Shown here: positions 1 through 64,000 of the stretch, in pieces
Layout of the letters: every line of letters starts with the position of its first letter
Position numbering within the stretch: the first letter of the stretch is position 1
NCBI RefSeq assembly: GCF_055900595.2
Contig: NZ_CM148325.1
DNA length: 64,000 bases
Reading direction: 5' to 3' (one strand)
Position numbers and translations under genes: made by a program
Notes under the pieces: model-generated
The model's database searches: none
Seen by the model: only the letters and a program-made list of their open reading frames with translations
Told to the model about the DNA's origin: nothing

Positions 1-1110
1 CCGGCCTCCCGTTCTCACCGTTTCGGCTGGCAGGCTGAAGAAGCGGTAGATATCGCTCGTAATCAGATTGCCGATCTGGTTGGCGCTGATCCGCGTGAAA
101 TTGTCTTTACCTCTGGTGCTACCGAATCTGACAACCTGGCGATCAAAGGTGCTGCTAACTTTTATCAGAAAAAAGGCAAGCACATCATCACCAGCAAAAC
201 CGAACACAAAGCGGTACTGGATACCTGCCGTCAACTGGAGCGCGAAGGTTTTGAAGTCACTTACCTGGCACCGCAGCGTAACGGTATTATCGACCTGAAA
301 GAACTCGAAGCAGCGATGCGTGATGACACCATCCTTGTTTCCATCATGCACGTAAATAACGAAATCGGCGTGGTGCAGGATATCGCGGCTATCGGTGAAA
401 TGTGCCGTGCTCGTGGCATTATCTATCACGTTGATGCAACCCAGAGCGTGGGCAAACTGCCTATCGACCTGAGCCAGTTGAAAGTTGACCTGATGTCTTT
501 CTCCGGTCACAAAATCTACGGCCCGAAAGGTATCGGTGCGCTGTATGTGCGTCGTAAACCGCGCGTACGTATCGAAGCACAAATGCACGGCGGCGGTCAC
601 GAGCGCGGTATGCGTTCCGGTACTCTGCCTGTTCACCAGATCGTCGGTATGGGCGAAGCCTATCGCATCGCAAAAGAAGAGATGGCGACCGAGATGGAAC
701 GTCTGCGCGGCCTGCGTAACCGTCTGTGGAACGGCATCAAAGATATCGAAGAAGTTTACCTGAACGGTGACCTGGAACACGGTGCGCCGAACATTCTCAA
801 CGTCAGCTTTAATTACGTTGAAGGTGAGTCGCTGATTATGGCGCTGAAAGACCTTGCGGTTTCTTCCGGTTCTGCCTGTACGTCAGCAAGCCTCGAACCG
901 TCCTACGTGCTGCGCGCGCTGGGGCTGAACGACGAGCTGGCACATAGCTCTATCCGTTTCTCTTTAGGTCGTTTTACTACTGAAGAAGAGATCGACTACA
1001 CCATCGAGTTAGTTCGTAAATCCATCGGTCGTCTGCGTGACCTTTCTCCGCTGTGGGAAATGTACAAGCAGGGCGTGGATCTGAACAGCATCGAATGGGC
1101 ACATCATTAA
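1..1110 (+). CDS. iscS: cysteine desulfurase IscS (5' end cut by window edge)
   Basis: Frame-1 translation from nt 1 (..[41 protein letters not shown]..) runs uninterrupted into ORF 316..1110; followed by iscU-iscA-hscBA-fdx in the conserved isc order. Confidence 0.93.
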
Positions 1111-1137
1111 TCGGTATCGGAATCAGGAGAATTTATA

Positions 1138-1524
1138 ATGGCTTACAGCGAAAAAGTTATCGATCATTACGAGAATCCACGTAACGTGGGTTCCTTTGAC
1201 AACAACGACGAGAACGTGGGCAGCGGCATGGTGGGTGCACCGGCCTGTGGCGACGTGATGAAGTTGCAGATTAAAGTCAACGATGAAGGTATCATTGAAG
1301 ACGCGCGTTTTAAAACTTACGGCTGCGGTTCCGCTATCGCTTCCAGCTCCCTGGTCACCGAATGGGTGAAAGGGAAGTCTCTCGACGAAGCACAGGCGAT
1401 CAAAAACACCGATATTGCTGAAGAACTTGAACTGCCGCCGGTGAAAATTCACTGTTCTATTCTGGCAGAAGACGCGATCAAAGCCGCCATTGCGGACTAT
1501 AAAAGCAAACGTGAAGCAAAATAA
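1138..1524 (+). CDS. iscU: Fe-S cluster scaffold protein IscU
   Basis: 128-aa ORF with conserved GAPACGDVMKL and YGCGSAIASSS motifs; AGGAG SD upstream. Confidence 0.95.
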   Translation: MAYSEKVIDHYENPRNVGSFDNNDENVGSGMVGAPACGDVMKLQIKVNDEGIIEDARFKTYGCGSAIASSSLVTEWVKGKSLDEAQAIKNTDIAEELELPPVKIHCSILAEDAIKAAIADYKSKREAK

Positions 1525-1540
1525 GAGTTGAGGTTTGGTT

Positions 1541-1864
1541 ATGTCGATTACACTGAGCGACAGTGCAGCAGCGCGAGTAAATACCTTTCTGGCTAACCGC
1601 GGCAAAGGGTTTGGCCTGCGTCTGGGCGTGAGAACCTCCGGATGTTCAGGTATGGCTTATGTACTGGAATTTGTTGACGAACCGACGCCGGAAGACATCG
1701 TGTTTGAAGACAAAGGCGTGAAAGTCGTGGTCGATGGCAAAAGCCTGCAATTTCTGGACGGTACGCAACTGGATTTCGTAAAAGAAGGCCTGAACGAAGG
1801 GTTTAAATTTACCAACCCGAACGTCAAAGATGAGTGTGGTTGCGGCGAAAGCTTCCACGTTTGA
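1541..1864 (+). CDS. iscA: Fe-S cluster insertion protein IscA
   Basis: ORF 1535..1864; likely start at ATG 1541 (MSITLSD..), C-terminal CGCGESF motif typical of A-type carriers. Confidence 0.93.
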
Positions 1865-1959
1865 TGCGCATACCGATAACCCCACCGTGGTCAGCTGCGC
1901 GTGGGGTTTGTTTTACCTGATTCGTCGTTATTGCGGCGGATCGCAGCCCTGAGAATGTT

Positions 1960-2475
1960 ATGGATTACTTCACCCTCTTTGGCTTGCCTGCCCGTTATCA
2001 ACTCGATACCCAGGCACTGAGCCTGCGTTTTCAGGATCTACAACGTCAGTATCATCCTGATAAATTCGCCAGCGGAAGCCAGGCGGAACAACTCGCCGCC
2101 GTACAGCAATCTGCAACCATTAACCAGGCCTGGCAAACGCTGCGTCATCCGTTAATGCGCGCGGAATATTTACTTTCTTTGCACGGTTTTGATCTCGCCA
2201 GCGAGCAGCATACTGTGCGCGACACCGCGTTCCTGATGGAACAGCTGGAGCTTCGCGAAGAACTGGACGAGATCGAACAGGCGAAAGATGAAGCGCGGCT
2301 GGAAAGCTTTATCAAACGTGTGAAAAAGATGTTTGATACCCGCCATCAGTTGATGGTTGAACAGTTAGACAACGAGACGTGGGACGCGGCGGCGGATACC
2401 GTGCGTAAGCTGCGTTTTCTCGATAAACTGCGAAGCAGTGCCGAACAACTCGAAGAAAAACTGCTCGATTTTTAA
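1960..2475 (+). CDS. hscB: J-domain co-chaperone HscB
   Basis: 171-aa ORF with HPD J-domain motif (QRQYHPDKF), position between iscA and hscA. Confidence 0.92.
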
Positions 2476-2491
2476 TTTCTGGAAGCTAAAC

Positions 2492-4342
2492 ATGGCCTTA
2501 TTACAAATTAGTGAACCTGGTTTGAGTGCTGCGCCGCATCAGCGTCGTCTGGCGGCCGGTATTGACCTGGGCACAACCAACTCGCTGGTGGCGACAGTGC
2601 GCAGCGGTCAGGCCGAAACGTTAGCCGACCATGAAGGCCGTCACCTGCTGCCCTCTGTTGTTCACTATCAACAGCAGGGGCATTCGGTGGGTTATGACGC
2701 GCGCACTAACGCAGCGCTTGACACCGCCAACACCATTAGTTCTGTTAAACGCCTGATGGGGCGCTCGCTGGCTGATATCCAGCAACGCTACCCGCATTTG
2801 CCTTATCAATTCCAGGCCAGCGAAAACGGCTTGCCGATGATTGAAACAGCAGCGGGATTGCTGAATCCGGTGCGCGTTTCTGCGGACATCCTCAAAGCAC
2901 TGGCGGCGCGGGCAACTGAAGCCCTGGCAGGCGACTTGGATGGTGTCGTTATCACCGTTCCGGCGTACTTTGACGATGCCCAGCGTCAGGGCACCAAAGA
3001 CGCGGCGCGTCTGGCTGGGCTGCATGTTCTGCGCTTGCTTAACGAACCGACCGCTGCGGCTATCGCCTACGGGCTGGATTCCGGTCAGGAAGGCGTGATC
3101 GCTGTTTATGACCTCGGTGGCGGGACGTTTGATATTTCCATTCTGCGCTTAAGTCGCGGCGTGTTCGAAGTGCTGGCGACCGGCGGTGATTCCGCGCTCG
3201 GCGGCGATGACTTTGACCATCTGTTAGCAGATTACATTCGCGAACAGGCGGGCATTCCTGACCGTAGCGATAACCGCGTTCAGCGTGAACTGCTGGATGC
3301 CGCCATTGCGGCCAAAATCGCGCTGAGCGATGCGGACTCTGTGACCGTGAGTGTTGCGGGCTGGCAGGGTGAAATCAGCCGTGAACAATTCAACGAACTG
3401 ATCGCGCCATTGGTAAAACGAACCTTACTGGCTTGTCGTCGTGCGCTGAAAGACGCGGGCGTTGAGGCTGACGACGTACTGGAAGTGGTGATGGTTGGTG
3501 GTTCTACCCGCGTGCCGCTGGTGCGTGAACGGGTGGGTGAATTTTTCGGTCGTCCACCGCTGACTTCCATCGACCCGGATAAAGTCGTCGCTATTGGCGC
3601 GGCGATTCAGGCGGATATTCTGGTGGGTAACAAGCCGGACAGCGAAATGCTGTTGCTTGATGTGATCCCGCTGTCGCTGGGCCTCGAAACCATGGGTGGC
3701 CTGGTGGAGAAAGTGATCCCGCGTAACACCACAATTCCGGTGGCGCGCGCCCAGGATTTCACCACCTTTAAAGATGGTCAGACGGCGATGTCTATCCATG
3801 TAATGCAGGGTGAGCGTGAGCTGGTGCAGGACTGCCGCTCGCTGGCACGTTTTGCGCTGCGTGGTATTCCGGCGCTACCGGCTGGCGGCGCGCATATTCG
3901 CGTAACGTTTCAGGTCGATGCTGATGGTCTTTTGAGCGTGACGGCGATGGAGAAATCCACCGGCGTTGAGGCGTCTATTCAGGTTAAACCGTCTTATGGT
4001 CTGACCGACAGTGAAATCGCTTCGATGATCAAAGACTCAATGAGCTATGCCGAGCAGGACGTAAAAGCCCGTATGCTGGCTGAACAAAAAGTAGAAGCGG
4101 CGCGTGTGCTGGAAAGTTTGCACGGCGCGCTGGCTGCTGATGCCGCGCTGTTAAGCGCCCCAGAGCGTCAGGTCATTGACGATGCTGCCGCTCACCTGAG
4201 TGAAGTGGCGCAGGGCGATGATGTTGACGCCATCGAACAAGCGATTAAAAACGTAGACAAACAAACCCAGGATTTCGCCGCTCGCCGCATGGACCAGTCG
4301 GTTCGTCGTGCGCTGAAGGGCCATTCCGTGGACGAGGTTTAA
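2492..4342 (+). CDS. hscA: Hsp70-family chaperone HscA
   Basis: ORF 2438..4342; Hsp70 signatures ([17 protein letters not shown]); probable start MALLQISEP at 2492. Confidence 0.93.
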
Positions 4343-4343
4343 T

Positions 4344-4679
4344 ATGCCAAAGATTGTTATTTTGCCTCATCAGGATCTCTGTCCTGATGGCGCTGTTCTG
4401 GAAGCGAATAGCGGTGAAACCATTCTCGACGTTGCGCTGCGTAACGGCATCGAGATTGAACACGCCTGTGAAAAATCCTGTGCTTGCACCACCTGCCACT
4501 GCATCGTTCGTGAAGGTTTTGATTCGCTGCCGGAAAGCTCAGAGCAGGAAGACGACATGCTGGACAAAGCCTGGGGGCTGGAGCCGGAAAGCCGTTTAAG
4601 CTGCCAGGCGCGCGTTACCGACGAAGATTTAGTGGTCGAAATCCCGCGTTACACTATCAACCATGCGCGTGAGCATTAA
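4344..4679 (+). CDS. fdx: [2Fe-2S] ferredoxin Fdx
   Basis: 111-aa ORF with cysteine cluster [12 protein letters not shown], immediately after hscA. Confidence 0.93.
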
Positions 4680-4690
4680 CAGAGGTTAGT

Positions 4691-4891
4691 ATGGGACTTA
4701 AGTGGACCGATAGCCGCGAAATTGGCGAAGCACTGTACGATGCGTATCCGGATCTTGATCCGAAAACGGTTCGATTCACCGATATGCATCAGTGGATTTG
4801 CGATCTGGAAGATTTCGACGACGACCCGCAGGCATCGAACGAGAAAATCCTCGAAGCGATTTTATTAGTCTGGCTGGACGAAGCCGAGTGA
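4691..4891 (+). CDS. iscX: Fe-S assembly protein IscX (YfhJ)
   Basis: 66-aa acidic ORF closing the isc operon. Confidence 0.88.
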
Positions 4892-5068
4892 TTTCCGCGT
4901 CATGCTTCACGCCGCAGATGCGTTGGCTGCGCTCGTTCACCCCAGTCACATAGTTATCTATGCTCCTGGGGCTTCACTCACTTGCCGCCTTCCTGCAACG
5001 CGAATCATTTAGCGGAAAAATCCTGGGGCTGCCAACTGGCGGCCCTTTTACAAATAAGGATAACTAAA

Positions 5069-6352
5069 ATGACAGAAGCGATGAAGATTACCCTCTCGAC
5101 CCAACCTGCCGACGCGCGCTGGGGAGAAAAAGCAACTTACAGCATTAATAATGACGGCATTACCCTGCATTTGAACGGGGCAGACGATCTGGGGCTGATC
5201 CAGCGTGCGGCGCGCAAGATTGACGGTCTGGGCATCAAGCATGTTCAGCTAAGCGGTGATGGCTGGGATGCGGATCGTTGCTGGGCATTCTGGCAAGGTT
5301 ACAAAGCCCCGAAAGGCACGCGTAAAGTGGAGTGGCCGGATCTGGACGATGCCCAGCGTCAGGAATTGGATAACCGCCTGATGATCATCGACTGGGTGCG
5401 TGACACCATCAACGCACCGGCAGAAGAACTGGGGCCATCGCAACTGGCACAGCGTGCTGTTGATCTGATCAGCAACGTCGCAGGCGATCGTGTGACTTAC
5501 CGGATCACCAAAGGTGAAGATCTTCGTGATCAAGGTTATATGGGGCTGCACACTGTCGGGCGTGGTTCAGAACGTTCCCCGGTATTGCTGGCGCTGGATT
5601 ACAACCCAACTGGCGATAAAGAAGCGCCGGTGTACGCGTGCCTGGTAGGTAAAGGCATCACCTTTGATTCCGGCGGCTACAGCATCAAACAGACCGCGTT
5701 TATGGACTCAATGAAGTCTGACATGGGCGGTGCGGCAACGGTTACCGGGGCGCTGGCATTTGCCATTACGCGCGGTCTGAACAAGCGTGTGAAGCTGTTC
5801 CTCTGCTGTGCGGATAACCTGATTAGCGGCAACGCGTTCAAACTGGGGGATATCATTACCTATCGCAACGGTAAAAAAGTCGAAGTCATGAACACCGATG
5901 CGGAAGGGCGTCTGGTTCTGGCAGATGGCCTGATTGACGCCAGTGCGCAGAAACCGGAACTGATTATCGATGCCGCGACACTCACCGGTGCGGCGAAAAC
6001 CGCGCTGGGTAATGATTATCACGCGCTGTTCAGTTTTGACGATGCGTTGGCCGGTCGCCTACTGGAGAGTGCCGCCCAGGAGAACGAACCGTTCTGGCGT
6101 CTGCCGCTGGCGGAGTTCCACCGTAGCCAGCTGCCGTCTAACTTTGCGGAACTGAACAATACCGGAAGCGCGGCGTATCCGGCGGGTGCAAGTACGGCGG
6201 CGGGCTTCCTGTCGCACTTTGTTGAGAACTATAAACAAGGTTGGCTGCATATCGACTGTTCGGCGACTTACCGTAAAGCACCGGTTGAACAGTGGTCTGC
6301 GGGTGCGACCGGGCTGGGTGTGCGCACGATTGCTAATCTGTTAACGGCGTAA
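5069..6352 (+). CDS. pepB: peptidase B (M17 aminopeptidase)
   Basis: ORF 4982..6352; probable start MTEAMKITL at 5069; M17 leucyl aminopeptidase signature [12 protein letters not shown]. Confidence 0.9.
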
Positions 6353-6359
6353 ACTAATA

Positions 6360-6460
6360 TGCCGGATGCGGCGTAAACGCCTTATCCGGCTTACAAAGTA
6401 TTGTGAATTCAAAAAATTGCGATTCCCTTGTAGGCCTGATAAGCGTAGCGCATCAGGCAC
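6360..6460. repeat. REP/BIME-type extragenic palindromic elements
   Basis: Two imperfect palindromes of the GCCGGATGCGGCG..CGCCTTATCCGGC / TAGGCCTGATAAGCG..CGCATCAGGC type in the pepB-sseB intergenic region. Confidence 0.7.
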
Positions 6461-6494
6461 TTGTGCCCCGAACGTTGAATGAATTGTGGTTCTT

Positions 6495-7271
6495 ATGTCC
6501 GAAACAAAAAACGAACTTGAAGAGCTGCTGGAAAAAGCAGCAACTGAACCGGCGCACCGCCCGGCCTTTTTCCGTACTCTACTGGAATCCACTGTCTGGG
6601 TACCAGGTACGGCGGCGCAGGGCGAGGCAGTGGCTGAAGATAGCGCGCTTGATTTACAGCACTGGGAAAAAGAAGACGGTACCAGCGTCATTCCTTTTTT
6701 CACCTCGTTAGAAGCACTGCAACAGGCGGTTGAAGACGAACAGGCGTTTGTCGTAATGCCCGTTCGCACATTGTTTGAGATGACCCTTGGCGAAACGCTC
6801 TTCCTTAATGCCAAACTGCCAATCGGTAAAGAATTTATGCCGCGTGAAATCAGTTTGTTGATTGGTGAAGAAGGAAATCCGCTGAGTAGTCAGGAAGTAC
6901 TGGAAGGCGGCGAATCGCTGATATTATCGGAAGTCGCAGAGCCGCCAGCACAAATGATTGATTCACTTACCACCTTATTTAAAACCATTAAGCCGGTGAA
7001 GCGTGCTTTTATTTGTTCAATTAAAGAGAACGAAGAGGCACAGCCTAATTTACTTATTGGCATTGAAGCCGATGGCGATATCGAAGAAATTATTCAGGCG
7101 GCGGGAAGTGTAGCGACCGATACATTACCTGGTGATGAACCAATAGATATTTGCCAGGTGAAAAAAGGGGAAAAAGGAATTAGCCACTTTATTACCGAAC
7201 ATATTGCGCCATTCTATGAACGTCGTTGGGGTGGATTCCTGCGTGATTTTAAACAGAATCGAATAATTTAA
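6495..7271 (+). CDS. sseB: serine-sensitivity enhancing protein SseB
   Basis: ORF 6486..7271; start likely MSETKNELEEL at 6495; conserved position between pepB and sseA. Confidence 0.85.
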   Translation: MSETKNELEELLEKAATEPAHRPAFFRTLLESTVWVPGTAAQGEAVAEDSALDLQHWEKEDGTSVIPFFTSLEALQQAVEDEQAFVVMPVRTLFEMTLGETLFLNAKLPIGKEFMPREISLLIGEEGNPLSSQEVLEGGESLILSEVAEPPAQMIDSLTTLFKTIKPVKRAFICSIKENEEAQPNLLIGIEADGDIEEIIQAAGSVATDTLPGDEPIDICQVKKGEKGISHFITEHIAPFYERRWGGFLRDFKQNRII

Positions 7272-7720
7272 AATATGCCGCCCCAAAGGGCGGCATTCGG
7301 GCTTACTTGCTGTTCTGAAGGTTGTTAACCATCAGTAAATTGTTGCCGGAGGGACTCCGGTTATTATTTACCTCGGTTAACAGCGCACCAGAAACAATAA
7401 GTACGATACAGAAGCACCGTATCTTCATTGTGCGGTCCATGCGAAGACCGCATCACGACAGCACCACTGGCGATATTGCCGCGATAGCAAGCGCTGTGGG
7501 GTGCCTGCATTTACGGTCATGGAACATCCTTTCCTAAAGCCAGCGCCCGTTTGCGAGACGGCGAAAAGGGCCGTCACGAATAATACTCTCATATTTGAAT
7601 AATTACTCTATTTATTATCTTGACTTAGCCAGGCATAAAAGAGAGTATTTCAACACTGTGGGGTGCCTGCGTTGCTCCGGCAACACAAGTCAACCTGCTG
7701 GAAAGGCCGCGAACCAGACC
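7272..7720. ncRNA. ryfA: ryfA-like small RNA / possible type I toxin locus; strand and ends uncertain
   Basis: ~500 bp non-coding gap between convergent sseB and sseA, the conserved position of RyfA; flanked by hairpin terminators; contains a 15-bp direct repeat CTGTGGGGTGCCTGC (7494..7508 and 7656..7670) and a small hydrophobic ORF on the minus strand (7303..7440). Confidence 0.35.
7275..7296. terminator. hairpin terminator after sseB, possibly bidirectional
   Basis: Perfect 9-bp stem ATGCCGCCC / GGGCGGCAT with 4-nt loop; the minus strand has a U-rich run immediately after the stem. Confidence 0.55.
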
Positions 7721-7723
7721 AGC

Positions 7724-7757
7724 AATAAAAAACCGCCAAATTTGGCGGTTTTTTATT
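7724..7757. terminator. bidirectional rho-independent terminator downstream of sseA
   Basis: AATAAAAAA-CCGCCAAATTTGGCGG-TTTTTTATT: GC stem flanked by A-run and T-run, directly after the sseA stop. Confidence 0.8.
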
Positions 7758-7770
7758 GCCTGTAAAAAGC

Positions 7771-8616
7771 TTATTTCTCTGGCTCAACCGGTAAATCGGC
7801 CCGTGCGCCCCATTCACTCCATGCGCCGTCGTATAGTTTCACGTTTGGCACATCCAGCGTCGCGAGTGCCAATAAAACCACGGCTGCTGTTACACCAGAA
7901 CCGCAGCTGACGATAATTGGTTTGTCGTAGCTGACACCGCGACCAAAAAATATCGCATCCAGTTCATCGGTCGTTTTTAGTTCGCCTTCACGGACCAGTT
8001 CCGTCCACGGAACGTTCAATGCACCGGGAATATGTCCGCGACGTAAACCTGGGCGAGGTTCATCAACTTCTGCGTTAAAACGTGTAGCCGGGCGGGCATC
8101 AATAATTTGCGCCGTATTTTCATGGCTTGCCAATAATACATCGGTTACTTTCACCACGGCTTCAGGATTAAACGCGGCGTTAAACTCTCCTTCCGGCAGC
8201 TCTACTGCGCCTTCTTCTAATAGCAGATCATCACGCTGCCAGCCTGCAAGTCCACCACCCAGAATCGACACTTTCTCTACACCAAAGGTGCGCAGCATCC
8301 ACCATGCGCGTGGGGCTGAGAAAAGATTACCTTCGTCATAGACAATCAGGTGCTTATCCTGGTTAACGCCTAACTCACGCATTGCAACGGCGAACGTTTC
8401 CGGGCGCGGCAGCATGTGCGGAAGCGGGGAAGTGTGATCAGAAAGCGCTTCGATATCAAAAAACACTGCGCCGGGAATATGTCCATTCAGATACTCCTGG
8501 GCAACGTTACGATCTTCCTGTCCAGGCGGTGCCATGCGGGCATCGATAATCTGAATTTCCGGGTCATCAATATGTTCGGCGAGCCAGTCGGCTCCTACAA
8601 ACCATGTCGTGGACAT
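7771..8616 (-). CDS. sseA: 3-mercaptopyruvate sulfurtransferase (tandem rhodanese)
   Basis: ORF 7771..8628; likely start MSTTWFVGADW at 8616; active-site motif CGSGVTA. Confidence 0.9.
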   Translation of the reverse strand: MSTTWFVGADWLAEHIDDPEIQIIDARMAPPGQEDRNVAQEYLNGHIPGAVFFDIEALSDHTSPLPHMLPRPETFAVAMRELGVNQDKHLIVYDEGNLFSAPRAWWMLRTFGVEKVSILGGGLAGWQRDDLLLEEGAVELPEGEFNAAFNPEAVVKVTDVLLASHENTAQIIDARPATRFNAEVDEPRPGLRRGHIPGALNVPWTELVREGELKTTDELDAIFFGRGVSYDKPIIVSCGSGVTAAVVLLALATLDVPNVKLYDGAWSEWGARADLPVEPEK

Positions 8617-8821
8617 AGGCATCTCCATTTTTGCCGGGTTAGGCTAAATTGTCGGATGTTTGGTGAAAAGCGACAAGCAAAAGAGGCTGATTTGGCTGTC
8701 TGAGCCACAATTCTCACTAAAATTCGGATTCCATGAGCGCGATACTGAATTACATAACGTAAATTCTCACGCATAATAATTATTCGACGTTGCTAACGGG
8801 CCATTGTGGCAGGGATGAAAA

Positions 8822-11800
8822 ATGAAAAAGTTACGCGTAGCCGCCTGCATGCTAATGCTGGCGCTGGCAGGGTGCGACAACAACGATAACGCGCCAACAG
8901 CGGTGAAAAAAGATGCACCTTCTGAAGTTACTAAAGCGGCATCTTCAGAAAACGCGAGTTCAGCAAAACTCTCTGCACCGGAGCGACAAAAACTGGCACA
9001 ACAGAGTGCCGGTAAGGCGCTGACATTGCTGGATCTGTCTGAAGTCCAACTCGATGGCGCAGCCACGCTGGTGCTGACTTTCTCTATCCCTCTCGACCCG
9101 GATCAGGATTTCTCGCGCGTTATTCACGTCGTCGATAAAAAGAGCGGCAAAGTGGATGGTGCCTGGGAGTTGTCAGATAATCTTAAAGAGCTGCGTTTAC
9201 GCCACCTCGAGCCGAAACGTGATTTGATCGTTACTATTGGCAAGGAGGTCAAGGCACTCAACAACGCAACCTTCAGTAAAGATTACGAAAAAACTATAAC
9301 TACCCGCGATATCCAGCCGAGCGTCGGTTTTGCCAGCCGTGGTTCGCTGCTGCCTGGAAAAGTTATTGAAGGGCTGCCGGTAATGGCGCTCAATGTTAAC
9401 AATGTCGATGTTAACTTCTTCCGTGTTAAGCCAGAATCTCTGCCAGCATTTATTAGCCAATGGGAATACCGAAATTCGCTGGCGAACTGGCAGTCAGACA
9501 AACTGCTGCAAATGGCGGATCTGGTTTATACCGGACGTTTTGATCTCAATCCTGCGCGTAACACCCGTGAAAAATTATTGCTGCCGCTGGGTGATATCAA
9601 ACCGCTTCAGCAGGCGGGTGTGTATCTGGCTGTGATGAATCAGGCTGGACGTTACGATTACAGTAATCCCGCGACGCTGTTTACATTAAGTGATATCGGC
9701 GTATCGGCCCACCGTTATCACAATCGTCTGGATATCTTTACCCAAAGCCTGGGAAACGGCGCGGCCCAGCAAGGAGTTGAAGTCTCATTATTAAATGAGA
9801 AAGGGCAGACTCTGACTCAGGCAACCAGTGACGCCCAGGGGCATGTGCAGCTGGAAAATGATAAAAACGCGGCATTACTGTTGGCGCGTAAAGACGGTCA
9901 GACAACGCTACTCGATTTAAAACTTCCGGCGCTGGACTTAGCAGAATTTAACATTGCTGGCGCGCCAGGCTATAACAAACAGTTTTTCATGTTTGGCCCG
10001 CGCGATCTTTATCGCCCGGGTGAAACAGTCATCCTTAATGGTTTATTGCGTGATGCAGACGGTAAAGCGTTGCCCGATCAACCCATCAAGCTGGACGTAA
10101 TTAAACCCGACGGGCAGGTACTCAGGAGCGTCGTTAGTCAGCCGGAGAATGGCCTCTATCACTTTACCTGGCCACTCGATAGTAATGCGGCCACCGGCAT
10201 GTGGCATATCCGAGCCAACACGGGCGATAACCAGTATCGGATGTGGGATTTCCACGTCGAAGATTTTATGCCAGAGCGCATGGCGCTGAATCTGACCGGT
10301 GAGAAAACCCCGTTAACGCCGAAAGATGAAGTGAAATTCTCCGTGGTGGGTTACTACCTGTACGGGGCGCCTGCTAATGGTAATACTTTGCAAGGGCAAC
10401 TTTTCCTGCGCCCACTGCGTGAAGCTGTGTCAGCCTTACCTGGTTTCGAATTCGGCGATATAGCTGCTGAAAACCTTTCGCGCACGCTGGATGAAGTTCA
10501 GTTGACGCTGGATGATAAAGGGCGCGGCGAAGTTTCTACAGAAAGCCAGTGGAAGGAAACGCATTCCCCATTACAGGTTATTTTCCAGGGCAGTTTGCTG
10601 GAGTCTGGCGGTCGCCCGGTGACGCGCCGTGCTGAGCAGGCTATCTGGCCTGCCGATGCATTGCCGGGGATCCGTCCGCAATTCGCCTCGAAATCGGTTT
10701 ACGATTATCGCACTGACAGTACGGTAAAACAGCCCATTGTTGATGAAGGCAGTAACGCCGCTTTTGACATCGTTTATAGCGATGCACAGGGCGTCAAAAA
10801 AGCTGTGTCTGGCTTACAAGTGCGCCTGATTCGCGAACGCCGCGATTACTACTGGAACTGGTCAGAAGATGAAGGCTGGCAGTCACAGTTTGATCAAAAA
10901 GATCTGATCGAAAATGAACAAACACTGGATCTTCAGGCTGATGAAACCGGTAAAGTCAGTTTCCCGGTAGAGTGGGGCGCTTATCGTCTGGAAGTCAAAG
11001 CGCCGAATGAAGCGGTCAGTAGTGTGCGTTTCTGGGCTGGCTATAGCTGGCAGGACAATAGCGACGGTAGCGGTGCTGTGCGACCAGACCGTGTCACGCT
11101 GAAACTGGATAAAGCCAGTTATCGCCCTGGTGATACCATTAAGTTGCACATTGCCGCACCAACGGCGGGTAAAGGCTATGCGATGGTCGAGTCCAGTGAA
11201 GGGCCGCTGTGGTGGCAGGAGATTGATGTTCCGGCACAAGGGCTGGATCTGACGATTCCGGTCGATAAAACCTGGAATCGTCATGATCTTTATTTAAGTA
11301 CGCTGGTGGTACGTCCTGGCGATAAATCTCGCTCCGCGACGCCAAAACGCGCAGTTGGCGTGTTGCATTTGCCGCTTGGCGATGAAAACCGTCGTCTCGA
11401 TCTGGCGCTGGAAACTCCAGCGAAAATACGCCCCAATCAGCCATTAACCGTGAAAATTAAAGCCAGCAATAAAAATGGTGAGATGCCAAAACAGGTGAAT
11501 GTGCTGGTGTCTGCGGTTGATAGCGGTGTGCTGAATATTACTGATTATGTCACGCCAGATCCGTGGCAGGCATTCTTTGGTCAGAAACGCTATGGCGCAG
11601 ATATTTACGATATTTACGGTCAGGTTATTGAAGGTCAGGGGCGTCTGGCAGCTCTGCGTTTTGGTGGCGATGGTGATGAACTGAAACGCGGTGGTAAACC
11701 GCCAGTAAATCACGTCAATATTGTTGCGCAACAGGCGCTACCGGTAACACTCAACGAACAGGGCGAAGGCACGGTTACATTGCCGATTGGTGATTTTAAC

Positions 11801-13783
11801 GGTGAATTGCGCGTCATGGCACAAGCATGGACGGCAGATGATTTCGGTAGCAACGAAAGCAAAGTGGTTGTTGCCGCACCGGTGATAGCAGAACTGAATA
11901 TGCCGCGCTTTATGGCCAGCGGTGACACCTCACGTCTGACGCTGGATATCACTAATCTTACCGATAAACCGCAAAAACTGAACGTTGCTCTGACCGCCAG
12001 TGGCTTGCTTGAACTGGTTAGCGATTCACCCGCAGCCGTTGAATTAGCGCCGGGCGTGCGAACCACGCTGTTTATCCCGGTGCGAGCATTGCCGGGTTAT
12101 GGTGATGGTGAAATTCAGGCCACTATTAGCGGGTTAGCGTTACCGGGCGAAACCGTTGCCGATCAGCATAAGCAGTGGAAAATGGGTGTCCGTCCGGCAT
12201 TTCCGGCACAAACCGTCAATTACGGTACGGCGTTGCAGCCTGGTGAGACATGGGCGATTCCAGCTGATGGATTGCAAAACTTCTCGCCTGTTACGCTGGA
12301 AGGGCAATTGTTGTTGAGCGGCAAAGCACCGTTGAATATTGCACGTTATATCAAAGAGTTAAAAGCGTATCCGTACGGTTGTCTGGAGCAAACCGCCAGC
12401 GGCCTGTTCCCGTCACTTTACACCAACGCAGCCCAACTGCAGGCGTTGGGAATCAAAGGCGACAGTGATGAGAAGCGCCGTGCGGCAGTCGATATCGGCA
12501 TTTCTCGTTTACTGCAAATGCAACGTGATAACGGTGGCTTTGCGCTGTGGGATAAAAACGGTGATGAAGAGTACTGGCTGACGGCTTACGTGATGGATTT
12601 CCTGGTCCGCGCAGGTGAGCAGGGTTACAGCGTGCCGACAGAAGCCATTAACCGGGGGAATGAGCGTCTACTGCGCTATTTACAAGATCCGGGCATGATG
12701 TCGATTCCGTATGCGGATAATCTCAAAGCCAGTAAATTCGCCGTACAGTCTTACGCTGCGCTGGTGCTGGCCCGTCAGCAAAAGGCACCGCTGGGTGCGC
12801 TGCGTGAAATCTGGGAGCATCGTGCCGATGCTGCGTCTGGATTACCGCTGCTGCAACTTGGCGTTGCGCTGAAAACCATGGGCGATGCAACGCGTGGTGA
12901 AGAAGCGATTGTGCTGGCGCTGAAAACGCCGCGCAATAGTGATGAGCGGATATGGCTGGGTGATTACGGTAGTCCACTGCGCGACAACGCATTGATGCTC
13001 TCCTTGCTGGAAGAGAACAAATTGCTATCCGATGAGCAGTACCCTCTGCTGAACACACTTTCGCAGCAGGCGTTCGGTGAACGCTGGTTATCAACTCAGG
13101 AAAGTAACGCGCTGTTCCTGGCTGCCCGTACGATTCAGGATTTACCGGGCAAATGGCAGGCGCAAACGTCTTTCTCTGCTGAGCTGCTGACAGGTGAGAA
13201 AGCGCAAACCAGCAATCTGAATAGCGATCAACTTGCCACCTTACAGGTGACCAACAGTGGCGATCAGCCGTTATGGCTGCGTGTGGATGCCAGCGGTTAT
13301 CCGCAATCCGCCCCTTTACCGGCGAGCAATGTGCTGCAAATCGAGCGCCATATTCTTGGCACTGACGGTAAGAGCAAATCGCTGGATTCGTTACGTAGCG
13401 GCGATCTGGTACTGGTCTGGTTGCAGGTCAAAGCCAGTAACAGCGTGCCGGATGCTTTGGTCGTTGATTTACTGCCTGCTGGCCTGGAACTGGAAAACCA
13501 GAACCTGGCTAACGGCAGCGCCAGCCTGGAGCAAAGTGGTAGCGAAGTGCAAAACCTACTCAGTCAAATGCAACAAGCGAACATTAAGCATATTGAGTTT
13601 CGTGACGATCGCTTTGTGGCGGCGGTTGCCGTTGATGAATATCAACCAGTCACGCTGGTGTATCTGGCGCGGGCGGTAACGCCGGGAACATACAATGTTC
13701 CGCAACCAATGGTGGAATCGATGTATGTTCCCCACTGGCGGGCGACTGGCGCGGCTGAAGATCTGTTGATTGTCAGACCGTAA
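8822..13783 (+). CDS. yfhM: alpha-2-macroglobulin family lipoprotein
   Basis: 1653-aa ORF, lipoprotein signal with lipobox LAGC, thioester-like CLEQ motif; conserved pairing with pbpC. Confidence 0.9.
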   Translation: MKKLRVAACMLMLALAGCDNNDNAPTAVKKDAPSEVTKAASSENASSAKLSAPERQKLAQQSAGKALTLLDLSEVQLDGAATLVLTFSIPLDPDQDFSRVIHVVDKKSGKVDGAWELSDNLKELRLRHLEPKRDLIVTIGKEVKALNNATFSKDYEKTITTRDIQPSVGFASRGSLLPGKVIEGLPVMALNVNNVDVNFFRVKPESLPAFISQWEYRNSLANWQSDKLLQMADLVYTGRFDLNPARNTREKLLLPLGDIKPLQQAGVYLAVMNQAGRYDYSNPATLFTLSDIGVSAHRYHNRLDIFTQSLGNGAAQQGVEVSLLNEKGQTLTQATSDAQGHVQLENDKNAALLLARKDGQTTLLDLKLPALDLAEFNIAGAPGYNKQFFMFGPRDLYRPGETVILNGLLRDADGKALPDQPIKLDVIKPDGQVLRSVVSQPENGLYHFTWPLDSNAATGMWHIRANTGDNQYRMWDFHVEDFMPERMALNLTGEKTPLTPKDEVKFSVVGYYLYGAPANGNTLQGQLFLRPLREAVSALPGFEFGDIAAENLSRTLDEVQLTLDDKGRGEVSTESQWKETHSPLQVIFQGSLLESGGRPVTRRAEQAIWPADALPGIRPQFASKSVYDYRTDSTVKQPIVDEGSNAAFDIVYSDAQGVKKAVSGLQVRLIRERRDYYWNWSEDEGWQSQFDQKDLIENEQTLDLQADETGKVSFPVEWGAYRLEVKAPNEAVSSVRFWAGYSWQDNSDGSGAVRPDRVTLKLDKASYRPGDTIKLHIAAPTAGKGYAMVESSEGPLWWQEIDVPAQGLDLTIPVDKTWNRHDLYLSTLVVRPGDKSRSATPKRAVGVLHLPLGDENRRLDLALETPAKIRPNQPLTVKIKASNKNGEMPKQVNVLVSAVDSGVLNITDYVTPDPWQAFFGQKRYGADIYDIYGQVIEGQGRLAALRFGGDGDELKRGGKPPVNHVNIVAQQALPVTLNEQGEGTVTLPIGDFNGELRVMAQAWTADDFGSNESKVVVAAPVIAELNMPRFMASGDTSRLTLDITNLTDKPQKLNVALTASGLLELVSDSPAAVELAPGVRTTLFIPVRALPGYGDGEIQATISGLALPGETVADQHKQWKMGVRPAFPAQTVNYGTALQPGETWAIPADGLQNFSPVTLEGQLLLSGKAPLNIARYIKELKAYPYGCLEQTASGLFPSLYTNAAQLQALGIKGDSDEKRRAAVDIGISRLLQMQRDNGGFALWDKNGDEEYWLTAYVMDFLVRAGEQGYSVPTEAINRGNERLLRYLQDPGMMSIPYADNLKASKFAVQSYAALVLARQQKAPLGALREIWEHRADAASGLPLLQLGVALKTMGDATRGEEAIVLALKTPRNSDERIWLGDYGSPLRDNALMLSLLEENKLLSDEQYPLLNTLSQQAFGERWLSTQESNALFLAARTIQDLPGKWQAQTSFSAELLTGEKAQTSNLNSDQLATLQVTNSGDQPLWLRVDASGYPQSAPLPASNVLQIERHILGTDGKSKSLDSLRSGDLVLVWLQVKASNSVPDALVVDLLPAGLELENQNLANGSASLEQSGSEVQNLLSQMQQANIKHIEFRDDRFVAAVAVDEYQPVTLVYLARAVTPGTYNVPQPMVESMYVPHWRATGAAEDLLIVRP

Positions 13784-16096
13784 ATGCCTCGCCTGTTAAC
13801 CAAACGCGGCTGCTGGATAGCGCTGGCAGCTGCGCCTTTTCTCCTTTTTTTTGCCGCGTGGGGAGCAGATAAACTCTGGCCCCTGCCATTGCATGAAGTC
13901 AATCCCGCACGCGTAGTCGTGGCGCAGGATGGTACGCCACTCTGGCGTTTCGCCGATGCTGAGGGCATCTGGCGCTATCCGGTAACCATCGAAGATGTCT
14001 CTCCGCGTTACCTTGAAGCACTGATCAATTATGAAGATCGCTGGTTCTGGAAGCATCCGGGGGTGAATCCATTCTCGGTGGCGCGCGCAGCATGGCAAGA
14101 TCTCACTTCGGGACGGGTTATTTCCGGCGGCAGCACACTCACCATGCAGGTTGCTCGTCTGCTTGATCCTCACCCCAAAACTTTTGGCGGCAAAATTCGC
14201 CAGCTCTGGCGCGCGTTTCAACTGGAATGGCACTTGTCTAAACGTGACATTCTGACCTTGTATCTTAATCGCGCTCCGTTTGGTGGTACGTTGCAGGGGA
14301 TCGGTGCGGCAAGCTGGGCATATCTCGGAAAATCGCCTGCGAATTTAAGCTATTCCGAGGCGGCAATGCTGGCGGTGTTACCACAAGCGCCCAGCCGACT
14401 GCGTCCGGATCGCTGGCCGGAACGAGCCGAGGCCGCACGTAATAAAGTGCTCAATCGGATGGCTGCGCAAGGTGTGTGGTCCCGTGAGCAGGTAAAAGAA
14501 TCTAGTGAAGAGCCCATCTGGTTGGCACCCAGACAAATGCCGCAACTGGCACCGCTGTTTTCGCGCATGATGCTCGGTAAAAGCAAAAGCGACAAAATCG
14601 TTACTACGCTGGATGCTGGTTTACAGCGTCGTCTGGAAGAACTGGCGCAAAACTGGAAAGGACGATTGCCACCGCGCAGTTCGTTGGCAATGATCGTTGT
14701 TGATCATACTGATATGAGTGTGCGCGGCTGGGTAGGATCGGTTGATCTTAATGATGATTCCCGCTTTGGGCATGTCGATATGGTCAATGCGATCCGATCG
14801 CCGGGATCGGTACTCAAACCGTTTGTTTATGGTCTGGCGCTGGATGAAGGCTTGATCCACCCTGCATCGCTGTTGCAAGACGTTCCCCGGCGCACTGGTG
14901 ATTATCGACCAGGCAACTTTGACAGCGGTTTTCATGGCCCGATCAGCATGAGCGAGGCGCTGGTGCGCTCTCTGAATTTACCTGCTGTGCAGGTGCTGGA
15001 AGCCTATGGGCCGAAACGGTTTGCGGCAAAGTTACGCAATGTTGGATTGCCGTTATATCTGCCCAACGGCGCTGCACCGAATCTTTCGCTCATTCTCGGC
15101 GGCGCAGGTGCAAAACTGGAGGATATGGCTGCAGCGTATACCGCATTTGCTCGCCACGGTAAGGCGGGTAAGTTGCGCTTACAGCCGGGGGACCCATTAC
15201 TTGAGCGACCGTTAATGTCGCCGGGGGCCGCGTGGATTATCCGCCGTATTATGGCAGATGAAGCGCAGCCGCTTCCGGATGGCGCTTTGCCACGCGTCGT
15301 ACCACTGGCGTGGAAAACAGGAACCAGTTATGGCTATCGCGATGCATGGGCTATTGGCGTTAACGCTCGTTACGTAATTGGGATCTGGACTGGCAGACCG
15401 GACGGTACGCCCGTTGTCGGTCAGTTTGGCTTTGCCAGCGCCGTACCGCTGTTGAATCAGGTCAATAATATCTTACTGTCGCGCAGTGCGAATCTGCCGG
15501 AAGACCCGCGTCCTGATTCTGTAAGCCGTGGCGTTATCTGCTGGCCGGGTGGGCAATCATTGCCAGAAGGCGATAGCAATTGCCGCCGTCGTCTTGCCAC
15601 CTGGCTGCTCGAAGATAGCCAGCCACCAACATTACTTTTACCGGAGCAAGAAGGAATAAGTGGGATTCGTTTCCCCATCTGGCTTGATGAGCAAGGTAAA
15701 CGTGTTGCTGCTGATTGTCCTCAGGCTCGACAAGAAATGATTAATGTCTGGCCATTACCACTTGAACCCTGGCTACCTGCTGCTGAACGACGAGTAGCGC
15801 GCTTACCTGGAGCATCAACAAATTGCCCGCCCTATGGTCGCGATGCTCAGGTACCTTTACAGTTGATTGGTGTGCGTGATGGCGTAATTATCAAACGTCT
15901 GCCAGGAGCTACTGATGCGTCATTACCAGTACAATTAAGCGGAGGAACAGGCGAACGCTGGTGGTTTCTTAATGGTGAACCGTTAGCTGAACGCGGGCGT
16001 AACGTGACTCTGCATTTGACAGAGAAAGGCGATTATCAATTGCTGGTAATGGACGAAATGGGGCAGGTGGCGACAGTGAGATTTGTCATGCAGTAG
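13784..16096 (+). CDS. pbpC: penicillin-binding protein 1C (transglycosylase/transpeptidase)
   Basis: 770-aa ORF starting on the nucleotide after the yfhM stop; glycosyltransferase motifs followed by a transpeptidase domain. Confidence 0.9.
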   Translation: MPRLLTKRGCWIALAAAPFLLFFAAWGADKLWPLPLHEVNPARVVVAQDGTPLWRFADAEGIWRYPVTIEDVSPRYLEALINYEDRWFWKHPGVNPFSVARAAWQDLTSGRVISGGSTLTMQVARLLDPHPKTFGGKIRQLWRAFQLEWHLSKRDILTLYLNRAPFGGTLQGIGAASWAYLGKSPANLSYSEAAMLAVLPQAPSRLRPDRWPERAEAARNKVLNRMAAQGVWSREQVKESSEEPIWLAPRQMPQLAPLFSRMMLGKSKSDKIVTTLDAGLQRRLEELAQNWKGRLPPRSSLAMIVVDHTDMSVRGWVGSVDLNDDSRFGHVDMVNAIRSPGSVLKPFVYGLALDEGLIHPASLLQDVPRRTGDYRPGNFDSGFHGPISMSEALVRSLNLPAVQVLEAYGPKRFAAKLRNVGLPLYLPNGAAPNLSLILGGAGAKLEDMAAAYTAFARHGKAGKLRLQPGDPLLERPLMSPGAAWIIRRIMADEAQPLPDGALPRVVPLAWKTGTSYGYRDAWAIGVNARYVIGIWTGRPDGTPVVGQFGFASAVPLLNQVNNILLSRSANLPEDPRPDSVSRGVICWPGGQSLPEGDSNCRRRLATWLLEDSQPPTLLLPEQEGISGIRFPIWLDEQGKRVAADCPQARQEMINVWPLPLEPWLPAAERRVARLPGASTNCPPYGRDAQVPLQLIGVRDGVIIKRLPGATDASLPVQLSGGTGERWWFLNGEPLAERGRNVTLHLTEKGDYQLLVMDEMGQVATVRFVMQ

Positions 16097-16244
16097 TCTG
16101 TTTTGCTCATATTTGTTGCTTAAACTCGTTTTATTTTAAAAAAATGTTACCTTCATCAATAGTCAACGGCCCTGTTGCTCATTATAATCCGCGCCATCTC
16201 GTACGCTGGTACAGACAACAACAGAATAATTTACAGAGGTAAAA

Positions 16245-16676
16245 ATGGCTATTGAACGTACTTTTTCCATCATCAAACCGAACGCGGTAGCAAAAAACGT
16301 CATTGGCAATATCTTTGCGCGCTTTGAAGCTGCAGGGTTCAAAATTGTCGGCACCAAAATGCTGCACCTGACCGTTGAACAGGCTCGTGGCTTTTATGCT
16401 GAACACGATGGAAAACCGTTCTTTGATGGTCTGGTTGAATTCATGACCTCTGGCCCGATCGTGGTTTCCGTGCTGGAAGGTGAAAACGCCGTTCAGCGTC
16501 ACCGCGATCTGCTGGGCGCGACCAATCCGGCAAACGCACTGGCTGGTACTCTGCGTGCTGATTACGCTGACAGCCTGACCGAAAACGGTACTCACGGTTC
16601 TGATTCCGTCGAATCTGCCGCTCGCGAAATCGCTTATTTCTTCGGCGAAGGTGAAGTGTGCTCGCGCACGCGTTAA
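16245..16676 (+). CDS. ndk: nucleoside diphosphate kinase
   Basis: 143-aa ORF; [16 protein letters not shown]-terminus and NGTHGSDS active-site His motif. Confidence 0.95.
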
Positions 16677-16825
16677 TAATTTCGTAAATGCCGCGTGCAA
16701 ACGTGGCATCCATGCGCCAGAATTTGTACAATGCAGCGCCCCCGGACGAGCAGCCGCTCACCGGGGCGTTTCTTTTTTCAACCCTCCAGGGGCCATAACG
16801 TGTAATAACGAGGCCGGAATAGCAT

Positions 16826-17980
16826 ATGTCTGAACAATTAGTCACACCTGAAAACGTCACCACGAAAGATGGAAAAATCAACCTGCTGGATCTCAACCGT
16901 CAGCAGATGCGGGAGTTTTTTAAAGATTTAGGTGAAAAACCCTTCCGCGCCGATCAGGTGATGAAGTGGATGTATCACTATTGCTGCGACAACTTTGATG
17001 AGATGACCGACATCAACAAAGTGTTGCGCGGCAAACTAAAAGAGGTGGCGGAAATCCGCGCACCGGAAGTGGTTGAAGAACAGCGTTCATCTGACGGCAC
17101 CATTAAATGGGCGATTGCCGTTGGCGATCAGCGCGTTGAAACGGTGTATATCCCGGAAGACGACCGTGCCACGCTTTGCGTTTCCTCGCAGGTGGGGTGT
17201 GCGCTGGAGTGTAAATTCTGTTCCACCGCCCAGCAGGGCTTTAACCGCAATCTGCGGGTGTCGGAAATTATCGGCCAGGTGTGGCGTGCAGCGAAAATCG
17301 TTGGCGCAGCAAAAGTCACCGGTCAGCGCCCAATCACTAACGTAGTGATGATGGGTATGGGCGAGCCGCTGCTCAACCTGAACAACGTCGTTCCGGCGAT
17401 GGAAATCATGCTCGATGATTTCGGTTTTGGTCTGTCTAAACGTCGCGTTACGCTCTCTACATCAGGCGTTGTTCCGGCGCTGGATAAACTGGGCGATATG
17501 ATCGACGTAGCGCTGGCAATTTCCCTGCACGCGCCGAACGACGAAATTCGTGACGAAATTGTGCCGATCAACAAAAAGTACAATATCGAAACGTTCCTTG
17601 CTGCGGTGCGCCGCTATCTGGAGAAATCTAACGCCAATCAGGGCCGAGTCACTATTGAATACGTGATGCTTGATCACGTTAACGACGGCACTGAACACGC
17701 GCACCAACTGGCGGAGCTGCTGAAAGATACGCCGTGTAAGATCAACCTGATCCCGTGGAACCCGTTCCCTGGCGCGCCGTATGGACGCAGCTCAAACAGT
17801 CGTATCGACCGTTTCTCAAAAGTGCTGATGAGCTACGGTTTCACCACTATTGTGCGTAAAACTCGTGGTGATGATATCGATGCTGCCTGTGGTCAGTTGG
17901 CGGGCGATGTTATCGACCGTACGAAACGTACCCTGCGTAAACGAATGCAGGGTGAGGCCATCGACATTAAAGCGGTCTGA
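16826..17980 (+). CDS. rlmN: 23S rRNA/tRNA m2A methyltransferase, radical SAM
   Basis: 384-aa ORF with radical-SAM cysteine motif CALECKFC. Confidence 0.92.
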
Positions 17981-17985
17981 TAGCC

Positions 17986-18030
17986 ATTACGCCACGGTTA
18001 CTTTATGTACCGTGGCGTAATCTTTTATGA
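17986..18030 (+). terminator. rho-independent terminator after rlmN
   Basis: Perfect 13-bp inverted repeat ATTACGCCACGGT / ACCGTGGCGTAAT with 10-nt loop, followed by CTTTTAT. Confidence 0.7.
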
Positions 18031-18264
18031 ATGAAGTATTAAGTTGCAATTGTCTGGTCAATATTAACGGTGCGTTTTTGCTGACTTTAAGGCAGTATGT
18101 AACGATGCAACAGTAAGTTAGCCTTAGTGAATGTGGGCTTTGTCACGAGCACACAGACGGTCTTATACTGTATGATAACGGTTAACTTAACGGATGTTTC
18201 GCGGTGTGGGTGAGCATGATGGTTCACCGGCATCTCAATTCTCATTTAAACGTACCTGCAGCGA

Positions 18265-19278
18265 ATGAATACTGAAGCCACGCACGACCAAAATGAAGCA
18301 CTTACTACCGGCGCTCGCCTGCGTAATGCTCGCGAACAACTAGGACTTAGTCAGCAGGCCGTTGCTGAGCGACTTTGCCTGAAGGTTTCCACGGTACGCG
18401 ACATTGAAGAAGATAAGGCACCTGCCGATCTTGCTTCAACATTCCTGCGCGGATATATCCGCTCTTATGCGCGTCTGGTACATATTCCAGAAGAAGAACT
18501 GCTACCGGGGCTGGAAAAACAGGCTCCACTACGAGCTGCAAAAGTTGCGCCGATGCAGAGTTTTTCCCTCGGTAAACGCCGCAAAAAACGTGACGGCTGG
18601 CTGATGACCTTCACCTGGCTGGTGTTGTTTGTGGTTATTGGCCTGAGCGGTGCCTGGTGGTGGCAAGACCACAAAGCTCAGCAGGAAGAGATCACTACTA
18701 TGGCCGATCAATCTTCTGCGGAACTGAGCAGTAATAACGAACAGGGGCAGAGTGTTCCGTTAGATACGTCGACAACCACAGACCCGACTACGACGTCCAC
18801 GCCGCCAGCGTCTGTGGATACTACCGCAACTAACACGCAAACACCTGCCATAACTTCGCCAGCACCAGCTGTTGATTCACAACAGAATGCAGTTGTTTCA
18901 CCTTCGCAGGCAAATGTTGATACCGCTGCGACCCCGGCACCAACGGCAACAACAACGCCAGATGGTGCTGCGCCGTTGCCAACCGATCAGGCTGGCGTGA
19001 CCACGCCGGCGGCTGACCCGAATGCGCTGGTGATGAACTTTACTGCCGATTGCTGGCTGGAAGTCACTGATGCTACCGGTAAAAAACTGTTTAGCGGTAT
19101 GCAGCGTAAAGACGGTAATTTGAACTTAACCGGCCAGGCTCCGTATAAACTGAAAATTGGTGCGCCAGCCGCAGTACAGATCCAGTATCAAGGGAAACCT
19201 GTCGATCTGAGTCGTTTTATCAGAACTAACCAGGTTGCGCGTCTGACCCTAAATGCCGAACAATCACCGGCGCAGTAA
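18265..19278 (+). CDS. rodZ: cytoskeleton protein RodZ
   Basis: 337-aa ORF: N-terminal XRE-type HTH, single TM segment, Pro/Thr/Ala-rich periplasmic linker. Confidence 0.9.
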
Positions 19279-19304
19279 CAGACGGGTAACGCGGGAGATT
19301 TTTC

Positions 19305-20423
19305 ATGCATAACCAGGCTCCAATTCAACGTAGAAAATCAACACGTATTTACGTTGGGAATGTGCCGATTGGCGATGGTGCCCCCATCGCCGTACAGTCC
19401 ATGACCAATACGCGTACGACAGACGTCGAAGCTACGGTCAATCAAATTAAGGCGCTGGAACGTGTTGGCGCTGATATCGTCCGTGTCTCCGTACCGACGA
19501 TGGACGCGGCAGAAGCGTTCAAGCTCATCAAACAACAGGTTAACGTACCGCTGGTGGCTGATATCCACTTTGACTATCGCATTGCGCTGAAAGTAGCGGA
19601 ATACGGGGTCGATTGTTTGCGTATTAACCCTGGCAATATCGGTAATGAAGAGCGTATTCGCATGGTGGTTGACTGCGCGCGCGATAAAAACATTCCGATC
19701 CGTATTGGCGTTAACGCTGGATCGCTGGAAAAAGATCTGCAAGAAAAGTATGGCGAACCGACGCCGCAGGCGTTGCTGGAATCTGCCATGCGTCATGTTG
19801 ATCATCTCGATCGCCTGAACTTCGATCAGTTCAAAGTCAGCGTGAAAGCGTCTGACGTCTTCCTCGCTGTTGAGTCTTATCGTTTGCTGGCAAAACAGAT
19901 CGATCAACCGCTGCATCTTGGGATCACCGAAGCGGGCGGCGCACGTAGTGGGGCAGTAAAATCTGCCATTGGTTTAGGCCTGCTGCTGTCTGAAGGCATC
20001 GGCGACACGCTGCGCGTATCGCTGGCGGCCGATCCGGTCGAAGAGATCAAAGTCGGTTTCGATATTTTGAAATCGCTGCGTATCCGTTCGCGCGGGATCA
20101 ACTTCATCGCCTGCCCGACCTGTTCGCGTCAGGAGTTTGACGTTATCGGTACGGTTAACGCCCTGGAGCAACGCCTGGAAGATATCATCACTCCGATGGA
20201 CGTTTCGATTATCGGCTGCGTGGTGAATGGACCAGGTGAGGCGCTGGTTTCTACACTCGGCGTCACCGGCGGCAACAAGAAAAGCGGCCTCTATGAAGAT
20301 GGCGTGCGCAAAGACCGTCTGGACAACAACGATATGATCGACCAGCTGGAAGCGCGCATTCGTGCGAAAGCCAGCCAACTGGATGAAGCGCGTCGAATTG
20401 ACATTCAGCAGGTTGAAAAATAA
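19305..20423 (+). CDS. ispG: HMBPP synthase (4-hydroxy-3-methylbut-2-enyl diphosphate synthase)
   Basis: 372-aa ORF; conserved GcpE family sequence with C-terminal Cys ligands. Confidence 0.93.
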
Positions 20424-20533
20424 TAACGTGATGGGAAGCGCCTCGCTTCCCGTGTATGATTGAACCCGCATGGCTCCCGAAATATTGAGGGGCGCGTTGA
20501 GGGTTCATTTTTATATTCAGAAAGAGAATAAAC

Positions 20534-21808
20534 GTGGCAAAAAACATTCAAGCCATTCGCGGCATGAACGATTACCTGCCTGGCGAAACGGCCATCTGGC
20601 AGCGCATTGAAGGCACACTGAAAAACGTGCTCGGCAGCTACGGTTACAGTGAAATCCGCTTGCCGATTGTAGAGCAGACCCCGCTATTCAAACGTGCGAT
20701 TGGTGAAGTCACCGACGTGGTTGAAAAAGAGATGTACACCTTTGAGGATCGCAATGGCGACAGCCTGACTCTGCGCCCTGAAGGGACGGCGGGCTGTGTA
20801 CGCGCCGGCATCGAGCATGGTCTTCTGTACAATCAGGAACAGCGTCTATGGTATATCGGGCCGATGTTCCGTCACGAGCGTCCGCAGAAAGGGCGTTATC
20901 GTCAGTTCCACCAGTTGGGCTGCGAAGTTTTCGGTCTACAAGGTCCTGATATCGACGCTGAACTGATTATGCTCACCGCCCGCTGGTGGCGTGCGCTGGG
21001 TATCTCTGAACACGTAACTCTTGAGCTGAACTCTATCGGTTCGCTGGAAGCACGCGCCAATTATCGCGATGCGCTGGTTGCATTCCTTGAGCAGCATAAA
21101 GAAAAGCTGGACGAAGACTGCAAACGCCGCATGTACACTAACCCGCTGCGCGTGCTGGATTCCAAAAATCCGGAAGTGCAGGCCCTTCTCAACGACGCCC
21201 CAGCATTAGGTGACTATCTTGACGAGGAATCTCGTGAGCACTTTGCTGGTCTGTGCAAACTGCTGGAGAGCGCGGGTATCGCTTACACCGTAAACCAGCG
21301 TCTGGTGCGTGGTCTGGATTACTATAACCGTACTGTTTTTGAGTGGGTGACTAACAGCCTCGGTTCCCAGGGCACCGTGTGCGCAGGCGGTCGTTATGAC
21401 GGTCTGGTGGAACAACTGGGTGGTCGTGCAACACCGGCAGTCGGTTTCGCGATGGGCCTCGAACGTCTTGTATTGTTAGTTCAGGCCGTTAATCCGGAAT
21501 TTAAAGCCGATCCTGTTGTCGATATATATCTGGTGGCTTCAGGTGCTGACACACAATCTGCGGCTATGGCATTAGCAGAGCGTTTGCGTGATGAATTACC
21601 GGGCGTGAAACTGATGACCAACCACGGCGGCGGCAACTTTAAGAAGCAGTTTGCCCGTGCTGATAAATGGGGCGCCCGCGTTGCTGTGGTGCTGGGTGAG
21701 TCTGAAGTGGCTAACGGCACAGCAGTAGTGAAGGATTTGCGCTCTGGTGAGCAAACGGCAGTTGCGCAGGATAGCGTAGCCGCGCATTTGCGCACGTTAC
21801 TGGGTTAA
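20534..21808 (+). CDS. hisS: histidyl-tRNA synthetase
   Basis: 424-aa ORF with class II aaRS motifs; initiates at GTG 20534 ([10 protein letters not shown]). Confidence 0.93.
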
Positions 21809-21825
21809 GGAAGGAGAAGGACAGC

Positions 21826-22446
21826 GTGGAAATTTACGAGAACGAAAACGACCAGGTTGAAGCGGTTAAACGCTTTTTTGCTGAAAATGGCAAAGCACTG
21901 GCTGTTGGGGTGATTTTGGGCGTTGGCGCATTGATTGGCTGGCGCTACTGGAACAGCCATCAGGTTGATTCTACACGCTCCGCTTCTCTTGCCTATCAAA
22001 ATGCGGTTACCGCAGTGAGCGAAGGCAAACCGGATAGCATCCCGGCGGCGGAAAAATTTGCTGCTGAAAATAAAAATACCTATGGTGCGCTGGCTTCTTT
22101 GGAACTTGCGCAGCAATTTGTTGACAAAAATGAACTAGAGAAAGCTGCCACCCAGTTACAACAGGGATTGGCGGACACGAGCGATGAAAATCTCAAAGCC
22201 GTGATAAATCTGCGTCTTGCTCGCGTTCAGGTTCAGCTCAAGCAGGCTGATGCCGCGCTGAAAACCCTTGATACCATCAAAGGTGAAGGGTGGGCTGCCA
22301 TTGTTGCCGACCTGCGTGGTGAAGCATTGCTGAGCAAAGGTGATAAGCAAGGTGCGCGTAGTGCATGGGAAGCAGGCGTGAAAAGCGATGTTACCCCGGC
22401 ACTGAGCGAAATGATGCAGATGAAAATTAATAATTTGTCCATCTGA
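21826..22446 (+). CDS. yfgM: TPR-like membrane-anchored protein YfgM
   Basis: 206-aa ORF with N-terminal TM helix, GTG start; conserved upstream of bamB. Confidence 0.85.
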   Translation: MEIYENENDQVEAVKRFFAENGKALAVGVILGVGALIGWRYWNSHQVDSTRSASLAYQNAVTAVSEGKPDSIPAAEKFAAENKNTYGALASLELAQQFVDKNELEKAATQLQQGLADTSDENLKAVINLRLARVQVQLKQADAALKTLDTIKGEGWAAIVADLRGEALLSKGDKQGARSAWEAGVKSDVTPALSEMMQMKINNLSI

Positions 22447-22456
22447 GAGGGACCCG

Positions 22457-23635
22457 ATGCAATTGCGTAAATTACTGCTGCCAGGACTGCTTTCCGTTAC
22501 CCTTTTAAGCGGCTGTTCGCTGTTTAACAGCGAAGAAGATGTGGTAAAGATGTCCCCATTGCCAACCGTTGAAAACCAGTTTACGCCGACCACGGCGTGG
22601 AGCACTTCCGTTGGTAGCGGCATTGGCAACTTCTATTCCAATCTTCATCCGGCACTGGCGGACAACATTGTCTATGCAGCAGACCGCGCTGGTTTAGTAA
22701 AAGCGCTGAATGCGGATGATGGCAAAGAAATCTGGTCTGTCAGTCTGGCCGAGAAAGATGGCTGGTTCTCTAAAGAGCCTGCATTACTTTCTGGCGGCGT
22801 GACCGTGTCTGGCGGACATGTCTACATTGGTAGCGAAAAGGCGCAGGTTTACGCGCTGAATACCAGCGATGGTACTGTGGCATGGCAAACTAAAGTCGCG
22901 GGTGAAGCGCTTTCTCGCCCGGTGGTCAGCGACGGTCTGGTGTTAATCCACACCAGTAACGGTCAGTTGCAAGCCCTGAACGAAGCTGACGGCGCTGTCA
23001 AATGGACAGTTAACCTCGATATGCCTTCACTCTCTTTGCGTGGCGAGTCTGCGCCAGCAACGGCTTTTGGTGCGGCCGTCGTGGGTGGCGATAATGGTCG
23101 CGTCAGCGCAGTGCTAATGGAACAGGGCCAGATGATTTGGCAGCAGCGTATTTCCCAGGCGACCGGTTCTACCGAAATTGACCGCCTGAGCGATGTTGAC
23201 ACGACTCCCGTCATTGTTAACGGCGTTGTTTTCGCGCTGGCCTATAATGGTAACCTGACAGCGCTTGATCTGCGCAGCGGTCAGATTATGTGGAAGCGCG
23301 AACTGGGTTCGGTGAATGATTTCATCGTCGACGGCAACCGCATCTATCTGGTCGATCAAAATGACCGGGTGATGGCGTTGACCATTGATGGCGGCGTTAC
23401 GCTGTGGACACAAAGCGATCTGCTGCATCGCCTGTTGACTTCTCCGGTGCTGTATAATGGCAACCTGGTGGTAGGTGACAGTGAAGGTTATCTGCACTGG
23501 ATCAACGTCGAAGATGGTCGTTTCGTTGCCCAGCAAAAAGTTGATAGTTCCGGTTTCCAGACTGAACCGGTTGCCGCTGACGGCAAACTGCTGATCCAGG
23601 CAAAAGACGGGACTGTGTACTCTATTACACGTTAA
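22457..23635 (+). CDS. bamB: outer-membrane assembly lipoprotein BamB
   Basis: 392-aa ORF with lipoprotein signal LLSGC and PQQ-like beta-propeller repeats. Confidence 0.92.
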   Translation: MQLRKLLLPGLLSVTLLSGCSLFNSEEDVVKMSPLPTVENQFTPTTAWSTSVGSGIGNFYSNLHPALADNIVYAADRAGLVKALNADDGKEIWSVSLAEKDGWFSKEPALLSGGVTVSGGHVYIGSEKAQVYALNTSDGTVAWQTKVAGEALSRPVVSDGLVLIHTSNGQLQALNEADGAVKWTVNLDMPSLSLRGESAPATAFGAAVVGGDNGRVSAVLMEQGQMIWQQRISQATGSTEIDRLSDVDTTPVIVNGVVFALAYNGNLTALDLRSGQIMWKRELGSVNDFIVDGNRIYLVDQNDRVMALTIDGGVTLWTQSDLLHRLLTSPVLYNGNLVVGDSEGYLHWINVEDGRFVAQQKVDSSGFQTEPVAADGKLLIQAKDGTVYSITR

Positions 23636-23752
23636 TCGTCTCTGTCGTTCACTTTGAAAACGGCTCCTGGACAGGGGCCGTTTTCCTGTTTTTAACAACG
23701 ACACGAATATAGCGTGCGTTGTCTGATGATTTATAAAAATGAGGCTTTAAAC

Positions 23753-25225
23753 ATGGTACCTGTGGTCGCGCTTGTCGGGCGCCCTAACGTAGGAAAATCC
23801 ACGTTATTTAACCGTCTAACTCGCACCCGAGATGCGCTGGTTGCGGATTTCCCGGGTCTGACTCGTGACCGTAAGTACGGTCGTGCGGAAATTGAAGGCC
23901 GCGAGTTTATCTGTATTGATACCGGCGGGATTGACGGAACAGAAGACGGTGTAGAAACCCGCATGGCGGAACAGTCGCTGCTGGCGATTGAAGAAGCGGA
24001 CGTCGTACTGTTTATGGTGGATGCGCGCGCGGGCCTGATGCCTGCGGATGAAGCGATTGCCAAACATCTGCGCTCCCGCGAAAAACCCACCTTTCTGGTG
24101 GCAAACAAAACCGATGGTCTGGATCCGGATCAGGCCGTTGTTGATTTCTATTCGCTCGGTTTAGGTGAAATCTATCCTATCGCCGCGTCTCACGGTCGTG
24201 GCGTATTAAGTCTGCTGGAGCACGTGCTGTTGCCGTGGATGGAAGATATCGCACCACAAGAAGAAGTGGATGAAGACGCTGAGTACTGGGCGCAATTTGA
24301 AGCGGAAGAGAACGGCGAAGAAGAAGAGGAAGACGACTTTGACCCGCAAAGTCTGCCAATCAAACTGGCGATAGTGGGTCGTCCTAACGTCGGTAAGTCT
24401 ACACTCACTAACCGTATCCTTGGCGAAGAACGCGTCGTAGTTTACGACATGCCGGGCACTACGCGTGACAGTATCTACATTCCAATGGAACGCGATGGGC
24501 GTGAGTATGTACTCATTGACACTGCGGGCGTACGTAAACGCGGCAAAATCACCGATGCGGTAGAGAAATTCTCCGTAATCAAAACATTGCAGGCGATTGA
24601 AGATGCCAACGTGGTGATGTTGGTGATTGATGCTCGCGAAGGTATTTCCGATCAGGATCTCTCCCTGCTGGGCTTTATTCTCAATAGTGGGCGCTCACTT
24701 GTCATTGTAGTGAACAAGTGGGACGGCCTGAGCCAGGAAGTGAAAGAGCAAGTAAAAGAGACGCTGGACTTCCGTCTGGGCTTTATCGACTTCGCCCGTG
24801 TGCATTTTATCTCTGCATTATACGGCAGCGGCGTTGGTAACCTGTTTGAGTCAGTACGTGAAGCGTATGACAGCTCCACCCGTCGTGTGGGGACATCTAT
24901 GCTGACGCGTATCATGACCATGGCGGTTGAAGATCACCAGCCGCCGCTGGTTCGCGGGCGTCGTGTGAAGCTGAAATATGCCCACGCCGGTGGTTACAAT
25001 CCGCCGATTGTGGTGATTCACGGCAACCAAGTGAAAGACCTGCCTGATTCGTACAAACGCTACTTGATGAATTACTTCCGCAAGTCTCTGGACGTGATGG
25101 GTACGCCGATTCGTATTCAGTTCAAAGAAGGGGAAAACCCATATGCGAACAAGCGTAACACCCTGACGCCGACCCAGATGCGCAAGCGTAAGCGTTTGAT
25201 GAAGCATATTAAGAAAAGTAAGTAA
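23753..25225 (+). CDS. der: ribosome-associated GTPase Der (EngA)
   Basis: ORF 23714..25225; start likely [17 protein letters not shown] at 23753; two tandem GTPase domains (GRPNVGKST twice). Confidence 0.93.
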
Positions 25226-25287
25226 TCACTTATCTGGTTTCCCTTTCCAAACGGAGAGGGAAACTGAACAACAGGCGAGGAGTATTT

Positions 25288-25503
25288 ATGGAACTCAACT
25301 GCCCAACCTGCCATAACCCTCTCGAACGCAACGGTGAAACTGCCCACTGTGCAACTTGTGCCAAAGATTTCACCATTCAGGCGCTTTGTCCTGACTGCCA
25401 TCAGCCATTACAGGTGTTAAAAGCTTGTGGTGCAGTAGATTATTTCTGCCAGCATGGGCACGGTTTAATATCCAAAAAGCGCGTTGAATTTATTGTTGCT
25501 TAA
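25288..25503 (+). CDS. yfgJ: zinc-ribbon protein YfgJ
   Basis: 71-aa ORF with CPTC..CATC..CPDC..C Cys pairs. Confidence 0.85.
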   Translation: MELNCPTCHNPLERNGETAHCATCAKDFTIQALCPDCHQPLQVLKACGAVDYFCQHGHGLISKKRVEFIVA

Positions 25504-25712
25504 TATTATTTAAATATATGGTGTAATCATTTGTATTCATAATATAAATGATTGCATCCTATTTTATTTGTTGAAACGCAAATGTAAGTGAGCGAAATCA
25601 CTGTGTTATAAATTTAAGATTATATTTAGTTTTCCTGGCGTGCCTTTCTGAATAATCTGGAATAGAATATTAGAGCTAATTTTAAGCATTATTAATGTCA
25701 CAGGGGATGTGC

Positions 25713-27887
25713 ATGCTGCGATGGAAACGCTGTATTATGCTAACATTTATCTCTGGAGCTGCTTTTGCGGCTCCAGAGATAAATGTTGAGCATAAAGAAT
25801 CGTTACCTGATTTAGGTAGTCAGGCCGCACAACAGGAAGAGCAAACTAACAAGGGTAAATCGCTAAAAGAGCGTGGTGCCGATTACGTCATTAACTCTGC
25901 CACGCAAGGGTTTGAAAACCTGACACCCGAGGCGCTGGAGTCCCAGGCCAGAAGCTATCTGCAAAGTCAAATTACCTCTACGACACAATCTTATATTGAG
26001 GATACACTCTCCCCCTACGGTAAGGTCCGAACGAATCTTTCTCTTGGTCAGGGCGGCGATCTGGATGGCAGTTCCATCGATTATTTTGTTCCCTGGTATG
26101 ATAATCAAACTACTGTTTATTTCAGCCAATTTTCTGCACAACGAAAAGAAGATCGTACGATCGGGAATATTGGGCTTGGTGTAAGACATAATTTTGATAG
26201 ATGGTTATTGGGTGGAAATATATTTTATGATTATGACTTTACCCGTGGGCATCGCCGTTTAGGTTTAGGCGCCGAAGCGTGGACTGATTATTTAAAATTC
26301 TCTGGCAACTATTATCACCCGCTTTCTGACTGGAAAGACTCCGAAGATTTCGATTTTTATGAGGAGCGCCCGGCGCGCGGCTGGGATATTCGCGCCGAAG
26401 CCTGGCTACCTGCTTACCCGCAGCTTGGCGGTAAAATCGTTTTCGAACAGTATTACGGTGATGAAGTCGCGCTTTTTGGCACCGATAATCTGGAGAATGA
26501 TCCCTTCGCCGTCACGCTGGGTGTGAAATACCAGCCCCTACCACTCATTGCCGTAGGAACGGATTTCAAAGCCGGCACTGGCGATAATACCGATCTTTCT
26601 GTTAACGCAACGCTGAACTACCAGTTTGGTGTCCCGCTCAAAGACCAGCTTGATCCTGACAAAGTGAGCGCGGCTCACTCGCTCATGGGCAGCCGTCACG
26701 ACTTTGTTGAACGTAACAACTTTATTGTTCTGGAATACAAAGAGAAAGATCCCCTCGATGTCACTTTGTGGCTGAAAGCCGATGCGACGAATGAACATCC
26801 CGAGTGCGTGATTAAAGATACGCCAGAAGCAGCCATCGGGCTGGAAAAATGTAAGTGGACCATTAACGCGCTCATTAATCATCACTACAAAATCGTTGCT
26901 GCCTCCTGGCAGGCGAAAAACAATGCTGCACGTACGCTGGTGATGCCGGTTATCAAAGAAAATACGCTTACCGAAGGGAACAACAATCACTGGAATCTGG
27001 TGCTGCCTGCCTGGCAGTACAGCTCTGATAAAGCCGACCAGGAAAAACTCAATACCTGGCGGGTACGCCTGTCGCTGGAAGATGAAAAGGGCAATCGGCA
27101 GAACTCCGGCGTGGTGGAAATTACCGTTCAGCAGGACCGTAAAATTGAGCTCATTGTTAACAACATCGCCAATGTACCGGATGAGAACAATCACAGCCAC
27201 GAAGCCAGCGCGCAAGCGGATGGTGTAGATGGTGTCGTCATGGATCTCGACGTTACCGATAGTTTTGGCGACAACACTGACCGTAACGGTAATGTCTTGC
27301 CGCAGGATAATCTCAGCCCGCAGCTGTTTGACGCCAATGATAAAAAAGTGACGCTGACAAATAAACCCTGCACCACCGAGGTGCCGTGCGTTTTTATCGC
27401 CAAACAAGATAAAGAAAAGGGGACCGTTACGCTCTCCAGTACGTTGCCCGGCACCTTCCGCTGGAAAGCGAAAGCCGCCCCTTATGATGACAGTAACTAT
27501 GTTGACGTAACGTTCCTGGGTTCTGACATCGGCGGGCTGAATGCTTTTATCTACCGCGTTGGTGCAGCTAAGCCCGTCAATCTTATCGGCAACAAAGAAC
27601 CGTTGCCTCTCAATAGCCGCTATCGCTTTGTGCTGTGGCGCGACGCTAACAAAGACGGCGTGTTCCAGCTTTCTGAGAAGCTCACTGACGATGAGATGAA
27701 ACAGTATGACTATCAGTGGGAATTCACGGGGCATAGCGTAAATGGCAATACCGGTGCGCAAACCAATACCACGAACGTCGATATAGAGATCCCGGCAACC
27801 AACAAGGAAGCGGCAGCAAAGTTTAGTGCCCAGGTAACCGATGGCGTGCAGGGATACGGTTTGCAGGTCAATTACAGCAAGAAATAG
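25713..27887 (+). CDS. sinH: intimin/invasin-family inverse autotransporter (SinH-like)
   Basis: ORF 25695..27887; ATG 25713 has SD AGGGGA and gives signal peptide MLRWKRCIMLTFISGAAFA; N-terminal beta-barrel-type region with Ig-like passenger domains; island position between yfgJ and xseA. Confidence 0.75.
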   Translation: MLRWKRCIMLTFISGAAFAAPEINVEHKESLPDLGSQAAQQEEQTNKGKSLKERGADYVINSATQGFENLTPEALESQARSYLQSQITSTTQSYIEDTLSPYGKVRTNLSLGQGGDLDGSSIDYFVPWYDNQTTVYFSQFSAQRKEDRTIGNIGLGVRHNFDRWLLGGNIFYDYDFTRGHRRLGLGAEAWTDYLKFSGNYYHPLSDWKDSEDFDFYEERPARGWDIRAEAWLPAYPQLGGKIVFEQYYGDEVALFGTDNLENDPFAVTLGVKYQPLPLIAVGTDFKAGTGDNTDLSVNATLNYQFGVPLKDQLDPDKVSAAHSLMGSRHDFVERNNFIVLEYKEKDPLDVTLWLKADATNEHPECVIKDTPEAAIGLEKCKWTINALINHHYKIVAASWQAKNNAARTLVMPVIKENTLTEGNNNHWNLVLPAWQYSSDKADQEKLNTWRVRLSLEDEKGNRQNSGVVEITVQQDRKIELIVNNIANVPDENNHSHEASAQADGVDGVVMDLDVTDSFGDNTDRNGNVLPQDNLSPQLFDANDKKVTLTNKPCTTEVPCVFIAKQDKEKGTVTLSSTLPGTFRWKAKAAPYDDSNYVDVTFLGSDIGGLNAFIYRVGAAKPVNLIGNKEPLPLNSRYRFVLWRDANKDGVFQLSEKLTDDEMKQYDYQWEFTGHSVNGNTGAQTNTTNVDIEIPATNKEAAAKFSAQVTDGVQGYGLQVNYSKK

Positions 27888-27942
27888 GGTCGGCGCCATG
27901 GCTGATCGGGCCACCGCTGAATATTAATCAAGGAGAGTGTTT

Positions 27943-28935
27943 ATGAAACCTGATATGAAACGTGGCCTGACAAAAGTCGCGCTCGCGTTGATGCTGGCTG
28001 GATACTGTGCCGTACCAGCCGCTATGGCGGAAGATGCCGCCTGGGTCGCCAGTGGAGCGACCGCTGAATTCGAAGGGACTATACCCTGGCTCTATCGCGA
28101 AGGGGGGAATGCCACGATTAACTCGGAAGATGCGGATCACATTAAAGTGACGTCTGATGGTAAAGGGACCCGCCCTGCAGGTAGCGAGACGGATAAACGC
28201 CTTTACTCAGGGGATACCATCACGCTGGGATGGGATATCGGCGATACCGAAGGGGATGTTGATGATGGTCCCGCAGGCATTGATGCGAAAACGACGGCCA
28301 CTATCAAATGGTACAGCTACAGCAATAATGCGGGTGGCGATAAAACGGAGCTGACCGCAGCGGCAGGCAAGACGAGTTATAAACTCACTGATGACGATCG
28401 TGGGCGTTATATCGGTGTTGAAATCCAGCCCATCACCCAGACCGGTAATCCCTTCGAGGGAACGTCGCTGACTCTGCTGGATATTTCAACGGCCAGCGGT
28501 GGCGGCAGCGATACGGACAATGTCGATCCCGGCCCGGTTGTGAACCAGAATCTGAAAGTTGCCATCTTCGAGAAAGGCACCACTACCAACCTTATCGGTG
28601 GTAACACGGCCATTGCGCTTAATAAAACGTATGTGGCCAAACTGTACTCGGATGAAAACCAGAACGATAAATACGACGCAGGTACGGATATGGACGTTAC
28701 CGCTAACTATGACTTTGCATGGGTCTTTAACGGTAACAGTAAACAACTTGCTGCGGCGGGCGGTATTGCTAATGCCAGCTTCGATAACAATGACATTGTT
28801 ATCCCGCAAACTAACGAAGAAGCAAGAACCAGCCTTAACGGTAGTGATCGTAATGGTAAGAGTGGTCTTGCGATCCCGGCAAACGGCGACGGCGTTCAGG
28901 GCTATACGCTGTCTATCATTTACAAACACCACTAA
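27943..28935 (+). CDS. secreted SinI-like protein sharing a C-terminal module with SinH
   Basis: ORF 27937..28935; ATG 27943 preceded by AGGAG; signal peptide; C-terminus DGVQGYTLSIIYKHH parallels the SinH C-terminus DGVQGYGLQVNYSKK. Confidence 0.7.
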   Translation: MKPDMKRGLTKVALALMLAGYCAVPAAMAEDAAWVASGATAEFEGTIPWLYREGGNATINSEDADHIKVTSDGKGTRPAGSETDKRLYSGDTITLGWDIGDTEGDVDDGPAGIDAKTTATIKWYSYSNNAGGDKTELTAAAGKTSYKLTDDDRGRYIGVEIQPITQTGNPFEGTSLTLLDISTASGGGSDTDNVDPGPVVNQNLKVAIFEKGTTTNLIGGNTAIALNKTYVAKLYSDENQNDKYDAGTDMDVTANYDFAWVFNGNSKQLAAAGGIANASFDNNDIVIPQTNEEARTSLNGSDRNGKSGLAIPANGDGVQGYTLSIIYKHH

Positions 28936-29043
28936 TGCGCACAACAGCATTCCCTTACGGGAATGCTGTTTTCGCCTGTTTTGCTTAGCGACGCGTTAAG
29001 CAAAACAGGTTGATGTTTTGTTTATCATGCTGGAGTTTTCTAC

Positions 29044-32000
29044 ATGTCGGTATGTCTGAAACCAGGGAAAATCATTATGCTTCTGGGCATGTTGGCAGCT
29101 TTTATGCTGTCTGACTTTGCACGGGCAGGGGCGGAATGGCAGACATATCCTGATTCTACAGGCGAGTTTAACGGAACCGTTCCTTTTGCCGACAGCGCCA
29201 GCGTACCCGTCTATCAGGGCAGTGTTCAGCTTAATCCTGCTGAATCTCATGATGTCGGGTTTTCTGCTAAACCGAATGAATTTAGCGTTGACGATGACGC
29301 TGCTAACCTGATTGTCGCTAATCCTCAGGACAATGAAGGCGACCAGTTTTCCACACCACCTGCGCTGCGCTGGGAAAATCAAACACCCCCTACCGTCAGC
29401 CTGGTGTGGGCCGATGCCGCCACGCCCGATGTGCCCCTTAACCCACAACCTATTGCTAACCGTAGCTTTTGCGCTCAGGGGCTGGCCGGACGCTCGCTGG
29501 TGGCCTGGCCGCAGATTGATGCGCAGCAAACCCTCCCACTGCTCTACCTGTTGACCTCGACCGGCTATCCCTATGCGGGGACGGTGGCGCTGGTGGACCA
29601 GAAAGTGACCCTGAACATCGCGCCCGCGCAGGGCGATTTAATCTCGGTGAGCGCCAGCGGTTATAACGAAACGATCGCGGCGGCAAAAACCACCGTTGGC
29701 GACACCATCACGCTCACCGTCACCACTAAAGATTGTCAGGGCAACGTCGCGGGTAATATTCCGTTTATTATCAAACGTAAAGATGCTGAAAATCGCCAGG
29801 GGGCAGTGAATAATAGTGCGCCAGTGGTACTGGATAGCACCGAGTTAACGACGACGGCTACCGAATACCATGGCACCTCTGATGCCAACGGCACGGCCAC
29901 CATCACGGTGAGCCAACCGAACGGCCCTGGCGTCAAAACGCCACTGGTGGTCAGCATTTCCGGCATTGCGCAAACCAGCGAAACCGCGGTGATTTTTACG
30001 GTGCTCACCAGCCCGGACGCGGCGCAGGCTACGATGTGGGGCCATATGGCGGAAACGGTAGAAGCGCACGGTTACACCTTCAGTCGACCAAAGCTGGCGG
30101 CAGAAGTCAGCAATGAAAGCGCCACGGTCGTCGATCACAACGAAACCTGGTCCACCTTCACCTGGAGCGGCGCAGATAACCACTGCACCGTGCTGCCCGG
30201 CATGCGCCACTTCGGCGCGCTGGCGACCGTTATCCCCACATCGGTGCAGACAGTCCTTGGCTGGCCGATGCAGGGGGATTATTACTGGTCATCGCTGGCG
30301 GGCACCACCGGGCAGCACCATGCGGCGGATGTCTCTAACCGTGGTGAAACGCAAAAGCCGGATAGCACCCCGTTTCTTGTAAGCTGCGTGGATAAACCCG
30401 CGCCTGATGTCGAGCCGAAAATCGTCCTTACGCCCGAAAACTATGATGATACGGCACAGGCGATGAAATCGCAGGTGGGCGAAGACGCCACGATGCGTCT
30501 GACGATCACCGACAATAAAAATAACGATCAACCACTGGCGTATTACTACTTCTCGCTGCATCTGGATGACGGCGTTAACCGCAAAAATCAAACCGATTCC
30601 GCCTGGGAAGCCCATCCGGTGCAGATTACTGGTGGTTCGAATTTGCAACAGGTTGATGCTCACACCTATGAAGGCATGACCGATGTCAACGGTCAGGCTT
30701 CGCTAACCCTGAGTCAGCCCGACGGCGCAGGCGTGAAAACCCATATCACGGCGAAAATGCGCAGCAATTTTACGGCTACAGATGCCAAAGACGTGATTTT
30801 TACTGTGATCACCAGCCCGGACAGCGACAAGGCGCGGATGTGGGGCCATATGCGCGGCATTGTTGTATCTGGCAGTCTGTTCAAACGCCCAGTGCTGGCG
30901 GATGAAACTGAGCATGAACTGGGATCGGTGCGGGAAAATAACGAAGACTGGGCGCTGTTCGATCAAGACACCAGTATGCAGGCTGAATGCGGCGTCGGCC
31001 ATACGCCAAGTCAGAGTGGGCTGGAAAGCCTTTTTTCAGCCCATCCCGGTAACGCGATTGGCACTGAGTATGGCTGGCCCACCGCACAACAGAACTACCT
31101 AAGCGCGGTGGAGCAAGCCACGCATTCATCGGTGAATTTGGCGAACGGAAACGTCGACAGCTACCCCGGCTTTAAGCGAAATTACCTCTCCTGTTCGGGC
31201 AATGAGATGGTCGCGAAGGTTGAAGTGAGCACCGATCACGATGTCACCCCTGGCACCAAAGCGCAGGCCAAAGTGGGAGACACCGTCGTGATGACCGTGC
31301 GTACGGTTAACGCGCTCAATAATACCCCCGTTCCCTTTACTGCCTTCACCATCACTAAAGGCATGGGGTATAACCGAGCGGGGCTGGTGAGCGGGTTTGA
31401 TGACCCGAGCAGCGGCGCAATCTCGATGAATGGCACGCAATACGGCACATCTCAGCCGTCGATGGTCTACACAGGTACGACAGATGCACAAGGCGTGGCA
31501 ACGGTCGAAATAGAGCAACCCCAGGGGGTGGGGTTAAGAACCGTGCTGAGCATTACGCCGGTCAATTCCCATCTACCAAATGCCATTAATTACAATGTTA
31601 TTTTTACCACCCCAACCAGCCCGGATGTTAGTGGGGCGCAGATGTGGGGCCATATGGATGAAACGATTACCGTTGATTCATTAACCTTTACCCGGCCTAA
31701 GCTGGCAGCAGAAATCACCAGTCCGGATGGCACATTAACGGAAAAAAACGAAGTCTGGGCGCGCGTTAGCCAGGCCAGTACGGCCATTACCAGTAAAGGC
31801 GGTTGCGGAACCAATATGCTGCCGCGCCGCTCCCAGCTCAGTGCGCTCTATGACGCTAATAACGGTAATGCGGTGCAAGCCACACACGGCTGGCCGACGC
31901 AGCGTCAGCCCTACTGGAGCAGTTCCCCCGCGGATTTAACGCCGCACAATTACACCATTGCCCTGGATAACGGCGCACAGGCCATCGGCGGCGATACGCC

Positions 32001-35000
32001 GGTTTACGTCAGTTGCCTGACGACGGCGAACAAACCTGCCAGCAGCATTACGCTGGATGTGGTTGATAACGCACAGTGGGCTGCCGGAAATAACGCGGCG
32101 AAGCTGAAAAAAGGCGAAACGCTACAGGTTAAGGTAACGGTAAAAGATGCGCAGGGTAATCCGCTCACGGATATGCCATTTAAACTGAGTCGCGGAGACG
32201 GTTATACCCGCACGGGCGAAAAACATATTGCCGGTAGTGGCGATGCGCTGGTGGCACCGGTGGTGATTAACAGTGGGCTGGCGGATGAAACGACGTTGAA
32301 CGACACCGCGGGATTTTATACTGCCATGACCGGCAGCGACGGCAGCAAAATCCTCAATATTACCCGCCCGGATACTCACGGTACCAAAACGGCGCTGACG
32401 GCGACGTTGTATTCCGATCCAACAAAAAAAGACAGCCTGGATACAATCTTTACTGTGGTCACCAGCCCGGATAGTAGCAAAGCGAAAATGTGGGGCCATA
32501 TGCCGGAAACCTTAACGGCGGCAGATGGTACCGTTTTTAAACGCCCATTGCTGATAAAGGAACTGTCGAGTCAGACCGGGCGAACAGCAATATTCGAAGA
32601 CAATGAAAACTGGGCGCTGTTTACTCAAACCCAGGCGAACTCAACCAGTAACGGCTGCGGCACTAGCTATGTTCCCACTCAGGCAGGGTTGTTGTCGTTG
32701 TTTGATAATCACGCTGGCAATACCATCAAAACCGTCCAGGGCTGGCCGGTAGTAACGCGTTATTTATCCAGCACGCCCGACAACACTGGCATGGAACAGC
32801 GTAACTACAAAGCGGTGGATCTCGGCAATGGCACCAGTGCCATGGTGTCAACGTCGACACTGGATCTACTGACCTGCCAAACCACGCCAGTCACCACGGT
32901 GAGCCAGATTCTGCTGGAAGCGGCAGATCCTGCGGCTCTGATTTATGTTGACGATACACTGAGTGTGGTTAAAGCCAAAAAAGGCGAAGAGTCGGTAGTG
33001 CGCGTCACCACGAAAGATGCGCAAGGTAACCCGGTTGGCAATGCGGCGTTTATTCTGAAACGTGCCACCAGCATAAACCGGAGGTATACATCAGCGACAG
33101 CGAGTGTAGGTGCGCTGACTGTAACCGATGCCTGGGGAAATACGCGGAGTAATTTTCAGGCAACAACTGAAATGATCTATGGCGTGACGGGGGCTGACGG
33201 GTCGACAACCTTTACGCTGAAACAGGATAACAGTACCGGGTTAAGAACCGATCTCACGGCATCACTGGATGGCGTCAGCAGCGTTCAGGCGACCCTCCCG
33301 ATGGTCTTTACCGTGGTAACCAGTCCAGATTCTCCTAAAGCGAATTTTTGGGGACACATGCCTGAAACGGTAACGGCCGCTGATGGCATGACGTATAAGC
33401 GACCATTACTGTTTAAAGAACTTACCAATAACTATGCACGCTATAGCACTTTTGAGAATGGTGAAGATTGGGCAAGATTCAGTGTGGTTCAGTCAAATAA
33501 CACCGATATGGATGGATGCGGTGCAGAGTATATGCCGACACTGGATGGCCTGCAGTCCTTGTACAGTGCCAATAGTGGTAATGCGATGAGTACAGTGCAG
33601 GGATGGCCGGTAGCTAATAGTTATCTCACCAATACACCGAGTGATACGCAACCCAGTAACCGTTATTACAATGTGGTGCAACTGAATTCCGGCGCGGTTT
33701 CTCAAATCGTGACCACCGTGCTGGCATTACAAACTTGTCGCACAACGCCTGCGGTTATTGCCAGCCAGGTGTCTCTGGAGCCTGCGGACGCCACGCAATT
33801 CGTTAAGGTTGACGATACTCTGAGCGCCATTAAGGTGAAAAAAGGCGATGAGGTTGTTATTCGCGTCACGACCAAAGATGCGCAAGGAAACCCGGTGGGT
33901 AATACGCCGTTTACACTGAAGCGTAGCAGTTCTTTCAATCGCCAGAATGCATTAGTGACGATGCAGACGGTTTCGGTGACACCCGCAGCGGCCAGTACAG
34001 TTGATACCAATGCATCGGCCACCGTGTATGGCGTGACCGGGCCAGACGGAACCACCACGATGACACTCCGACAGGATGCGTCTACTGGACTCAAAACCGA
34101 CTTTTATGCTCTGTTGAACGATACCGGCGTGTCGTCGAACACCTTGCCAGTGATCTTCACCGTCGTCACCAGCCCGGATACACCGCTGGCGGCCAACTGG
34201 GGGCATATGGCGGAAACCTTTACCAGCAGCAAGGGCGTCACCTTCAAACGGCCTTTCCTCAAAGCTGAACTTTCTGGTGGTACGGCGGTAACGACCAATA
34301 ATGAAGTCTGGTCGCGCCTGACAGCAACGGAGAAAACGGATGCCAGCAAGGCGGGTTGTGATGAGAGTTATCAACCGCTGATGACTGACATGCAGGGGTT
34401 GTATGCGGATTACCCTAACAACCAGTTGGGCACGGTGCTCGGCTTGCCGACTTCCGCCGGGTATATGTGGGCCTACGACATGATGACGGTTTCTGGCAGC
34501 AGCTGGAGCAACCAGGCATATTCGCTCGTTAATGGTCAGACAGTTCAGGCATCGTCCAGTTATACGGCGGTAGTGATGTGCCTGGTGGAACCGCATACCG
34601 TTCCGGCGATGATAGAGATCACTTCAACAGCACAGGATGCGGCAAAAACGGTCAGCAATGGTGGTCGACCGAGCGCCGTAGCGAAGAAAGGTGAGACGAT
34701 TCCGCTGACGGTGACCGTACGTGATAGCACCGGGAATCCGGTACCCTACGCCGACTTTACCCTCACGCGTGGAACGACGCTGGATCGCTCGAAAGCAACC
34801 GTTAACTCGAGTGCGGACGATCTTACCGTGAAGTCATTGATACCCGCGAACAGCGACGCTGGGCTGACGGCAAATGGGGCAAAAGTGCTCAGAACAACGG
34901 GCAGTGATGGCACTGCCACCTTTGAAGTGAGCCAGAATGCCACGACAGGTCTGGCGACACCGATAACCGTCACGCTGGCGCGCGATACAACCAAAACCGC

Positions 35001-37131
35001 CACGCTGGATGTTATCTACACGGTGATAACCAGCCCGGACTCACCGAGCGCGAAATTCTGGGGACACATGCCGGACACCTTTACCAGTTCGGCAGGCGTC
35101 ACCTTCAGACGACCGCTCCTGAAAGCCGAAGCGACTTCAGGGTCATCGATTAGCACTAACGGTAATGGTGAAGTGTGGTCGTATATGAGCAACGTTCAAA
35201 ATTTAACATCGACAGATTGTCCGCTGGAGAATCAACCGCGCAGTAATGAATTGTTGGATTTGTATAATGATCATCCCAACGGCGCGATAATGACTGACCT
35301 GGGGCTGCCGATATATGCAGGCAAGTGGTGGGCTTATGATATGGTCATGCCGGATTTATATACGTGGCAGTATCAGACTGTCAGCCTGAGCGCAGGAGAT
35401 ATCGCGAAGAGCTCGGCAAACAACGCGCTGATGCTTTGCCTGGCGAAGCCGCATCCGGCAGGCGTCAGCGTAATGTTGACGTCATCCGCAATGGATAACG
35501 CCAGAACCCTCAGTAATGGCGGGCGACCCAGCGCGTCAGTGAAAAAAGGTAACCCACTGCCAATTGTGGTGACGGTCAAAGATCGTGATGGCAACCCGCT
35601 GGCGGGAGAGGCCGTGACGCTCAGGCGTGGTTCAGCGATGAGTCGTTCAGGAGCAGGAGTGGGCACGCCGGCAAATGCAATGACGTTGACAGAATTGACA
35701 CCTGTGTCGGCGGAGTTTTCTCTGGCCGCACACGATACGCAATGGCAAGGTTTCACCGGTAGTGATGGTACGGCCACTTTCAATGTTGAACAGCCTGAGA
35801 CCATCGGCCTGGCTATCTCGTTCACCGCTATACTGGCGCGAGATGTCGCAACTACCAGCGTCATTGATGCGATCTTTACCGTCGTCACCAGCCCGGATTC
35901 CGCAATGGCGACCTACTGGGGCCATATGCCGGATACGGTAACGGCGGAAAACGGCGTGGTCTTTGAACGGCCTAAATTGTTGAAAGAGCTGCCGTCGAGC
36001 GCCGGAGTCAGTCAGGTGACGGATAACAATGAAGTGTGGCCGTTGTTTAAGGCAACGCAAAGGGAAGATAGCAGCCTCAGTCCTTGTGAAGCGGCACGTC
36101 GGCCATTGAGCGATGATTTATTATCGCTCTACGCGCGCTATCCGGGGAACACGCTGACGACTCAAATCGGCTGGTCTACGAAGTATGCATGGTGGGCACT
36201 GGATAACAAGCAGGGGAATGCCCTGGTTGTCAGTCTGAATAATGGTTTTGAGTCGTCGACGGCGAGTACGGGGTATCAGGGATGTCTGGTCAATCCCCGC
36301 GCGACCGTCTCCAGCGTCACGCTGACATCGACGGCGATAGATGCCACTACGCAGGCGGCGAAGGTAAAAAAAGGTGAAGCCGCGCCCGTCGTTGTTACCG
36401 TAAAAGACAGCGCCGGGAAGCCGGTACCTAATGTCGCTTTCACCTTAAAACGTGGTGATGCCGTGCCGCGTAACAGCGGGGCGACGTTGTATGGTGATGT
36501 TGCGGCGATGGATGATATGACGGTACAACCTGCCAGCGGGACGGTGGTAACGCTGGCTGACAGTGGGAATACGATCGACGGTGTGACAGGGGCGGACGGT
36601 ACGGCAAGTTTTGCCGTTCGTCAGGATAATACGCCAGGATATAAAACGCCGTTGACGGTGACGCTGACGGATAACGCCACAATAACGGCGACGCTGGATA
36701 CGATTTTCACCGTGCCGACCAGCCCGAATGTCGCCACGGCGTATTTCTGGGGGCATATGGCGGATACCGCCACCGTAAGTGGCAAGACGTTACATCGCCC
36801 GCTATTGAAATCAGAGTTGCCGTCAGGGGCTACAGCGGCAGTAGCGCCAACGGTGAATAATGAAATCTGGGCGCTGGCACATGTGATCGATGCTCAAAAA
36901 TGGGATATTGCAAAGCAGTGCGGTGACTTTAGTAGAGCACCGAGCTATACCGATTTACAGTCATTGCATAGCGGTTTTAGCGCGCTGGGATGGCCATCAT
37001 CGATAAGCTTCCCCTATTTCTCTACCGATCGGGCCGGTTCGTTCTATTGTGGTATGGATGAAGGGGCGGGGACACAAAACTGCGGTATTCAGGCATCCAG
37101 TACCGCAGGGTTTGCGACTTGTTTCCAGTAG
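29044..37131 (+). CDS. ratA: giant repetitive secreted/surface protein (RatA-like)
   Basis: 2695-aa ORF with N-terminal signal peptide; nine tandem ~270-aa units each carrying FTV(V/L)TSPD..(M/F)WGHM motifs. Confidence 0.8.
29650..37100 (+). repeat. nine in-frame tandem coding repeats (~0.81-0.86 kb period) within the ratA-like gene
   Basis: WGHM signature recurs near nt 30033, 30838, 31642, 32490, 33347, 34197, 35058, 35917 and 36757. Confidence 0.8.
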
Positions 37132-37178
37132 TCTTATCGGGTCTGTAAGCGGGGGAAAGTCTGGTACGCAATACGTCT

Positions 37179-38576
<1,398 letters not shown>

Positions 38577-38658
38577 TTATTCAGTCGATAGTAACCCGCC
38601 CTCCGGGGATAGCAAGCATTTTTTGCAAAAAGGGGTAGATGCAATCGGTTACGCTCTG

Positions 38659-38664
38659 TATAAT
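38659..38664 (+). promoter_or_regulatory. candidate -10 hexamer (TATAAT) of the guaBA promoter
   Basis: Perfect TATAAT 44 bp upstream of the guaB ATG in the xseA-guaB divergent region; -35 element not clearly resolved. Confidence 0.4.
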
Positions 38665-38707
38665 GCCGCGGCAATATTTATTAACCACTCTGGTCGAGAT
38701 ATTGCCC

Positions 38708-40174
38708 ATGCTACGTATCGCTAAAGAAGCTCTGACGTTTGACGACGTTCTCCTCGTTCCTGCACATTCTACCGTTCTGCCGAATACCGCTGACCTCAGC
38801 ACCCAGCTGACAAAAACTATTCGTCTGAATATCCCTATGCTCTCCGCAGCAATGGATACCGTAACGGAAGCGCGCCTGGCTATCGCCCTGGCTCAGGAAG
38901 GCGGTATCGGCTTTATCCACAAAAACATGTCCATTGAACGCCAGGCTGAAGAAGTTCGCCGCGTGAAAAAACACGAATCTGGCGTGGTAACCGATCCGCA
39001 GACTGTTCTGCCAACCACGACGCTGCGCGAAGTGAAAGAGCTGACCGAGCGTAACGGTTTTGCAGGCTATCCGGTTGTGACCGAAGAAAACGAACTGGTC
39101 GGCATTATCACCGGTCGTGACGTGCGTTTTGTTACCGATCTGAACCAGCCGGTTAGCGTTTACATGACGCCGAAAGAGCGTCTGGTAACCGTGCGTGAAG
39201 GCGAAGCCCGTGAAGTGGTGCTGGCAAAAATGCACGAAAAACGCGTTGAAAAAGCGCTGGTGGTTGATGATGAATTCCACCTGATCGGCATGATCACTGT
39301 GAAGGACTTCCAGAAAGCGGAACGTAAACCGAACGCCTGTAAAGACGAACAAGGCCGTCTGCGTGTAGGTGCAGCGGTTGGCGCAGGTGCGGGTAACGAA
39401 GAGCGTGTTGATGCGCTGGTTGCCGCAGGCGTTGACGTTCTGCTGATCGACTCCTCTCACGGTCACTCTGAAGGCGTTCTGCAGCGTATCCGTGAAACTC
39501 GCGCTAAATATCCTGACCTGCAAATCATCGGCGGCAACGTGGCAACAGCTGCAGGTGCCCGCGCGCTGGCAGAAGCCGGTTGCAGTGCCGTTAAAGTGGG
39601 TATCGGCCCAGGTTCTATTTGTACTACCCGCATTGTTACTGGCGTCGGTGTACCGCAGATCACTGCCGTTGCTGACGCAGTAGAAGCCCTGGAAGGCACC
39701 GGGATTCCGGTTATCGCTGACGGTGGTATTCGTTTCTCTGGCGATATCGCGAAAGCTATCGCTGCTGGTGCAAGCGCGGTGATGGTAGGCTCCATGCTGG
39801 CAGGTACGGAAGAATCCCCGGGTGAAATCGAACTCTACCAGGGCCGTTCTTACAAGTCTTACCGTGGGATGGGCTCTCTGGGCGCGATGTCCAAAGGTTC
39901 TTCTGACCGTTACTTCCAGAGCGACAACGCTGCCGACAAACTGGTGCCGGAAGGTATCGAAGGTCGCGTAGCCTATAAAGGTCGCCTGAAAGAGATCATT
40001 CACCAGCAGATGGGCGGCCTGCGCTCCTGTATGGGCCTGACCGGCTGTGGTACTATCGACGAACTGCGTACTAAAGCGGAGTTTGTACGTATCAGCGGTG
40101 CGGGCATTCAGGAAAGCCACGTTCACGACGTGACCATTACTAAAGAGTCCCCGAACTACCGTCTGGGCTCCTGA
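38708..40174 (+). CDS. guaB: IMP dehydrogenase
   Basis: ORF 38639..40174; start [18 protein letters not shown] at 38708; catalytic [11 protein letters not shown] loop. Confidence 0.95.
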
Positions 40175-40242
40175 TTCTCTTCGCCCGACTTCATGTCGGG
40201 CGATTTATATTATCTGTTTCACTTGCCTCGGAATAAGCGTCA

Positions 40243-41820
40243 ATGACGGAAAACATTCATAAGCATCGCATCCTCATTCTGGACTTCGGTTCTCAGTACA
40301 CCCAACTGGTTGCGCGCCGCGTGCGTGAACTGGGTGTTTACTGCGAACTGTGGGCGTGGGATGTGACAGAAGCACAAATTCGTGACTTCAATCCAAGCGG
40401 CATTATTCTTTCCGGCGGCCCGGAAAGCACCACCGAAGAAAACAGCCCGCGTGCGCCGCAGTATGTCTTTGAAGCAGGCGTACCGGTATTCGGCGTTTGC
40501 TATGGTATGCAGACCATGGCAATGCAGTTGGGTGGTCATGTTGAAGCCTCTAACGAACGTGAATTTGGCTATGCGCAGGTTGAAGTCGTAAACGACAGCG
40601 CACTGGTTCGCGGTATCGAAGATGCGCTGACAGCAGACGGTAAACCTCTGCTCGATGTCTGGATGAGCCATGGCGATAAAGTTACCGCTATCCCGTCCGA
40701 CTTCATCACCGTAGCCAGCACCGAAAGCTGCCCGTTCGCCATCATGGCAAATGAAGAAAAACGCTTCTATGGCGTACAGTTCCACCCGGAAGTGACTCAT
40801 ACCCGCCAGGGGATGCGCATGCTGGAGCGTTTTGTGCGTGATATCTGCCAGTGTGAAGCCCTGTGGACGCCAGCGAAAATTATCGACGATGCAGTAGCCC
40901 GTATCCGCGAGCAGGTAGGCGACGATAAAGTGATCCTCGGCCTCTCTGGTGGCGTGGATTCCTCCGTGACTGCAATGCTGCTGCACCGCGCAATCGGCAA
41001 AAACCTGACTTGCGTATTCGTTGACAACGGCCTGCTGCGTCTCAACGAAGCAGAGCAGGTTCTGGATATGTTTGGCGATCACTTTGGTCTGAACATTGTT
41101 CACGTTCCGGCAGAAGATCGCTTCTTGTCAGCGCTGGCTGGTGAAAACGATCCGGAAGCAAAACGTAAAATCATCGGTCGCGTTTTCGTTGAAGTATTCG
41201 ATGAAGAAGCGCTGAAACTGGAAGATGTGAAGTGGCTGGCGCAGGGTACTATCTACCCTGATGTTATCGAATCTGCCGCGTCTGCAACCGGTAAAGCTCA
41301 CGTCATCAAATCTCACCATAACGTGGGCGGCCTGCCGAAAGAGATGAAGATGGGCCTGGTTGAACCGCTGAAAGAGCTGTTCAAAGACGAAGTGCGTAAA
41401 ATTGGTCTGGAGCTGGGCCTGCCGTACGACATGCTGTACCGTCACCCGTTCCCGGGACCAGGCCTTGGCGTTCGTGTGCTGGGCGAAGTGAAGAAAGAGT
41501 ACTGCGACCTGCTGCGCCGTGCTGATGCCATCTTCATTGAAGAACTGCGTAAAGCGGACCTGTACGACAAAGTTAGCCAGGCGTTTACCGTGTTCCTGCC
41601 GGTACGTTCTGTTGGCGTAATGGGCGATGGTCGTAAATACGACTGGGTTGTGTCTCTGCGTGCCGTCGAAACCATCGACTTTATGACCGCACACTGGGCG
41701 CATCTGCCGTACGATTTCCTTGGTCGCGTTTCCAACCGCATTATCAATGAAGTGAACGGTATTTCCCGCGTGGTGTATGACATCAGCGGCAAGCCACCGG
41801 CGACTATTGAGTGGGAATGA
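40243..41820 (+). CDS. guaA: GMP synthase (glutamine-hydrolysing)
   Basis: 525-aa ORF; GATase domain (GVCYGMQ) plus ATP-pyrophosphatase SGGVDSSV motif. Confidence 0.95.
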
Positions 41821-41865
41821 TTCGTTAACGCTTTTCTGCGATTAACACCCATCGAAAATAATACT

Positions 41866-41900
41866 AACCGCCTTGATTTACAGGCGGTTTTTTTATTTTC
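41866..41900 (+). terminator. rho-independent terminator after guaA
   Basis: AACCGCC-TTGATTTACA-GGCGGTT hairpin followed by TTTTTTATTTT. Confidence 0.8.
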
Positions 41901-41985
41901 AGTCATTAATAACCATCAGTTACTATCTGTTGTTTTTAGCGGTAAATTTGACGGTATAAGAAATTTTTAGTCAGTGTTACACTCC

Positions 41986-42024
41986 ATTTTACCGTCAGGT
42001 TTTAGCCAGCGGTGACGGTAAAAT
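41986..42024. promoter_or_regulatory. perfect 12-bp inverted repeat just upstream of the integrase start (candidate operator or att-associated site)
   Basis: ATTTTACCGTCA (41986..41997) and TGACGGTAAAAT (42013..42024) separated by 15 bp; a related GACGGTA half-site occurs near 41950. Confidence 0.45.
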
Positions 42025-42030
42025 TTCACA

Positions 42031-43245
42031 ATGGAGAGTGACCCGATGCTGACCGATACCAAACTGAAAAACCTCAAAGCGCGGGAAAAACTTTATAAAG
42101 TTGCAGACCGTGATGGGCTGTATGTAACCGTATCTCCCAAGGGATTGGTGACGTTTCGCTATGACTATCGAATCAATGGTCGTCGTGAAACGTTAACTAT
42201 TGGTCGCTATGGTGACGGTATTTCTCTGGCGCAGGCGCGCGAAAAATTAGTGGAAGCCAAAAAACGCGTAAATGCAGGAATATCGCCCGCTGGAGAGAAG
42301 CGTGACGGTAAAACAAAGCGAAAAGAAGAAAAGACACTCCACGATTTTACCGTCAGCTACATGAAACACACCCGGCTGGCGGACAGCACAAGGGCGATGA
42401 AGCAAAGCATTATCGACAGAGACATCACGCCAGTATGGGGGCGCAAGCTGCTGTCAGAGATAACCCCCTCTCTCCTACGTGAGTATTGCGACAAGATAAA
42501 AGCGCGTGGTGCGCCAGCGACGGCGATTCAGGTTCGCAATATCGTTAGTGCGGTATTTAAGTTCGCCGCGCTTCACGGCGACTATTACCCCAATCCTGCC
42601 GAAGAGGTTTTACCGGCTTCAATTGCGACATTCGAAGCGCGCGACAGGGCGCTCAAGCCAGAGGAGATAGGCTGGTTTTTCAATCAGCTTGAACAAACGG
42701 GTACATTACCCACCATCAAGCTGGCCATTAAATTGGTTTTATTAACGATGGTACGTAAAAGTGAACTGCTGAACGCTCCGTGGGGTGAGGTTAATTTTAA
42801 TGCCTGCCTTTGGACGATTGACGCCAGCCGGATGAAGGGATCACGGGATCATAATGTTTATCTGTCCCGGCAGGCACAGGACATTCTGATTGCCCTGAAA
42901 ATGTGCGCAGGAAGCAGTGATTGGGTTTTGCCTTCATGCAATCAGTCGTCGCATAAGACCATGTCGGCGGCGACCTTAAACCGGGTCATTAATCTTACGG
43001 TTAAGCAGGCGCAGGAACGGGGGATCAGGCTGGCGTCGTTTTCCGTTCACGATATGCGCCGAACGGCATCGACGTTATTGCATGAGGCGGGGTTTAATTC
43101 CGACTGGATAGAAAAATGCCTCGCGCACGAGGAAAGAAGCGTCAGAGCCGTTTATAACAAAGCGGAATACGCAGAGCAGCGCCGTGATATGTTGCAGCAG
43201 TGGGCGGATATGGTTGATGGGTGGATCAAGCAATACCGCCCGTAA
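42031..43245 (+). CDS. int: tyrosine-type site-specific integrase (P4-like family)
   Basis: 404-aa ORF; N-terminal LTDTKLKNLKAREKLYKVADRDGLYVTV arm-binding type sequence and C-terminal catalytic region (HDMRRTASTLL..CLAHEE..VYN); alternative start ATG 42046. Confidence 0.9.
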   Translation: MESDPMLTDTKLKNLKAREKLYKVADRDGLYVTVSPKGLVTFRYDYRINGRRETLTIGRYGDGISLAQAREKLVEAKKRVNAGISPAGEKRDGKTKRKEEKTLHDFTVSYMKHTRLADSTRAMKQSIIDRDITPVWGRKLLSEITPSLLREYCDKIKARGAPATAIQVRNIVSAVFKFAALHGDYYPNPAEEVLPASIATFEARDRALKPEEIGWFFNQLEQTGTLPTIKLAIKLVLLTMVRKSELLNAPWGEVNFNACLWTIDASRMKGSRDHNVYLSRQAQDILIALKMCAGSSDWVLPSCNQSSHKTMSAATLNRVINLTVKQAQERGIRLASFSVHDMRRTASTLLHEAGFNSDWIEKCLAHEERSVRAVYNKAEYAEQRRDMLQQWADMVDGWIKQYRP

Positions 43246-43248
43246 GTA

Positions 43249-43503
43249 CTATGCGGGGATCTTGGTACCAGAGCGCTTTGGGACTTTGGCCAGATTTTTC
43301 TGTACCGCGTTATCAATATGGTGATGGTTATTTTCCTGCCGTGCTTTGAGCCAGCGTTCCACTTCCTCTTTGTCCCACGCGACGGCGCGCTTCGTTAGCG
43401 CAAAACGTTTGGGAAACAGGCCTTTTTGCTCCAACGCATAAATCGTACTTTCAGAGAGTGGCACCATCTGTAAAAGCACGTTTTTTCTAATGGCAATTTT
43501 CAT
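43249..43503 (-). CDS. AlpA/Vis-family phage transcriptional regulator (excisionase-like)
   Basis: 84-aa ORF resembling AlpA (..LSESTIYALEQKGLFPKRFALTKRAVAWDKEEVERWL..); adjacent to and divergent from int. Confidence 0.75.
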   Translation of the reverse strand: MKIAIRKNVLLQMVPLSESTIYALEQKGLFPKRFALTKRAVAWDKEEVERWLKARQENNHHHIDNAVQKNLAKVPKRSGTKIPA

Positions 43504-44314
43504 TGTTTATTCCTTTAATCCAAAGGCACTCAGTTCTGATAACAGATCCTTTTTTACCAGCAGCGGCAGATTGCTTTGTCTCTTTACGCCAGCCGGTTAG
43601 CAAATCGTTATACATTTCGGTGTCGTAGCCGCTGATAACCACGCTTCCTTGTAACCGGGTGACGGTCTCCAGTAAGCGCAGGTGGGCACCATCGTCCATT
43701 TCGTGGCGATAATATTTGTTAGTCAGATTACGGGTGCTATGAACATACGGCGGATCGACAAAATGCAGCGTGTCGGCGGCGTCATGATCCAGAATACACT
43801 GGATGGCATCGCGGTTTTCCACCAGAACCCCTTCAAAACGCTGACCAACGGCGGCCAGATTATCGGGCATACGGCTCCAGATGTGTTGGGCCGTTCCACT
43901 GGCGCGTTTAGTGTCCAGCCGAAAGCCGGTAGTGCCTTTAGTTGCCCCGGCAGAACCGAAGCCCATCGTGGCGCGAATCACTAAACGCCTTGCCTGTTCA
44001 ACAGAATTTTTCCCATAGCGATAGGCCGAAATAAACTCGGTGCGGGAATAGGGTGTCAGGCTGCAGGCTTCAACCAGTCTTTCGCGCAGTTGTGGGGTAC
44101 GAAGAACGGCGAACAGGTTAACGACGTCGCCATCCAGATCGTTGTAAACCTCGGCGTAGCTACGTGGTTTTCTGAGCAGTACGCTGGCTGCACCGCCGAA
44201 GGGTTCCACATAGCATCTGTGGGCCGGAAAGTGGCTAATGATCCACGGAGCTAGTCGCCACTTGCCGCCGTGGTAGCGGATTGCAGGGTGCTTAATCATC
44301 CAGTTTTTCTCCAC
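43487..44314 (-). CDS. Dam-family DNA N6-adenine methyltransferase (paralog 1)
   Basis: 275-aa ORF with N-terminal YHGGK..RCYVEPFGGAAS AdoMet motif and catalytic DPPY motif. Confidence 0.8.
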   Translation of the reverse strand: MEKNWMIKHPAIRYHGGKWRLAPWIISHFPAHRCYVEPFGGAASVLLRKPRSYAEVYNDLDGDVVNLFAVLRTPQLRERLVEACSLTPYSRTEFISAYRYGKNSVEQARRLVIRATMGFGSAGATKGTTGFRLDTKRASGTAQHIWSRMPDNLAAVGQRFEGVLVENRDAIQCILDHDAADTLHFVDPPYVHSTRNLTNKYYRHEMDDGAHLRLLETVTRLQGSVVISGYDTEMYNDLLTGWRKETKQSAAAGKKGSVIRTECLWIKGINNENCH

Positions 44315-44891
44315 GCCGTTCTACGTTCAGGTGTCGCCACTGCACCGCAATCCGTTTCATCACCGCATTCCCCTCTGGGATCACCTCCTGCGGCTCCTTC
44401 ATCAACATGACCCGCCCCCGAATAACGATCAGCGCTTGTTCCAGCAGGCCATAGTCCAGATAACAGAGATCGGGAATATCCAGTTGCCACACATAGCCAT
44501 TCCATGCTGAAAGTAGCACTTGCGCGGCGGCGCGTCCGCCGCTGGTTTCTGTGAGCGCGATTTTGGCAAGTGTATTGACGGCTGCGCCATATTCCTCTGG
44601 CGTGACGCGGAGTTTCTGCTGGCTGTTATCTTCTTTTGCCAGCGTTAATAATCCAATCGGGTGTAATACGCCCAGCTCTTCCATCTTTTCTTTCAATGTT
44701 GCAGCTGTATTCCATCCAATTCTGAATTTGCGCTGCAGGCGGCTGATACTGATAATGCCTTCCGCCTCGGCCAGTTCGACCGCTTTGGGATAGAGTTCAT
44801 TGAGCCGATATTCGTAATCAGCGAAGGGCGCACCGCTATTCTCTGGCAGGCCAGAGAGTGTTTGTGAATTATTTCCAGAGGATTTCATCAT
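44292..44891 (-). CDS. protein with FtsK-gamma-like winged-helix domain
   Basis: 199-aa ORF; segment ISISRLQRKFRIGWNTAATLKEKMEELGVL closely parallels the FtsK gamma domain ([29 protein letters not shown]); overlaps downstream Dam gene by 23 bp. Confidence 0.55.
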   Translation of the reverse strand: MMKSSGNNSQTLSGLPENSGAPFADYEYRLNELYPKAVELAEAEGIISISRLQRKFRIGWNTAATLKEKMEELGVLHPIGLLTLAKEDNSQQKLRVTPEEYGAAVNTLAKIALTETSGGRAAAQVLLSAWNGYVWQLDIPDLCYLDYGLLEQALIVIRGRVMLMKEPQEVIPEGNAVMKRIAVQWRHLNVERRGEKLDD

Positions 44892-44901
44892 AATTTCCTT
44901 T

Positions 44902-47559
44902 TTAACGTTGAAAAACCCAACACTTCACCGTCGCCGGGCGGCGCGGTGCGGCTGGGTAACGGCGGTTAAATTCAGCGTTGATGCCGCTGTTAACCGTTCT
45001 GACTTCAATAAACTTGTGGGTACGGCTGGTTTTTAGCACTCGCTTCAAATCGCTGATCGGCGGGATCTGCTGGCGGCGCTCGGTAGCCAGTTGAATAAAG
45101 TGGTTAAGGTTAACGGCGATAAGCTGTTCATCGCGCGAGTGGTTGAGCTGTGGTTCGTCGTCGCCATCGAGGAAGTCGAAAATATCCCAGAACTCCTGCA
45201 CCAGAGGATGGTCGGCGCTGATGGCCTGTTGGCGCTCCAGACTGAGGCGGATAAACATTTCTCTGGTCGCCTGTAGCTGCTCTTCCGTGACCGGAATAAC
45301 CAGCGCCAGCGCGTCGAGCAGCGCCATAAGCTGGGCGTGGTTTTTAATGATGCGGATATGGCGAATATCTGGGTGGGAGTGAAGTTGCTGCTCGTATAGC
45401 GGGATCTGACGGTTAACGCACTCCAGCACGGCCTGTTCCGCCAGCGCTGCCTTCAGCATAAAGCCGGAAAGCTGTTCTACCGGCAGGCGTTCGAGCTGCT
45501 CGGCAGCGACCTTGGTCTGAGTATTCTGGCCGCTGCGGTCGGTGTACAGGTGAATAATACGTTCCAGCACCGGGTTAGAGGCGCTAACATCGGCGTTTTG
45601 CGCAATCACAATCGCGCCCCGGAACGGCGGTTCATAGGTCTCGTTGCCGCTGTTACGCAGACCGCGAGAACGCACCGACCGCCCGTTATAGGCGGTTTTC
45701 AGCTCTTCCCAATCAAAGCCACGCTGCTTTGCCCCCTCCTGATTACGGTCACCCTCGATCAGCACCACCGGCATATTTGCTACCTGCGCAAAGTTGCGCG
45801 CGCGGGCGGCCAGCGTTGATTTAGACGGATCGAAACCTTCATAGTCGCGTCGGCCCAACAGTTTCCAGAGGAACTCTATCAGCGTGGTTTTACCGCTGCC
45901 GGGTTCGCCAACGATTTCCAGAAATGGAAAGCTCTTGTGCTTGTCGCGGATCTGTTCGGCAAACATCGTCCCAAACCAGTACGCCAGCGCCACAAACCCC
46001 TTTGCGCCAAACGCCTGCCAGAGTAGCTGGGGCCACTGGCTGTCCATCTGTTTTAAATTGTCGTTCAGCGTCAGGCTGACCGACTGGTTCAGGCTTTTAA
46101 GGCTAAGTTTGCCCATGTCGAAGAAGTCTTCTTCGTTGAGTGTGTACAGCCGACCATCGCGAACGGCCAGATCGTTGAACACGTAAGCGCGGTATTCTTT
46201 GCTGTAGCCGATAAAATCAGTGGTCTGGACAGTTTTGATTTTGGGAAGCTGCTTGAGCAGCAACTTATCTAACTGCTGACTGGTGCCGGTGAAGATGCCG
46301 CCCTGCGCGATATGCAGCAGGCGCTTTTTGAATTCTGAGCCGCTGGAAAGTTGGGAGCCGGTGAAGGTGTTTTTTATCGGTGGAGTGTCGTCGGGGAAGT
46401 TAATGCGAAAGTAATACCAGCTTTCGTCGGTAATGGTGTTGGCCTGATAGTAGAGGGCGGTCGGGTAGCAGTTGGCTATCTCAACAACGGCGGCTGACTC
46501 CTGTAGCGCTTTATGTTTGGCTTCTTCTTCGTCCAGCTCCTCTTTGCCGTTATACATCACGTTATCAAAGGCACGCATATAACGGTCAATATCCAGCTTG
46601 AACCAGTACAGGCGGCTGTCGAACTCGAAGTGAAACTCTTTGCGTTCGGTACGCTCATGCATCAGTAATGCTTTGGCATTCGGATTGGGAGCGATCAACA
46701 GTGAACCGTAGTAACGATATTTTTTAATCAGATCCGGGTTTAGCCGATCGCGCTGGTGCAAATCGTTCCAGTCCAGCTTGGTGCGGGAATAGGGCGTTTG
46801 TGCGGCGGTGGAAAGCCAGCCGTCGTCGCGGCTGCGTTTTACCCAGCGGCGGGTGTAATTCATGCCCGCTTTGTCGTTATCCAGCGCCCAGACCAGTAAA
46901 GGACGCTTTTTATCCACGAACAGCGCGGCCAGTTGGCTTAACGCCTGCGCCGGATAGTTGTTACAGGTCATCAGGGAAACGGCGGCAATGCCGTGGTGGT
47001 GCAGGGCGATAGCGTCAAAAATGCCCTCAACCAGCCAGATCTCCTGCTGTTCTTCCAGCTTAAGCGTTGGCAATTGCCACCATAGCCCGCTGTAAGCGCC
47101 GTGAAAATTGGCTTTGCGATCGCCGAAACGCTGTGGGCGGTCAACGATCCGCTCCCACCACACGCCGTCAGCCAGCGGGAAACGCACAGTGGCCGAGCCG
47201 AGATCGCGCCGTGCGTCATAGTAGTTCTCTTGAGCGTAACAGTTACGGAGCAGCGAAAGGTCAAAGCCGCGCATCTCGCGCAGGTAGGCATCGGCGGCGG
47301 CCTGTGGGTTTTCCGGGGTTGGGGGATATCTGTCTGACCAGCTTTCAAATAGATCCGGGTACACCTCTTTGATATGGATTTCGGCATTGCATTTATTCAG
47401 GCGACCGCAGCGCAGTACCCACGGGCTGATGGCGTAGGTGTACAGCTCTTTTTTCTGGCAGTCCGGGCAGACGCCCTGCCGCAGCCAGTCGCCCTGTTCT
47501 TTAAAGGAAAAATCGGCTAGCAGTCGCCGCGTAATTTCCTGATGAAGTTGTGGTTGCAT
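44902..47559 (-). CDS. phage/plasmid primase-helicase (zinc-binding + TOPRIM-like primase fused to P-loop NTPase; P4 alpha-like)
   Basis: 885-aa ORF; N-terminal CPDC..C..C zinc motif, EGIFDAIAL TOPRIM-like segment, Walker A GEPGSGKTT in the C-terminal half. Confidence 0.75.
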   Translation of the reverse strand: MQPQLHQEITRRLLADFSFKEQGDWLRQGVCPDCQKKELYTYAISPWVLRCGRLNKCNAEIHIKEVYPDLFESWSDRYPPTPENPQAAADAYLREMRGFDLSLLRNCYAQENYYDARRDLGSATVRFPLADGVWWERIVDRPQRFGDRKANFHGAYSGLWWQLPTLKLEEQQEIWLVEGIFDAIALHHHGIAAVSLMTCNNYPAQALSQLAALFVDKKRPLLVWALDNDKAGMNYTRRWVKRSRDDGWLSTAAQTPYSRTKLDWNDLHQRDRLNPDLIKKYRYYGSLLIAPNPNAKALLMHERTERKEFHFEFDSRLYWFKLDIDRYMRAFDNVMYNGKEELDEEEAKHKALQESAAVVEIANCYPTALYYQANTITDESWYYFRINFPDDTPPIKNTFTGSQLSSGSEFKKRLLHIAQGGIFTGTSQQLDKLLLKQLPKIKTVQTTDFIGYSKEYRAYVFNDLAVRDGRLYTLNEEDFFDMGKLSLKSLNQSVSLTLNDNLKQMDSQWPQLLWQAFGAKGFVALAYWFGTMFAEQIRDKHKSFPFLEIVGEPGSGKTTLIEFLWKLLGRRDYEGFDPSKSTLAARARNFAQVANMPVVLIEGDRNQEGAKQRGFDWEELKTAYNGRSVRSRGLRNSGNETYEPPFRGAIVIAQNADVSASNPVLERIIHLYTDRSGQNTQTKVAAEQLERLPVEQLSGFMLKAALAEQAVLECVNRQIPLYEQQLHSHPDIRHIRIIKNHAQLMALLDALALVIPVTEEQLQATREMFIRLSLERQQAISADHPLVQEFWDIFDFLDGDDEPQLNHSRDEQLIAVNLNHFIQLATERRQQIPPISDLKRVLKTSRTHKFIEVRTVNSGINAEFNRRYPAAPRRPATVKCWVFQR

Positions 47560-47647
47560 TGCCAGTACCTTTATTCAGGTAATACTTACCCGTCGCATAG
47601 ACACGTTGTTTATGCGTTGTGGTTGTGAGTCTTTTATTTACTGAGCG

Positions 47648-47896
47648 TTACGCGATTTTCTGCTTTTGCAGAAATTGCCCGCGTGTGGATAGCGGTATGT
47701 GTATCTTAGGATTCGGGCAACCGCTGGGTACTACCGTTCCCATCACGGTCTCCATCGCGATAAATGAAAACGAACAGTTAACGTTCTTGCACTGGTAATA
47801 GAGCTTACGTACCAGCGGTGACATATATTCGCTGCTGCGAATTATCGCCTTACCGTCGCAGTGTGGGCATTTCATCATGTCCGATCTCCTTACCAC
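47648..47896 (-). CDS. ogr: Ogr/Delta-family zinc-finger late-gene transcriptional activator
   Basis: 82-aa ORF (likely start MKCPHCDG at 47875) with CPHC..22 aa..CKNVNC zinc-finger spacing typical of P2 Ogr / P4 Delta. Confidence 0.8.
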   Translation of the reverse strand: MVRRSDMMKCPHCDGKAIIRSSEYMSPLVRKLYYQCKNVNCSFSFIAMETVMGTVVPSGCPNPKIHIPLSTRGQFLQKQKIA

Positions 47897-48201
47897 TTTT
47901 AACTAACTGAAACACTAACGCTTTTCGTTAACGGACTGACGAAATAGTGTGATGCCGTTCAAAAAAATGATTCTTGCCATGCTGGACATCGAACGGTTCT
48001 GCTCCAGCGCTAATGCTTACAGTTCCGCGATTTCAGCGGGGAGCAGACGCATTGCCACCGGTTTGTTCGACATCACCCCGCGGGGTGCTCGTGAGCGTAA
48101 GACGTTCTCATTTGTTTTCATGGTGGTATATTGTGGTTATTAACATTACACAATCTATAATTCCCTCAATTGAGTGAATTGTCAATGGTAATTATATCCA
48201 A

Positions 48202-48540
48202 ATGAAAGAATTTGGCATCCGTTTGAAGGAAGAACGTATCCGACTTGGCCTTGATCAAGACGGCTTTGGACAACTTGGGGGCGTGAAGAAAAACGCACAA
48301 AGTAACTATGAGAATGGACTGCGCAAGCCGGACAGTGACTATCTTGCTGGCATAGCGGCAGCGGGAGTTGATGTTCTGTATGTTCTAACAGGCAACCGCA
48401 CGCCTGTGGCTACGTTGTCCAGTAAAGAGAGTGTGTTGGTGGAGAACTATCGTTCTGCTACGCCAGAACACCAGTCCACCCTTGACACGGTTAGCGCTGC
48501 GCTTGCGCAACCGGGAGTAGGGAAAGCAGCTAAGGGATAA
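48202..48540 (+). CDS. XRE-family helix-turn-helix transcriptional regulator (Cro/CI-like)
   Basis: 112-aa ORF with classic HTH_XRE N-terminus (FGIRLKEERIRLGLDQDGFGQLGGVKKNAQSNYENGLRKPDSDYLAGIA); divergent from ogr. Confidence 0.8.
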   Translation: MKEFGIRLKEERIRLGLDQDGFGQLGGVKKNAQSNYENGLRKPDSDYLAGIAAAGVDVLYVLTGNRTPVATLSSKESVLVENYRSATPEHQSTLDTVSAALAQPGVGKAAKG

Positions 48541-48580
48541 CGAGTAGAATGAATTTGGTTATTGTCTGTATGGAGGCAAA

Positions 48581-49153
48581 ATGAAGTTGAATAATCTGGT
48601 TGCTCTTTACAGGAACATGACAGAGCAAAAATTGGATAGGGTTAAATTCCCATACAGACACAATAATTTACATTTTGATGTATTTTTCTTTATTGATGGA
48701 AAACCGTTTGAGCTTCTTTTCGGAGCATTAGGCGCTAATCTTTGCTTTCGTCTAAAAGTCGAGAAGGGATTCGTCATAAATCCTAATCTGGGAAGTGAGA
48801 CTTATAAAGAATTATGCAAGGCGCTAGGTTTGAAATATGACCCTGCCAATCCATTTAGAACAAGTAAGTTTTTTGAAGATTTTGATGGGAAAATCCCTAC
48901 ATCGGTTACTGTTAAGAATAAGGCAAAATATACTGATATTGCTGTGCATGTCAGGGATGTTGAAGAAGCAGACAGAATATATTTCTGTGGATGGAAAAAC
49001 AACAATGAAGAAAAGAGTCATGTTACTGAAGATAATTTAAAGAAAACGAAAGAGTTTTTAGGGTATCAGGCTTTTCTTGTTTGTAAGGAAAAGAATATTA
49101 GCAGTAGATGGACTGATTTAGAAAATAAAGCAAAAGATTTTTATTTACCATAG
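48581..49153 (+). CDS. hypothetical protein (cargo gene 1, no recognisable domain)
   Basis: 190-aa ORF with strong SD GGAGG; A+T-rich, Lys/Asn-rich; first gene of compact operon. Confidence 0.6.
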   Translation: MKLNNLVALYRNMTEQKLDRVKFPYRHNNLHFDVFFFIDGKPFELLFGALGANLCFRLKVEKGFVINPNLGSETYKELCKALGLKYDPANPFRTSKFFEDFDGKIPTSVTVKNKAKYTDIAVHVRDVEEADRIYFCGWKNNNEEKSHVTEDNLKKTKEFLGYQAFLVCKEKNISSRWTDLENKAKDFYLP

Positions 49154-49167
49154 GATTGTGAGGTTAT

Positions 49168-50316
49168 ATGTCTGATATTTCATTAGGGTGCGTGGTTGTT
49201 CATAGGTTGATAAAAGAGCAACATAAAGATTTCGATCACTCAAAACCATATAGTCGCCGTGATACGGTTCTTGACCGAAATAATGAAATCGTAATTAAAC
49301 TAGTGTCCAGTATAGCCGCATTGTATGGTAAAAAATCTAATAGCTCGCATTATGGTATATTTAATTTAGATGAAACACGCAGGGGGCCTTTTCCAGCGGA
49401 ATTTGATAAATATCGGAATGATACATCCAAGAAGTTAGACGATGAATTGTTTATAGGATTATCAAAAAATGTTATGCATCAGTTATATATTGAGGCAAAG
49501 GATCGACCTGCTGCATCAGGAGGATTACTTCTTTTTGCTGATTATATCAGTAAATCCGTGCGTTACTTTCTTATTGCAATGATTAAGCAAAAGGAAGGTA
49601 TAGTTATTAGTGATAAATTAGAGCCAAAGGAGTTAGAGCATCTTGATCTGGCAAAACTAAACCAGGCGGCACGAATAAACTATGATTTGTATGATAAATA
49701 TATTTCCGCTGATGAGAATGAAAGACAGGATGTTAATTATTTAAGTTTTGTTAGTCCCAGTTCTAACCAGACAACTTCAGGGTATTTCATTACTGCCTTA
49801 GGTTGTGATAAAGGTAATACATCAACTAAAGCTACGAGTAATTTAATTAATGAATCTTTTAACTTCTTCAGAAATCATCAAGAATTAAAGGATAATGCCC
49901 GTAAATTTAAAAATGAAATTATTGAGTATTTATTCGATTGTTCTGAAAATAACATTTCAGCTAAGCTCTCTGTTGTTAGTGAGATGGCGGCGAAGCATAT
50001 GGTTAATTTAGAAGATGACATTAAAGATAAATTGTCAGAAGAATTATATGCTCATTTGAATAGTGAAAGTATTCGTGTGCCTGTGGAATTTAGGGTAAGC
50101 AAATCAGTAGTTAAGAAAAACAGAAATATTAAATATACAAGTGATAATGTTAATTTTGAGTTTAAATCTAGTTTACTAGGCAATACTCTTGATAATGAGA
50201 TATGCTATAATAAGAAAACTGGACATTTAACTTTTACTCGGATTACTCCTGAGAAAAAAAGTGAAATAGCTCAATTGCTTGATGAGTTAATAAAAGAAAG
50301 AAATAGCGAAAAATAA
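49168..50316 (+). CDS. NdpA/YejK-like nucleoid-associated protein homolog (cargo gene 2)
   Basis: 382-aa ORF, SD GTGAGG; collinear similarity to E. coli YejK recalled from memory (VVVHRLIKEQH vs IALHQLIKRDE; GGLLLFADY..VRYFLIAMI vs GGxVLFCHY..VEYLLVAVL). Confidence 0.55.
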   Translation: MSDISLGCVVVHRLIKEQHKDFDHSKPYSRRDTVLDRNNEIVIKLVSSIAALYGKKSNSSHYGIFNLDETRRGPFPAEFDKYRNDTSKKLDDELFIGLSKNVMHQLYIEAKDRPAASGGLLLFADYISKSVRYFLIAMIKQKEGIVISDKLEPKELEHLDLAKLNQAARINYDLYDKYISADENERQDVNYLSFVSPSSNQTTSGYFITALGCDKGNTSTKATSNLINESFNFFRNHQELKDNARKFKNEIIEYLFDCSENNISAKLSVVSEMAAKHMVNLEDDIKDKLSEELYAHLNSESIRVPVEFRVSKSVVKKNRNIKYTSDNVNFEFKSSLLGNTLDNEICYNKKTGHLTFTRITPEKKSEIAQLLDELIKERNSEK

Positions 50317-50318
50317 GG

Positions 50319-50957
50319 TTGCTTAATATGTCATGTTTTGAAACGGTTGTTGAGCTTTTCAGATATGTAGGGCGTCCTAAATTTGATGCTATTAATAATC
50401 GTTTTTCAGCAACTATTTCTTATGATGCTCATATATATGAACTCTTAGTTTCTTTGCAACCTCATACAGCGTGGGGAGAAATTGAAGAGATTGTCATTGA
50501 TGATGTGGATATAGATGTTGATGATAGCCTTCCCGCTAAAGGAACATCAATAACACTGACAATCTCTATATCAACTGGAGCTAGTGAGTCATTTTTTATC
50601 GATATTAAAGATCTAATTCAAAAGTCTCCGATGTTAAATAGAGGTATTTTAAGAAAGTCTTTTTACTTGGTTGAGGAAGATTTTTATTTTAATGAAGGAA
50701 TGGTTGAGGGATTAGCAAAAATACCAGAACTATCTGTTTTAAAGAATCTTTGTGATTTTATTTTATGTCTATCAAAAGTTGCACACTACAGCAATAGTAA
50801 AAGTGATGATGTATGCCATAAGTTAGTTTTCTTGAAAAATACTAATGCTAAGTCATTACCTTTAATTATTGAAACTAATGTTGATTATTCACTTCTTTTA
50901 ACAGGTATTAAGGATTTAAAAATCATCGAATCTTTTTCTGATGAAAAAAAGCTATAA
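50319..50957 (+). CDS. hypothetical protein (cargo gene 3)
   Basis: 212-aa ORF beginning 2 bp after the preceding stop; acidic, no recognisable domain. Confidence 0.55.
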   Translation: MLNMSCFETVVELFRYVGRPKFDAINNRFSATISYDAHIYELLVSLQPHTAWGEIEEIVIDDVDIDVDDSLPAKGTSITLTISISTGASESFFIDIKDLIQKSPMLNRGILRKSFYLVEEDFYFNEGMVEGLAKIPELSVLKNLCDFILCLSKVAHYSNSKSDDVCHKLVFLKNTNAKSLPLIIETNVDYSLLLTGIKDLKIIESFSDEKKL

Positions 50958-51001
50958 CGGATGATAATTATTTTGAGCGAAAAGGGATTTTCATTAATAC
51001 G

Positions 51002-51583
51002 GTGGTCGATTTTCTTGAATCAATCGATGTAAAGAAACAGTTTCATTTTTTATTCTGTGAGTGGGATGAATTTCTAAAACTATACCATAATAACCTCGGT
51101 GTATATCTTAGTGGTTTTTCATTTCATAAAGTAAGAAAGGAAGTGGCAGAGGCAGAAGCTAATTTAGCTGAGCGTTTTTCAAAAATAATGTCAGACATGA
51201 TAGCTAAGCTTTTAGGTATTCCTGTTTCTTTGGTTGCTACTTTTGGCATGATAAAATTAAATACCCTGCCGGAAATGTTAGTGGTTTTTTTAGGTGTATT
51301 GCTCACGTCGATAATTATGTTTTTTATTGTAAGAAGTCAATACACACAGTTTAGGATGATTTGTGATGCTAAAGATATTATATTTTCCCCATTAGTGAAA
51401 AAATCTGTAGGTTATACAGAAGATTTGAAAAAATTAGTATGCAATGCAAAGGATAATTTAGACAAAAATCAGGTCATGTTAAATCGTTACCTTCTTTTCT
51501 TTCAATGCTTATGCTGGATTCCGACAGCCTTAGGTGGTGGAATGATCTTAATGGCTATTATGGTTCATTTAGGATTACTATAA
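51002..51583 (+). CDS. predicted membrane protein (cargo gene 4)
   Basis: 193-aa ORF with apparent GTG start; hydrophobic segments (IPVSLVATFGMIKL.., MLVVFLGVLLTSIIMFFIV, ..CWIPTALGGGMILMAIMVHLGLL); 3' end overlaps convergent gene D by 6 bp; start codon uncertain. Confidence 0.45.
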   Translation: MVDFLESIDVKKQFHFLFCEWDEFLKLYHNNLGVYLSGFSFHKVRKEVAEAEANLAERFSKIMSDMIAKLLGIPVSLVATFGMIKLNTLPEMLVVFLGVLLTSIIMFFIVRSQYTQFRMICDAKDIIFSPLVKKSVGYTEDLKKLVCNAKDNLDKNQVMLNRYLLFFQCLCWIPTALGGGMILMAIMVHLGLL

Positions 51584-52678
51584 ACTTAATTCCATTTCTA
51601 ATGCGGTGACATAACCAGTACCGCCATCCAACGTATGCACGCACCGCGTAATCACCCACGCGGTGCCATCAATTTCCGCCTTAAACCCCTTCACCTGCAG
51701 CGGTAATTCCGGGAACAAATCGGGCCGTCCACGCGCAAGATTCAGGCTGAACGTTGCCGCGCCGCGCTGTAGCTGCTCCCACGCGCTTTTTGCCGCTCTG
51801 TAGGCGTTATTTTTGTTGGCATAGGTGTGGCGCAGCACCTTGATATTTCCCTCTTCGCCAACCATCACGTTATCAGCATTGAATGAGGCGTCTGACGGCG
51901 GAGATTCTGTTGGTTGCGTTTGTGGACGGTTTTTCCGTGTCTTGCGCTTCATGTCAGTGGACTGCTTTTTTGCCTGCCGTGTATCCAGCCAGTAGGCCGT
52001 CACACCGGTATACGCCTCCCTGTCCGCGATGCTGAACCGGTGGCTGTCGCCGTCCTCGCGGGTAATGGTTGCGACCGGCAGCGGTTTGCCGCTGGCACTT
52101 TTACCGGAACCTGTCGGCATTAGCAGCAGAGCATCATTTTTCACGCAGGCGATAGCGCCGTGCAGTTGCGCCAGCCGGGTCAGGAAGGAGGCATCGGATT
52201 CGTTAGTCTGGTCAACGTGCTCAATGGCGATCCCAGCCAGCTCGCCGCTGACGGTTGATTCCAGCTTATGACGCGCCGCCACGGTTTGCACAATCGCGCC
52301 CAGCGTCGCATCATGGTAGCTCTGTTCCCGTTTAACGTTCAGCGAATCGCGGAAATCGGCGCTGCGGGCGCGGAGGCTGAGTACGTCCGGTGCGCCGCTG
52401 TGCTCCAGTTCGTCCACTGTGAAGACATTCTGGTGCATCACGCCGTCACCCTTCCAGCCTAGAGAAACCGTTAGCTTTTCGCCCTTTGCCGGAAACGCCA
52501 GCAGGCCGTCGCTGTCGTCCAGTTCGAGCTGCAGTTCGTCGGCCTCAAAGCCCCGGTTGTCGGTGATACGCAGGCTGATTAAGCGGTTGTCCAGATTCCG
52601 CGTAATGTCCTTACCGTTCAGCACCACGCTGTACTCCGGCTGCGGCTGGGCGTTTAAGAGTGCGTTTAACATCGTCAT
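51578..52678 (-). CDS. P2 gpD-like tail protein (late control D)
   Basis: 366-aa ORF, MTMLNALLNAQPQPEYSVVLNGKDITRNLDNRLISLRITDN.. typical of gpD; position after U. Confidence 0.85.
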   Translation of the reverse strand: MTMLNALLNAQPQPEYSVVLNGKDITRNLDNRLISLRITDNRGFEADELQLELDDSDGLLAFPAKGEKLTVSLGWKGDGVMHQNVFTVDELEHSGAPDVLSLRARSADFRDSLNVKREQSYHDATLGAIVQTVAARHKLESTVSGELAGIAIEHVDQTNESDASFLTRLAQLHGAIACVKNDALLLMPTGSGKSASGKPLPVATITREDGDSHRFSIADREAYTGVTAYWLDTRQAKKQSTDMKRKTRKNRPQTQPTESPPSDASFNADNVMVGEEGNIKVLRHTYANKNNAYRAAKSAWEQLQRGAATFSLNLARGRPDLFPELPLQVKGFKAEIDGTAWVITRCVHTLDGGTGYVTALEMELSL

Positions 52679-53103
52679 AGTCCGTCTACCATCGTGATGA
52701 TGTCGCCCAGCAAGCCACCCAGCTTCGGCGGATCGACACGTTTTAACGCCAGCGTAAACTCAATGCGCCGGGCCGCACCGTCGCGAAAAAAGACGCTCCG
52801 GGTGACGTTCAGACTCTCAATCACAAACCAGCCATGCAGCGATCCGGTGCCTTCAATCAGCGGCCAAGCCATCCCCTGATCGGCCATCTTTCGCAGGAAA
52901 AACAGGGTAAATCGCCCGCCGGTCAGTTCCGGCAACAGCACGCCGTTTAGCGTAATGGTTTCGTCACCCACGCCGATAAACTGGCTGGCCGGACGTAGCC
53001 CCACGCGGGAACTGGCAGGATGCCGCCACGCTACGGCGTGCTGCATATCCTGATAGGGCAGGGTTTTCAGGCTGAAGACGAACAGCCCCAGTACCATCAT
53101 CAT
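52675..53103 (-). CDS. P2 gpU-like tail protein
   Basis: ORF 52675..53211; probable start at MMMVLGLFVF (53103) overlapping end of T; 4-bp overlap with D start. Confidence 0.75.
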   Translation of the reverse strand: MMMVLGLFVFSLKTLPYQDMQHAVAWRHPASSRVGLRPASQFIGVGDETITLNGVLLPELTGGRFTLFFLRKMADQGMAWPLIEGTGSLHGWFVIESLNVTRSVFFRDGAARRIEFTLALKRVDPPKLGGLLGDIITMVDGL

Positions 53104-53113
53104 AAGAGCCTCC

Positions 53114-55963
53114 TTAATCAATATCGCGCAGGCTGCTGCGGGTTCTGGCGGCATTCTGCCTTTCGCGCTTGTCCAGTTCCTGCGCCACCAGTTTCGCCAG
53201 TTGTTGTTCATTCATGCCGGGAGCAGCGTGGATGTGAATAGTGACAGGCCCGCCGCTGGCTGCCGGTACAGAAAGGGATGCTGGCGCGAGCGGGGCGCGA
53301 TTATCCGGCAGGGCGGCGATAGGGGGCATGGCGACAGCGGCGGCGCTGAGCGTCAGCCCGGCACCGGCGGCGATTAACTGCTTCGAGAGTTGCCCTACGC
53401 TGGCCAGCGCCGTTTGCGTGTTGCCCTCAATCCCGACCGCCAGCCCGTCCACGGTATAGCGGCCCATTTCGGCGAACACCCGCGACGGTGAATGAATACC
53501 GAGCTTGTCCTTAAACCAGTTGGAAATATTGCTGCCCAGATCCAGCACGCCCTGTTTAATCGCTTCCCATTTGGCAAAGATCCCCTGTTTCAGCCCTTCC
53601 ATGATATTGCCGCCGATCTCGGTAAAGCGGGTGGACAGGTTACTGAAACTGTTCAGAACGTTATCCCAGACTGTGGTAAACACCGTGGACAGGTTCCAGT
53701 TGGTGAAAAAAGCATTGATGGCATTCAGGGCAGTGCTGACGGTGGTTTTAATTCCCTCCCAGATACCGGTGGCGGTAGTGGTAATGCCCGTCCAGATTTG
53801 CCCCAGAAATGCCACCACGCTGTTCCACGCCTCAGCGGTACTGGCTTTGATAGTATCCCAGTGCTGGTAAATCAGGCCGGGAAGCGTCCAGTTCAGCAGG
53901 ATATTCACCAGCCCGTTCCAGCAGCCGGAGAGAAACGTTTTAATCCCTTCCCAGACGGCGCTGGTTGTGGCTTTTACACTGTTCCACGCATCGCTGCATA
54001 CCTGCTTAAAACTATTCCAGAGCGCGGCGAACTTCGGCCCCAGCCAGTCCCAGTTACTCCAGATCCAGATGGCGGCACCGGCGATCAGCGCAATCACCGC
54101 CAGAATCGGGTTAGCCATCATTGCGCGGCCCAGCCAAATTACCGCTTTTCCCGCGCCTTTAAAGGCATTCGCCAGCAGCCCCAGCGCGCTGCCGCCCTTA
54201 ATACCGAGCACCGACAGGCTGAGTTTTAGCGCCGCCATCGGGCCGAGGATACCGGCCAGCGTCAGGGATATGCCTCCGAGCGCCACGGCGAACGCGCCGA
54301 TCGCCATGCCGATTTTCACCAGCGTGGCGGTTAATTGTGGGTTGGCCTTCATCCATGCGCCGATGGACTGTAAAACGCCGGTTATGCGTTGGGTAATACT
54401 GCGCAACGGGCTGTCAACTGATTCGAACATCTCAATACCGAGATCTTCCCACGCCGAGTCAAGATTCTGGAGATCACCCTTCATATTATCGGCCATCGTT
54501 TTGGCAACTTTGCCAGCGGTACCGAGGGAGGCTTTCACCTGTTCGGCATAGGCTTCAATACGCTGCGACGGATCGAGTGACGCCTGTTTGTCGAGCAGTT
54601 CCATCATCGCGGAAGAGGCTTCCACACCGAAAATATCCTTGATGTAGGACATTTTCTTCACGTTGCCGACGCCGCCGATCCCTTGCTTCTCAAACGCGGC
54701 GGAGATTTCTGCCAGTAGCTGCGGCATCTCTTTCATTTTTCCGGTGCTGTCCGCCACCGAGACTTTCAGGTCTTCCAGCGCGGCGGCGGCTTTTTTCGGC
54801 TGTGATGCCAGCCGCAACAGCGCCATACGTAAGGATGTACCTGCCTGCGCTCCCTGAATCCCCACGTTACCCAGCATCCCGACCATCGCTGACATGGTTT
54901 CAAAGTCCTGCCCCGCAGCCTGTGCAGCCGGGCCGACGTATTTCATGGTTTCACCCAGCATCTGCAGGTCGGTATTAGACGTAGTGAACGTGAAGGTGAG
55001 CGCGTCAGCCATGCGTTGCATCTGGTCTGCCGGGATTTTATAGGCGCTCTGAATATTGGAGGCGATATCGGAAACCTGAGCAAGCTGCGTGTCCATCCCC
55101 GCCGCTTTCGCCAGATCCAACATGTGCGGCATCGCCTTTTCGATTTTATCTGGCGTGTAGCCCGCCATTGCCAGAAAACCCTGCCCCTGCGCCACATCGT
55201 TGGCGGTAAAGCTGGTTGATGCGCCTAAATCTCGCGATTGCGTTCGCAGCCGTTTCAGTTCATCAGAGTTTTTATCGGTGCGTGTTAACGCCTGTACGCG
55301 CGACATGCCCACGTCGAAATCGTAGCCGGGCATCATTACCCGCGCGCTGCCGTAAAGCATACCCACGCCGGTGGCCGTCGTGGTTGCGCCGAATCCGGCC
55401 AGTTTGTTGCGGGCGTCCATTGCTCCTGCGTAGCTATTTTTTGCTGCGTTCATCCGCTGCTGCTGCCGGTTTAGCCGTTCCAGTCGCCTGCGCTGTTCCT
55501 CCATGCTACGGTTAGCACTCTCCAGTCGTTGCCGTAGTTCACTCTGGCGCTGGCTGAGATTACGGGTATCGATACCAGCGTTGCGCAGTACGGTGCGGCT
55601 ATGCTGCTGGGCCTGAGTAAGCTGACCATGCCGTTCTTTAAGTCGCCGCGCCTCCTGCTGAGCACGTTCAAACTCCCGACGCATCGCAGCCGTGGGCGCA
55701 GTGCTGCTTTGCATTGCCGTGGCCAGCGCCCGGACGCGATCCTGCGCGCTTTTAAGCTGATTGCCGGTGACGGCGACATCGCGCGCCAGCTTGCGGTAGC
55801 CATCGATTTGTCCGGCCTGTTTGTTCAGGTCTTTGACCTGCTGCTGCGCCGCTTTCAGTGCTCTGGCGGTGTCGCTGCTGCTTTGCGTGACGGCTTTTAG
55901 CGGACGGGTGATTTTATCTACGGCGCTGAGTAGTACCTGTAAACGAAGGTTTTGTGTGCTCAT
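53114..55963 (-). CDS. tail tape measure protein (gpT-like)
   Basis: 949-aa ORF with coiled-coil N-terminus and Ala/Gly-rich hydrophobic middle; located between E/E' and U. Confidence 0.85.
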   Translation of the reverse strand: MSTQNLRLQVLLSAVDKITRPLKAVTQSSSDTARALKAAQQQVKDLNKQAGQIDGYRKLARDVAVTGNQLKSAQDRVRALATAMQSSTAPTAAMRREFERAQQEARRLKERHGQLTQAQQHSRTVLRNAGIDTRNLSQRQSELRQRLESANRSMEEQRRRLERLNRQQQRMNAAKNSYAGAMDARNKLAGFGATTTATGVGMLYGSARVMMPGYDFDVGMSRVQALTRTDKNSDELKRLRTQSRDLGASTSFTANDVAQGQGFLAMAGYTPDKIEKAMPHMLDLAKAAGMDTQLAQVSDIASNIQSAYKIPADQMQRMADALTFTFTTSNTDLQMLGETMKYVGPAAQAAGQDFETMSAMVGMLGNVGIQGAQAGTSLRMALLRLASQPKKAAAALEDLKVSVADSTGKMKEMPQLLAEISAAFEKQGIGGVGNVKKMSYIKDIFGVEASSAMMELLDKQASLDPSQRIEAYAEQVKASLGTAGKVAKTMADNMKGDLQNLDSAWEDLGIEMFESVDSPLRSITQRITGVLQSIGAWMKANPQLTATLVKIGMAIGAFAVALGGISLTLAGILGPMAALKLSLSVLGIKGGSALGLLANAFKGAGKAVIWLGRAMMANPILAVIALIAGAAIWIWSNWDWLGPKFAALWNSFKQVCSDAWNSVKATTSAVWEGIKTFLSGCWNGLVNILLNWTLPGLIYQHWDTIKASTAEAWNSVVAFLGQIWTGITTTATGIWEGIKTTVSTALNAINAFFTNWNLSTVFTTVWDNVLNSFSNLSTRFTEIGGNIMEGLKQGIFAKWEAIKQGVLDLGSNISNWFKDKLGIHSPSRVFAEMGRYTVDGLAVGIEGNTQTALASVGQLSKQLIAAGAGLTLSAAAVAMPPIAALPDNRAPLAPASLSVPAASGGPVTIHIHAAPGMNEQQLAKLVAQELDKRERQNAARTRSSLRDID

Positions 55964-56084
55964 GATTCAACACCGCTGCGCTGGCGGGCCTGCTCCCGCC
56001 AGTAAAGGGTTTCGCCAAGGGTTAATGCGTCCATCGCGGATAGTGGCCAATGGAAGATGACGGCTATGTCGCCTTGAGCCTCCT

Positions 56085-56381
56085 CTATGCGTCCGGGGTA
56101 TCCGTTGCTTCCGGCGAGGTCTGCGGCAAAAAACCGACAAGCGCCGTACCGAAAGCCGTCAGGTCGATAAAATCCAGTTGCGCCACCTCATGCTTATTCA
56201 GCGGCGGTGCGGTGATGCGCGGTAGAACGCTGGTGAGTGCATCTACGTTAAGGCTTAACAGCTCCACCAGACTGACACCGCGCAGGTCGCCGCCCAGTGG
56301 TTTACGGATCTGGAACTCGACAAATTCGGTTTCGCCGCGTTTCAGGGGAGTATTCAGGGTAACGGTTTTACGTTCGCTCAT
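56085..56381 (-). CDS. P2 gpE-like tail assembly chaperone
   Basis: 98-aa ORF between FII and T with slippery site near its 3' end. Confidence 0.8.
   Translation of the reverse strand: MSERKTVTLNTPLKRGETEFVEFQIRKPLGGDLRGVSLVELLSLNVDALTSVLPRITAPPLNKHEVAQLDFIDLTAFGTALVGFLPQTSPEATDTPDA
56106..56112 (-). other. candidate -1 programmed frameshift slippery site (TTTTTTG) for E+E' synthesis
   Basis: Minus-strand heptamer T-TTT-TTG nine codons before the gpE stop; the -1 frame stays open across the 121-bp gap toward T, as in P2 E/E+E'. Confidence 0.6.
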
Positions 56382-56390
56382 GGTTCATCC

Positions 56391-56906
56391 TTACAGGCCA
56401 ATGGCGCGACGTGCGCCAGCCAGACGGTCTTTGCCGTCGATATTTTCAATAAAGTTCACGGTGTCGATTTCGACGATGGTTTCACCGTTGACGCTCTCTT
56501 TGTAATAGGTACAAAGGGTGCTGATTTTGGTCGCGGAGTTCTCGCCCTGCTTGTATTCGCCGCGATCCAGCTCTTTGTGGCGACCACGCACCACGATTTC
56601 CACCGCGTCGTACTCTTCGCTGTCTTCACGCTGGATAGCGCCGGAGAATCGCAGCATCACGCCGCTGATCTTCGTCCAGCCGATCTGCCGCAGCGCCAGC
56701 AGCTCATAGCCGCCGATTGACCATTCCACGCTGAGCGCCTCGTCATCCAGTCCCAGATCGACATGCGCCGCGCCGTTCATGCCGCCGCCGCGATAGGCTT
56801 CCAGCTTGCGCGTCAGCTTTGCCGGGGTGAAGGACTCCACCTGTGCCAGATAGATATCGCCCTCGTTAAACAGGTTGAGGTATTTCAGTTTGCTGGGTAG
56901 TGCCAT
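56391..56906 (-). CDS. tail tube protein (gpFII-like)
   Basis: 171-aa ORF MALPSKLKYLNLFNEG.. with typical FII C-terminus (..IDTVNFIENIDGKDRL..). Confidence 0.88.
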   Translation of the reverse strand: MALPSKLKYLNLFNEGDIYLAQVESFTPAKLTRKLEAYRGGGMNGAAHVDLGLDDEALSVEWSIGGYELLALRQIGWTKISGVMLRFSGAIQREDSEEYDAVEIVVRGRHKELDRGEYKQGENSATKISTLCTYYKESVNGETIVEIDTVNFIENIDGKDRLAGARRAIGL

Positions 56907-56920
56907 GGTGCGTTCTCCTG

Positions 56921-58099
56921 TTACACAGTGGTGGCGATGGATTCAGCCAGATTGACCAGATAGCGGTCAGTGATGCGCTGGCGGAACATCAGGTTTTCCA
57001 GCGGCGGCACCGGGGTGTAGTCGTAGTCGATATACGCTTTACCCGCTTTCAGGATGTCCGGCGTGTTGGCGGCGGGATCGAACCATGCGGAGCCGTCGAC
57101 GATGTAGCCGTTGCCTTTCAGTTCGCGGAATTTGGCGTTCACGCCTTCGATAATGTCGCGGAACAGAGAAGCGTGTTGCGGTTTATCTATCGCCCAGAAG
57201 TGGGCGTCGGCGATGGTATCCGCCAGCACCTGCGCGGTGCGGGTGTAGTTCTCAAAGGCAAACAGCGGATCGGTGCTGCAGGTGCGCGATCCCCAGAAGC
57301 GATAGCCGGCGTTGCAAATCAGCGTGGTGACGTCGTGGCTGTTGAGGTAATCCGAATCGGTGGCGGTGGACTGCAGATCCCAGAATACGCTGCGGGAAAT
57401 GCCGGTCACGCCGTTGACGTCAACGTTGGACAGCGTTTTATGCCAGCCGGTTTCTTCATCAATTTTTGCACGCAGGCCCACGGCGCGGGCGGTGGCGTAT
57501 AGGGTACGTTCGGCGGCAGCCTGTGTATCAAAGCCGACAAAATCCGGCCAGATAATCATCGCCTCTCGCGCACCTAGCTGATCGCGATACAGCACCGCCT
57601 CTTCTTTGGTCTGCGCGCCGAACGCCGACAGATAGCTGAAGGCGCGAAGCTGTTGTGAAATGCTGACCAGTTCGGTGGCGATGGGCAGAGAATCCAGCCC
57701 TGGTACCGCCAGAATGCGCGGTTTTATTTTCAGTTTGGTTTGCGAGTCCAGTAGCGCCTTCATGCCGGTGTATTTCCCGGCTGGCGTGCTGCCGCCGATG
57801 ATATTGGCGGTGGTTTCGGCGGCGGAGTCACCTTCGGCTACGCGCACGGCGACCACCACCGGCTGCGTCTGGTCGGCGATGGCATCCAGAGAGTGTGCCA
57901 GCGTACCGCTATCACCGGCTTTACCCAGCGCAGATCGCACGTCGGTTAACAGTACTGGGGTATCAAGGGGAAAGGTTTTTTCATCGGCATCTGAACCGGT
58001 ACAGACAATGCCGATCACGGCAGTGGAAATGGTACGGATCGGGCGCACGCCTTCATTGATTTCAATAACGCGCGCGCCGTGGTGGTAGTCGGTTGCCAT
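56921..58099 (-). CDS. tail sheath protein (gpFI-like)
   Basis: ORF 56921..58186; probable start MATDYHHGARVIEINEG at 58099; C-terminal ..IDYDYTPVPPLENL.. sheath signature. Confidence 0.88.
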   Translation of the reverse strand: MATDYHHGARVIEINEGVRPIRTISTAVIGIVCTGSDADEKTFPLDTPVLLTDVRSALGKAGDSGTLAHSLDAIADQTQPVVVAVRVAEGDSAAETTANIIGGSTPAGKYTGMKALLDSQTKLKIKPRILAVPGLDSLPIATELVSISQQLRAFSYLSAFGAQTKEEAVLYRDQLGAREAMIIWPDFVGFDTQAAAERTLYATARAVGLRAKIDEETGWHKTLSNVDVNGVTGISRSVFWDLQSTATDSDYLNSHDVTTLICNAGYRFWGSRTCSTDPLFAFENYTRTAQVLADTIADAHFWAIDKPQHASLFRDIIEGVNAKFRELKGNGYIVDGSAWFDPAANTPDILKAGKAYIDYDYTPVPPLENLMFRQRITDRYLVNLAESIATTV

Positions 58100-58204
58100 G
58101 AGGCGAGCCTCCATCAGGTCAATAAATGACGATGGTGGCACAGAGCGAAAAGGGCGGTGACGGCTTCCACTTGTAACCACTGGCACTACAAGCAGAAGCG
58201 GTTT

Positions 58205-58963
58205 TTAATTCAGGATAATCAGTTCTGATGTGGTGCTGGCTGGCTTTCCACCTACGGTATAGCGAATCCCTACCGTTGAGAATGTCAGGCCGTGGAAGAT
58301 ATCGCGCATTTCCGGGATGTCGTTAACCGAGATAATCATCCGGCCCTGCATGGTGCGCGCCAGCTCTGCCATACGCTGGTACTGCTCAAGGCCAAATGGT
58401 ACGCCGTAGCCTTCGGTTTTCCAGTATGGTGGGTCGCAGTAGAACAGGGTATGCGGGCGGTCATAGCGGCGAATACAGTCGGCCCAGTCCAGATTTTCAA
58501 TGCAGACGCGCGCCAGCCGCAGATGGGCGGCGGATAAATCCTCTTCCATACGCAGCAGGTTCAGGCGCGGCGGTGAGGTGGTGGCGGTACCGAACGTGCG
58601 ACTTTCCACTTTGCCGCCGAATGCCAGCTTTTGCAGATAGTAGAAGCGCGCCGCGCGCTGGATATCGGTCAGCGTTTCTTCCGGGGTGATCTGGAGCCAG
58701 CGGTACATTTCGCGGCTGACCAGCGACCATTTAAACTGGCGGACAAACTCTTCTAAATGGTGCTGAAGTACGCGGTAGAGGTTGGTAACGTCACCGTTGA
58801 TATCGTTCAGCACCTCGGCCTGTGCGGGCTGTTTCATAAAGAACAACGCTGCCGCCCCGCAGAACGGTTCAACGTAGCAGCGGTGTTTGGGAAACAGTGG
58901 CAGAATGTGTTTTGCCAGCCTGCGCTTACCGCCGATCCACGGAATAACGGGTAACGTATTCAA
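58205..58963 (-). CDS. Dam-family DNA N6-adenine methyltransferase (paralog 2), moron between G and FI
   Basis: 252-aa ORF with IGGK..RCYVEPFCGAAA and DPPY motifs; start overlaps upstream stop (ATGA). Confidence 0.8.
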   Translation of the reverse strand: MNTLPVIPWIGGKRRLAKHILPLFPKHRCYVEPFCGAAALFFMKQPAQAEVLNDINGDVTNLYRVLQHHLEEFVRQFKWSLVSREMYRWLQITPEETLTDIQRAARFYYLQKLAFGGKVESRTFGTATTSPPRLNLLRMEEDLSAAHLRLARVCIENLDWADCIRRYDRPHTLFYCDPPYWKTEGYGVPFGLEQYQRMAELARTMQGRMIISVNDIPEMRDIFHGLTFSTVGIRYTVGGKPASTTSELIILN

Positions 58964-59418
58964 ATTGTCAATTTTCCAGACCGACTGCTGACCAACGCAT
59001 ACAGCAGATTAGGAGACCAGCGCCAACTATCGCGCAGGTGCAGAAATTCGGCGCAGAACTCGCTGCAAAACAGGCGTTCCTGTTTACCCTGACTGAGTAA
59101 CACAAAACCCATGGCGCCCAGCCAGTCGTAACCTTTATCGTCGTGCTGACGAAAAAAGGTTTCCAGTGCCAGCGGATCGGCGTTGATCGGGAGTAAATCC
59201 CATTTCTCAATCGGCAGCGGCATTCGTTTGCTGCGCACGCCTTTATCCCGTACCGATGATGAGTAACAGATAAACAGGCCATCCGGCAGGCGTTCGACCA
59301 GTTCGCAGTGAGAGTAAGGGCCGCGCGTGACCTGTCGCGTCAACCAGTCGGAGAGCCGGGCAAGGCTGAAAAAGCGTTCAGCCCGGCCACGGTAGAACGC
59401 CATGTAAACCTGACTCAT
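58960..59418 (-). CDS. hypothetical protein (moron gene at Z/fun position)
   Basis: ORF 58960..59427; start likely MSQVYMAF at 59418 giving an ATGA overlap with the G stop; Cys/His-containing, no recognised domain. Confidence 0.55.
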   Translation of the reverse strand: MSQVYMAFYRGRAERFFSLARLSDWLTRQVTRGPYSHCELVERLPDGLFICYSSSVRDKGVRSKRMPLPIEKWDLLPINADPLALETFFRQHDDKGYDWLGAMGFVLLSQGKQERLFCSEFCAEFLHLRDSWRWSPNLLYALVSSRSGKLTI

Positions 59419-60122
59419 GGTTGCCATCCTGATGAGTAGTCGTAACCCATAACCGCCTGCACCTCCGTCAACGCTTCAACGGCGGCAATATGCTGCTGGG
59501 CAGCGGCGAACAGGCGCATATCGTGCGCCATTGTTTCGGTTTCAAACCGGGCGGCGATCTCGTTGGTTAGTTCAATCAGGTTGTGATTTTTGGTCTGCCA
59601 CATTAAGCCTGCCGGTATTTGTTTAGCCACGCCCATTTTGGTGAGCGAGAGCTGCTGGATGCGGCTGTTAGCGTCGCTGTGGAAATGGTGATTATCGATG
59701 ATGATGTAGTCAGCGGTGATTCGATCGCGATACTGCTTTATTTCTGCCACCTTTGCCTGTCGGGCTTTTTCGATATCGGGCTGCCAGCGTTTGCCGTCCC
59801 AACGGACAAAGGCGTTATCGGGCTTCAGCAGAGTGACGTTATCCGGCAATGGCCCCAGATGATGAAGCTGTACCTCACTGCCCGCATCGGTATCAAACGC
59901 GGTTTTACCGCGATGATCTTCTACCGCAAGCCATGTTTCTCCGTTGAATGTCAGGGCAAAGCCGCTCTGGCATTCGGGCGGTTCGATAGTGGTACAGCAT
60001 TCCGGTAAGCCGGTGTTGGGGGCGATATAGGCGTCGCTGACGCCGATAAATTCCTGAGTATCTGCCGCGTAGTTAAAGATGCGCAGGGTTTGCGGTTCGT
60101 CGGAAAATGCGAATGTGCTCAT
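59415..60122 (-). CDS. tail fiber assembly protein (gpG-like)
   Basis: 235-aa ORF immediately downstream of tail fiber H with ATGA overlap. Confidence 0.75.
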
Positions 60123-61780
60123 GCCAGCCTCACGATATAGTTGAAAGCGATATTTTTAACGGTGTTTTCGGTGTTCCCGGCGGCATTCACCGTAATAGTG
60201 TGGCTGTGGGAACCCAAGGCGATAGCGTGGTTATGCGCGCCGATAGTCAGCGAATGGGTATGAGCGCCGATGGCTACTGTGTGAGTATGGACACCGTCTG
60301 TACTGGTTCTGAATTTGTAGTTATCCCAGTCTGTGTCTGCAGACCCCTGATTATTACGGGTACTGTCGAAGTAACCGTGACGTCCACCGCTGGCTTCACC
60401 CCATCCGCTGTCGTGGTTGTGAGCACCGGCTGACGCTGTTGATTTTGTCCCGTAGTCAAACGCGCTGGTATTTTTAGTACCCAAATCGGTGGAACTGGCA
60501 GTTTTAGTGCCTAAATCTGTGTTAGTGGCGCTGGCTGTGTGACTATGAGATTTAACGCCATCCTGTTCCTGAGACAGTATCGAGCGTCCGCTGGCGGGTT
60601 TCCCCTTGATTGTCCAGCCGCGCATATCCGGGATTACCCCAGAGGGGTAAGCGATTGCCAGTTTAGGGTAGGCGGTTTTATTGAAGGACTGACCGACCAT
60701 CAGGGCGTAGCCGCTGGGGATTGCATCGGATGACCACGGTATCGGCGTGCCGACCGGACAGGTTTCCGCCGCCAGCGCTTTGTCTACTGCCGCTTTCACC
60801 GCCTTGGGCGTGGCGGCCAGTGTTTCGCTGGTGCTGTCGATGGCGCTACTAAGCTGGACAATCCCTTTACGCGCCGTGGTGGCATCCTGCGCGGTATATT
60901 TGCCATTAGCCATATCGTAGGCCGCTTTCACCGCCTTGGGCGTGGCGGCCAGTGTTTCGCTGGTGCTGTCGATGGCGCTACTAAGCTGGACAATCCCTTT
61001 ACGCGCCGTGGTGGCATCCTGAGCGGTATATTTGCCATTAGCCATATCGTAGGCCGCTTTCACCGCCTTGGGCGTGGCGGCCAGCGTTTCGCTGATACTG
61101 TCGATGGAGCTACTAAGCTGGACAATCCCTTTACGTGAGGTGGTGGCATCCAGTGCGGTATATTTTCCATTAGCCAGATCGTAGGCTGCTTTCACTGCTT
61201 TGGGCGTGGCGGCCAGTGTTTCGCTGATGCTGTTGGTCGCACTGCTTAATTGAGTAAAACCTTTGGCAGTTAACGTGGCGTCAGGATGGTTACGGGACTG
61301 CACGTGGCACGTCAGGCTTTCATCCACATACTGTCTTGTTGCCAGCACCACGGCAGGGTCGATTTTCAGCTCCACGTTTTCCGTATGGGAGACAATCAGC
61401 ACCATGCGGATAATCTGCGTGCGGCCCGAACCTTCGATTAACTGCGGCTTGTAGGTTGGCGGGCAGTTGCCGACGGCAATCAGCCGGTCGTGCTCGTCGT
61501 ACAGGCCAATTTCTCTGATCCACCATCCGCCTACATCCTCCGGTAGTACCTGTTCGGCAATAATCTGGTTGGGGTTGTTAGGGTCAATACTGAGCGTATT
61601 CAGCGGCGCACGTCGGCGTTCGTTGATTAACCGGGTTTGGCCAGTCTCCGGTGTTGGCAGGTTACCGTTTCCGTCGCCCACGGCCATTTGCGTCAGATGA
61701 AGAGGTGAACCCTGTGCGGTGGCGGTCGCCAGCGCGGATTCGCCGGTAGTGGTTAATAGCGTGAAATAGGTAGCGCTCAT
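60119..61780 (-). CDS. tail fiber protein (gpH-like)
   Basis: 553-aa ORF; conserved P2 H-type N-terminus (..[24 protein letters not shown]..) and repetitive, variable C-terminal half. Confidence 0.88.
60790..61250 (-). repeat. about 3.5 tandem copies of a 132-bp (44-aa) coding repeat within tail fiber gene H
   Basis: Near-identical units begin at 60790, 60922 and 61054 with a diverged partial unit from 61186; encode ..[44 protein letters not shown].. Confidence 0.85.
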
Positions 61781-62391
61781 GGGGCGATCCTTAGCGTATC
61801 AATCAGATGCAGCGCAGCCCCGCGGTAGTTACGGCCCACGCTGTATACATGTTCGGGAATAAAGGGATAAACGGTGAGCGTATCGCCGGTATAGTTCGTC
61901 GCGCTGAACCAGACGTATCCGTTGCTCTGCAGGCTGATCGCCAGTCCGATTAAGTGGCGTGAACAGGGTTTGGCATCATCGATCAGGCGCTCCAGCTCCA
62001 CATACATCTGCTCGGTGATGCCCTGTTCGCGCACGCCGACCTCCAGTGCGAAGGTGCCGGGAATACCTTCCGGGCGCAGTTGCCACCATTCGGTTACCCG
62101 GATAAGGAAACCGAGCGGTTCCACCGCACGTTGCAGTGCGCCGATGGTGCCTTTGTGCTGATGGATGTAGAAAGAGGCGGCAATCACCTGCCGCTTGGTA
62201 TCGACTGGCCAGTTTTCATCCCAGCGGTCAACGGAAAACGCCCATGCCAGATAAGGCAACAGCGCGGCGGGGCAGCTACCCGGTTGCCACAAGCTACGCA
62301 GCGGGACTGGCACTTGTTCAGTCAGGCTGCCGGTTTGTGCCAGATTCTGCTCCAGCGGGCTGGCATTGTTGGGGAGCAGGGAGCTATTCAT
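61777..62391 (-). CDS. baseplate protein (gpI-like)
   Basis: ORF 61777..62460; probable start [14 protein letters not shown] at 62391 just after the J stop. Confidence 0.8.
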
Positions 62392-63295
62392 CGCTTCCCC
62401 CGATGGCAATTTTCCATCCGGTGCAGTAGCTGGCCTGCGTTTTGTTGATAATGACATCAACGGCAGGGGAGAGCAGTTCTACGCGCTGAACACCGGTGAC
62501 ATGCAGTGCGGCGTAAATCGCGCTGCGGCGAATATCACGCCCGATCCGATGCTGGTCATTAACGTAGCTTTTTAGCCGCTGCTCGGCGGCCTGCCGAATG
62601 GGTTCCTGCTCCGGGCCAGGATAGCAATAAAGTACGGCATCAATCTGATATGGGATCACTTCGGCGGACTGAATGGTTGGGCGATCACCTACCGGACGAA
62701 TATCAATATCGTTCAGGGCGGAATCGACTATCGCCAGCAGTTCTGCGCTGGCCAGCCCGTTGCCTTCGCGGGAGAGTACCGACACGGTGACGTAACAAGG
62801 ATAGGGGCTGATAGCGGAGACGTCTGCGATACGCCCGTCTGCGCTGCGGGCGTGATATTCGTAGGCGGCGGTCGGGCCTGCGACGGACAGACCTTCAAAC
62901 GCCTGCTGTGCGCGCATTCGTAAATCGCTGTCGGATTCATAAACCGGATCAACGGGCGGTATCGCCGTACTGTCTCCGGGCGAAATTTGCAGGCGAAAAA
63001 CCTTAAAGTTAGCGACCAGATTATCCAGATCGCGCCCGGCGGCATGGGCCAGCATATTAGCAACGGCGGCTTCATTGATGCGTACCCGCAGCGCCATCTC
63101 TAAGTAAGTATTTTCCTGCAACAGCTTGACGAAGGGTTCTGATTCATAGCCCAGTGTGCGGGTAACTTCTGCTTGCTGTTCGGCAGGATACAGGCTGATA
63201 AAGCGCTGCTTGCGGGCGGTTAGCAGGGTTTCAAAATCGACTGTTTCCACCACATCGGGGATCGGTAATTGGCTTAAATCGGTCAGTGCGCTCAT
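62384..63295 (-). CDS. baseplate protein (gpJ-like)
   Basis: ORF 62384..63331; start likely MSALTDLSQLP at 63295 forming an ATGA overlap with the W stop. Confidence 0.85.
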   Translation of the reverse strand: MSALTDLSQLPIPDVVETVDFETLLTARKQRFISLYPAEQQAEVTRTLGYESEPFVKLLQENTYLEMALRVRINEAAVANMLAHAAGRDLDNLVANFKVFRLQISPGDSTAIPPVDPVYESDSDLRMRAQQAFEGLSVAGPTAAYEYHARSADGRIADVSAISPYPCYVTVSVLSREGNGLASAELLAIVDSALNDIDIRPVGDRPTIQSAEVIPYQIDAVLYCYPGPEQEPIRQAAEQRLKSYVNDQHRIGRDIRRSAIYAALHVTGVQRVELLSPAVDVIINKTQASYCTGWKIAIGGSDE

Positions 63296-63642
63296 GGACG
63301 TCTCCTGTCGATTGGAATGGAGAATGTCCACGGCTGGCCGGGGATATCGGTACGTTCGGCTTCAATAGTGACGCTAAGATCGGCATTATCCGCAGCAAAG
63401 TCCACACCGATAATCTCGATGCGGGGTTCCCAGCGCGTCAGCGCCATGACCACTGCCGACATCACCCGTAGCCGGGTAGCGCCATCGTTGGGCTGGTCGA
63501 TCAGGTTGCCGATCAGTGAGCCATAATCGCGACGCATCACGCGCGTACCTACCGGCGTGGTCAAAATATCTTTTACGGATTGCTTAATGTGCAACTCGTC
63601 GCTTAACACTCTGCCGGTTTCAGCGTTCATACCGAGGTACAT
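63292..63642 (-). CDS. baseplate wedge protein (gpW-like)
   Basis: 116-aa ORF in P2 order between V and J. Confidence 0.85.
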   Translation of the reverse strand: MYLGMNAETGRVLSDELHIKQSVKDILTTPVGTRVMRRDYGSLIGNLIDQPNDGATRLRVMSAVVMALTRWEPRIEIIGVDFAADNADLSVTIEAERTDIPGQPWTFSIPIDRRRP

Positions 63643-64000
63643 TACTGCGGCCCTCCGGTATTGCTACCCCCGCGCTCTACGCCTGTGTGCGTGTGGGTAT
63701 GAACGGTGACGCCGTTGGAGGTAAAACTGCCGCCGCTGTGGGTGTAAGCACCTTTAAGCGTGCCGCCTTTTTTAACCGACAGCGTGGCGGTTTCCAGATG
63801 CTGGGTGCAGACGACGAGCGGTGTATCCAGCGTGACGCGGGTGCTGGCTTCGACCAGTGCGGTCTTGATGCCGGTAGCTTTTAACGTGCTGGAGCGCGGA
63901 TCATATTCAATCACCGCACCATCGGGGTAAACGCTATGGTGAACCTGTTCATCCAGCAGCGGGGCGGGGTTGGCGTCAGAGTAAATGGCCGGAAGTGCCA
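63642..64000 (-). CDS. baseplate spike/assembly protein (gpV-like), 5' end beyond window
   Basis: Open minus-strand frame running to the window edge; stops at the W start; P2 gene order V-W-J-I-H-G. Confidence 0.7.
   Translation of the reverse strand, partial: ALPAIYSDANPAPLLDEQVHHSVYPDGAVIEYDPRSSTLKATGIKTALVEASTRVTLDTPLVVCTQHLETATLSVKKGGTLKGAYTHSGGSFTSNGVTVHTHTHTGVERGGSNTGGPQ

Follow-up and report, generated by a model that had tools for sequence, protein, structure and literature searches.

What the gap between the convergent genes sseB and sseA encodes, and what part a short direct repeat plays in it, is the question raised by this locus of the window, i.e. the whole stretch of DNA of 64,000 nucleotides that was analysed. 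The original prediction placed the site of the small RNA RyfA in the gap and described there a hairpin terminator at each end, the repeat, and a small hydrophobic ORF that could encode a TimP-like type I toxin with a divergent sRNA, TimR. The gap and its neighbours are:

7272-7770, the intergenic gap, 499 bp, between convergent sseB and sseA
6486/6495-7271, plus strand, sseB
7771-8616/8628, minus strand, sseA, which directly adjoins the timPR locus

The ryfA family of Rfam (RF00126) matches positions 7574..7270 of the minus strand from end to end (1-296 of the 296 model positions) with 312.5 bits, the gathering score of the family being 80 bits, and it is one of just two Rfam families to reach their respective thresholds anywhere in the 64 kb, which bears out the placement of a ryfA locus in the sseB-sseA gap. 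A megablast search of positions 7200-7850 against complete E. coli genomes found the region in 5425 of 5426, with timP annotated by RefSeq under the match in each E. coli record listed; over these 651 bp, most E. coli alleles share approximately 87-89% identity with that of the window. It is highly probable that the locus represents timPR (ryfA/ryfB), the type I toxin-antitoxin system of enterobacteria, in a complete E. coli orthologue: it is homologous, its ORF is intact, and its RNA elements are present and are conserved or covary. It has to be noted that publications on Salmonella already cover the locus with its small protein and antitoxin sRNA, along with the site of pairing and the switch in translation; ryfA/timP and the divergent repressor sRNA TimR are known there, and the pair is stated to be conserved in enterobacteria (PMC7667032). 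The enterobacterial conservation is likewise already in the literature, and RefSeq annotation of E. coli genomes includes timP as a matter of routine.

The conservation was followed by a scan of species-representative genomes with the pattern of the leader element SL4, which gave at least 13 Enterobacterales loci among the matches listed, next to others that are mostly GC-rich chance matches. The loci come from Escherichia, Citrobacter, Superficieibacter, Yersinia, Erwinia and Rahnella; Salmonella was absent among the matches listed, and the comparison with it runs through Rfam, NCBIfam and the published numbering. Full-length ryfA was found by Rfam in 13 of the 13 scan loci, which, joined by the window and by a K-12-like strain, make up the set of 15 loci from six genera used below.

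On the minus strand, the features of the toxin gene are:

7270..7574, minus strand, timP mRNA (= ryfA RNA), approximately 300 nt, with a putative transcription start at 7572-7574
7303..7428, minus strand, timP coding sequence, 41 aa plus stop: MKIRCFCIVLIVSGALLTEVNNNRSPSGNNLLMVNNLQNSK
7429..7440, minus strand, in-frame extension MDRT from the first ATG
7275..7296, minus strand, intrinsic terminator of timP, a 9-bp stem with 7 GC pairs, then AUUUU (terminator scan)
7580..7585, minus strand, candidate timP -10 element TATTAT, putative and without a convincing -35

The Salmonella numbering corresponds to the Rfam numbering minus 2, as given by the timP ORF at +145 and the uORF AUG at +53 (PMC7667032, PMC11228461), and this offset would put the transcription start near 7572. 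The position of the -10 element is conserved across genera as TATTAT, TATGAT or TACACT, and the terminator helix (helix 9) is 96% paired with three compensatory pairs in the 15-sequence alignment. The encoded protein scores 82.6 bits with the NCBIfam profile NF040796 (toxic_TimP; curated cut-off 45 bits), its residues 1-39 aligning with profile positions 1-39 of 40, and 59 of its 59 relatives in a large protein collection come from Escherichia or Shigella, nearly all of them being named TimP. A 42-aa Citrobacter query led to Citrobacter proteins alone. Its N-terminus consists of a basic MKIR followed by the hydrophobic, signal-sequence-like CFCIVLIVSGALL, the Kyte-Doolittle means of 11 residues being approximately 2-2.9 over the first eight windows of the protein and negative in the tail. 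[quoted passage not shown] The original prediction had named disruption of the small ORF in close relatives as a finding that would speak against it; the ORF is intact in all 15 loci across the six genera, with 38-41 codons and a start at RNA +147 to +149, the start in C. amalonaticus being at +123, where the leader carries a deletion. All indels in the ORF are multiples of three, and within the first 20 codons the Yersinia sequence differs from that of the window by nine synonymous and three non-synonymous changes, with the C-terminal tail diverging freely. A uORF at RNA +55 (31 aa in the window) was considered and rejected as not conserved, GTG or other codons standing in its place in K-12-like and other sequences; the Salmonella uORF is dispensable (PMC11228461).

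The leader upstream of this ORF comprises the following elements:

7529..7568, minus strand, SL1 of the Rfam consensus structure, with helices 1-2 paired at 95-100% in 15 sequences
7539-7545, minus strand, pseudoknot site 1, RNA 30-36 CGCUGGC
7513..7518, minus strand, site 2, RNA 57-62 GACCGU, complementary to site 4
7488-7507, minus strand, SL2, 98% paired
7452..7485, minus strand, SL3
7465-7471, minus strand, pseudoknot site 3, RNA 104-110 GCCAGUG
7432..7451, minus strand, SL4 of the Rfam structure, GCGGUCU-UCGCAU-GGACCGC, a 7-bp stem
7446-7451, minus strand, site 4 (the 5' arm of SL4), GCGGUC, RNA 124-129

In the 15-sequence alignment, 96.2% of the leader pair cells hold standard pairs, as against 36-50% with slid partners. 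[quoted passage not shown] The site 2-4 pairing has six of six pairs in the window and is 97.8% paired in the 15 sequences (slid controls: 38-58%), its support being one of conservation rather than covariation, as double changes are absent. SL4 is 100% paired, but it was itself the search pattern, and its invariance is partly by construction. The site 1-2 helix (RNA 33-37 with 57-61), which has been proposed to stabilise the inactive conformer and the register of which was taken from the published G33-C57 pair, could form five pairs but is interrupted in the window by C36·A58, and 74% of its cells are paired, which is no better than in shuffles, with no sign of covariation in the alignment. 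The original prediction saw no clear SD before the ORF, and this is true of the ATG at 7440, but the ATG at 7428 has a weak SD-like GGA (7436-7438) 8 nt upstream, held in the 3' arm of SL4, with the AUG itself lying within a further helix. The low visibility of the SD is a known feature, since sequestration in SL4 has been published for Salmonella together with the roles of the pseudoknot and of SL4 (PMC11228461); sites 1-4 are described in PMC13000454.

On the opposite strand lies the gene for the antitoxin sRNA:

about 7655..7754, plus strand, TimR (RyfB, STnc2070 homologue), antitoxin sRNA of approximately 100 nt, its 5' end placed by promoter spacing
7656-7673, plus strand, free 5' seed of TimR, which is copy 2 of the repeat
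7671-7684, plus strand, TimR hairpin
7697-7723, plus strand, conserved TimR stem GCUGG...CCAGC
7728-7754, plus strand, core of the TimR terminator, inside the perfect 19+19 inverted repeat I1 (7722-7759)
7620..7648, plus strand, candidate timR promoter, with the putative -35 TTGACT (7620-7625), a 17-nt spacer and the -10 GAGTAT (7643-7648)

With the timP hairpin at 7275-7296 (minus strand) and the TimR hairpin at 7722-7759, terminators do stand at both ends of the gap, as had been predicted. TimR transcription runs divergently from timP, from approximately 80 bp upstream of it. A consensus promoter scan gave no promoter at threshold for timP or timR, and the two promoters are therefore proposed from cross-genus conservation: CTTGAC is invariant in 14 loci and in the second K-12 copy, and xAxTAT is conserved 17 nt downstream. 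The architecture of the TimR gene is maintained in 14 loci, the parts conserved across genera being the -35 box, a covarying hairpin, an invariant GCUGGAAAGGCCGC...ACCAGC stem and the terminator, and the consensus fold from an alignment of 15 TimR sequences has 25 pairs, five of them with compensatory change. No Rfam family reached its gathering score over the TimR region; the hits to sraL (32.8, gathering 39) and, likewise below gathering, to AgrB, RNAI, IS128 and leader families were rejected as terminator-driven. The sampled RefSeq records carry no annotated feature at TimR, and the RNA has been seen by Northern blot in UPEC CFT073 and APEC CH138 (PMC13188913).

The two copies of the 15-bp direct repeat CTGTGGGGTGCCTGC, at 7494-7508 and 7656-7670, are identical, as first described, and the repeat can be lengthened to 18 nt if a single A/G difference is allowed. 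Its first copy falls on the 5' arm and loop of SL2 in the timP leader (7574 = position 1) and its second copy, 7656-7673, begins 7 nt downstream of the candidate promoter, at the 5' end of TimR, so that the leader has one further feature:

7494..7511, minus strand, predicted TimR-binding site, RNA 64-81, AAUGCAGGCACCCCACAG, from the repeat and the duplex energy

Transcription from opposite strands turns the direct repeat into complementarity at the RNA level, and TimR 5'-CUGUGGGGUGCCUGCGUU and timP 5'-AAUGCAGGCACCCCACAG can form 18 continuous base pairs, of which 17 are Watson-Crick pairs and one is a G·U pair arising from the A/G difference. The predicted energy of this seed duplex is -38.8 kcal/mol, compared with -19.3 +/- 3.3 for 1000 shuffled seeds, and a windowed seed scan showed that the first 25 nt of TimR pair with timP far better than any later TimR window. 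Duplex prediction for the full-length RNAs (RNAduplex) gave -73.6 versus -66.8 for shuffled sequences, in a sloppy and uninformative duplex, and a matrix of cognate against non-cognate TimR-timP combinations gave -46 versus -33 kcal/mol, values that are inflated by the long windows. The repeat is thus predicted to be the site where TimR pairs with the timP mRNA; in Salmonella, the 18-nt complementarity has been proven to act in pairing by compensatory mutants and by in vitro translation (PMC7667032). The NCBIfam match, the RefSeq annotation and a terminator-ended sRNA gene with a complementary 5' end together uphold the proposal of a TimP-like type I toxin with a divergent sRNA TimR. The inverted repeat I2 (7341-7360 / 7666-7685) was considered as a pairing site and discarded, because both transcripts carry it in the same sense, CUCCGGCAACA. 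The role of the direct repeat in the mechanism is an addition to the first reading of the sequence, which had left the repeat unconnected.

Both the start of the protein and the meaning of the repeat can be read differently. The ORF was originally given as 7303..7440, and it is present as quoted, but its start is assigned here to the second ATG, at 7428, which shortens the product to 41 aa. A 45-aa protein (MDRTMKIR...) beginning at 7440 would be in frame, its ATG is present in Escherichia, Citrobacter, Superficieibacter and Yersinia, and an ORF of this length, at +135 to +270, was assumed in a UPEC study (PMC8205139). However, Erwinia and Rahnella have AAG in place of this codon, whereas the second ATG is the same throughout; the codon lies at RNA position +135, within the loop and 3' arm of SL4 and without an upstream SD, and both the NCBIfam profile, position 1 of which falls on the second methionine (7428), and the RefSeq timP coding sequence of the 100%-identical strain Z0117EC0005 (window 7428..7303, start MKIRCFC) begin at the second methionine. 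In Salmonella, moreover, mutation of the ATG at +145, equivalent to 7428, abolished both synthesis and toxicity of TimP (PMC7667032), and the longer protein is accordingly considered quite improbable, the extension 7429..7440 being probably untranslated. As to the repeat, short repeats in two copies are often due to chance, and duplication does occur at the locus, as seen from the duplicated timR region of K-12-type strains, so that the repeat might have arisen by accident or be what remains, without function, of a local duplication, and play no part in the pairing of the RNAs. Against this, the 15-nt sequence has two matches in the 64-kb window even with two mismatches allowed, where 0.16 would be expected by chance, they lie exactly at the TimR 5' end and at the SL2 loop, and there is no repetition outside the 18 nt. 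In 13 of the 15 loci there is an equivalent repeat, 11-17 nt long, with one copy at this place in the leader and the other at the corresponding upstream position, its sequence being lineage-specific (e.g. GCAGGCACCCCACAG, GCAAGCGCGTCTCAG, GCACACTCTCGTGCT, AAGCACGACCTCGTGC and GCGCAGACTAGCG), and this constancy of position with changing sequence points to co-variation of antitoxin and target. With pairing at the homologous site established in Salmonella by compensatory mutations (PMC7667032), the reading as chance or leftover is effectively refuted and is given hardly any credence here; the repeat is taken as the predicted pairing site of TimR.

The role of the locus in E. coli leaves more room for an alternative, in which the RNA of approximately 300 nt would be mainly a regulatory (non-coding or dual-function) sRNA, RyfA, acting on stress resistance, fimbriae, biofilm and virulence, with TimR as its partner or titrator and the TimP ORF physiologically marginal. 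One paper is reportedly entitled 'ProQ binding to small RNA RyfA promotes virulence and biofilm formation in avian pathogenic Escherichia coli'. The RyfA of UPEC and APEC is the same gene at the same chromosomal site, its phenotypes having been credited to the RNA and not to the peptide (PMC8205139, PMC13188913): in UPEC CFT073, every delta-ryfA phenotype was complemented even by ryfA alleles in which the ORF had been destroyed (PMC8205139), and in APEC the delta-ryfA mutant is attenuated, whereas delta-timR, the effect of which is minimal, and the double mutant are like the wild type (PMC13188913). In S. dysenteriae, RyfA1 lowers ompC mRNA, and no protein was detected from ryfA1 (PMC5333039). 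Speaking for the protein as an output are the intact ORF with its in-frame indels and its excess of synonymous over non-synonymous changes in the N-terminal half, from Escherichia to Yersinia, Erwinia and Rahnella, and the conservation of all the leader elements of translation control (the SD in SL4, the pseudoknot and the site 2-4 pairing). A mainly regulatory role is therefore regarded as possible, if somewhat unlikely; it is compatible with the toxin reading, the issue being which output matters in vivo, and the E. coli RNA may matter more as a regulator or have a dual function. By the toxin-antitoxin reading preferred here, TimP would be toxic in E. coli by homology to the Salmonella TimP.

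In Salmonella, TimR represses the translation of TimP both in vivo and in vitro (PMC7667032), and transcript ends, translation, toxicity and repression in the source strain would, by homology, be expected to follow that example. In the model that results, the minus strand would give rise to an mRNA of approximately 300 nt, in which a structured leader of 145 nt precedes the 41-codon timP ORF, and which would be made constitutively and remain mostly untranslated. As extended from the Salmonella work, the SD in SL4 and the start codon in SL5 would both be buried, and translation would need the SL1-SL3 pseudoknot (sites 1-3) along with base pairs between site 2 and site 4 in SL4, by which the SD would be freed. 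TimR, with its first 18 nt, would prefer the pseudoknot conformer and bind the 5' arm and loop of SL2, and this binding would open SL2 and destabilise the pseudoknot, leading to a block of initiation. A drop in TimR would then allow TimP to be made and to insert in the inner membrane via its uncleaved, signal-anchor-like N-terminus, where it may be toxic at high levels, as in Salmonella.

Small hydrophobic toxins with an antitoxin sRNA that is encoded divergently beside the toxin gene, not on its opposite strand, and a 5'UTR pairing of approximately 18 nt far upstream of the RBS are also found in zorO-orzO, tisB-istR1 and shoB-ohsC, and activation of the zorO, tisB and shoB mRNAs involves nucleolytic processing at the 5' end, standby sites, or both. 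None of these systems is known to have sequence homology to timPR. Unlike zorO, tisB and shoB, timP has been reported to switch by RNA conformation alone, without processing (PMC11228461); the likeness to zorO-orzO is also drawn in PMC5333039. The closest described system is the timP-timR pair of Salmonella enterica (Andresen et al. 2020, PMC7667032; Eleftheraki and Holmqvist 2024, PMC11228461; Eleftheraki et al. 2026, PMC13000454), with RNA and protein families common to both. The window shares with it the divergent, non-overlapping sRNA, the 5' end of which is continuously complementary over 18 nt to SL2 of the 5'UTR, as well as the distance from transcription start to ORF, the SD in SL4, the 7-bp SL1-SL3 pseudoknot, the site 2-4 pairing and the two terminators. 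The two differ in that the window TimP, with 41 aa, is longer than the 38-aa protein of Salmonella and has a C-terminal tail that diverges, in that STM2534 lies between timPR and sseA in Salmonella whereas the window locus is directly beside sseA, in the C·A mismatch of the window site 1-2 helix, which is unlike the published Salmonella helix, and in the TimR seed, which is lineage-specific. In S. dysenteriae, RyfA1/RyfA2 and RyfB1/RyfB2 (PMC5333039) form two tandem sibling pairs, compared with the single pair of the window, with a RyfA of approximately 300 nt and a divergent RyfB of approximately 100 nt like those described here. The complementarity of RyfA and RyfB there is 16-17 of 18 nt over a 5-nt 'variable region' (PMC5333039), which is also where the window (GGGTG) and the K-12 allele (AAACA/AAGCA) differ. 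Fris et al. (2017) read both the RyfA and the RyfB of S. dysenteriae as non-coding regulators (PMC5333039).

As a discovery, the locus matters little; the practical gain lies in the exact coordinates of TimR and in the fixing of the start codon, and the allele diversity (the seed types and the second TimR of K-12-type strains) adds at most modestly to what Fris et al. and Andresen et al. have reported. In the window allele the 18-bp seed duplex runs without interruption and the pseudoknot is intact, whereas the K-12-type allele is mismatched in both, which makes the window allele a reasonable candidate for the testing of TimP toxicity in E. coli. As a tentative and rather doubtful suggestion, the TimR seed and its timP target might co-diversify within Escherichia into specificity types that are moved by recombination; if true, the seeds would define toxin-antitoxin compatibility groups that do not cross-react, at one conserved chromosomal site. 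Between the window and a divergent Escherichia lineage (L027), the cassette of 5'UTR, promoters and TimR shares 96-99% identity, compared with only approximately 88-95% for the L027 flanking genes. O157-type strains carry a window-type seed against a mismatched target, and K-12-type strains carry a second, apparently orphan TimR, the seed of which matches a target of the E. whittamii type and not their own.

Compared with the corresponding locus of the K-12-like strain J3 (L002), the genes flanking the timP/timR cassette in the window (5700-9350) are only 92-97% identical, as given here by segment.

Identity of the window to the K-12-like locus L002
pepB, 3' end: 92.2%
sseB: 95.6%
yfhM, 5' end: 95.3%

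Against a divergent Escherichia lineage (L027) the identity is a mosaic, with the timP 5'UTR, the promoters and TimR at 96-99% and the surroundings lower, namely 90-95% in sseA, sseB and pepB and 88% in the sseA-yfhM intergenic region, which suggests recombination at the cassette. At the scale of the species, a 651-bp query was matched with at least 99% identity in only 12 of 5425 genomes and with 80-90% in 4820.

The two pairing partners also differ in how widely their window-type alleles are distributed, as the TimR seed region of this type (7640-7690) is found in 579 of 5426 E. coli genomes, O157:H7 and O145:H28 among them, and the corresponding 46-mer of the timP target (7480-7525) in just 82 of the 5426. 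In L027, the target facing a window-type seed (GCAGACACC) introduces a C·A mismatch, and O157-type strains may carry a seed/target mismatch resembling this one. From these counts and the mismatch in L027 it follows that, within the species, the TimR seed and the timP target are not always perfectly matched.

K-12-type strains carry an extra segment of ~320 bp, which contains two TimR-like genes and is placed after ~7654 of the window.

TimR-like genes of L002 (strain J3)
1952-2048: timP-proximal copy
2274-2373: distal copy

The proximal copy has the seed CGCUGAGACGCGCUUGC, which fits the E. whittamii-type target and not the timP of its own strain, and the distal copy (GCUGUGAAGCACCUGC) fits its own target save for one mismatch. 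The stretch between the two is covered by the Rfam family "IS128" (RF00125, 262 bits). The window is without this segment and has one TimR only.

Allelic differences extend to the structured timP leader. A 7-bp pseudoknot has been found to be essential for timP translation in Salmonella (PMC11228461, PMC13000454); its site 3 reads GCCAAUG in the K-12-like L002 (columns 106-112 of the leader alignment A1), creating a C·A mismatch within the helix, whereas the window allele pairs fully. A second difference falls in the helix proposed for the inactive state, formed by sites 1 and 2.

Site 1-2 segments in the window
7539-7545, minus strand: RNA 33-37
7513-7518, minus strand: RNA 57-61

This helix contains a C36·A58 mismatch in the alleles of the window, L027 and E. 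whittamii, and the same A58 forms a Watson-Crick instead of a wobble pair in the activating site 2-4 helix, so that these alleles could be tilted toward the translatable conformer.

Within TimR itself, the middle stem (7697-7723; GCUGGAAAGGCCGC..AACC.GACCAGC) is near-invariant from Escherichia to Rahnella despite its position outside the seed, which suggests a second function, e.g. protein binding or a structural requirement. Between the divergent genes, a 16-nt inverted repeat (81%; 7582-7597 / 7634-7649) results from the motif (A/T)GAGAGTATT, which both promoters have, in mirror image, around the -10. For TimR the annotation has a gap: in the sampled RefSeq E. coli records neither TimR (7655-7754) nor the timP 5'UTR has an annotated feature, and over 7655-7754 all Rfam families stay below their gathering scores.

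In Citrobacter amalonaticus (L069, ~7870-8340), a deletion has taken out the two divergent promoters together with the 5' part of timR on one side and the initial ~25 nt (SL1) of timP on the other. The timP ORF and the timR terminator are still present; this looks like a timPR locus in decay.

Elsewhere in the window, a REP-like hairpin in the pepB-sseB gap (6347-6391) is a sub-threshold match to Rfam naRNA4 (RF02564; 38.2 bits, gathering score 59.5). The sroE sRNA (20423-20514, plus strand; RF00371, 110.4 bits) is, besides ryfA, the only Rfam family at gathering score in the 64 kb.

Follow-up and report, generated by a model that had tools for sequence, protein, structure and literature searches.

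The window analyzed here, a stretch of 64,000 nt from contig NZ_CM148325.1, carries the chromosomal yfhM-pbpC pair of an Escherichia lineage, and the downstream gene is likely translated by termination-reinitiation from a start codon that directly abuts the upstream stop codon. The identity of the pair is practically certain, and for identity and coupling taken together we estimate a probability of about 0.65. The first gene, yfhM (8822..13783, plus strand, ATG start, 1653 aa), encodes an alpha2-macroglobulin (ECAM), and the second, pbpC (13784..16096, plus strand, ATG start, 770 aa), encodes the class A penicillin-binding protein 1C (PBP1C); both assignments come from the ORF list, the domain composition and PGAP, and for YfhM also from PDB matches. 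ORFs of this length with full-length family matches are far beyond chance, and in NZ_CP098223.1, a RefSeq record that is 100% identical, PGAP places both genes at exactly the same coordinates, in agreement with the gene names given by the first-pass annotation.

The same annotation had placed the pbpC start on the nucleotide right after the yfhM stop, and the sequence, the ORF list and PGAP agree on this: CCG is followed by the yfhM stop TAA (13781-13783) and, with a 0-nt gap, by the pbpC start ATG (13784-13786), the junction thus occupying 13781..13786 on the plus strand. Since 4962, the length of yfhM, is divisible by 3, both genes share one frame, and the yfhM stop in this frame means that pbpC cannot be extended farther upstream. 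The comparison with the annotated E. coli K-12 operon of yfhM (ECAM, b2520) and pbpC (PBP1C, b2519) yields the same order, lengths (4962 and 2313 nt), 0-nt junction and flanks (sseA upstream and divergent, ndk and rlmN downstream), while the protein motifs have the same residue numbers and the bait region is identical. The pair and its abutting arrangement are ordinary and already described, as had been supposed; the pairing is documented together with a proposed partnership (PMC4498604, PMC3735191, PMC3328433). Relative to K-12, both genes are under purifying selection (dN/dS 0.02-0.06).

The conservation ascribed to this arrangement holds for adjacency, but not for the 0-nt junction. Among 79 species loci surveyed, which are phylogenetically non-independent, 70 of the 75 evaluable ones have a co-directional A2M gene in front of pbpC, while only about 27 junctions are tight (start codons outside the tight class being assigned heuristically). 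The TAA-ATG junction is identical in K-12, 2013C-4830, Ch1, O157:H7, E. albertii and Citrobacter, and in this survey the 0-nt gap was seen only in Escherichia and Citrobacter; other Enterobacteriaceae have gaps of +1 to +3 nt (+11 in one Enterobacter), and many other lineages have spacers of 50-750 nt. Gaps of +1, +11 and -4 among relatives show that the frame relation of the two genes is not kept. This speaks against the idea that the in-frame TAA is read through to produce a functional YfhM-PbpC fusion protein, to which the single frame of the junction would be suited. Moreover, no read-through signal is evident at the junction, read-through products were barely detectable in a synthetic operon study (PMC7518266), and, judging by topology, the PbpC anchor following a periplasmic C-terminus would leave the catalytic domains in the cytoplasm; the chance of such a fusion is negligible.

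YfhM is an exported, periplasmic lipoprotein that the lipobox Cys18 and Asp19 keep attached to the inner membrane. Its signal peptide (8822..8875, plus strand) ends in the lipobox LAGC (aa 15-18), where Cys18 is followed by Asp19, and Asp at position +2 after the lipobox Cys is the inner-membrane retention residue. Inner-membrane anchoring of YfhM/ECAM has been stated previously (PMC4498604). The domain order is bMG1, bMG2, bMG3, MG2, bMG5, bMG6, A2M_BRD, A2M, TED, CUB and bMG10, the full-length protein matches PDB entries 4rtd, 4ziq and 5a42 (E=0), and amino acid identity to K-12 is 97.9%. All diagnostic motifs are intact, including the lipobox with Asp at +2, the bait region (aa 923-963, limits per PMC4498604; 11588..11710, plus strand), a disordered protease-cleavable segment within aa 915-965 that have the K-12 sequence, and the thioester motif CLEQ (Cys1187-Gln1190; 12380..12391, plus strand), numbered as in ECAM (PMC4498604). 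The C-terminal MG domain motifs RDDR (1594-1597) and ESMY (1632-1635) are also present. For YfhM of E. coli and Salmonella, it has been published that a protease cleaving the bait sets off a conformational change and becomes covalently trapped. The lipobox, bait, CLEQ, MG/TED/CUB domains and pbpC adjacency are shared with class 1 bacterial alpha2-macroglobulins (PBP1C-linked, with the CxEQ motif, such as Salmonella SaA2M, PDB 4u48), from which YfhM, being an orthologue, shows no difference of substance; it is unlike the class 2 proteins (MagD/YfaS type), which lack the Cys residues and are encoded in a six-gene operon.

PbpC, by its motifs, is a membrane-anchored class A PBP with intact glycosyltransferase and transpeptidase-fold motifs and a PBP1C-specific C-terminal domain. 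It contains the Transgly, Transpeptidase and BiPBP_C domains and scores 1548 bits with the NF008414 equivalog model (cut-off 1121) and 902 with TIGR02073 (cut-off 494). Hydrophobicity points to an N-terminal transmembrane anchor at aa ~10-28 (CWIALAAAPFLLFFAAWGA; 13811..13867, plus strand), consistent with the single anchor reported in PMC3328433. The GT51 motifs are EDRWFWKHPG with the catalytic Glu84 (14033..14062, plus strand), GGSTLTMQ (aa 115-122) and KRDILTLYLN (aa 153-162), and residues E84, S117, T118 and Q122 are invariant or nearly so in a 34-sequence alignment. The active-site motifs of the transpeptidase fold, SVLK (aa 342-345), SLN (396-398) and KTG (511-513), lie within 14807..15322 on the plus strand, and S342, K345, S396, N398, K511, T512 and G513 are conserved in the same alignment.

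One mRNA starting upstream of yfhM probably carries both genes. A candidate sigma-70-like promoter, ATTACA-17-CATAAT (8749..8777, plus strand; 9 of 12 consensus positions), lies between the divergent genes sseA and yfhM, 45 nt before the start of the latter, though the region holds just as many such matches as shuffling predicts, and hence it is a candidate only; a promoter scan of the final 800 nt of yfhM found no promoter-like site on the plus strand. On this mRNA, the ribosomes that translate pbpC are most likely, for the main part, those that have just finished yfhM, because the pbpC ATG has no Shine-Dalgarno (SD) sequence and abuts the yfhM stop in an unstructured stretch. Indeed, no SD for pbpC was found in the yfhM 3' end, where the best anti-SD duplex is only +0.4 kcal/mol. 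Of 19 genes in the window none has a weaker one (rodZ has the same value), and 92% of arbitrary positions inside genes offer a stronger duplex. The start is almost unstructured, 40-nt windows beginning 25 to 15 nt before the ATG having -1 to -3 kcal/mol.

Experiments and genomics link gaps of -8..+10 nt, a range that includes the 0-nt gap observed here, to termination-reinitiation, for which 15 nt at the end of the upstream gene are enough (PMC10666635). The pair resembles the systems of Huber et al. (2019 and 2023) in having co-directional genes and a gap of this class, while differing from them in the missing SD and in the gap itself, overlaps of -4 (ATGA) and -1 being the commonest there. 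Translational coupling is thus a reasonable reading of the 0-nt geometry and the missing SD, and we favor it, although ribosomes can sometimes initiate de novo at a start that lacks both structure and an SD. Such initiation would apply if the abutment reflected genome compaction and independent ribosomes initiated pbpC in an SD-independent manner, with yfhM translation irrelevant. The unstructured, A/U-containing start region and the SD-less rodZ in the window agree with this, as do the many lineages with 50-750 nt spacers, since there the pair works without a tight junction. Still, the SD is missing in all surveyed Enterobacteriaceae with 0 or +1 junctions, while in Yersinia and Photorhabdus pbpC is preceded by spacers of 52-59 nt and SDs of -3.8 to -7.8, as would be expected if the junction took over the role of the SD. 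Together with the experimental association of such gaps with re-initiation, this makes de novo initiation the unlikely account, though one to be taken seriously.

The one non-ordinary feature of this otherwise known locus is a conserved hairpin inside pbpC, of which no description was found in the literature searched. The 12-bp hairpin CGCGGCUGCUGG-AUAGCG-CUGGCAGCUGCG (13805..13834, plus strand; pbpC +22..+51) has -21.2 kcal/mol, and no other local structure within 100 nt on either side of the junction is as strong. Five E. coli lineages share it; among 11 Enterobacteriaceae sequences 89% of cells are paired, with compensatory changes in 6 of the 12 pairs, and the covariation score is 0.494, whereas shuffles give 0.194, none of 500 attaining the observed score, and slid registers give 0.08-0.29. 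RNAalifold independently predicts the same helix. The significance of the hairpin from this window alone is weak: against synonymous recodings z is -1.3 to -1.7 (p 0.06-0.11; z -1.1 in K-12), and dinucleotide shuffles of the 101-nt segment around the junction fold just as well (z about 0).

These values would be expected if the hairpin were a functionless by-product of encoding the positive tail and anchor start with GC-rich codons (Arg, Gly, Cys, Trp, Ala, Leu); signal-anchor codons for Ala, Leu, Trp and Arg are intrinsically prone to GC-rich self-complementarity, and synonymous recodings average as much as -16 to -18 kcal/mol, compared to the observed -21. Against this, compensatory changes maintain the helix while nucleotides and amino acids vary across genera, and z lies between -2.7 and -5.7 in E. 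albertii, Kluyvera, Superficieibacter, Enterobacter Ag1 and three unrelated lineages. Moreover, structure beyond the synonymous-codon null tracks junction tightness in A2M-pbpC pairs, mean z being -1.48 for tight junctions, -0.36 for short gaps and +0.53 for long ones (Mann-Whitney p 2e-5; 1.6e-4 when collapsed by genus), so that long-spacer pbpC genes, with the same anchor type, have less structure than the null. On the other side, no such excess is found in alphaproteobacterial pairs whose genes overlap by ATGA. We consider a by-product somewhat improbable, while a functional role, only slightly better placed, is a tentative suggestion.

The hairpin is followed by the U-rich tract CCUUUUCUCCUUUUUUUU (13835..13852, plus strand), which encodes PFLLFF of the membrane anchor and has a terminator-like look. 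Together (13805-13852) they could form an intrinsic terminator or attenuator, most transcripts ending right behind yfhM, which would uncouple pbpC at the RNA level and leave its expression to read-through alone. This is the top terminator-like site in a scan of 8400-16900 (12 bp, 8 GC pairs, T-rich tail), the tract is kept in E. coli, E. albertii and Mangrovibacter, and a deep proteome quantifies YfhM, PbpC being absent among the entries listed, which is weak evidence. Yet terminator-like sites are about as many as shuffling predicts (12 vs 10.6), the tail opens with CC and is interrupted, and hydrophobic-helix codons alone predict U-richness. Outside Escherichia and Mangrovibacter the tract is not kept, whereas Citrobacter, Kluyvera, Superficieibacter and Enterobacter retain the hairpin; pbpC is still under purifying selection, and the Term-seq supplementary tables examined list neither a pbpC nor a yfhM 3' end. 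A terminator is therefore quite improbable.

The hairpin begins 21 nt past the stop, shortly after the end of the stretch covered by a ribosome on the ATG, and, more speculatively, it may tune the share of terminating ribosomes that enter pbpC, keeping PbpC well below YfhM; the proteome in which YfhM is quantified and PbpC is absent among the entries listed agrees weakly with such unequal output. In a synthetic E. coli operon, re-initiation is governed by structures that directly follow the stop codons (PMC7518266). As with the ribosome termination structures (RTS) of that study (Chemla et al. 2020), yfhM-pbpC has stable mRNA structure after the stop, in the -10..+59 zone, and this structure is strongest at the border of the region that a terminating ribosome shields. 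RTSs, though, are defined for junctions of at least 25 nt and are depleted at tight ones, whereas the gap here is 0 nt; unlike them, the pbpC hairpin is inside the downstream ORF, past the start codon abutting the stop, and therefore cannot block access to that start. As post-stop structures, depleted genome-wide at junctions shorter than 25 nt, inhibit re-initiation (PMC7518266), the hairpin could also signal weak coupling.

The 3' third of pbpC differs from the rest of the locus. Nucleotide identity to K-12 is 94.2% for yfhM and 88.1% for pbpC, compared to 95-98.7% for most neighbours (der, 93.3%, is an exception), and drops to 76% in codons 561-770 (15464..16093, plus strand), which include BiPBP_C (aa 687-767). 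In this part dS is 1.25, while it is 0.08-0.34 in neighbouring genes, dN/dS is 0.057, and the present lineage, K-12 and E. albertii are approximately equidistant; the last 210 codons are a mosaic, much older allele. For this part, 5,405 genomes fall in the 80-90% identity band, and the present yfhM-pbpC allele set occurs at 99% identity or above in only 18 of 5,425 E. coli genomes. The use of the pair as a core-region marker, suggested by the first-pass annotation, is justified by its chromosomal location in 5,425 of 5,426 complete E. coli genomes, but the mosaic part makes it a slightly imperfect marker of the clonal frame in this lineage.

An interaction of YfhM with PbpC has been suggested (PMC3328433); the two are not known to form a stoichiometric complex, which also sets the pair apart from the coupled systems of Huber et al. 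According to the published proposal, the protease trap YfhM and the cell-wall synthase PbpC would cooperate after a breach of the outer membrane, jointly protecting and repairing the wall. The widely conserved trait of this partnership is the adjacency of the A2M gene and pbpC, not the 0-nt junction.

In the six-frame ORF list, yfhM (8822-13783, plus strand, 1653 aa, ATG start) is followed on the same strand by pbpC (13784-16096, 770 aa, ATG start). The boundary sequence is CCG TAA ATG CCT, with the yfhM stop codon in positions 13781-13783 and the pbpC start codon in positions 13784-13786, leaving a gap of 0 nt between the two, exactly as the first-pass annotation had claimed. As the yfhM length (4962 nt) is divisible by three, both ORFs are in the same reading frame, and as the codon preceding the pbpC ATG in this frame is the yfhM stop, pbpC cannot start farther upstream. 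A read-through YfhM-PbpC fusion was considered and rejected, since the shared frame is not kept in relatives and the topology of the product would be wrong. In the RefSeq record NZ_CP098223.1, yfhM and pbpC are annotated by PGAP at exactly the same coordinates, being flanked by the divergent sseA and by ndk and rlmN. Several E. coli chromosomes in RefSeq, NZ_CP098223.1 among them, match the 7.7-kb yfhM-pbpC segment with 100% identity, and the gene lengths and the 0-nt gap are unchanged in a K-12 derivative, as well as in three more E. coli lineages including O157:H7.

The proposed identities of both proteins, an alpha2-macroglobulin (A2M) and PBP1C, agree with the Pfam domains, PDB matches and annotation, and for pbpC also with NCBIfam. 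No NCBIfam model matches YfhM, and thus its identity is based on Pfam, PDB and annotation. The Pfam domains bMG1, bMG2, bMG3, MG2, bMG5, bMG6, A2M_BRD (the bait domain), A2M, TED (TED_complement), CUB and bMG10 all score above their cut-offs, and the protein matches along its whole length the structures of E. coli YfhM, or ECAM (4rtd, 4ziq, 5a42), and of Salmonella A2M (4u48). The signal peptide has the lipobox LAGC (aa 15-18, Cys18 being followed by Asp19), the thioester motif CLEQ of the CxEQ type is located in the TED domain (aa 1187-1190), and the C-terminal MG domain contains RDDR and ESMY, all functional motifs being at the ECAM residue numbers. Hence the lipobox Cys, CxEQ/TED, the bait region with the MG array, and the adjacency to pbpC, features of class 1 (ECAM-type) bacterial alpha2-macroglobulins, are all present. 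Covalent protease trapping after bait cleavage has been demonstrated for ECAM from K-12 (PMC4498604, PMC3328433), to which YfhM is 97.9% identical at the amino acid level (94.2% for nucleotides), with an identical bait region.

PbpC carries the Transgly (174.8 bits), Transpeptidase and BiPBP_C (PF06832, aa 687-767, 61.3 bits) domains and exceeds the equivalog cut-offs of NF008414 (1548 bits vs 1121) and TIGR02073 (902 vs 494). The GT51 motifs EDRWFWKHPG (with the catalytic Glu84), GGSTLTMQ and KRDILTLYLN, and the transpeptidase-fold motifs SVLK (aa 342-345), SLN (aa 396-398) and KTG (aa 511-513) occupy conserved columns of the family alignment of 34 sequences. All features of the PBP1C class are therefore observed, that is, the equivalog HMM, the GT51 motifs, SxxK/SxN/KTG, and BiPBP_C, the latter being the part of PbpC most divergent from K-12. 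A sequence search of PDB yielded no PBP1C structure, the nearest chains being those of PBP1A.

The locus is chromosomal in 5,425 of 5,426 complete E. coli genomes, and its use as a marker of the core region is sound. Among the complete E. coli genomes of the collection, pbpC is missing from just one, NCTC9100 (L083), where the segment from pbpC +20 through ndk is deleted, leaving about 176 nt before rlmN (L083 positions 4031-4206). There yfhM is intact, encoding the K-12 protein, and the breakpoint is equivalent to window positions 13802/13803, at the foot of the hairpin described below. At E<=0.1, Rfam yields no RNA family within yfhM-pbpC; the matches are upstream and comprise ryfA (RF00126, 7270-7574, minus strand, 312 bits vs the gathering score of 80) and sub-threshold hits grouped at 7629-7796 (sraL with 32.8 bits vs 39, and others), which are probably due to chance. 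In the same sseB-sseA interval of NZ_CP098223.1, the small toxin gene timP is annotated.

Most neighbouring genes are 95-98.7% identical to K-12 at the nucleotide level (93.3% for der), while pbpC is at 88.1% (94.4% for amino acids). This divergence increases towards the 3' end, with the identity falling to 76% in the last ~500 nt. In codons 561-770 (15464-16093), dS to K-12 is 1.25, compared to 0.08-0.34 in the neighbours, dN/dS is 0.057, and the window lineage, K-12 and E. albertii are approximately equidistant from one another; for this segment, 5,405 E. coli genomes show 80-90% identity. Neither relaxed nor positive selection was retained as an explanation of the divergent pbpC 3' end, as dN/dS is this low at a dS 4-15 times higher than in the neighbours, a combination that better fits a recombined older allele. 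Hence the simplest reading of the segment is a mosaic, in which an old allele would have been imported by homologous recombination into one of the lineages. Both yfhM and pbpC look functional and are subject to purifying selection. The pair is found at >=99% identity in only 18 of 5,425 E. coli genomes, the other 5,407 being at 90-95%; together with the housekeeping genes of the window (93-98.7% identical to K-12, dS 0.08-0.34), this points to a background that would be deep-branching E. coli or cryptic-clade-like.

Two other parts of the window differ from K-12. Approximately 11.7 kb at 25695-37131, between yfgJ/der and xseA, are not in K-12 and encode a 730-aa protein with the inverse-autotransporter beta-domain, a 332-aa ORF that no Pfam family matches, and an adhesin of 2695 aa with nine InvE_AD and nine BIg21 repeats; the equivalent interval of NZ_CP098223.1 contains only two pseudogene fragments, annotated as SinH-like, so that this strain is not the origin of the window. 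After guaA the K-12 gene order is abandoned (42031-64000), and a tyrosine integrase (42031-43245), an 885-aa Toprim primase-like protein, an NA37 nucleoid-associated protein within an island of 35-38% GC (48-52 kb), and then phage tape-measure and tail-fibre genes are observed. These genes probably belong to a prophage or satellite of the P4/P2 type, inserted beside guaA.

For the comparison across species, 34 diverse PbpC proteins were aligned, and one genome per species was scanned with the alignment, yielding 79 loci. The protein representatives were used because a word-indexed PbpC protein search produced only the E. coli and Citrobacter clusters, which are too close for a diverse alignment. 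In 70 of the 75 loci not cut by a contig end, pbpC has an A2M homologue upstream in the same orientation, consistent with the known adjacency of these genes (PMC3735191, PMC4498604, PMC3328433). Of the arrangement described as conserved and known in the first-pass annotation, it is thus the adjacency that is conserved, while the abutting junction is limited to certain lineages. The gap is 0 nt (TAAATG) in E. albertii and Citrobacter, +1 to +3 in two Enterobacter species, Superficieibacter, Kluyvera and Mangrovibacter, +11 in Enterobacter sp. Ag1, -4 (ATGA) in several Bradyrhizobium, Pseudolabrys and other alphaproteobacteria, 50-60 nt in Yersinia and Photorhabdus, and 430-750 nt in Pseudomonas. 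The tight class comprises 27 loci with a homology-consistent pbpC start at -20 to +12 nt, five others being ambiguous; the gap is 13-150 nt in 19 loci and exceeds 150 nt in another 19. All Pseudomonas spacers (loci L012-L018 and L059) could, by their length, accommodate another small gene or regulatory sequences.

As noted, then, the pair is real, correctly read and already known; its import is low, as it is a recognised conserved core-genome pair, handy for orienting the window. Its translational coupling, also claimed in the first-pass annotation, requires separate consideration. In native E. coli pairs re-initiation drops steeply with distance, and gaps from -8 to +10 nt are taken as predictive of termination-reinitiation (PMC10666635); the co-directional yfhM and pbpC with their 0-nt gap lie inside this range. 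Moreover, pbpC has no Shine-Dalgarno (SD) sequence, the best pairing of positions -20 to -1 with the 16S 3' end being +0.4 kcal/mol. This is the weakest value among 19 genes of the window, and weaker than that of 92% of arbitrary in-gene positions. The same value is observed for rodZ (start at 18245-18267), the only other of these genes without detectable SD pairing, whose upstream neighbour is 284 nt away. The SD is absent at every surveyed Enterobacteriaceae junction with the gap of 0 or +1 (+0.6 to -0.2 kcal/mol) and present in Yersinia and Photorhabdus, which have spacers (-3.8 to -7.8 kcal/mol), and SDs are weaker at tight junctions overall (Mann-Whitney p = 0.04). The 40-nt windows opening 25 to 15 nt before the pbpC ATG have almost no structure (-1 to -3 kcal/mol). 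No promoter-like sites were found on the plus strand near the junction, and the pair has been termed an operon (PMC4498604). Though indirect, the gap and the SD pattern make coupling the likeliest, and a probable, mode of pbpC expression; the literature searched contains no coupling experiments on this pair.

That the protease trap and PBP1C are functionally linked is a proposal only. Among subunits of complexes, tight junctions are enriched (PMC10666635), which mildly supports seeking a physical interaction between YfhM and PbpC. In a deep proteome, YfhM was quantified and PbpC is not among the proteins in the part of the list covered, which fits, though weakly, unequal output of the two genes.

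Directly after the unstructured start region, a 12-bp hairpin is predicted at 13805-13834 (plus strand, pbpC +22 to +51, -21.2 kcal/mol), and no other local structure within +/-100 nt of the junction is as strong. Within the window, the evidence for it is weak. Synonymous recodings of the same peptide fold at -16 to -18 kcal/mol, so that the observed energy corresponds to z from -1.3 to -1.7 (p 0.06-0.11), and z is -1.1 for the K-12 hairpin. Dinucleotide shuffles of the 101-nt junction segment fold just as well as the segment itself (z-scores not significant), and hence the hairpin is not claimed on energy alone.

The comparative evidence is stronger. The hairpin is significant against the synonymous null in E. 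albertii, Kluyvera, Superficieibacter and Enterobacter Ag1. In the alignment of 11 Enterobacteriaceae junctions, 89% of cells of the 12 hairpin pairs contain standard pairs, and in six pairs the two sides have both changed (e.g. CG, AU and GC at one position), genera differing in the nucleotides as well as in the amino acids that these encode. Covariation scores 0.494, compared to 0.194 in shuffles (the observed value being reached in 0 of 500) and 0.08-0.29 in slid registers, and the helix is the sole consensus structure predicted by RNAalifold.

The first 30 pbpC codons were also compared with the synonymous null across the A2M-pbpC pairs, two of the five ambiguous loci being placed in the 13-150 nt class. 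The mean z is -1.48 at tight junctions (27 loci), -0.36 at 13-150 nt (21 loci), and +0.53 above 150 nt (19 loci). The tight class differs from the rest (Mann-Whitney p 2e-5, or 1.6e-4 when collapsed by genus) and the gap correlates with z (Spearman rho 0.53), the species here being not independent and the pbpC starts outside the tight class being assigned heuristically. Strong hairpins, starting at +26 to +31, are also observed in unrelated lineages (a Rhodospirillaceae MAG, Marinobacterium, Thalassolituus), and the alphaproteobacterial ATGA pairs show no excess structure in the pbpC 5' region. No description of a hairpin at this locus was found in the literature searched, and its conservation is a modest addition to what is known of the pair.

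The hairpin together with the following U-rich tract (13805-13852) could be an intrinsic (Rho-independent) terminator. The 12-bp stem is followed by CCUUUUCUCCUUUUUUUU in the window, and in Escherichia the U-rich tract, encoding PFLLFF of the membrane anchor, produces the terminator-like look. Still, the tract is interrupted, its U-richness is expected from the hydrophobic codons, and it is not conserved beyond Escherichia and Mangrovibacter, though the hairpin is, which makes termination the weaker reading. The supplementary tables searched from two Term-seq papers contain no pbpC or yfhM entry or 3' end, an absence that low expression could account for, and the operon-decay supplementary data contain nothing on either gene.

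Another known device bears the name ribosome termination structure (RTS); this is a stable fold directly after stop codons, which in a synthetic E. coli operon inhibits re-initiation (PMC7518266). The hairpin resembles it in place and form: among 40-nt windows opening at -10 to +20 from the stop, where an RTS is recognised by dG of -6 kcal/mol or lower and stability above that of the surroundings, those starting at +10 to +20 from the yfhM stop have -18 to -21.2 kcal/mol, the minimum within +/-100 nt. Unlike an RTS, it is located beyond the start codon at a 0-nt junction, while the RTS class requires a distance of no less than 25 nt to the next gene, or a next gene that runs in the opposite direction (PMC7518266). 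Given the 0-nt gap, the hairpin is RTS-like in place and form, not a member of the class as defined. Its presence at a tight junction is also contrary to the genome-wide trend, as enrichment of RTSs is observed where the junction has 25 nt or more, and depletion where it is tighter (PMC7518266).

A bolder reading of the hairpin is that, in lineages whose abutting pbpC has lost its SD, the hairpin ~20-30 nt into the gene has been selected as a re-initiation valve setting a low PbpC:YfhM ratio. It is tentative, with a probability of roughly 0.3, and could operate in two ways: the hairpin may hold the terminating ribosome at the adjacent pbpC ATG, or, alternatively, may throttle passage into pbpC. 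If this is true, the pbpC hairpin would represent a naturally occurring post-stop structure located at a tight junction, where such structures are depleted genome-wide. Tests on native sequences have been called for by the authors of the RTS study (PMC7518266), and the yfhM-pbpC locus is a clean natural test case of how an SD-less, stop-adjacent start is served, which could show whether conserved structure just past the ribosome footprint tunes re-initiation.

Follow-up and report, generated by a model that had tools for sequence, protein, structure and literature searches.

Gene content of the yfgJ–xseA interval

The window was the whole 64,000-nucleotide stretch of DNA analyzed in this study. 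Its interval between yfgJ and xseA (25504–37178) contained three intact genes on the same strand: sinH, sinI, and a ratA-like gene (Table 1). Between 25713 and 37131, the ORF list and an NCBIfam scan gave no other ORF with a family match. The initial annotation had placed three ORFs, encoding SinH-, SinI-, and RatA-like proteins, in about 11.6 kb between yfgJ and xseA. The ORFs and both flanking genes were found at these places, and the distance between the yfgJ and xseA stop codons was 11,675 bp. The size was correct, but the end coordinate given for the region, 37140, lay 9 nt beyond the ratA stop codon.

The proteins were assigned to families by using NCBIfam equivalog models with curated cut-offs. 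All three proteins scored above the cut-offs and were matched end to end, which confirmed the proposed identities. SinH scored 1473.7 bits against NF033423 (cut-off 999; residues 7–730 on positions 1–730 of 730), SinI scored 377.2 bits against NF040711 (cut-off 165; full-length), and the RatA-like protein scored 5420.1 bits against NF011844 (cut-off 3870; positions 1–2683 of 2683). In E. coli genomes with 85–97% identity to the window, RefSeq annotates the same three genes. The best overall explanation, with a probability of about 0.9, is that the region is the E. coli sinH–sinI–ratA adhesin locus, also known as iatB or the 'ila' locus. This locus has already been described, and its annotation is routine.

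Table 1. Features of the yfgJ–xseA interval and its flanks in the window.
Feature	Position	Strand	Evidence
yfgJ (zinc-ribbon protein, 71 aa), left flank	25288..25503	+	ORF; same annotation in K-12 and related genomes
yfgJ–sinH spacer (leader/promoter region)	25504..25712	+	27.8% G+C
Terminator-like hairpin just after yfgJ	25520..25558	+	18-pair A+T-rich stem, then CTATTTTATT; consensus match only
sinH, intimin-like inverse autotransporter (type Ve), 724 aa	25713..27887 (ORF from 25695)	+	NF033423
SinH beta-barrel translocation domain, aa 63–336	25899..26720	+	Pfam IAT_beta PF11924, E=3.5e-105
C-terminal domain of SinH (aa 622–721), homologous to that of SinI	27576..27875	+	BLASTP
sinI, autotransporter-associated protein, 330 aa, signal peptide, no barrel	27943..28935 (ORF from 27937)	+	NF040711
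SinI N-terminal motif W-x5-T-AEFEGTIPW, just after signal peptide	28042..28089	+	Conserved in SinI of all genera
Hairpin 1 after sinI, G+C-rich stem and UUUU, terminator-like	28943..28972	+	Covariation
Hairpin 2 before ratA, 17-pair stem, invariant core UUUGCUUA/UAAGCAAA	28974..29010	+	Hairpin scan
ratA-like gene, 2695-aa secreted repeat protein	29044..37131	+	NF011844 (PRK15316, RatA-like)
RatA-like N-terminal motif (W-x6 and ten further residues), common to SinI	29137..29187	+	Motif comparison, HMM
Nine tandem BIg21 and InvE adhesion-domain modules, aa 219–2693	29698..37122	+	Pfam PF05688/PF05689
xseA (exonuclease VII large subunit), right flank, convergent with ratA	37179..38546	-	TIGR00237, 532.6 bits

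Properties of the three proteins

The sinH start at 25713 agreed with the family model and with the RefSeq orthologue length of 2175 nt. The SinH N-terminus was signal-peptide-like by inspection (MLRWKRCIMLTFISGAAFA/APE). The barrel matched the solved structures of invasin (4e1t, E=2.5e-72) and intimin (4e1s, E=1e-64), and the domain order was that of type Ve: a signal peptide, the IAT barrel, and then about 390 aa. SinH is a type Ve (inverse) autotransporter: a Sec signal peptide precedes the outer-membrane beta-barrel at the N-terminus, and the passenger of about 390 aa is Ig-like. The passenger of IatB, the SMS-3-5 orthologue of SinH, is surface-exposed by immunofluorescence (PMC6714894). 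SinH was scored as an intimin at 247 against the NCBIfam intimin model (cut-off 1400), and this assignment was rejected.

The gap between sinH and sinI was 55 bp, and an AGGAG Shine-Dalgarno sequence lay upstream of the sinI ATG at 27943. A Pfam scan of SinI gave no significant domain, barrel included. In the AlphaFold model (mean pLDDT 71.9), SinI was all-beta and formed two Ig-like sandwiches, and a Foldseek search returned only weak Ig/FnIII matches. This moderate-confidence model and the weak fold matches suggest that SinI may be Ig-like. SinI was approximately 41–45% identical to the Salmonella copies. The C-terminal domains of SinH and SinI were 31% identical over 115 columns (BLASTP, E=1e-9), and the NCBIfam SinH and SinI models each also matched the other protein.

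The RatA-like protein had a signal-peptide-like N-terminus ending in ...FARA/GAEW and no barrel. In three overlapping Pfam scans, PF05688 and PF05689 alternated nine times; the BIg21 repeats were of the DUF823 type. No tandem repeat of these modules was found at the DNA level. The Salmonella equivalogs RatA (NF011843, 1978.1 bits, cut-off 3700) and RatB (NF011842, 2338.7 bits, cut-off 4079) were rejected as assignments, and their best aligned stretch covered only the N-terminal ~1450 aa.

Distribution and alleles in E. coli

In K-12 MG1655, yfgJ and xseA overlapped by 4 nt at their stop codons, with nothing between them. K-12 homology to the window ended at 25504 and resumed at 37239. The synteny comparison confirmed that the locus is missing from K-12. 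Of 5426 complete E. coli genomes, 1687 (31%) carried both sinH and sinI, consistent with the proposed accessory status. The published prevalence is 35% overall, with 37 of 39 B2 strains (PMC6714894), and by phylogroup 98% in B2, 100% in F, 100% in G, and 67% in D (PMC9937491). The genome count agreed with both studies. The locus is common among extraintestinal pathogenic E. coli, and SinH has already been put forward as a vaccine candidate.

The window allele was rare. Only 18 of the 5426 genomes were at least 95% identical in sinH–sinI, and the best whole-island match was 97.0%. The ST131/F-type allele was approximately 91.6% identical to the window in sinH–sinI and 85% over the whole island, and the Nissle/B2-type allele was approximately 78% identical. 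In the nearest complete genome, Z0117EC0005, the flanks were 100% identical and an 8064-bp internal deletion fused sinH to ratA. IS insertions were found in some E. coli copies of the locus. The deletion and the insertions, together with a promoter that is silent in laboratory culture (PMC6714894), would fit a decaying remnant without function in this strain. However, the three ORFs of the window were intact, their end-to-end family matches included the 8-kb ratA-like gene, and the signal peptides, motifs, and hairpins were conserved. A decaying remnant is thus highly improbable.

The A+T-rich leader

The initial annotation had described a very A+T-rich leader of about 200 bp, and it was found as claimed (Table 1); among all 209-bp stretches of the 64-kb window, the one lowest in G+C fell in this leader. 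A comparable spacer (196–236 bp, 21–31% G+C) separated yfgJ from sinH in 17 related loci, drawn from several genera. Since such a spacer occurred in every genus sampled, the leader belongs to the locus as a long-standing regulatory feature and is not a mark of recent arrival, and its interpretation as a sign of horizontal acquisition was not upheld.

A simple sigma-70 scan of the forward strand gave no consensus site in the leader. Under laboratory conditions the E. coli sinH/iatB promoter is silent, and the iatB transcript rises ~15-fold under overexpression of LeuO, an H-NS antagonist (PMC6714894). H-NS silencing is therefore indirectly plausible; a search of the literature turned up no direct data on H-NS at sinH. 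Transcription would start within the conserved leader, and the published LeuO-inducible promoter may be repressed by H-NS.

Age and exchange of the locus

The gene order der–yfgJ–sinH–sinI–ratA–xseA–guaB was shared by Escherichia, Pseudocitrobacter, Citrobacter (several species), and Superficieibacter. The same chromosomal site was occupied in at least four genera and in one further Enterobacteriaceae genome. The shared site and order, together with the shared leader, indicate that the locus is old. It looks like an ancient component of the Escherichia–Citrobacter–Salmonella chromosome backbone, fixed in position but dispensable. Its absence from K-12 and related strains is probably due to loss.

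The 11.6 kb had been described as inserted and horizontally acquired. Variable presence and the absence from K-12 agreed with this description, but composition, mobility features, and position did not. The G+C content of the island genes was 52.8%, against 52.5% for the window, and in the genera compared the G+C content of each island was near that of its host flank. No tRNA was found in the window, no integrase, transposase, or other mobility ORF was found in the island, and no word of 8 bp or longer was shared at the island borders.

Horizontal exchange does occur, in the form of allelic replacement by homologous recombination in conserved flanks. Between ~26365 and at least 38360, Pseudocitrobacter vendiensis and the window shared ~97% identity, while identity was 78% in bamB and 84% in der. 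This identity junction lay inside sinH itself. The xseA of the window was 87.5% identical to the K-12 copy and 94.1% identical to the P. vendiensis copy. Identity to K-12 dropped from 97% to 73% towards the locus, and the N-terminal half of yfgJ was strongly diverged from K-12. In Escherichia sp. MOD1-EC7003, sinH and xseA were 88% and 85% identical to Superficieibacter, and bamB was 96.5% identical to E. coli. The alleles are very divergent and are swapped between lineages, even between genera. That the locus is hypervariable and its alleles cross genera by recombination bears on the stability of SinH as a vaccine antigen.

These results also bear on the possibility that the region is a classical pathogenicity island, a recent insertion between yfgJ and xseA that H-NS silences as foreign A+T-rich DNA. 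The locus is labeled a horizontally acquired island in a review (PMC12525524), it is missing from K-12 and ~69% of complete E. coli genomes, its leader is A+T-rich, and the near-identity between genera indicates that the DNA does move. However, the coding G+C content was that of the window, signs of mobility were not found in the searches above, and position, gene order, and leader were conserved across several genera. The movement observed was replacement within conserved flanks, with one junction inside sinH, rather than insertion. Recent acquisition is therefore improbable, and an old locus with exchanged alleles is preferred.

Hairpins between sinI and ratA

Two hairpins lay between sinI and ratA. 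In 15 sequences, 100% of the cells of hairpin 1 were paired, with compensatory changes in 7 of 10 pairs. For hairpin 2, 95.8% of cells were paired and the six outer pairs covaried; it was present as one copy per locus, invariably between sinI and ratA, and an Rfam search gave no match. Taken together, the hairpins were 97.4% paired with compensatory changes in 13 pairs, against 37–50% pairing in slid controls.

Co-transcription of sinH and sinI is reported in PMC12525524, citing Shea 2022. With sinH and sinI on one transcript, as published, the conserved terminator-like hairpin after sinI would restrict read-through into ratA, as its covariation implies. Termination at hairpin 1 may be weak because the U residues number only four. 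The covarying intercistronic hairpins suggest a regulated uncoupling of ratA from sinH–sinI.

Shared N-terminal motif and possible export through SinH

A consensus of LK-G-WQ-x5-T-G-x-I-x-G-T-x-P was shared by SinI and the RatA-like protein, which are not otherwise related, directly after their signal peptides. With an HMM of the SinI motif, RatA-like N-termini were the next-best matches among 7001 six-frame ORF segments; the match to the RatA-like protein of the window itself was modest (E=0.0055). The motif was also present in the N-terminus of a Salmonella RatA/B-like protein, P0222. In the SinI AlphaFold model, the motif region had a pLDDT below 50. Neither the motif nor the sinI–ratA hairpins were found to be mentioned in the cited sinH-locus literature.

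SinI and the RatA-like protein may act as partners of SinH, which would export or anchor them as proposed for ZirT with ZirS and ZirU. Partner recognition would occur via the shared N-terminal motif. The ZirTSU analogy for sinH-type loci has been proposed previously (PMC4943183, PMC6714894), and the similarity of the SinH and SinI C-terminal domains supports it. PMC4943183 regards the barrel lumen as plugged after passenger exit, which argues against partner export. This partner step is quite possible, short of probable.

It is also possible, if somewhat less so, that the three proteins act independently at the surface or in the periplasm and have only their locus in common. SinH would then be self-sufficient, SinI and the RatA-like protein would be periplasmic or otherwise exported, and the shared motif would serve, for example, as a chaperone or processing site. 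Recombinant IatB/SinH reaches the surface and forms biofilm without the downstream protein (PMC6714894), and vaccines of SinH only are protective (PMC9937491). The hairpin that sets ratA apart from sinH–sinI and the lack of a specific Foldseek match between SinI and any known secretion substrate point the same way. On the other hand, the three genes occurred together in constant order in all genera sampled, SinI shares a domain with SinH, and the motif has the same position in SinI and the RatA-like protein. A 2695-aa adhesin-domain protein with neither barrel nor known secretion signal also needs a route to the surface.

SinH at the surface mediates adhesion and biofilm formation, as published. 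The fullest form of the partner model, in which SinH exports or anchors SinI and the RatA-like protein via the motif and the hairpin pair sets partner dosage, is rather doubtful. If true, the locus would encode a 'type Ve two-partner' secretion system of three components, with a secretion signal that can be defined. The shared motif offers a mutable handle on how barrel-less partners of ZirT/SinH-type autotransporters reach the surface.

Comparison with known systems

SinH resembled intimin and invasin in its homologous barrel (E=1e-64 to 2.5e-72, 4e1s/4e1t) and inverted domain order. Unlike in intimin and invasin, the LysM domain, Big_1 repeats, and C-type lectin tip were not detected in a Pfam scan of SinH, and the window has no Tir or LEE context. 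Compared with classical genomic or pathogenicity islands, the locus showed variable presence but neither atypical gene composition nor mobility features.

The gene arrangement was that of Salmonella ZirT–ZirS–ZirU, an inverse autotransporter followed by co-encoded, barrel-less secreted proteins, one of them passenger-like. No sequence or fold match to ZirS or ZirU was obtained for the window proteins, and one partner in the window is a 2695-aa repeat protein.

The locus corresponds to the sinH–sinI–ratA core of the Salmonella CS54 island, as the initial annotation had suggested and as the SinH and SinI family matches confirmed. The order in Salmonella enterica is xseA–shdA–ratB–ratA–sinI–sinH–yfgJ (PMC3591323). 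The chromosomal site and the core are common to both, but CS54 has shdA and a second rat gene (ratB), and the window has neither. The giant protein of the window fits 'RatA-like' PRK15316, below the RatA and RatB cut-offs.

The E. coli ExPEC 'ila' locus (ST131 EC958, SMS-3-5, and Nissle 1917) was alike in genes, order, yfgJ–xseA site, and RefSeq names, and its published prevalence and phylogroup pattern fit. The window differs from the ST131 and Nissle loci in carrying a rare allele.

Gene Layout and Family Assignment

The window was assigned to E. coli: positions 17000–25500 were 100% identical to strain Z0117EC0005 and ~96.5% identical to K-12. Three long open reading frames (ORFs) were found on the same strand between yfgJ (+) and xseA (−), with der, bamB, yfgM, hisS, ispG and rodZ as left neighbours and guaB and guaA as right neighbours. 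Each ORF had a full-length match, with a score exceeding the cut-off, to one curated NCBIfam equivalog or subfamily model, so the initial identification of sinH-, sinI- and ratA-type genes at this site was confirmed. The likely start of sinH was taken from the model alignment, a 2175-nt RefSeq orthologue and an AGGGGA ribosome-binding site; that of sinI was taken from an AGGAG ribosome-binding site and a 993-nt orthologue. The giant protein fell under the cut-offs of the NCBIfam models for Salmonella RatA and Salmonella RatB. It is thus an E. coli-type "RatA-like" protein, an orthologue of neither Salmonella protein in NCBI's sense.

Table. Positions of the features discussed in the text.
Feature	Position	Strand	Remark
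sRNA ryfA	7270–7574	−	Rfam 312.5 bits
sRNA sroE	20423–20514	+	Rfam 110.4 bits
yfgJ	25288–25503	+	left flank of locus
Leader	25504–25712		yfgJ–sinH spacer
Leader hairpin	25520–25558		terminator-like, for yfgJ
sinH ORF	25695–27887	+	likely true start 25713; NF033423, 1473.7 bits (cut-off 999)
sinI ORF	27937–28935	+	likely true start 27943; NF040711, 377.2 bits (cut-off 165)
SinI A-G-Y-C	~27997–28008		signal peptide (…LAGYC…)
SinI central domain	~28195–28446		residues ~87–170
Hairpin 1	28943–28970	+	sinI–ratA spacer; followed by UUUU
Hairpin 2	28974–29010	+	invariant core UUUGCUUA/UAAGCAAA; one per locus; no Rfam match
ratA-like ORF	29044–37131	+	NF011844/PRK15316, 5420.1 bits (cut-off 3870)
xseA	37179–38546	−	right flank of locus
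Prophage-like element	41823–64000		runs off window end
Integrase	42031–43245		prophage-like element
Dam-like methyltransferases	43487–44314 and 58205–58963		prophage-like element
Primase-like protein	44902–47559		prophage-like element; 885 aa
YejK-like nucleoid-associated protein	49168–50316		prophage-like element
A+T-rich patch	49730–51520		prophage-like element
VgrG-related/baseplate-like protein	51578–52678		prophage-like element
Tail tape-measure protein	53114–55963		prophage-like element

Distribution and Age of the Locus

In K-12 MG1655, yfgJ and xseA are convergent, with stop codons overlapping by 4 nt (TTAA) and nothing between them. Homology of K-12 to the window stopped at 25504 and came back at 37239. 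Since K-12 lacks the three genes at this position, the locus is accessory, as first proposed. sinH and sinI (≥80% coverage) were present in 1687 of 5426 complete E. coli genomes: 18 genomes carried alleles of ≥95% identity to the window, 743 of 90–95%, and the remainder near 78%. The best whole-locus match was strain 2013C-4282 (97.0%). The count agrees with published prevalences, which are 35% of genomes and 37 of 39 B2 strains for iatB/sinH (PMC6714894), and 98%, 100%, 100% and 67% of phylogroups B2, F, G and D, respectively (PMC9937491).

The initial annotation had read the ~11.6-kb locus as inserted foreign DNA, preceded by an A+T-rich leader that marked horizontal acquisition. The G+C content of the locus was 52.8%, compared with 52.5% for the window, and the A+T-rich part was limited to the 209-bp leader. 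No tRNA was found in the whole window, no mobility gene was present among the ORFs and family matches of the locus, and direct or inverted repeats of ≥8 bp were not found at its borders. Scanning a collection of 100,044 species, each represented by a single genome, with the SinI alignment returned 24 loci. By tblastn, the order der–yfgJ–sinH–sinI–ratA-like–xseA(−)–guaB was the same in E. coli, E. whittamii, two further Escherichia species, three Pseudocitrobacter, five of six Citrobacter, two Superficieibacter and one other Enterobacteriaceae genome; in E. albertii, yfgJ–sinH–sinI–ratA-like was seen before the contig stopped short of xseA. In most of 18 loci, the G+C content was near that of the local flanks.

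The leader had 27.8% G+C, the window minimum. A yfgJ–sinH spacer of 196–236 bp with 21–31% G+C was found in 17 of 18 loci, the exception being E. coli E69, which has extra DNA. The leader is therefore an old and conserved component of the locus, presumably regulating it, rather than a sign that the locus arrived recently. The G+C content, the lack of mobility marks, the shared synteny and the conserved leader spoke mostly against fresh insertion of a foreign island. From these comparisons, the locus was concluded to be older than the separation of Escherichia, Pseudocitrobacter, Citrobacter and Superficieibacter. K-12-type E. coli probably lost it (about three chances in four). XseA C-termini were compared across taxa to judge the K-12 junction as a deletion scar, and the tail was highly variable. 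Overall, the three genes form an adhesin locus of ancient date and fixed position, which is dispensable and undergoes exchange by recombination.

In E. coli E69 (L024, 7143–8792), the yfgJ–sinH interval was ~990 bp compared with ~209 bp, and the SinH match covered only 506 residues, pointing to either inserted DNA or a sinH truncated at its 5' end. Strain Z0117EC0005 (L002, 28714–32066), a complete genome whose flanks are 100% identical to those of the window, had a clean 8064-bp internal deletion corresponding to window 26953–35016. The deletion joins the 5' part of sinH to the 3' part of ratA, both annotated as pseudogenes, and only 2–6 bp of similarity was found at its breakpoints. The window copy is the intact form.

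Exchange between Genera

Approaching the locus from the left, identity to K-12 fell from ~97% to 92%, and yfgJ was only 73% identical. On the right side, values of 82–90% over xseA gave way to ~97% again in guaB. Pseudocitrobacter vendiensis showed ordinary inter-genus divergence from the window in bamB (78%) and der (84%); for the same two genes, its identity to P. faecalis was 94.5% and 93%. Its identity to the window was 92.9% in sinH, 97.8% in sinI and 94.1% in xseA. The switch lay inside the sinH barrel region, with ~50–72% identity before 26115, 88% at 26115–26364 and ~97% from 26365. The mosaic segment (L004, ~8700–21357; window 26365–38900) kept ~97% identity from the barrel region through sinI, ratA and xseA. 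The sinH allele shared by the two was about equally distant (78–82%) from other Escherichia and other Pseudocitrobacter alleles, which favours neither direction of transfer between E. coli and P. vendiensis. The mosaic is an inter-genus recombination event, with its right junction past the compared stretch.

An apparent second exchange involved Escherichia sp. MOD1-EC7003, which was 96.5% identical to E. coli in bamB; its sinH and xseA were 88% and 85% identical to those of a Superficieibacter sp. The locus and the hitch-hiking xseA behave like a hypervariable cassette swapped through conserved flanks.

Leader, Hairpins and Transcription

A sigma-70 consensus scan of the leader gave no site on the forward strand, and shuffled sequence contained more sites than the leader did. 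The leader and the hairpins had no Rfam match, either at the gathering threshold (whole window) or in E-value mode (25450–29100). The iatB/sinH promoter has been reported to rise ~15-fold with LeuO and to be otherwise silent in culture (PMC6714894). Direct H-NS data for sinH were sought in the literature, and nothing specific was found; from the A+T richness and the LeuO activation, we infer H-NS silencing of the leader.

Published work shows co-transcription of sinH with sinI (PMC12525524, citing Shea 2022). The 108-bp sinI–ratA spacer contained two hairpins, kept across genera with compensatory changes. In 15 sequences, 97.4% of the cells were paired and 13 of 26 pairs had changes on both sides. 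None of 500 shuffles reached these values, and slid controls gave 37–50% pairing and 1–3 such pairs. Hairpin 1 resembles a moderately strong intrinsic terminator. Too little space was left between hairpin 2 and the ratA ribosome-binding site for a separate promoter, so ratA would be transcribed by read-through past the hairpins, at a level below that of sinH–sinI. Extra DNA was seen between the two hairpins in MOD1-EC7003 (L021) and in another homologous locus (L009), where it included REP-like sequence.

Proteins of the Locus

SinH began with a signal-peptide-like N-terminus (MLRWKRCIMLTFISGAAFA/APE). Residues 63–336 matched Pfam IAT_beta (E=3.5e-105) and the solved invasin and intimin barrels (4e1t and 4e1s). 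The following ~390 residues had no Pfam match; the last ~100 residues of the protein were 31% identical to the SinI C-terminal domain (E=1e-9). SinH/IatB is surface-exposed and promotes biofilm upon expression (PMC6714894), and SinH domains given as a vaccine protected mice (PMC9937491).

SinI had a signal peptide and no barrel. The Cys of A-G-Y-C in this signal peptide was invariant in 15 of 15 aligned orthologues; with Tyr at −1, the sequence is not a canonical lipobox. A PDB sequence search gave nothing at E≤1. The AlphaFold model (15-sequence alignment, mean pLDDT 71.9) was all-beta with two Ig-like sandwiches. Foldseek against the PDB gave nothing at E≤0.001, the matches being weak and to generic two-domain Ig/FnIII proteins (best E=8e-3). 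When the alignment was used as a profile against a library of 1.84 billion proteins, 644 proteins were found at E≤0.001, with about ten full-length SinI-like clusters among the matches listed; no link to other partner families was found in this search. The central domain (GD-x-ITL-x-W-x-IGDTEGD … RYIGV-x-I-x-P) dominated the outcome of this search, recurring up to 27 times within giant repeat proteins 1000–7500 aa long.

The RatA-like protein (2695 aa) had a signal peptide (…FARA/GAEW), an N-terminal region of ~190 aa and nine BIg21+InvE-adhesion-domain modules reaching residue 2693. Tandem Repeats Finder found no DNA tandem repeats in window 25000–37500; the repeats are therefore at the protein level only, too diverged for DNA detection.

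A motif common to SinI and the RatA-like protein was found directly after the signal peptides of both. It read …AWVASGATAEFEGTIPW in the window SinI; in Citrobacter-type loci, it was GNLKSGQWQIVSDSTGTIQGTVPW in SinI and ALKSGTWQEVNTSTDAINGTVPL in the RatA-like protein. A 30-column HMM was built from SinI motifs only and run over 7001 six-frame ORF segments of all loci. Below the SinI proteins, the ranking consisted almost entirely of RatA-like N-termini. These were hit at one and the same position, the lowest E being 5.6e-6 (0.0055 for the window's own); the first unrelated ORFs appeared at E≈0.5. The motif was also present in a Salmonella RatA/B-like N-terminus. In the SinI model, the segment had pLDDT <50, in keeping with a flexible linear signal. 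The motif would agree with recognition of both proteins in a common step and does not indicate the recognising partner. Two groups have proposed SinH, in the manner of ZirT, as a possible exporter of the barrel-less proteins encoded downstream (PMC4943183, PMC6714894); the common motif and the two spacer hairpins bear on this idea.

Other Features of the Window

The classically inserted DNA of the window is the prophage-like element and not the sinH locus. The element begins immediately after the guaA stop codon. It was missing from K-12, 2013C-4282 and Z0117EC0005, the last having an IS200 tnpA at the site. Apart from the leader, the window had a single very A+T-rich patch, which lay within this element, adjoining the YejK-like protein and ORFs without a family match; the YejK-like protein also matched the anti-phage "DS1" model weakly, below cut-off. 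The sRNAs ryfA and sroE scored above the Rfam gathering score, each at its usual location: ryfA close to sseB/sseA, and sroE between ispG and hisS.

Relation to Known Loci

The gene identifications of the initial annotation were right, and its reading of an inserted, H-NS-silenced foreign island needs correction. The sinH–sinI–ratA locus was already known from E. coli as well as Salmonella; what the analysis adds, modest in weight but of specialist value, is the N-terminal motif common to SinI and RatA-like proteins, the covarying hairpins between sinI and ratA, and the mosaic across genera. The CS54 island of Salmonella occupies the same chromosomal site as the locus of the window (PMC3591323).

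Follow-up and report, generated by a model that had tools for sequence, protein, structure and literature searches.

The stretch of DNA analyzed here (the window; 64,000 nt of an E. coli chromosome, contig NZ_CM148325.1 of RefSeq assembly GCF_055900595.2) carries the gene order der, yfgJ, sinH, sinI, ratA-like and xseA, in which the adjoining sinH and sinI genes lie in a CS54-like island bounded by der/yfgJ and xseA. All features described below are on the plus strand. The first of the two genes, sinH (25713..27887), codes for an intimin-like inverse autotransporter of 724 aa from the RefSeq start, and the second, sinI (27943..28935), for a 330-aa SinI family autotransporter-associated protein, both being recognized by RefSeq annotation and by the NCBIfam models NF033423 and NF040711, respectively. 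They are followed by a gene for a giant RatA-like adhesin of 2695 aa (29044..37131; NF011844, 5420 bits), in which Pfam identifies nine BIg21 plus InvE_AD repeats. The spacer between sinH and sinI is 55 nt long and contains a ribosome-binding site, AAGGAG, read from the sequence at 27930..27935, i.e., 7 nt upstream of ATG 27943. Because this site fits ATG 27943, we favor it over GTG 27937 as the likely start of SinI, in agreement with the 330-aa length given in the initial annotation. A consensus scan found no terminator-like site between sinH and sinI and predicts a terminator-like hairpin in the gap between sinI and the ratA-like gene (28974..29020; 17 pairs followed by a T-rich tail). With its short spacer and the hairpin after sinI the layout is operon-like, and co-transcription of sinH and sinI has been reported in the literature. 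Residue numbers below are those of the 730-aa SinH ORF, which opens at 25695, and of the 332-aa SinI ORF, which begins at GTG 27937; RefSeq protein numbers are lower by 6 for SinH and by 2 for SinI.

The RefSeq-annotated locus of E. coli EC42405 is 99.2% identical to that of the window. The sinI allele of the window is rare in E. coli, occurring at 95% identity or more in 10 of 5426 genomes. The island of Pseudocitrobacter vendiensis is 95.9% identical to that of the window, whereas its flanks are just 78% identical.

SinH is a full-length match to the SinH equivalog model (NF033423; 1473.7 bits against a cutoff of 999), with aa 7-730 aligning to profile positions 1-730; like that of SinI below, its score bears out the family name proposed in the initial annotation. 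Its outer-membrane β-barrel (25899..26720, aa 69-342) is detected by the Pfam IAT_beta model (PF11924, E=1.9e-105) and matches the solved barrels of invasin and intimin (4e1t, E=2.5e-72; 4e1s, E=1e-64). SinH is, hence, an inverse autotransporter, with an N-terminal outer-membrane barrel and a C-terminal passenger. Among Escherichia SinH alleles the C-terminal module of this passenger is 75% identical, as against 92% for the remaining passenger. By this comparison, the module is the distal and most variable part of SinH and has the look of a tip under diversification.

SinI scores 377.2 bits on its own family model (NF040711; cutoff 165), with aa 8-329 aligning to profile positions 1-299. It starts with a predicted Sec-type signal peptide, MKPDMKRGLTKVALALMLAGYCAVPAAMA, followed by EDAA (27943..28029), which we read from the sequence and which shows a pattern conserved in the family alignment. 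The mature N-terminus displays the motif ..W..S.AT.EF.GTIPW.. (28033..28092, aa 33-52), in common with the RatA-like protein. Next comes a middle Ig-like domain (28138..28491, aa ~68-185) that is not found in SinH; it is modeled by AlphaFold with a pLDDT of about 70-89 and gives a weak, below-cutoff match to Pfam IG_AIR9 (E=1.4e-4). The rest of the protein is the C-terminal module considered below. Neither IAT_beta nor any other barrel model of Pfam matches SinI, and a sequence search of the PDB with SinI returned no match at E up to 10. Lipoprotein anchoring of SinI was considered and rejected, as a Tyr precedes the conserved Cys, leaving no lipobox. With neither barrel nor lipobox, and with no C-terminal aromatic β-signal, the suggestion that the shared region serves as an anchoring domain finds no support. 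SinI evolves far more rapidly in E. coli than SinH does, with 33-47% identity versus 75-92%.

The central observation at this locus is that SinH and SinI end in the same module. A parallel between the two C-termini had been noted from the sequence, and pairwise alignment finds it significant: BLASTP aligns SinH 628-727 with SinI 217-329 at 31% identity and 42% positives (E=1e-9), and the Smith-Waterman score is 119 versus 31.0 +/- 5.5 in shuffles (z=16, Gumbel p about 4e-10), with none of 5000 shuffles reaching it. Family models cross-match in both directions: SinH aa 624-727 aligns with the final 104 positions of the SinI model (E=9.5e-23), and SinI aa 213-331 with positions 623-729 of the SinH model (E=3.7e-11). 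A profile-profile comparison (hhalign) of the SinI-family alignment with the SinH-passenger alignment yields a single match, between SinI 203-332 and SinH 612-730, with a probability of 99.7% and E=2.3e-25. On these statistics, the C-terminal modules of SinH and SinI are homologous copies of one Ig-like domain. BLASTP, hhalign and the NCBIfam cross-matches place the SinH copy at 27531..27884 (aa 613-730; AlphaFold pLDDT 82.8) and the SinI copy at 28546..28932 (aa 204-332; model pLDDT about 90). The common region is, thus, real and somewhat longer than the roughly 90 residues first ascribed to it, the SinH copy measuring about 118 aa and that of SinI about 129 aa. The span 27600-28935 assigned to it initially also takes in the whole of sinI, the greater part of which has no equivalent in SinH.

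Outside the module, the remaining SinH passenger and the remaining SinI score at the shuffle mean and show no relation; neither profile-profile comparison nor the shuffle test detected a SinH counterpart of the SinI middle domain, and the sinH and sinI copies share no DNA-level similarity. The initial proposal that the smaller protein derives from a duplicated adhesin tip, therefore, survives for the last domain, where the duplication is ancient. The copying does not extend to the whole of SinI: its N-terminal motif recurs in the RatA-like protein, and its middle domain lacks a detectable counterpart in SinH.

We predict from the models that the module adopts a six-stranded Ig-like β-sandwich with one short helix. 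Structure prediction had been suggested as a check on the resemblance, and the AlphaFold models of the SinH and SinI copies have the same order of strands and helix. The module alignment further reveals two motifs, IPxTNxEA and DGVQGY, which are invariant in both copies. A sequence search of the PDB with the module profile gave no match at E up to 10, i.e., no close solved relative.

Between strands 2 and 3 of the SinH module lies a predicted EF-hand-like calcium-binding loop, DANKDGVFQLSE (27642..27677, aa 650-661), whose putative counterpart in SinI, from the module alignment and motif comparison, is DENQNDKYDAGTD (28651..28689, aa 239-251). The SinH residues D650-E661 fit the pattern DxNxDGxxDxxE at positions 1, 3, 5, 6, 9 and 12 and form a confident loop in the AlphaFold model; the loop of the window SinI is non-canonical, with N-D for D-G and T at position 12. 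Through the SinH aa 650-661 segment the module profile matches many SdrD_B/SpaA repeats, the Gram-positive, prealbumin-like, CnaB-type repeats of PF17210 and PF17802. These repeats are β-sandwich adhesin domains, as the module is predicted to be, and their strand, DxNxDGxxDxxE loop and following strand align with it (hhalign probability 94%, E=1.1e-7, 37 columns). By analogy with them, the loop after strand 2 of the SinH module would bind calcium and stiffen the domain; it is the 37-column motif match from which we infer calcium binding. At Pfam thresholds we rejected the module as a member of the SdrD_B family, SdrD_B and SpaA_4 each matching one of 30 module sequences short of the gathering threshold (E=0.11 and 0.13, respectively), and a local motif resemblance is what we retain.

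The phyletic pattern of the module is narrow and regular. In 18 of 18 complete loci, sinH is followed by sinI and both proteins bear the module; these come from seven enterobacterial genera, with Escherichia, Citrobacter, Pseudocitrobacter, Superficieibacter, Leminorella and Buttiauxella joined by an unclassified Enterobacteriaceae bacterium, and a contig-truncated Lelliottia locus (L020) has the same layout. In a much more distant pair, a 722-aa inverse autotransporter and its 294-aa partner, each protein likewise bears the module (E=1.3e-12 and 1.4e-19, respectively). A SinI-type gene lies directly downstream of an inverse autotransporter gene in all 18 complete loci and in two further loci, L023 and L024. 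In the L024 autotransporter, which keeps just a terminal GDQGFRLQV strand, the module was rejected, as the resemblance is limited to 12 residues at the end (E=0.073, not significant); we counted this distant pair against a partnership of the two proteins. Occurrence of the module in other adhesins had also been raised, and a search of 1.84 billion proteins with the module profile found essentially none: the complete module is confined to the C-termini of SinH-like (720-750 aa) and SinI-like (280-410 aa) proteins, and the module HMM did not match the RatA-like protein. Nothing but fragments from E. coli came back from a word-indexed search in which the SinI module was the sole query, so that this search was uninformative as to distribution.

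In Escherichia, Citrobacter, Pseudocitrobacter, Superficieibacter and Leminorella, the copies from SinH and those from SinI fall into clades of their own. SinH copies average 61% identity with one another and SinI copies 56%, and a SinH copy compared with a SinI copy averages 37%. The separate clades point, therefore, to an old duplication: by this tree pattern the module was duplicated ahead of the divergence of these enterobacterial genera, and since then neither copy has left the C-terminus. Buttiauxella is the exception, in that its SinH and SinI copies cluster together, with 54.7% identity within one locus (L021).

That SinH and SinI resemble each other is already known, being both published and part of the current genome annotation, in which NCBI names SinI an "autotransporter-associated protein"; to this extent our finding is the rediscovery of an annotated, published feature. 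Heinz 2016 credits the similarity to Kingsley 2003 (PMC4943183), and SinI has been described as lacking a barrel and resembling the Ig-like domains of SinH (PMC4943183; Goh 2019, PMC6714894). The SinH/SinI pair of the Salmonella CS54 island and the IatB/EcSMS35_2660 pair of E. coli treated in those papers are the same genes as those of the window. The literature speaks of a likeness to "the IgSF domains" generally, whereas here it is limited to the last domain. What is new here is the exact limits of the shared module.

The closest analog is the ZirTSU system, which likewise consists of an inverse-autotransporter gene followed by genes for signal-peptide proteins without a barrel. In Salmonella, ZirS secretion is strictly ZirT-dependent (Gal-Mor 2008, PMC2270342), and ZirS and ZirU are said to resemble the Ig-like passenger domains of ZirT (Prehna 2012, via PMC4943183). 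SinI has the corresponding trait, a likeness to the passenger of its transporter (the profile match above), in its last domain only. The SinI locus differs in also having the giant RatA-like adhesin.

A second comparison is with intimin and invasin, whose C-terminal tip is a C-type lectin-like domain that binds Tir or β1-integrin. The SinH module occupies the same distal position in the passenger, is likewise the most variable part and is likely to have a similar role; it differs in being predicted to form a plain Ig-like sandwich. A soluble paralog of the tip encoded alongside it is not known for either intimin or invasin. Pfam and PDB searches gave no match between the intimin/invasin tip and the module, and both proteins are absent among the structural matches listed (the top 50-60 per search). 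A divergence gradient along intimin has been described (PMC4943183).

As to function, we lean slightly toward SinI being a SinH-linked secreted partner, related to SinH as ZirS is to ZirT. SinI would leave the cytoplasm by Sec and then cooperate with SinH, as a partner that is either secreted or associated with the surface; the shared domain would be the business end of both proteins, with the two either binding a common target or SinI docking on the SinH tip through a like-with-like contact. A role as a binding domain, as initially suggested, is plausible for this distal and most variable part of SinH. A two-partner model for SinH and SinI has already been proposed (PMC4943183), and IatB, the E. 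coli SinH ortholog, has been discussed in the same terms (PMC6714894). In favor of a partnership we count the homology of the two modules and its limits, the operon-like layout, the conserved pairing of the genes, the age of the duplication, the confinement of the complete module to this pair, the predicted calcium loop, the variable tip and the ZirS precedent. Counting against it, IatB/SinH promotes biofilm formation without the downstream gene (PMC6714894), and the structural work quoted by Heinz has the barrel pore plugged by its own linker, because of which the passage of a partner across the outer membrane is unexplained (PMC4943183). The SinI-like protein L027, which has no neighboring inverse autotransporter, also counts against it.

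A possible, if rather doubtful, alternative is that the copies have diverged in function, SinI being an independent small secreted or periplasmic Ig protein that retains an old adhesin tip fold but has neither a physical nor a secretory link to SinH. The orphan L027 gene, the SinH/IatB biofilm function without the downstream gene (PMC6714894), the faster evolution of SinI within E. coli and the mere 35-40% or so identity between copies in long-separated clades are all in keeping with such a history; it fits poorly with the strict gene order and tight spacing in the 18 complete loci and one distant pair, the lack of a terminator-like site between the genes, the invariance of the surface-loop motifs IPxTNxEA and DGVQGY in both copies and the confinement of the full module to SinH-like and SinI-like proteins. 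An improbable third reading is that SinI remains in the periplasm as a dedicated chaperone or template for the folding or export of the SinH passenger, and perhaps of RatA, its SinH-like domain then not being an extracellular binding module. Ig-superfamily folds are often periplasmic chaperones, according to Heinz (PMC4943183), and SinI has a signal peptide, no recognizable outer-membrane targeting feature and a motif in common with RatA just after that peptide; but ZirS, the closest experimental precedent, is released to the medium (PMC2270342), SinH functions without the downstream gene (PMC6714894), and the rapid divergence of SinI alleles is more in keeping with an exposed antigen than with a housekeeping chaperone. 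An origin of the resemblance in chance, in biased composition or in a recent conversion event involving the neighboring genes is very improbable and, for the window copies, refuted by the shuffle and profile statistics, the absence of nucleotide similarity in the window and the separate clades in all other genera, although the Buttiauxella cluster could represent local homogenization or a separate duplication.

The partner reading bears on vaccine design, as SinH ranks among the leading candidates for a vaccine against extraintestinal pathogenic E. coli. Its protective part, the fragment SinH-3, spans aa 602-724 of the 724-aa SinH, and the vaccine paper makes no mention of SinI. By its residue limits, the SinH-3 antigen corresponds to the module paralogous with SinI, a correspondence that is new here. 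Were SinI secreted, it might absorb or widen an anti-SinH-3 response; were it to dock on SinH, disruption of that complex may be the way in which antibodies act.

The N-terminal motif links SinI to the ratA-like gene product. The SinI family and RatA N-termini align in hhalign with a probability of 89.8% (E=1.8e-6, 23 columns), the RatA copy falling at 29119-29190 (aa 26-49), and 18 of 21 distant SinI-like proteins have the motif as well. It becomes significant only with profiles, BLASTP of SinI against the RatA N-terminus being marginal (E=0.23); as a profile-level match, this common motif is new here. Mechanistically, it is still a puzzle how an inverse autotransporter might aid the export of another protein (PMC4943183), and the delimited module and the SinI-RatA motif offer concrete handles on it. 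Speculatively, sinH-sinI-ratA could be a type Ve multi-partner system, with a SinH-recognized address tag on SinI and RatA and with SinI acting on the SinH tip, a reading that we regard as unlikely. The tag, LKxGxWQ..sT..I.GT.P, directly after the SinI and RatA signal peptides, would be read for export or for docking at the surface, either by SinH itself or in a step that depends on it, comparable to a TPS domain in two-partner secretion, and the SinI C-terminal domain would cap, extend or compete with the SinH tip; as this tip is the SinH-3 antigen, secreted SinI could then be a cross-reactive decoy or a second target. A further marginal BLASTP similarity, between the SinI middle domain and the first BIg21 repeat of RatA (E=0.008), would give a second, putative link.

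The inverse autotransporter SinH and the protein SinI encoded directly downstream share a C-terminal Ig-like domain (the module): the two copies are homologous domains of common fold with definable limits and age and a conserved pairing. It spans ~118 aa in SinH (27531-27884, + strand) and ~129 aa in SinI (28546-28932, + strand), with the greater length in the window allele of SinI being an insertion, SDRNGKSGLAIPAN, that precedes the last strand in the module alignment. The similarity of the two C-termini proposed in the initial annotation is real and was correctly read: pairwise BLASTP aligns SinH residues 628-727 with SinI 217-329 (31% identity, E=1e-9), the Smith-Waterman score of 119 stands against 31.0 +/- 5.5 for shuffled sequences (z=16, reached by 0/5000, Gumbel p ~4e-10), and the curated NCBIfam SinI and SinH models each match the C-terminus of the other protein (E=9.5e-23 and 3.7e-11). 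Profile-profile comparison of 15 SinI-family members with 15 SinH passengers recovers SinI 203-332 against SinH 612-730 as the sole match (probability 99.7%, E=2.3e-25). In the shuffle test the SinH passenger residues 345-612 and SinI 31-203 score at the shuffle mean; hence, the matches are confined to the C-termini and a single domain is common to the two proteins.

The sinH ORF (25695-27887, + strand; RefSeq start 25713) scores 1473.7 bits on the NCBIfam SinH equivalog and codes for an IAT_beta barrel (Pfam, aa 69-342), while the sinI ORF (27937-28935, + strand) reaches 377.2 bits with the SinI family model. The sinI ORF opens at a GTG at 27937; the start that fits the ribosome-binding site AAGGAG (27930-27935) is the ATG at 27943, which gives the 330-aa RefSeq protein and leaves a 55-nt spacer after the sinH stop codon (27885-27887). 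Next comes a ratA-like gene (29044-37131, + strand) specifying a 2695-aa protein (5420 bits, NCBIfam) with nine BIg21 and InvE_AD repeats (Pfam). The locus corresponds in E. coli to the CS54 island of Salmonella. In strains such as EC42405, which are 99.2% identical over 25200-29100, the RefSeq gene order is der, zinc-ribbon protein, sinH, "SinI family autotransporter-associated protein", "adhesion domain-containing protein", xseA and guaB. A consensus scan found no terminator-like site between sinH and sinI, and a strong terminator-like hairpin (28974-29020; a stem of 17 pairs, including 7 G-C, followed by a T-rich tail) separates sinI from the ratA-like gene, suggesting that sinHI is transcribed as a unit and that read-through may control ratA. 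A 2025 review describes sinH and sinI as co-transcribed.

The shared module is already known. Heinz et al. 2016 (PMC4943183) report the resemblance of SinI to the SinH Ig-like domains and credit it to Kingsley 2003, and the NCBI family name for SinI already records the association with an autotransporter; our finding is thus a rediscovery, to which we add, modestly, the exact delimitation, a link to a vaccine antigen and an N-terminal motif. Heinz et al. likened the pair to ZirT/ZirS/ZirU, where ZirS secretion is strictly ZirT-dependent (Gal-Mor et al. 2008, PMC2270342), and proposed that SinI and Rat-like proteins are inverse autotransporter substrates (PMC4943183), a view restated for the E. 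coli orthologue IatB, which was shown to promote biofilms in the absence of the downstream gene (Goh et al. 2019, PMC6714894). We give roughly even chances to a model in which SinI would be exported by Sec and then act as a SinH-linked partner, its C-terminal domain doing the job of the SinH tip either by attaching to the target that the tip binds or by docking on the tip itself. No other part of SinH varies as much between Escherichia alleles as the module (75% identity vs 92% in the remaining passenger), yet loop motifs in it are invariant across the SinH and SinI copies; both observations favor a functional tip. Counting against the partner model is the barrel pore, reported to be plugged in structural work cited by Heinz et al. 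(PMC4943183). Alternatively, the two modules might have taken on independent functions after their divergence, or SinI could play the role of a periplasmic chaperone.

Many of the weaker profile matches of the module are large Gram-positive-type adhesins with SdrD_B/SpaA/CarboxypepD_reg repeats, repeatedly aligned via profile positions ~31-66. Here a DxNxDGxxDxxE loop links two strands (e.g., kFqLWnDvNGDGaYDAGD), and hhalign relates the module to SdrD_B/SpaA-type repeats over 37 columns only (probability 94%, E=1.1e-7). As the modules fall short of the Pfam models for these repeats, we treat the resemblance as a shared motif rather than as family membership. Loops of the SdrD B repeat type bind calcium; the SinH equivalent, D650-A-N-K-D-G-V-F-Q-L-S-E661, is a confident loop in the predicted model and is probably a calcium loop. 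The SinH module (ORF residues 613-730, 27531-27884) further corresponds to SinH-3, a published vaccine fragment that is protective and comprises aa 602-724 of the 724-aa SinH. The vaccine paper (PMC9937491) never mentions SinI, which might cross-react with the SinH-3 response or act as a decoy.

A survey of one genome per bacterial species yielded 22 loci, 18 of them complete, from Escherichia, Citrobacter, Pseudocitrobacter, Superficieibacter, Leminorella, Buttiauxella and an unclassified Enterobacteriaceae bacterium. In all 18, sinH is followed by sinI and both end in the module; the large gene after sinI matches the RatA-like protein of the window in 17, the exception being a Buttiauxella locus (L021) with a SinI-like paralogue in this position. 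The contig-truncated Lelliottia locus has the same layout. Module identity averages 61% between SinH copies, 56% between SinI copies and 37% across the two (34-42% inside one locus). In a neighbor-joining tree of 38 module sequences SinH and SinI form separate clades, Buttiauxella excepted, and no DNA-level similarity between the two copies was found in the window; hence, the duplication is older than the split between these genera. For the window, an origin of the resemblance by chance or by gene conversion is refuted. The Buttiauxella modules cluster together (54.7% identity in L021), suggesting local conversion or a separate duplication. The question raised in the initial annotation, whether other adhesins carry the module, is answered essentially in the negative: among the 113 matches in 1.84 billion representative proteins, the complete module is found only at the C-terminus of proteins of 720-750 aa (SinH-like, with IAT_beta) or 280-410 aa (SinI-like, lacking any Pfam domain), so that it is private to this transporter/partner pair. 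Three distant matches were traced to their contigs: one is a 722-aa inverse autotransporter followed by a 294-aa partner, both with the module; another is an 898-aa autotransporter followed by a 332-aa partner with the full module on the partner only, the terminal strand alone of the autotransporter showing a non-significant resemblance; and the third is a SinI-like gene standing alone.

Right after their signal peptides, SinI (aa 33-52, 28033-28092) and the RatA-like protein (aa 26-49, 29119-29190) share a motif with the consensus LKxGxWQ..sT..I.GT.P (hhalign probability 89.8%, E=1.8e-6), whose core I-x-G-x-x-P recurs in 18/21 distant SinI-like proteins. Since Heinz et al. (PMC4943183) regarded the Rat N-terminus as "highly divergent", the motif may be new to the literature; it is a candidate recognition signal, possibly for common export or docking. 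The motif is also present in a third gene, a SinI-like paralogue, of Buttiauxella (L021 6904-8070) and Lelliottia (L020 1758-2864), in which another C-terminal tip, by eye Big_2-like plus DUF1566/Lcl_C-like, replaces the SinH-like module. The middle Ig-like domain of SinI (aa 68-185, 28138-28491) weakly matches RatA-like residues 192-292, around the first BIg21 repeat (BLASTP pair, 31% over 107 aa, E=0.008), and Pfam IG_AIR9 (E=1.4e-4, below cutoff). One possible reading is that SinI is a mosaic, with pieces related to each of its neighbors.

The gene sinI occurs in 1692/5426 complete E. coli genomes as two deeply divergent allele classes, with ~93% nucleotide identity to the sinI of the window in 743 genomes (including ST131) and 60-80% in 939. 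Between the classes protein identity is 33-47% per SinI domain and 75-92% for SinH (compared with loci L019, of E. coli E69, and L005); judged by these values, the rate of evolution is far higher in SinI than in SinH. Over 25806-34931 the island shares 95.9% identity with its equivalent in Pseudocitrobacter vendiensis (L001 4231-13357), as against only 78% for the flanking bamB-der-yfgJ (21620-25508). The window is E. coli chromosome, with flanks that are ordinary for the species: the bamB-der flank is matched in 5425/5426 complete E. coli genomes, in nearly every one with 95-100% identity. The window sinI allele is rare (at least 95% identity in 10/5426). Together, these contrasts point to a recent transfer of the sinH-sinI-ratA island allele between genera. 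In E. coli E69 (L019 3358-6315), an insertion of ~800 bp coding for an IS1 InsB-like protein divides sinH into ORFs of 230 aa and 488 aa; the SinH adhesin is accordingly predicted to be inactivated in this strain, with sinI and ratA still intact.
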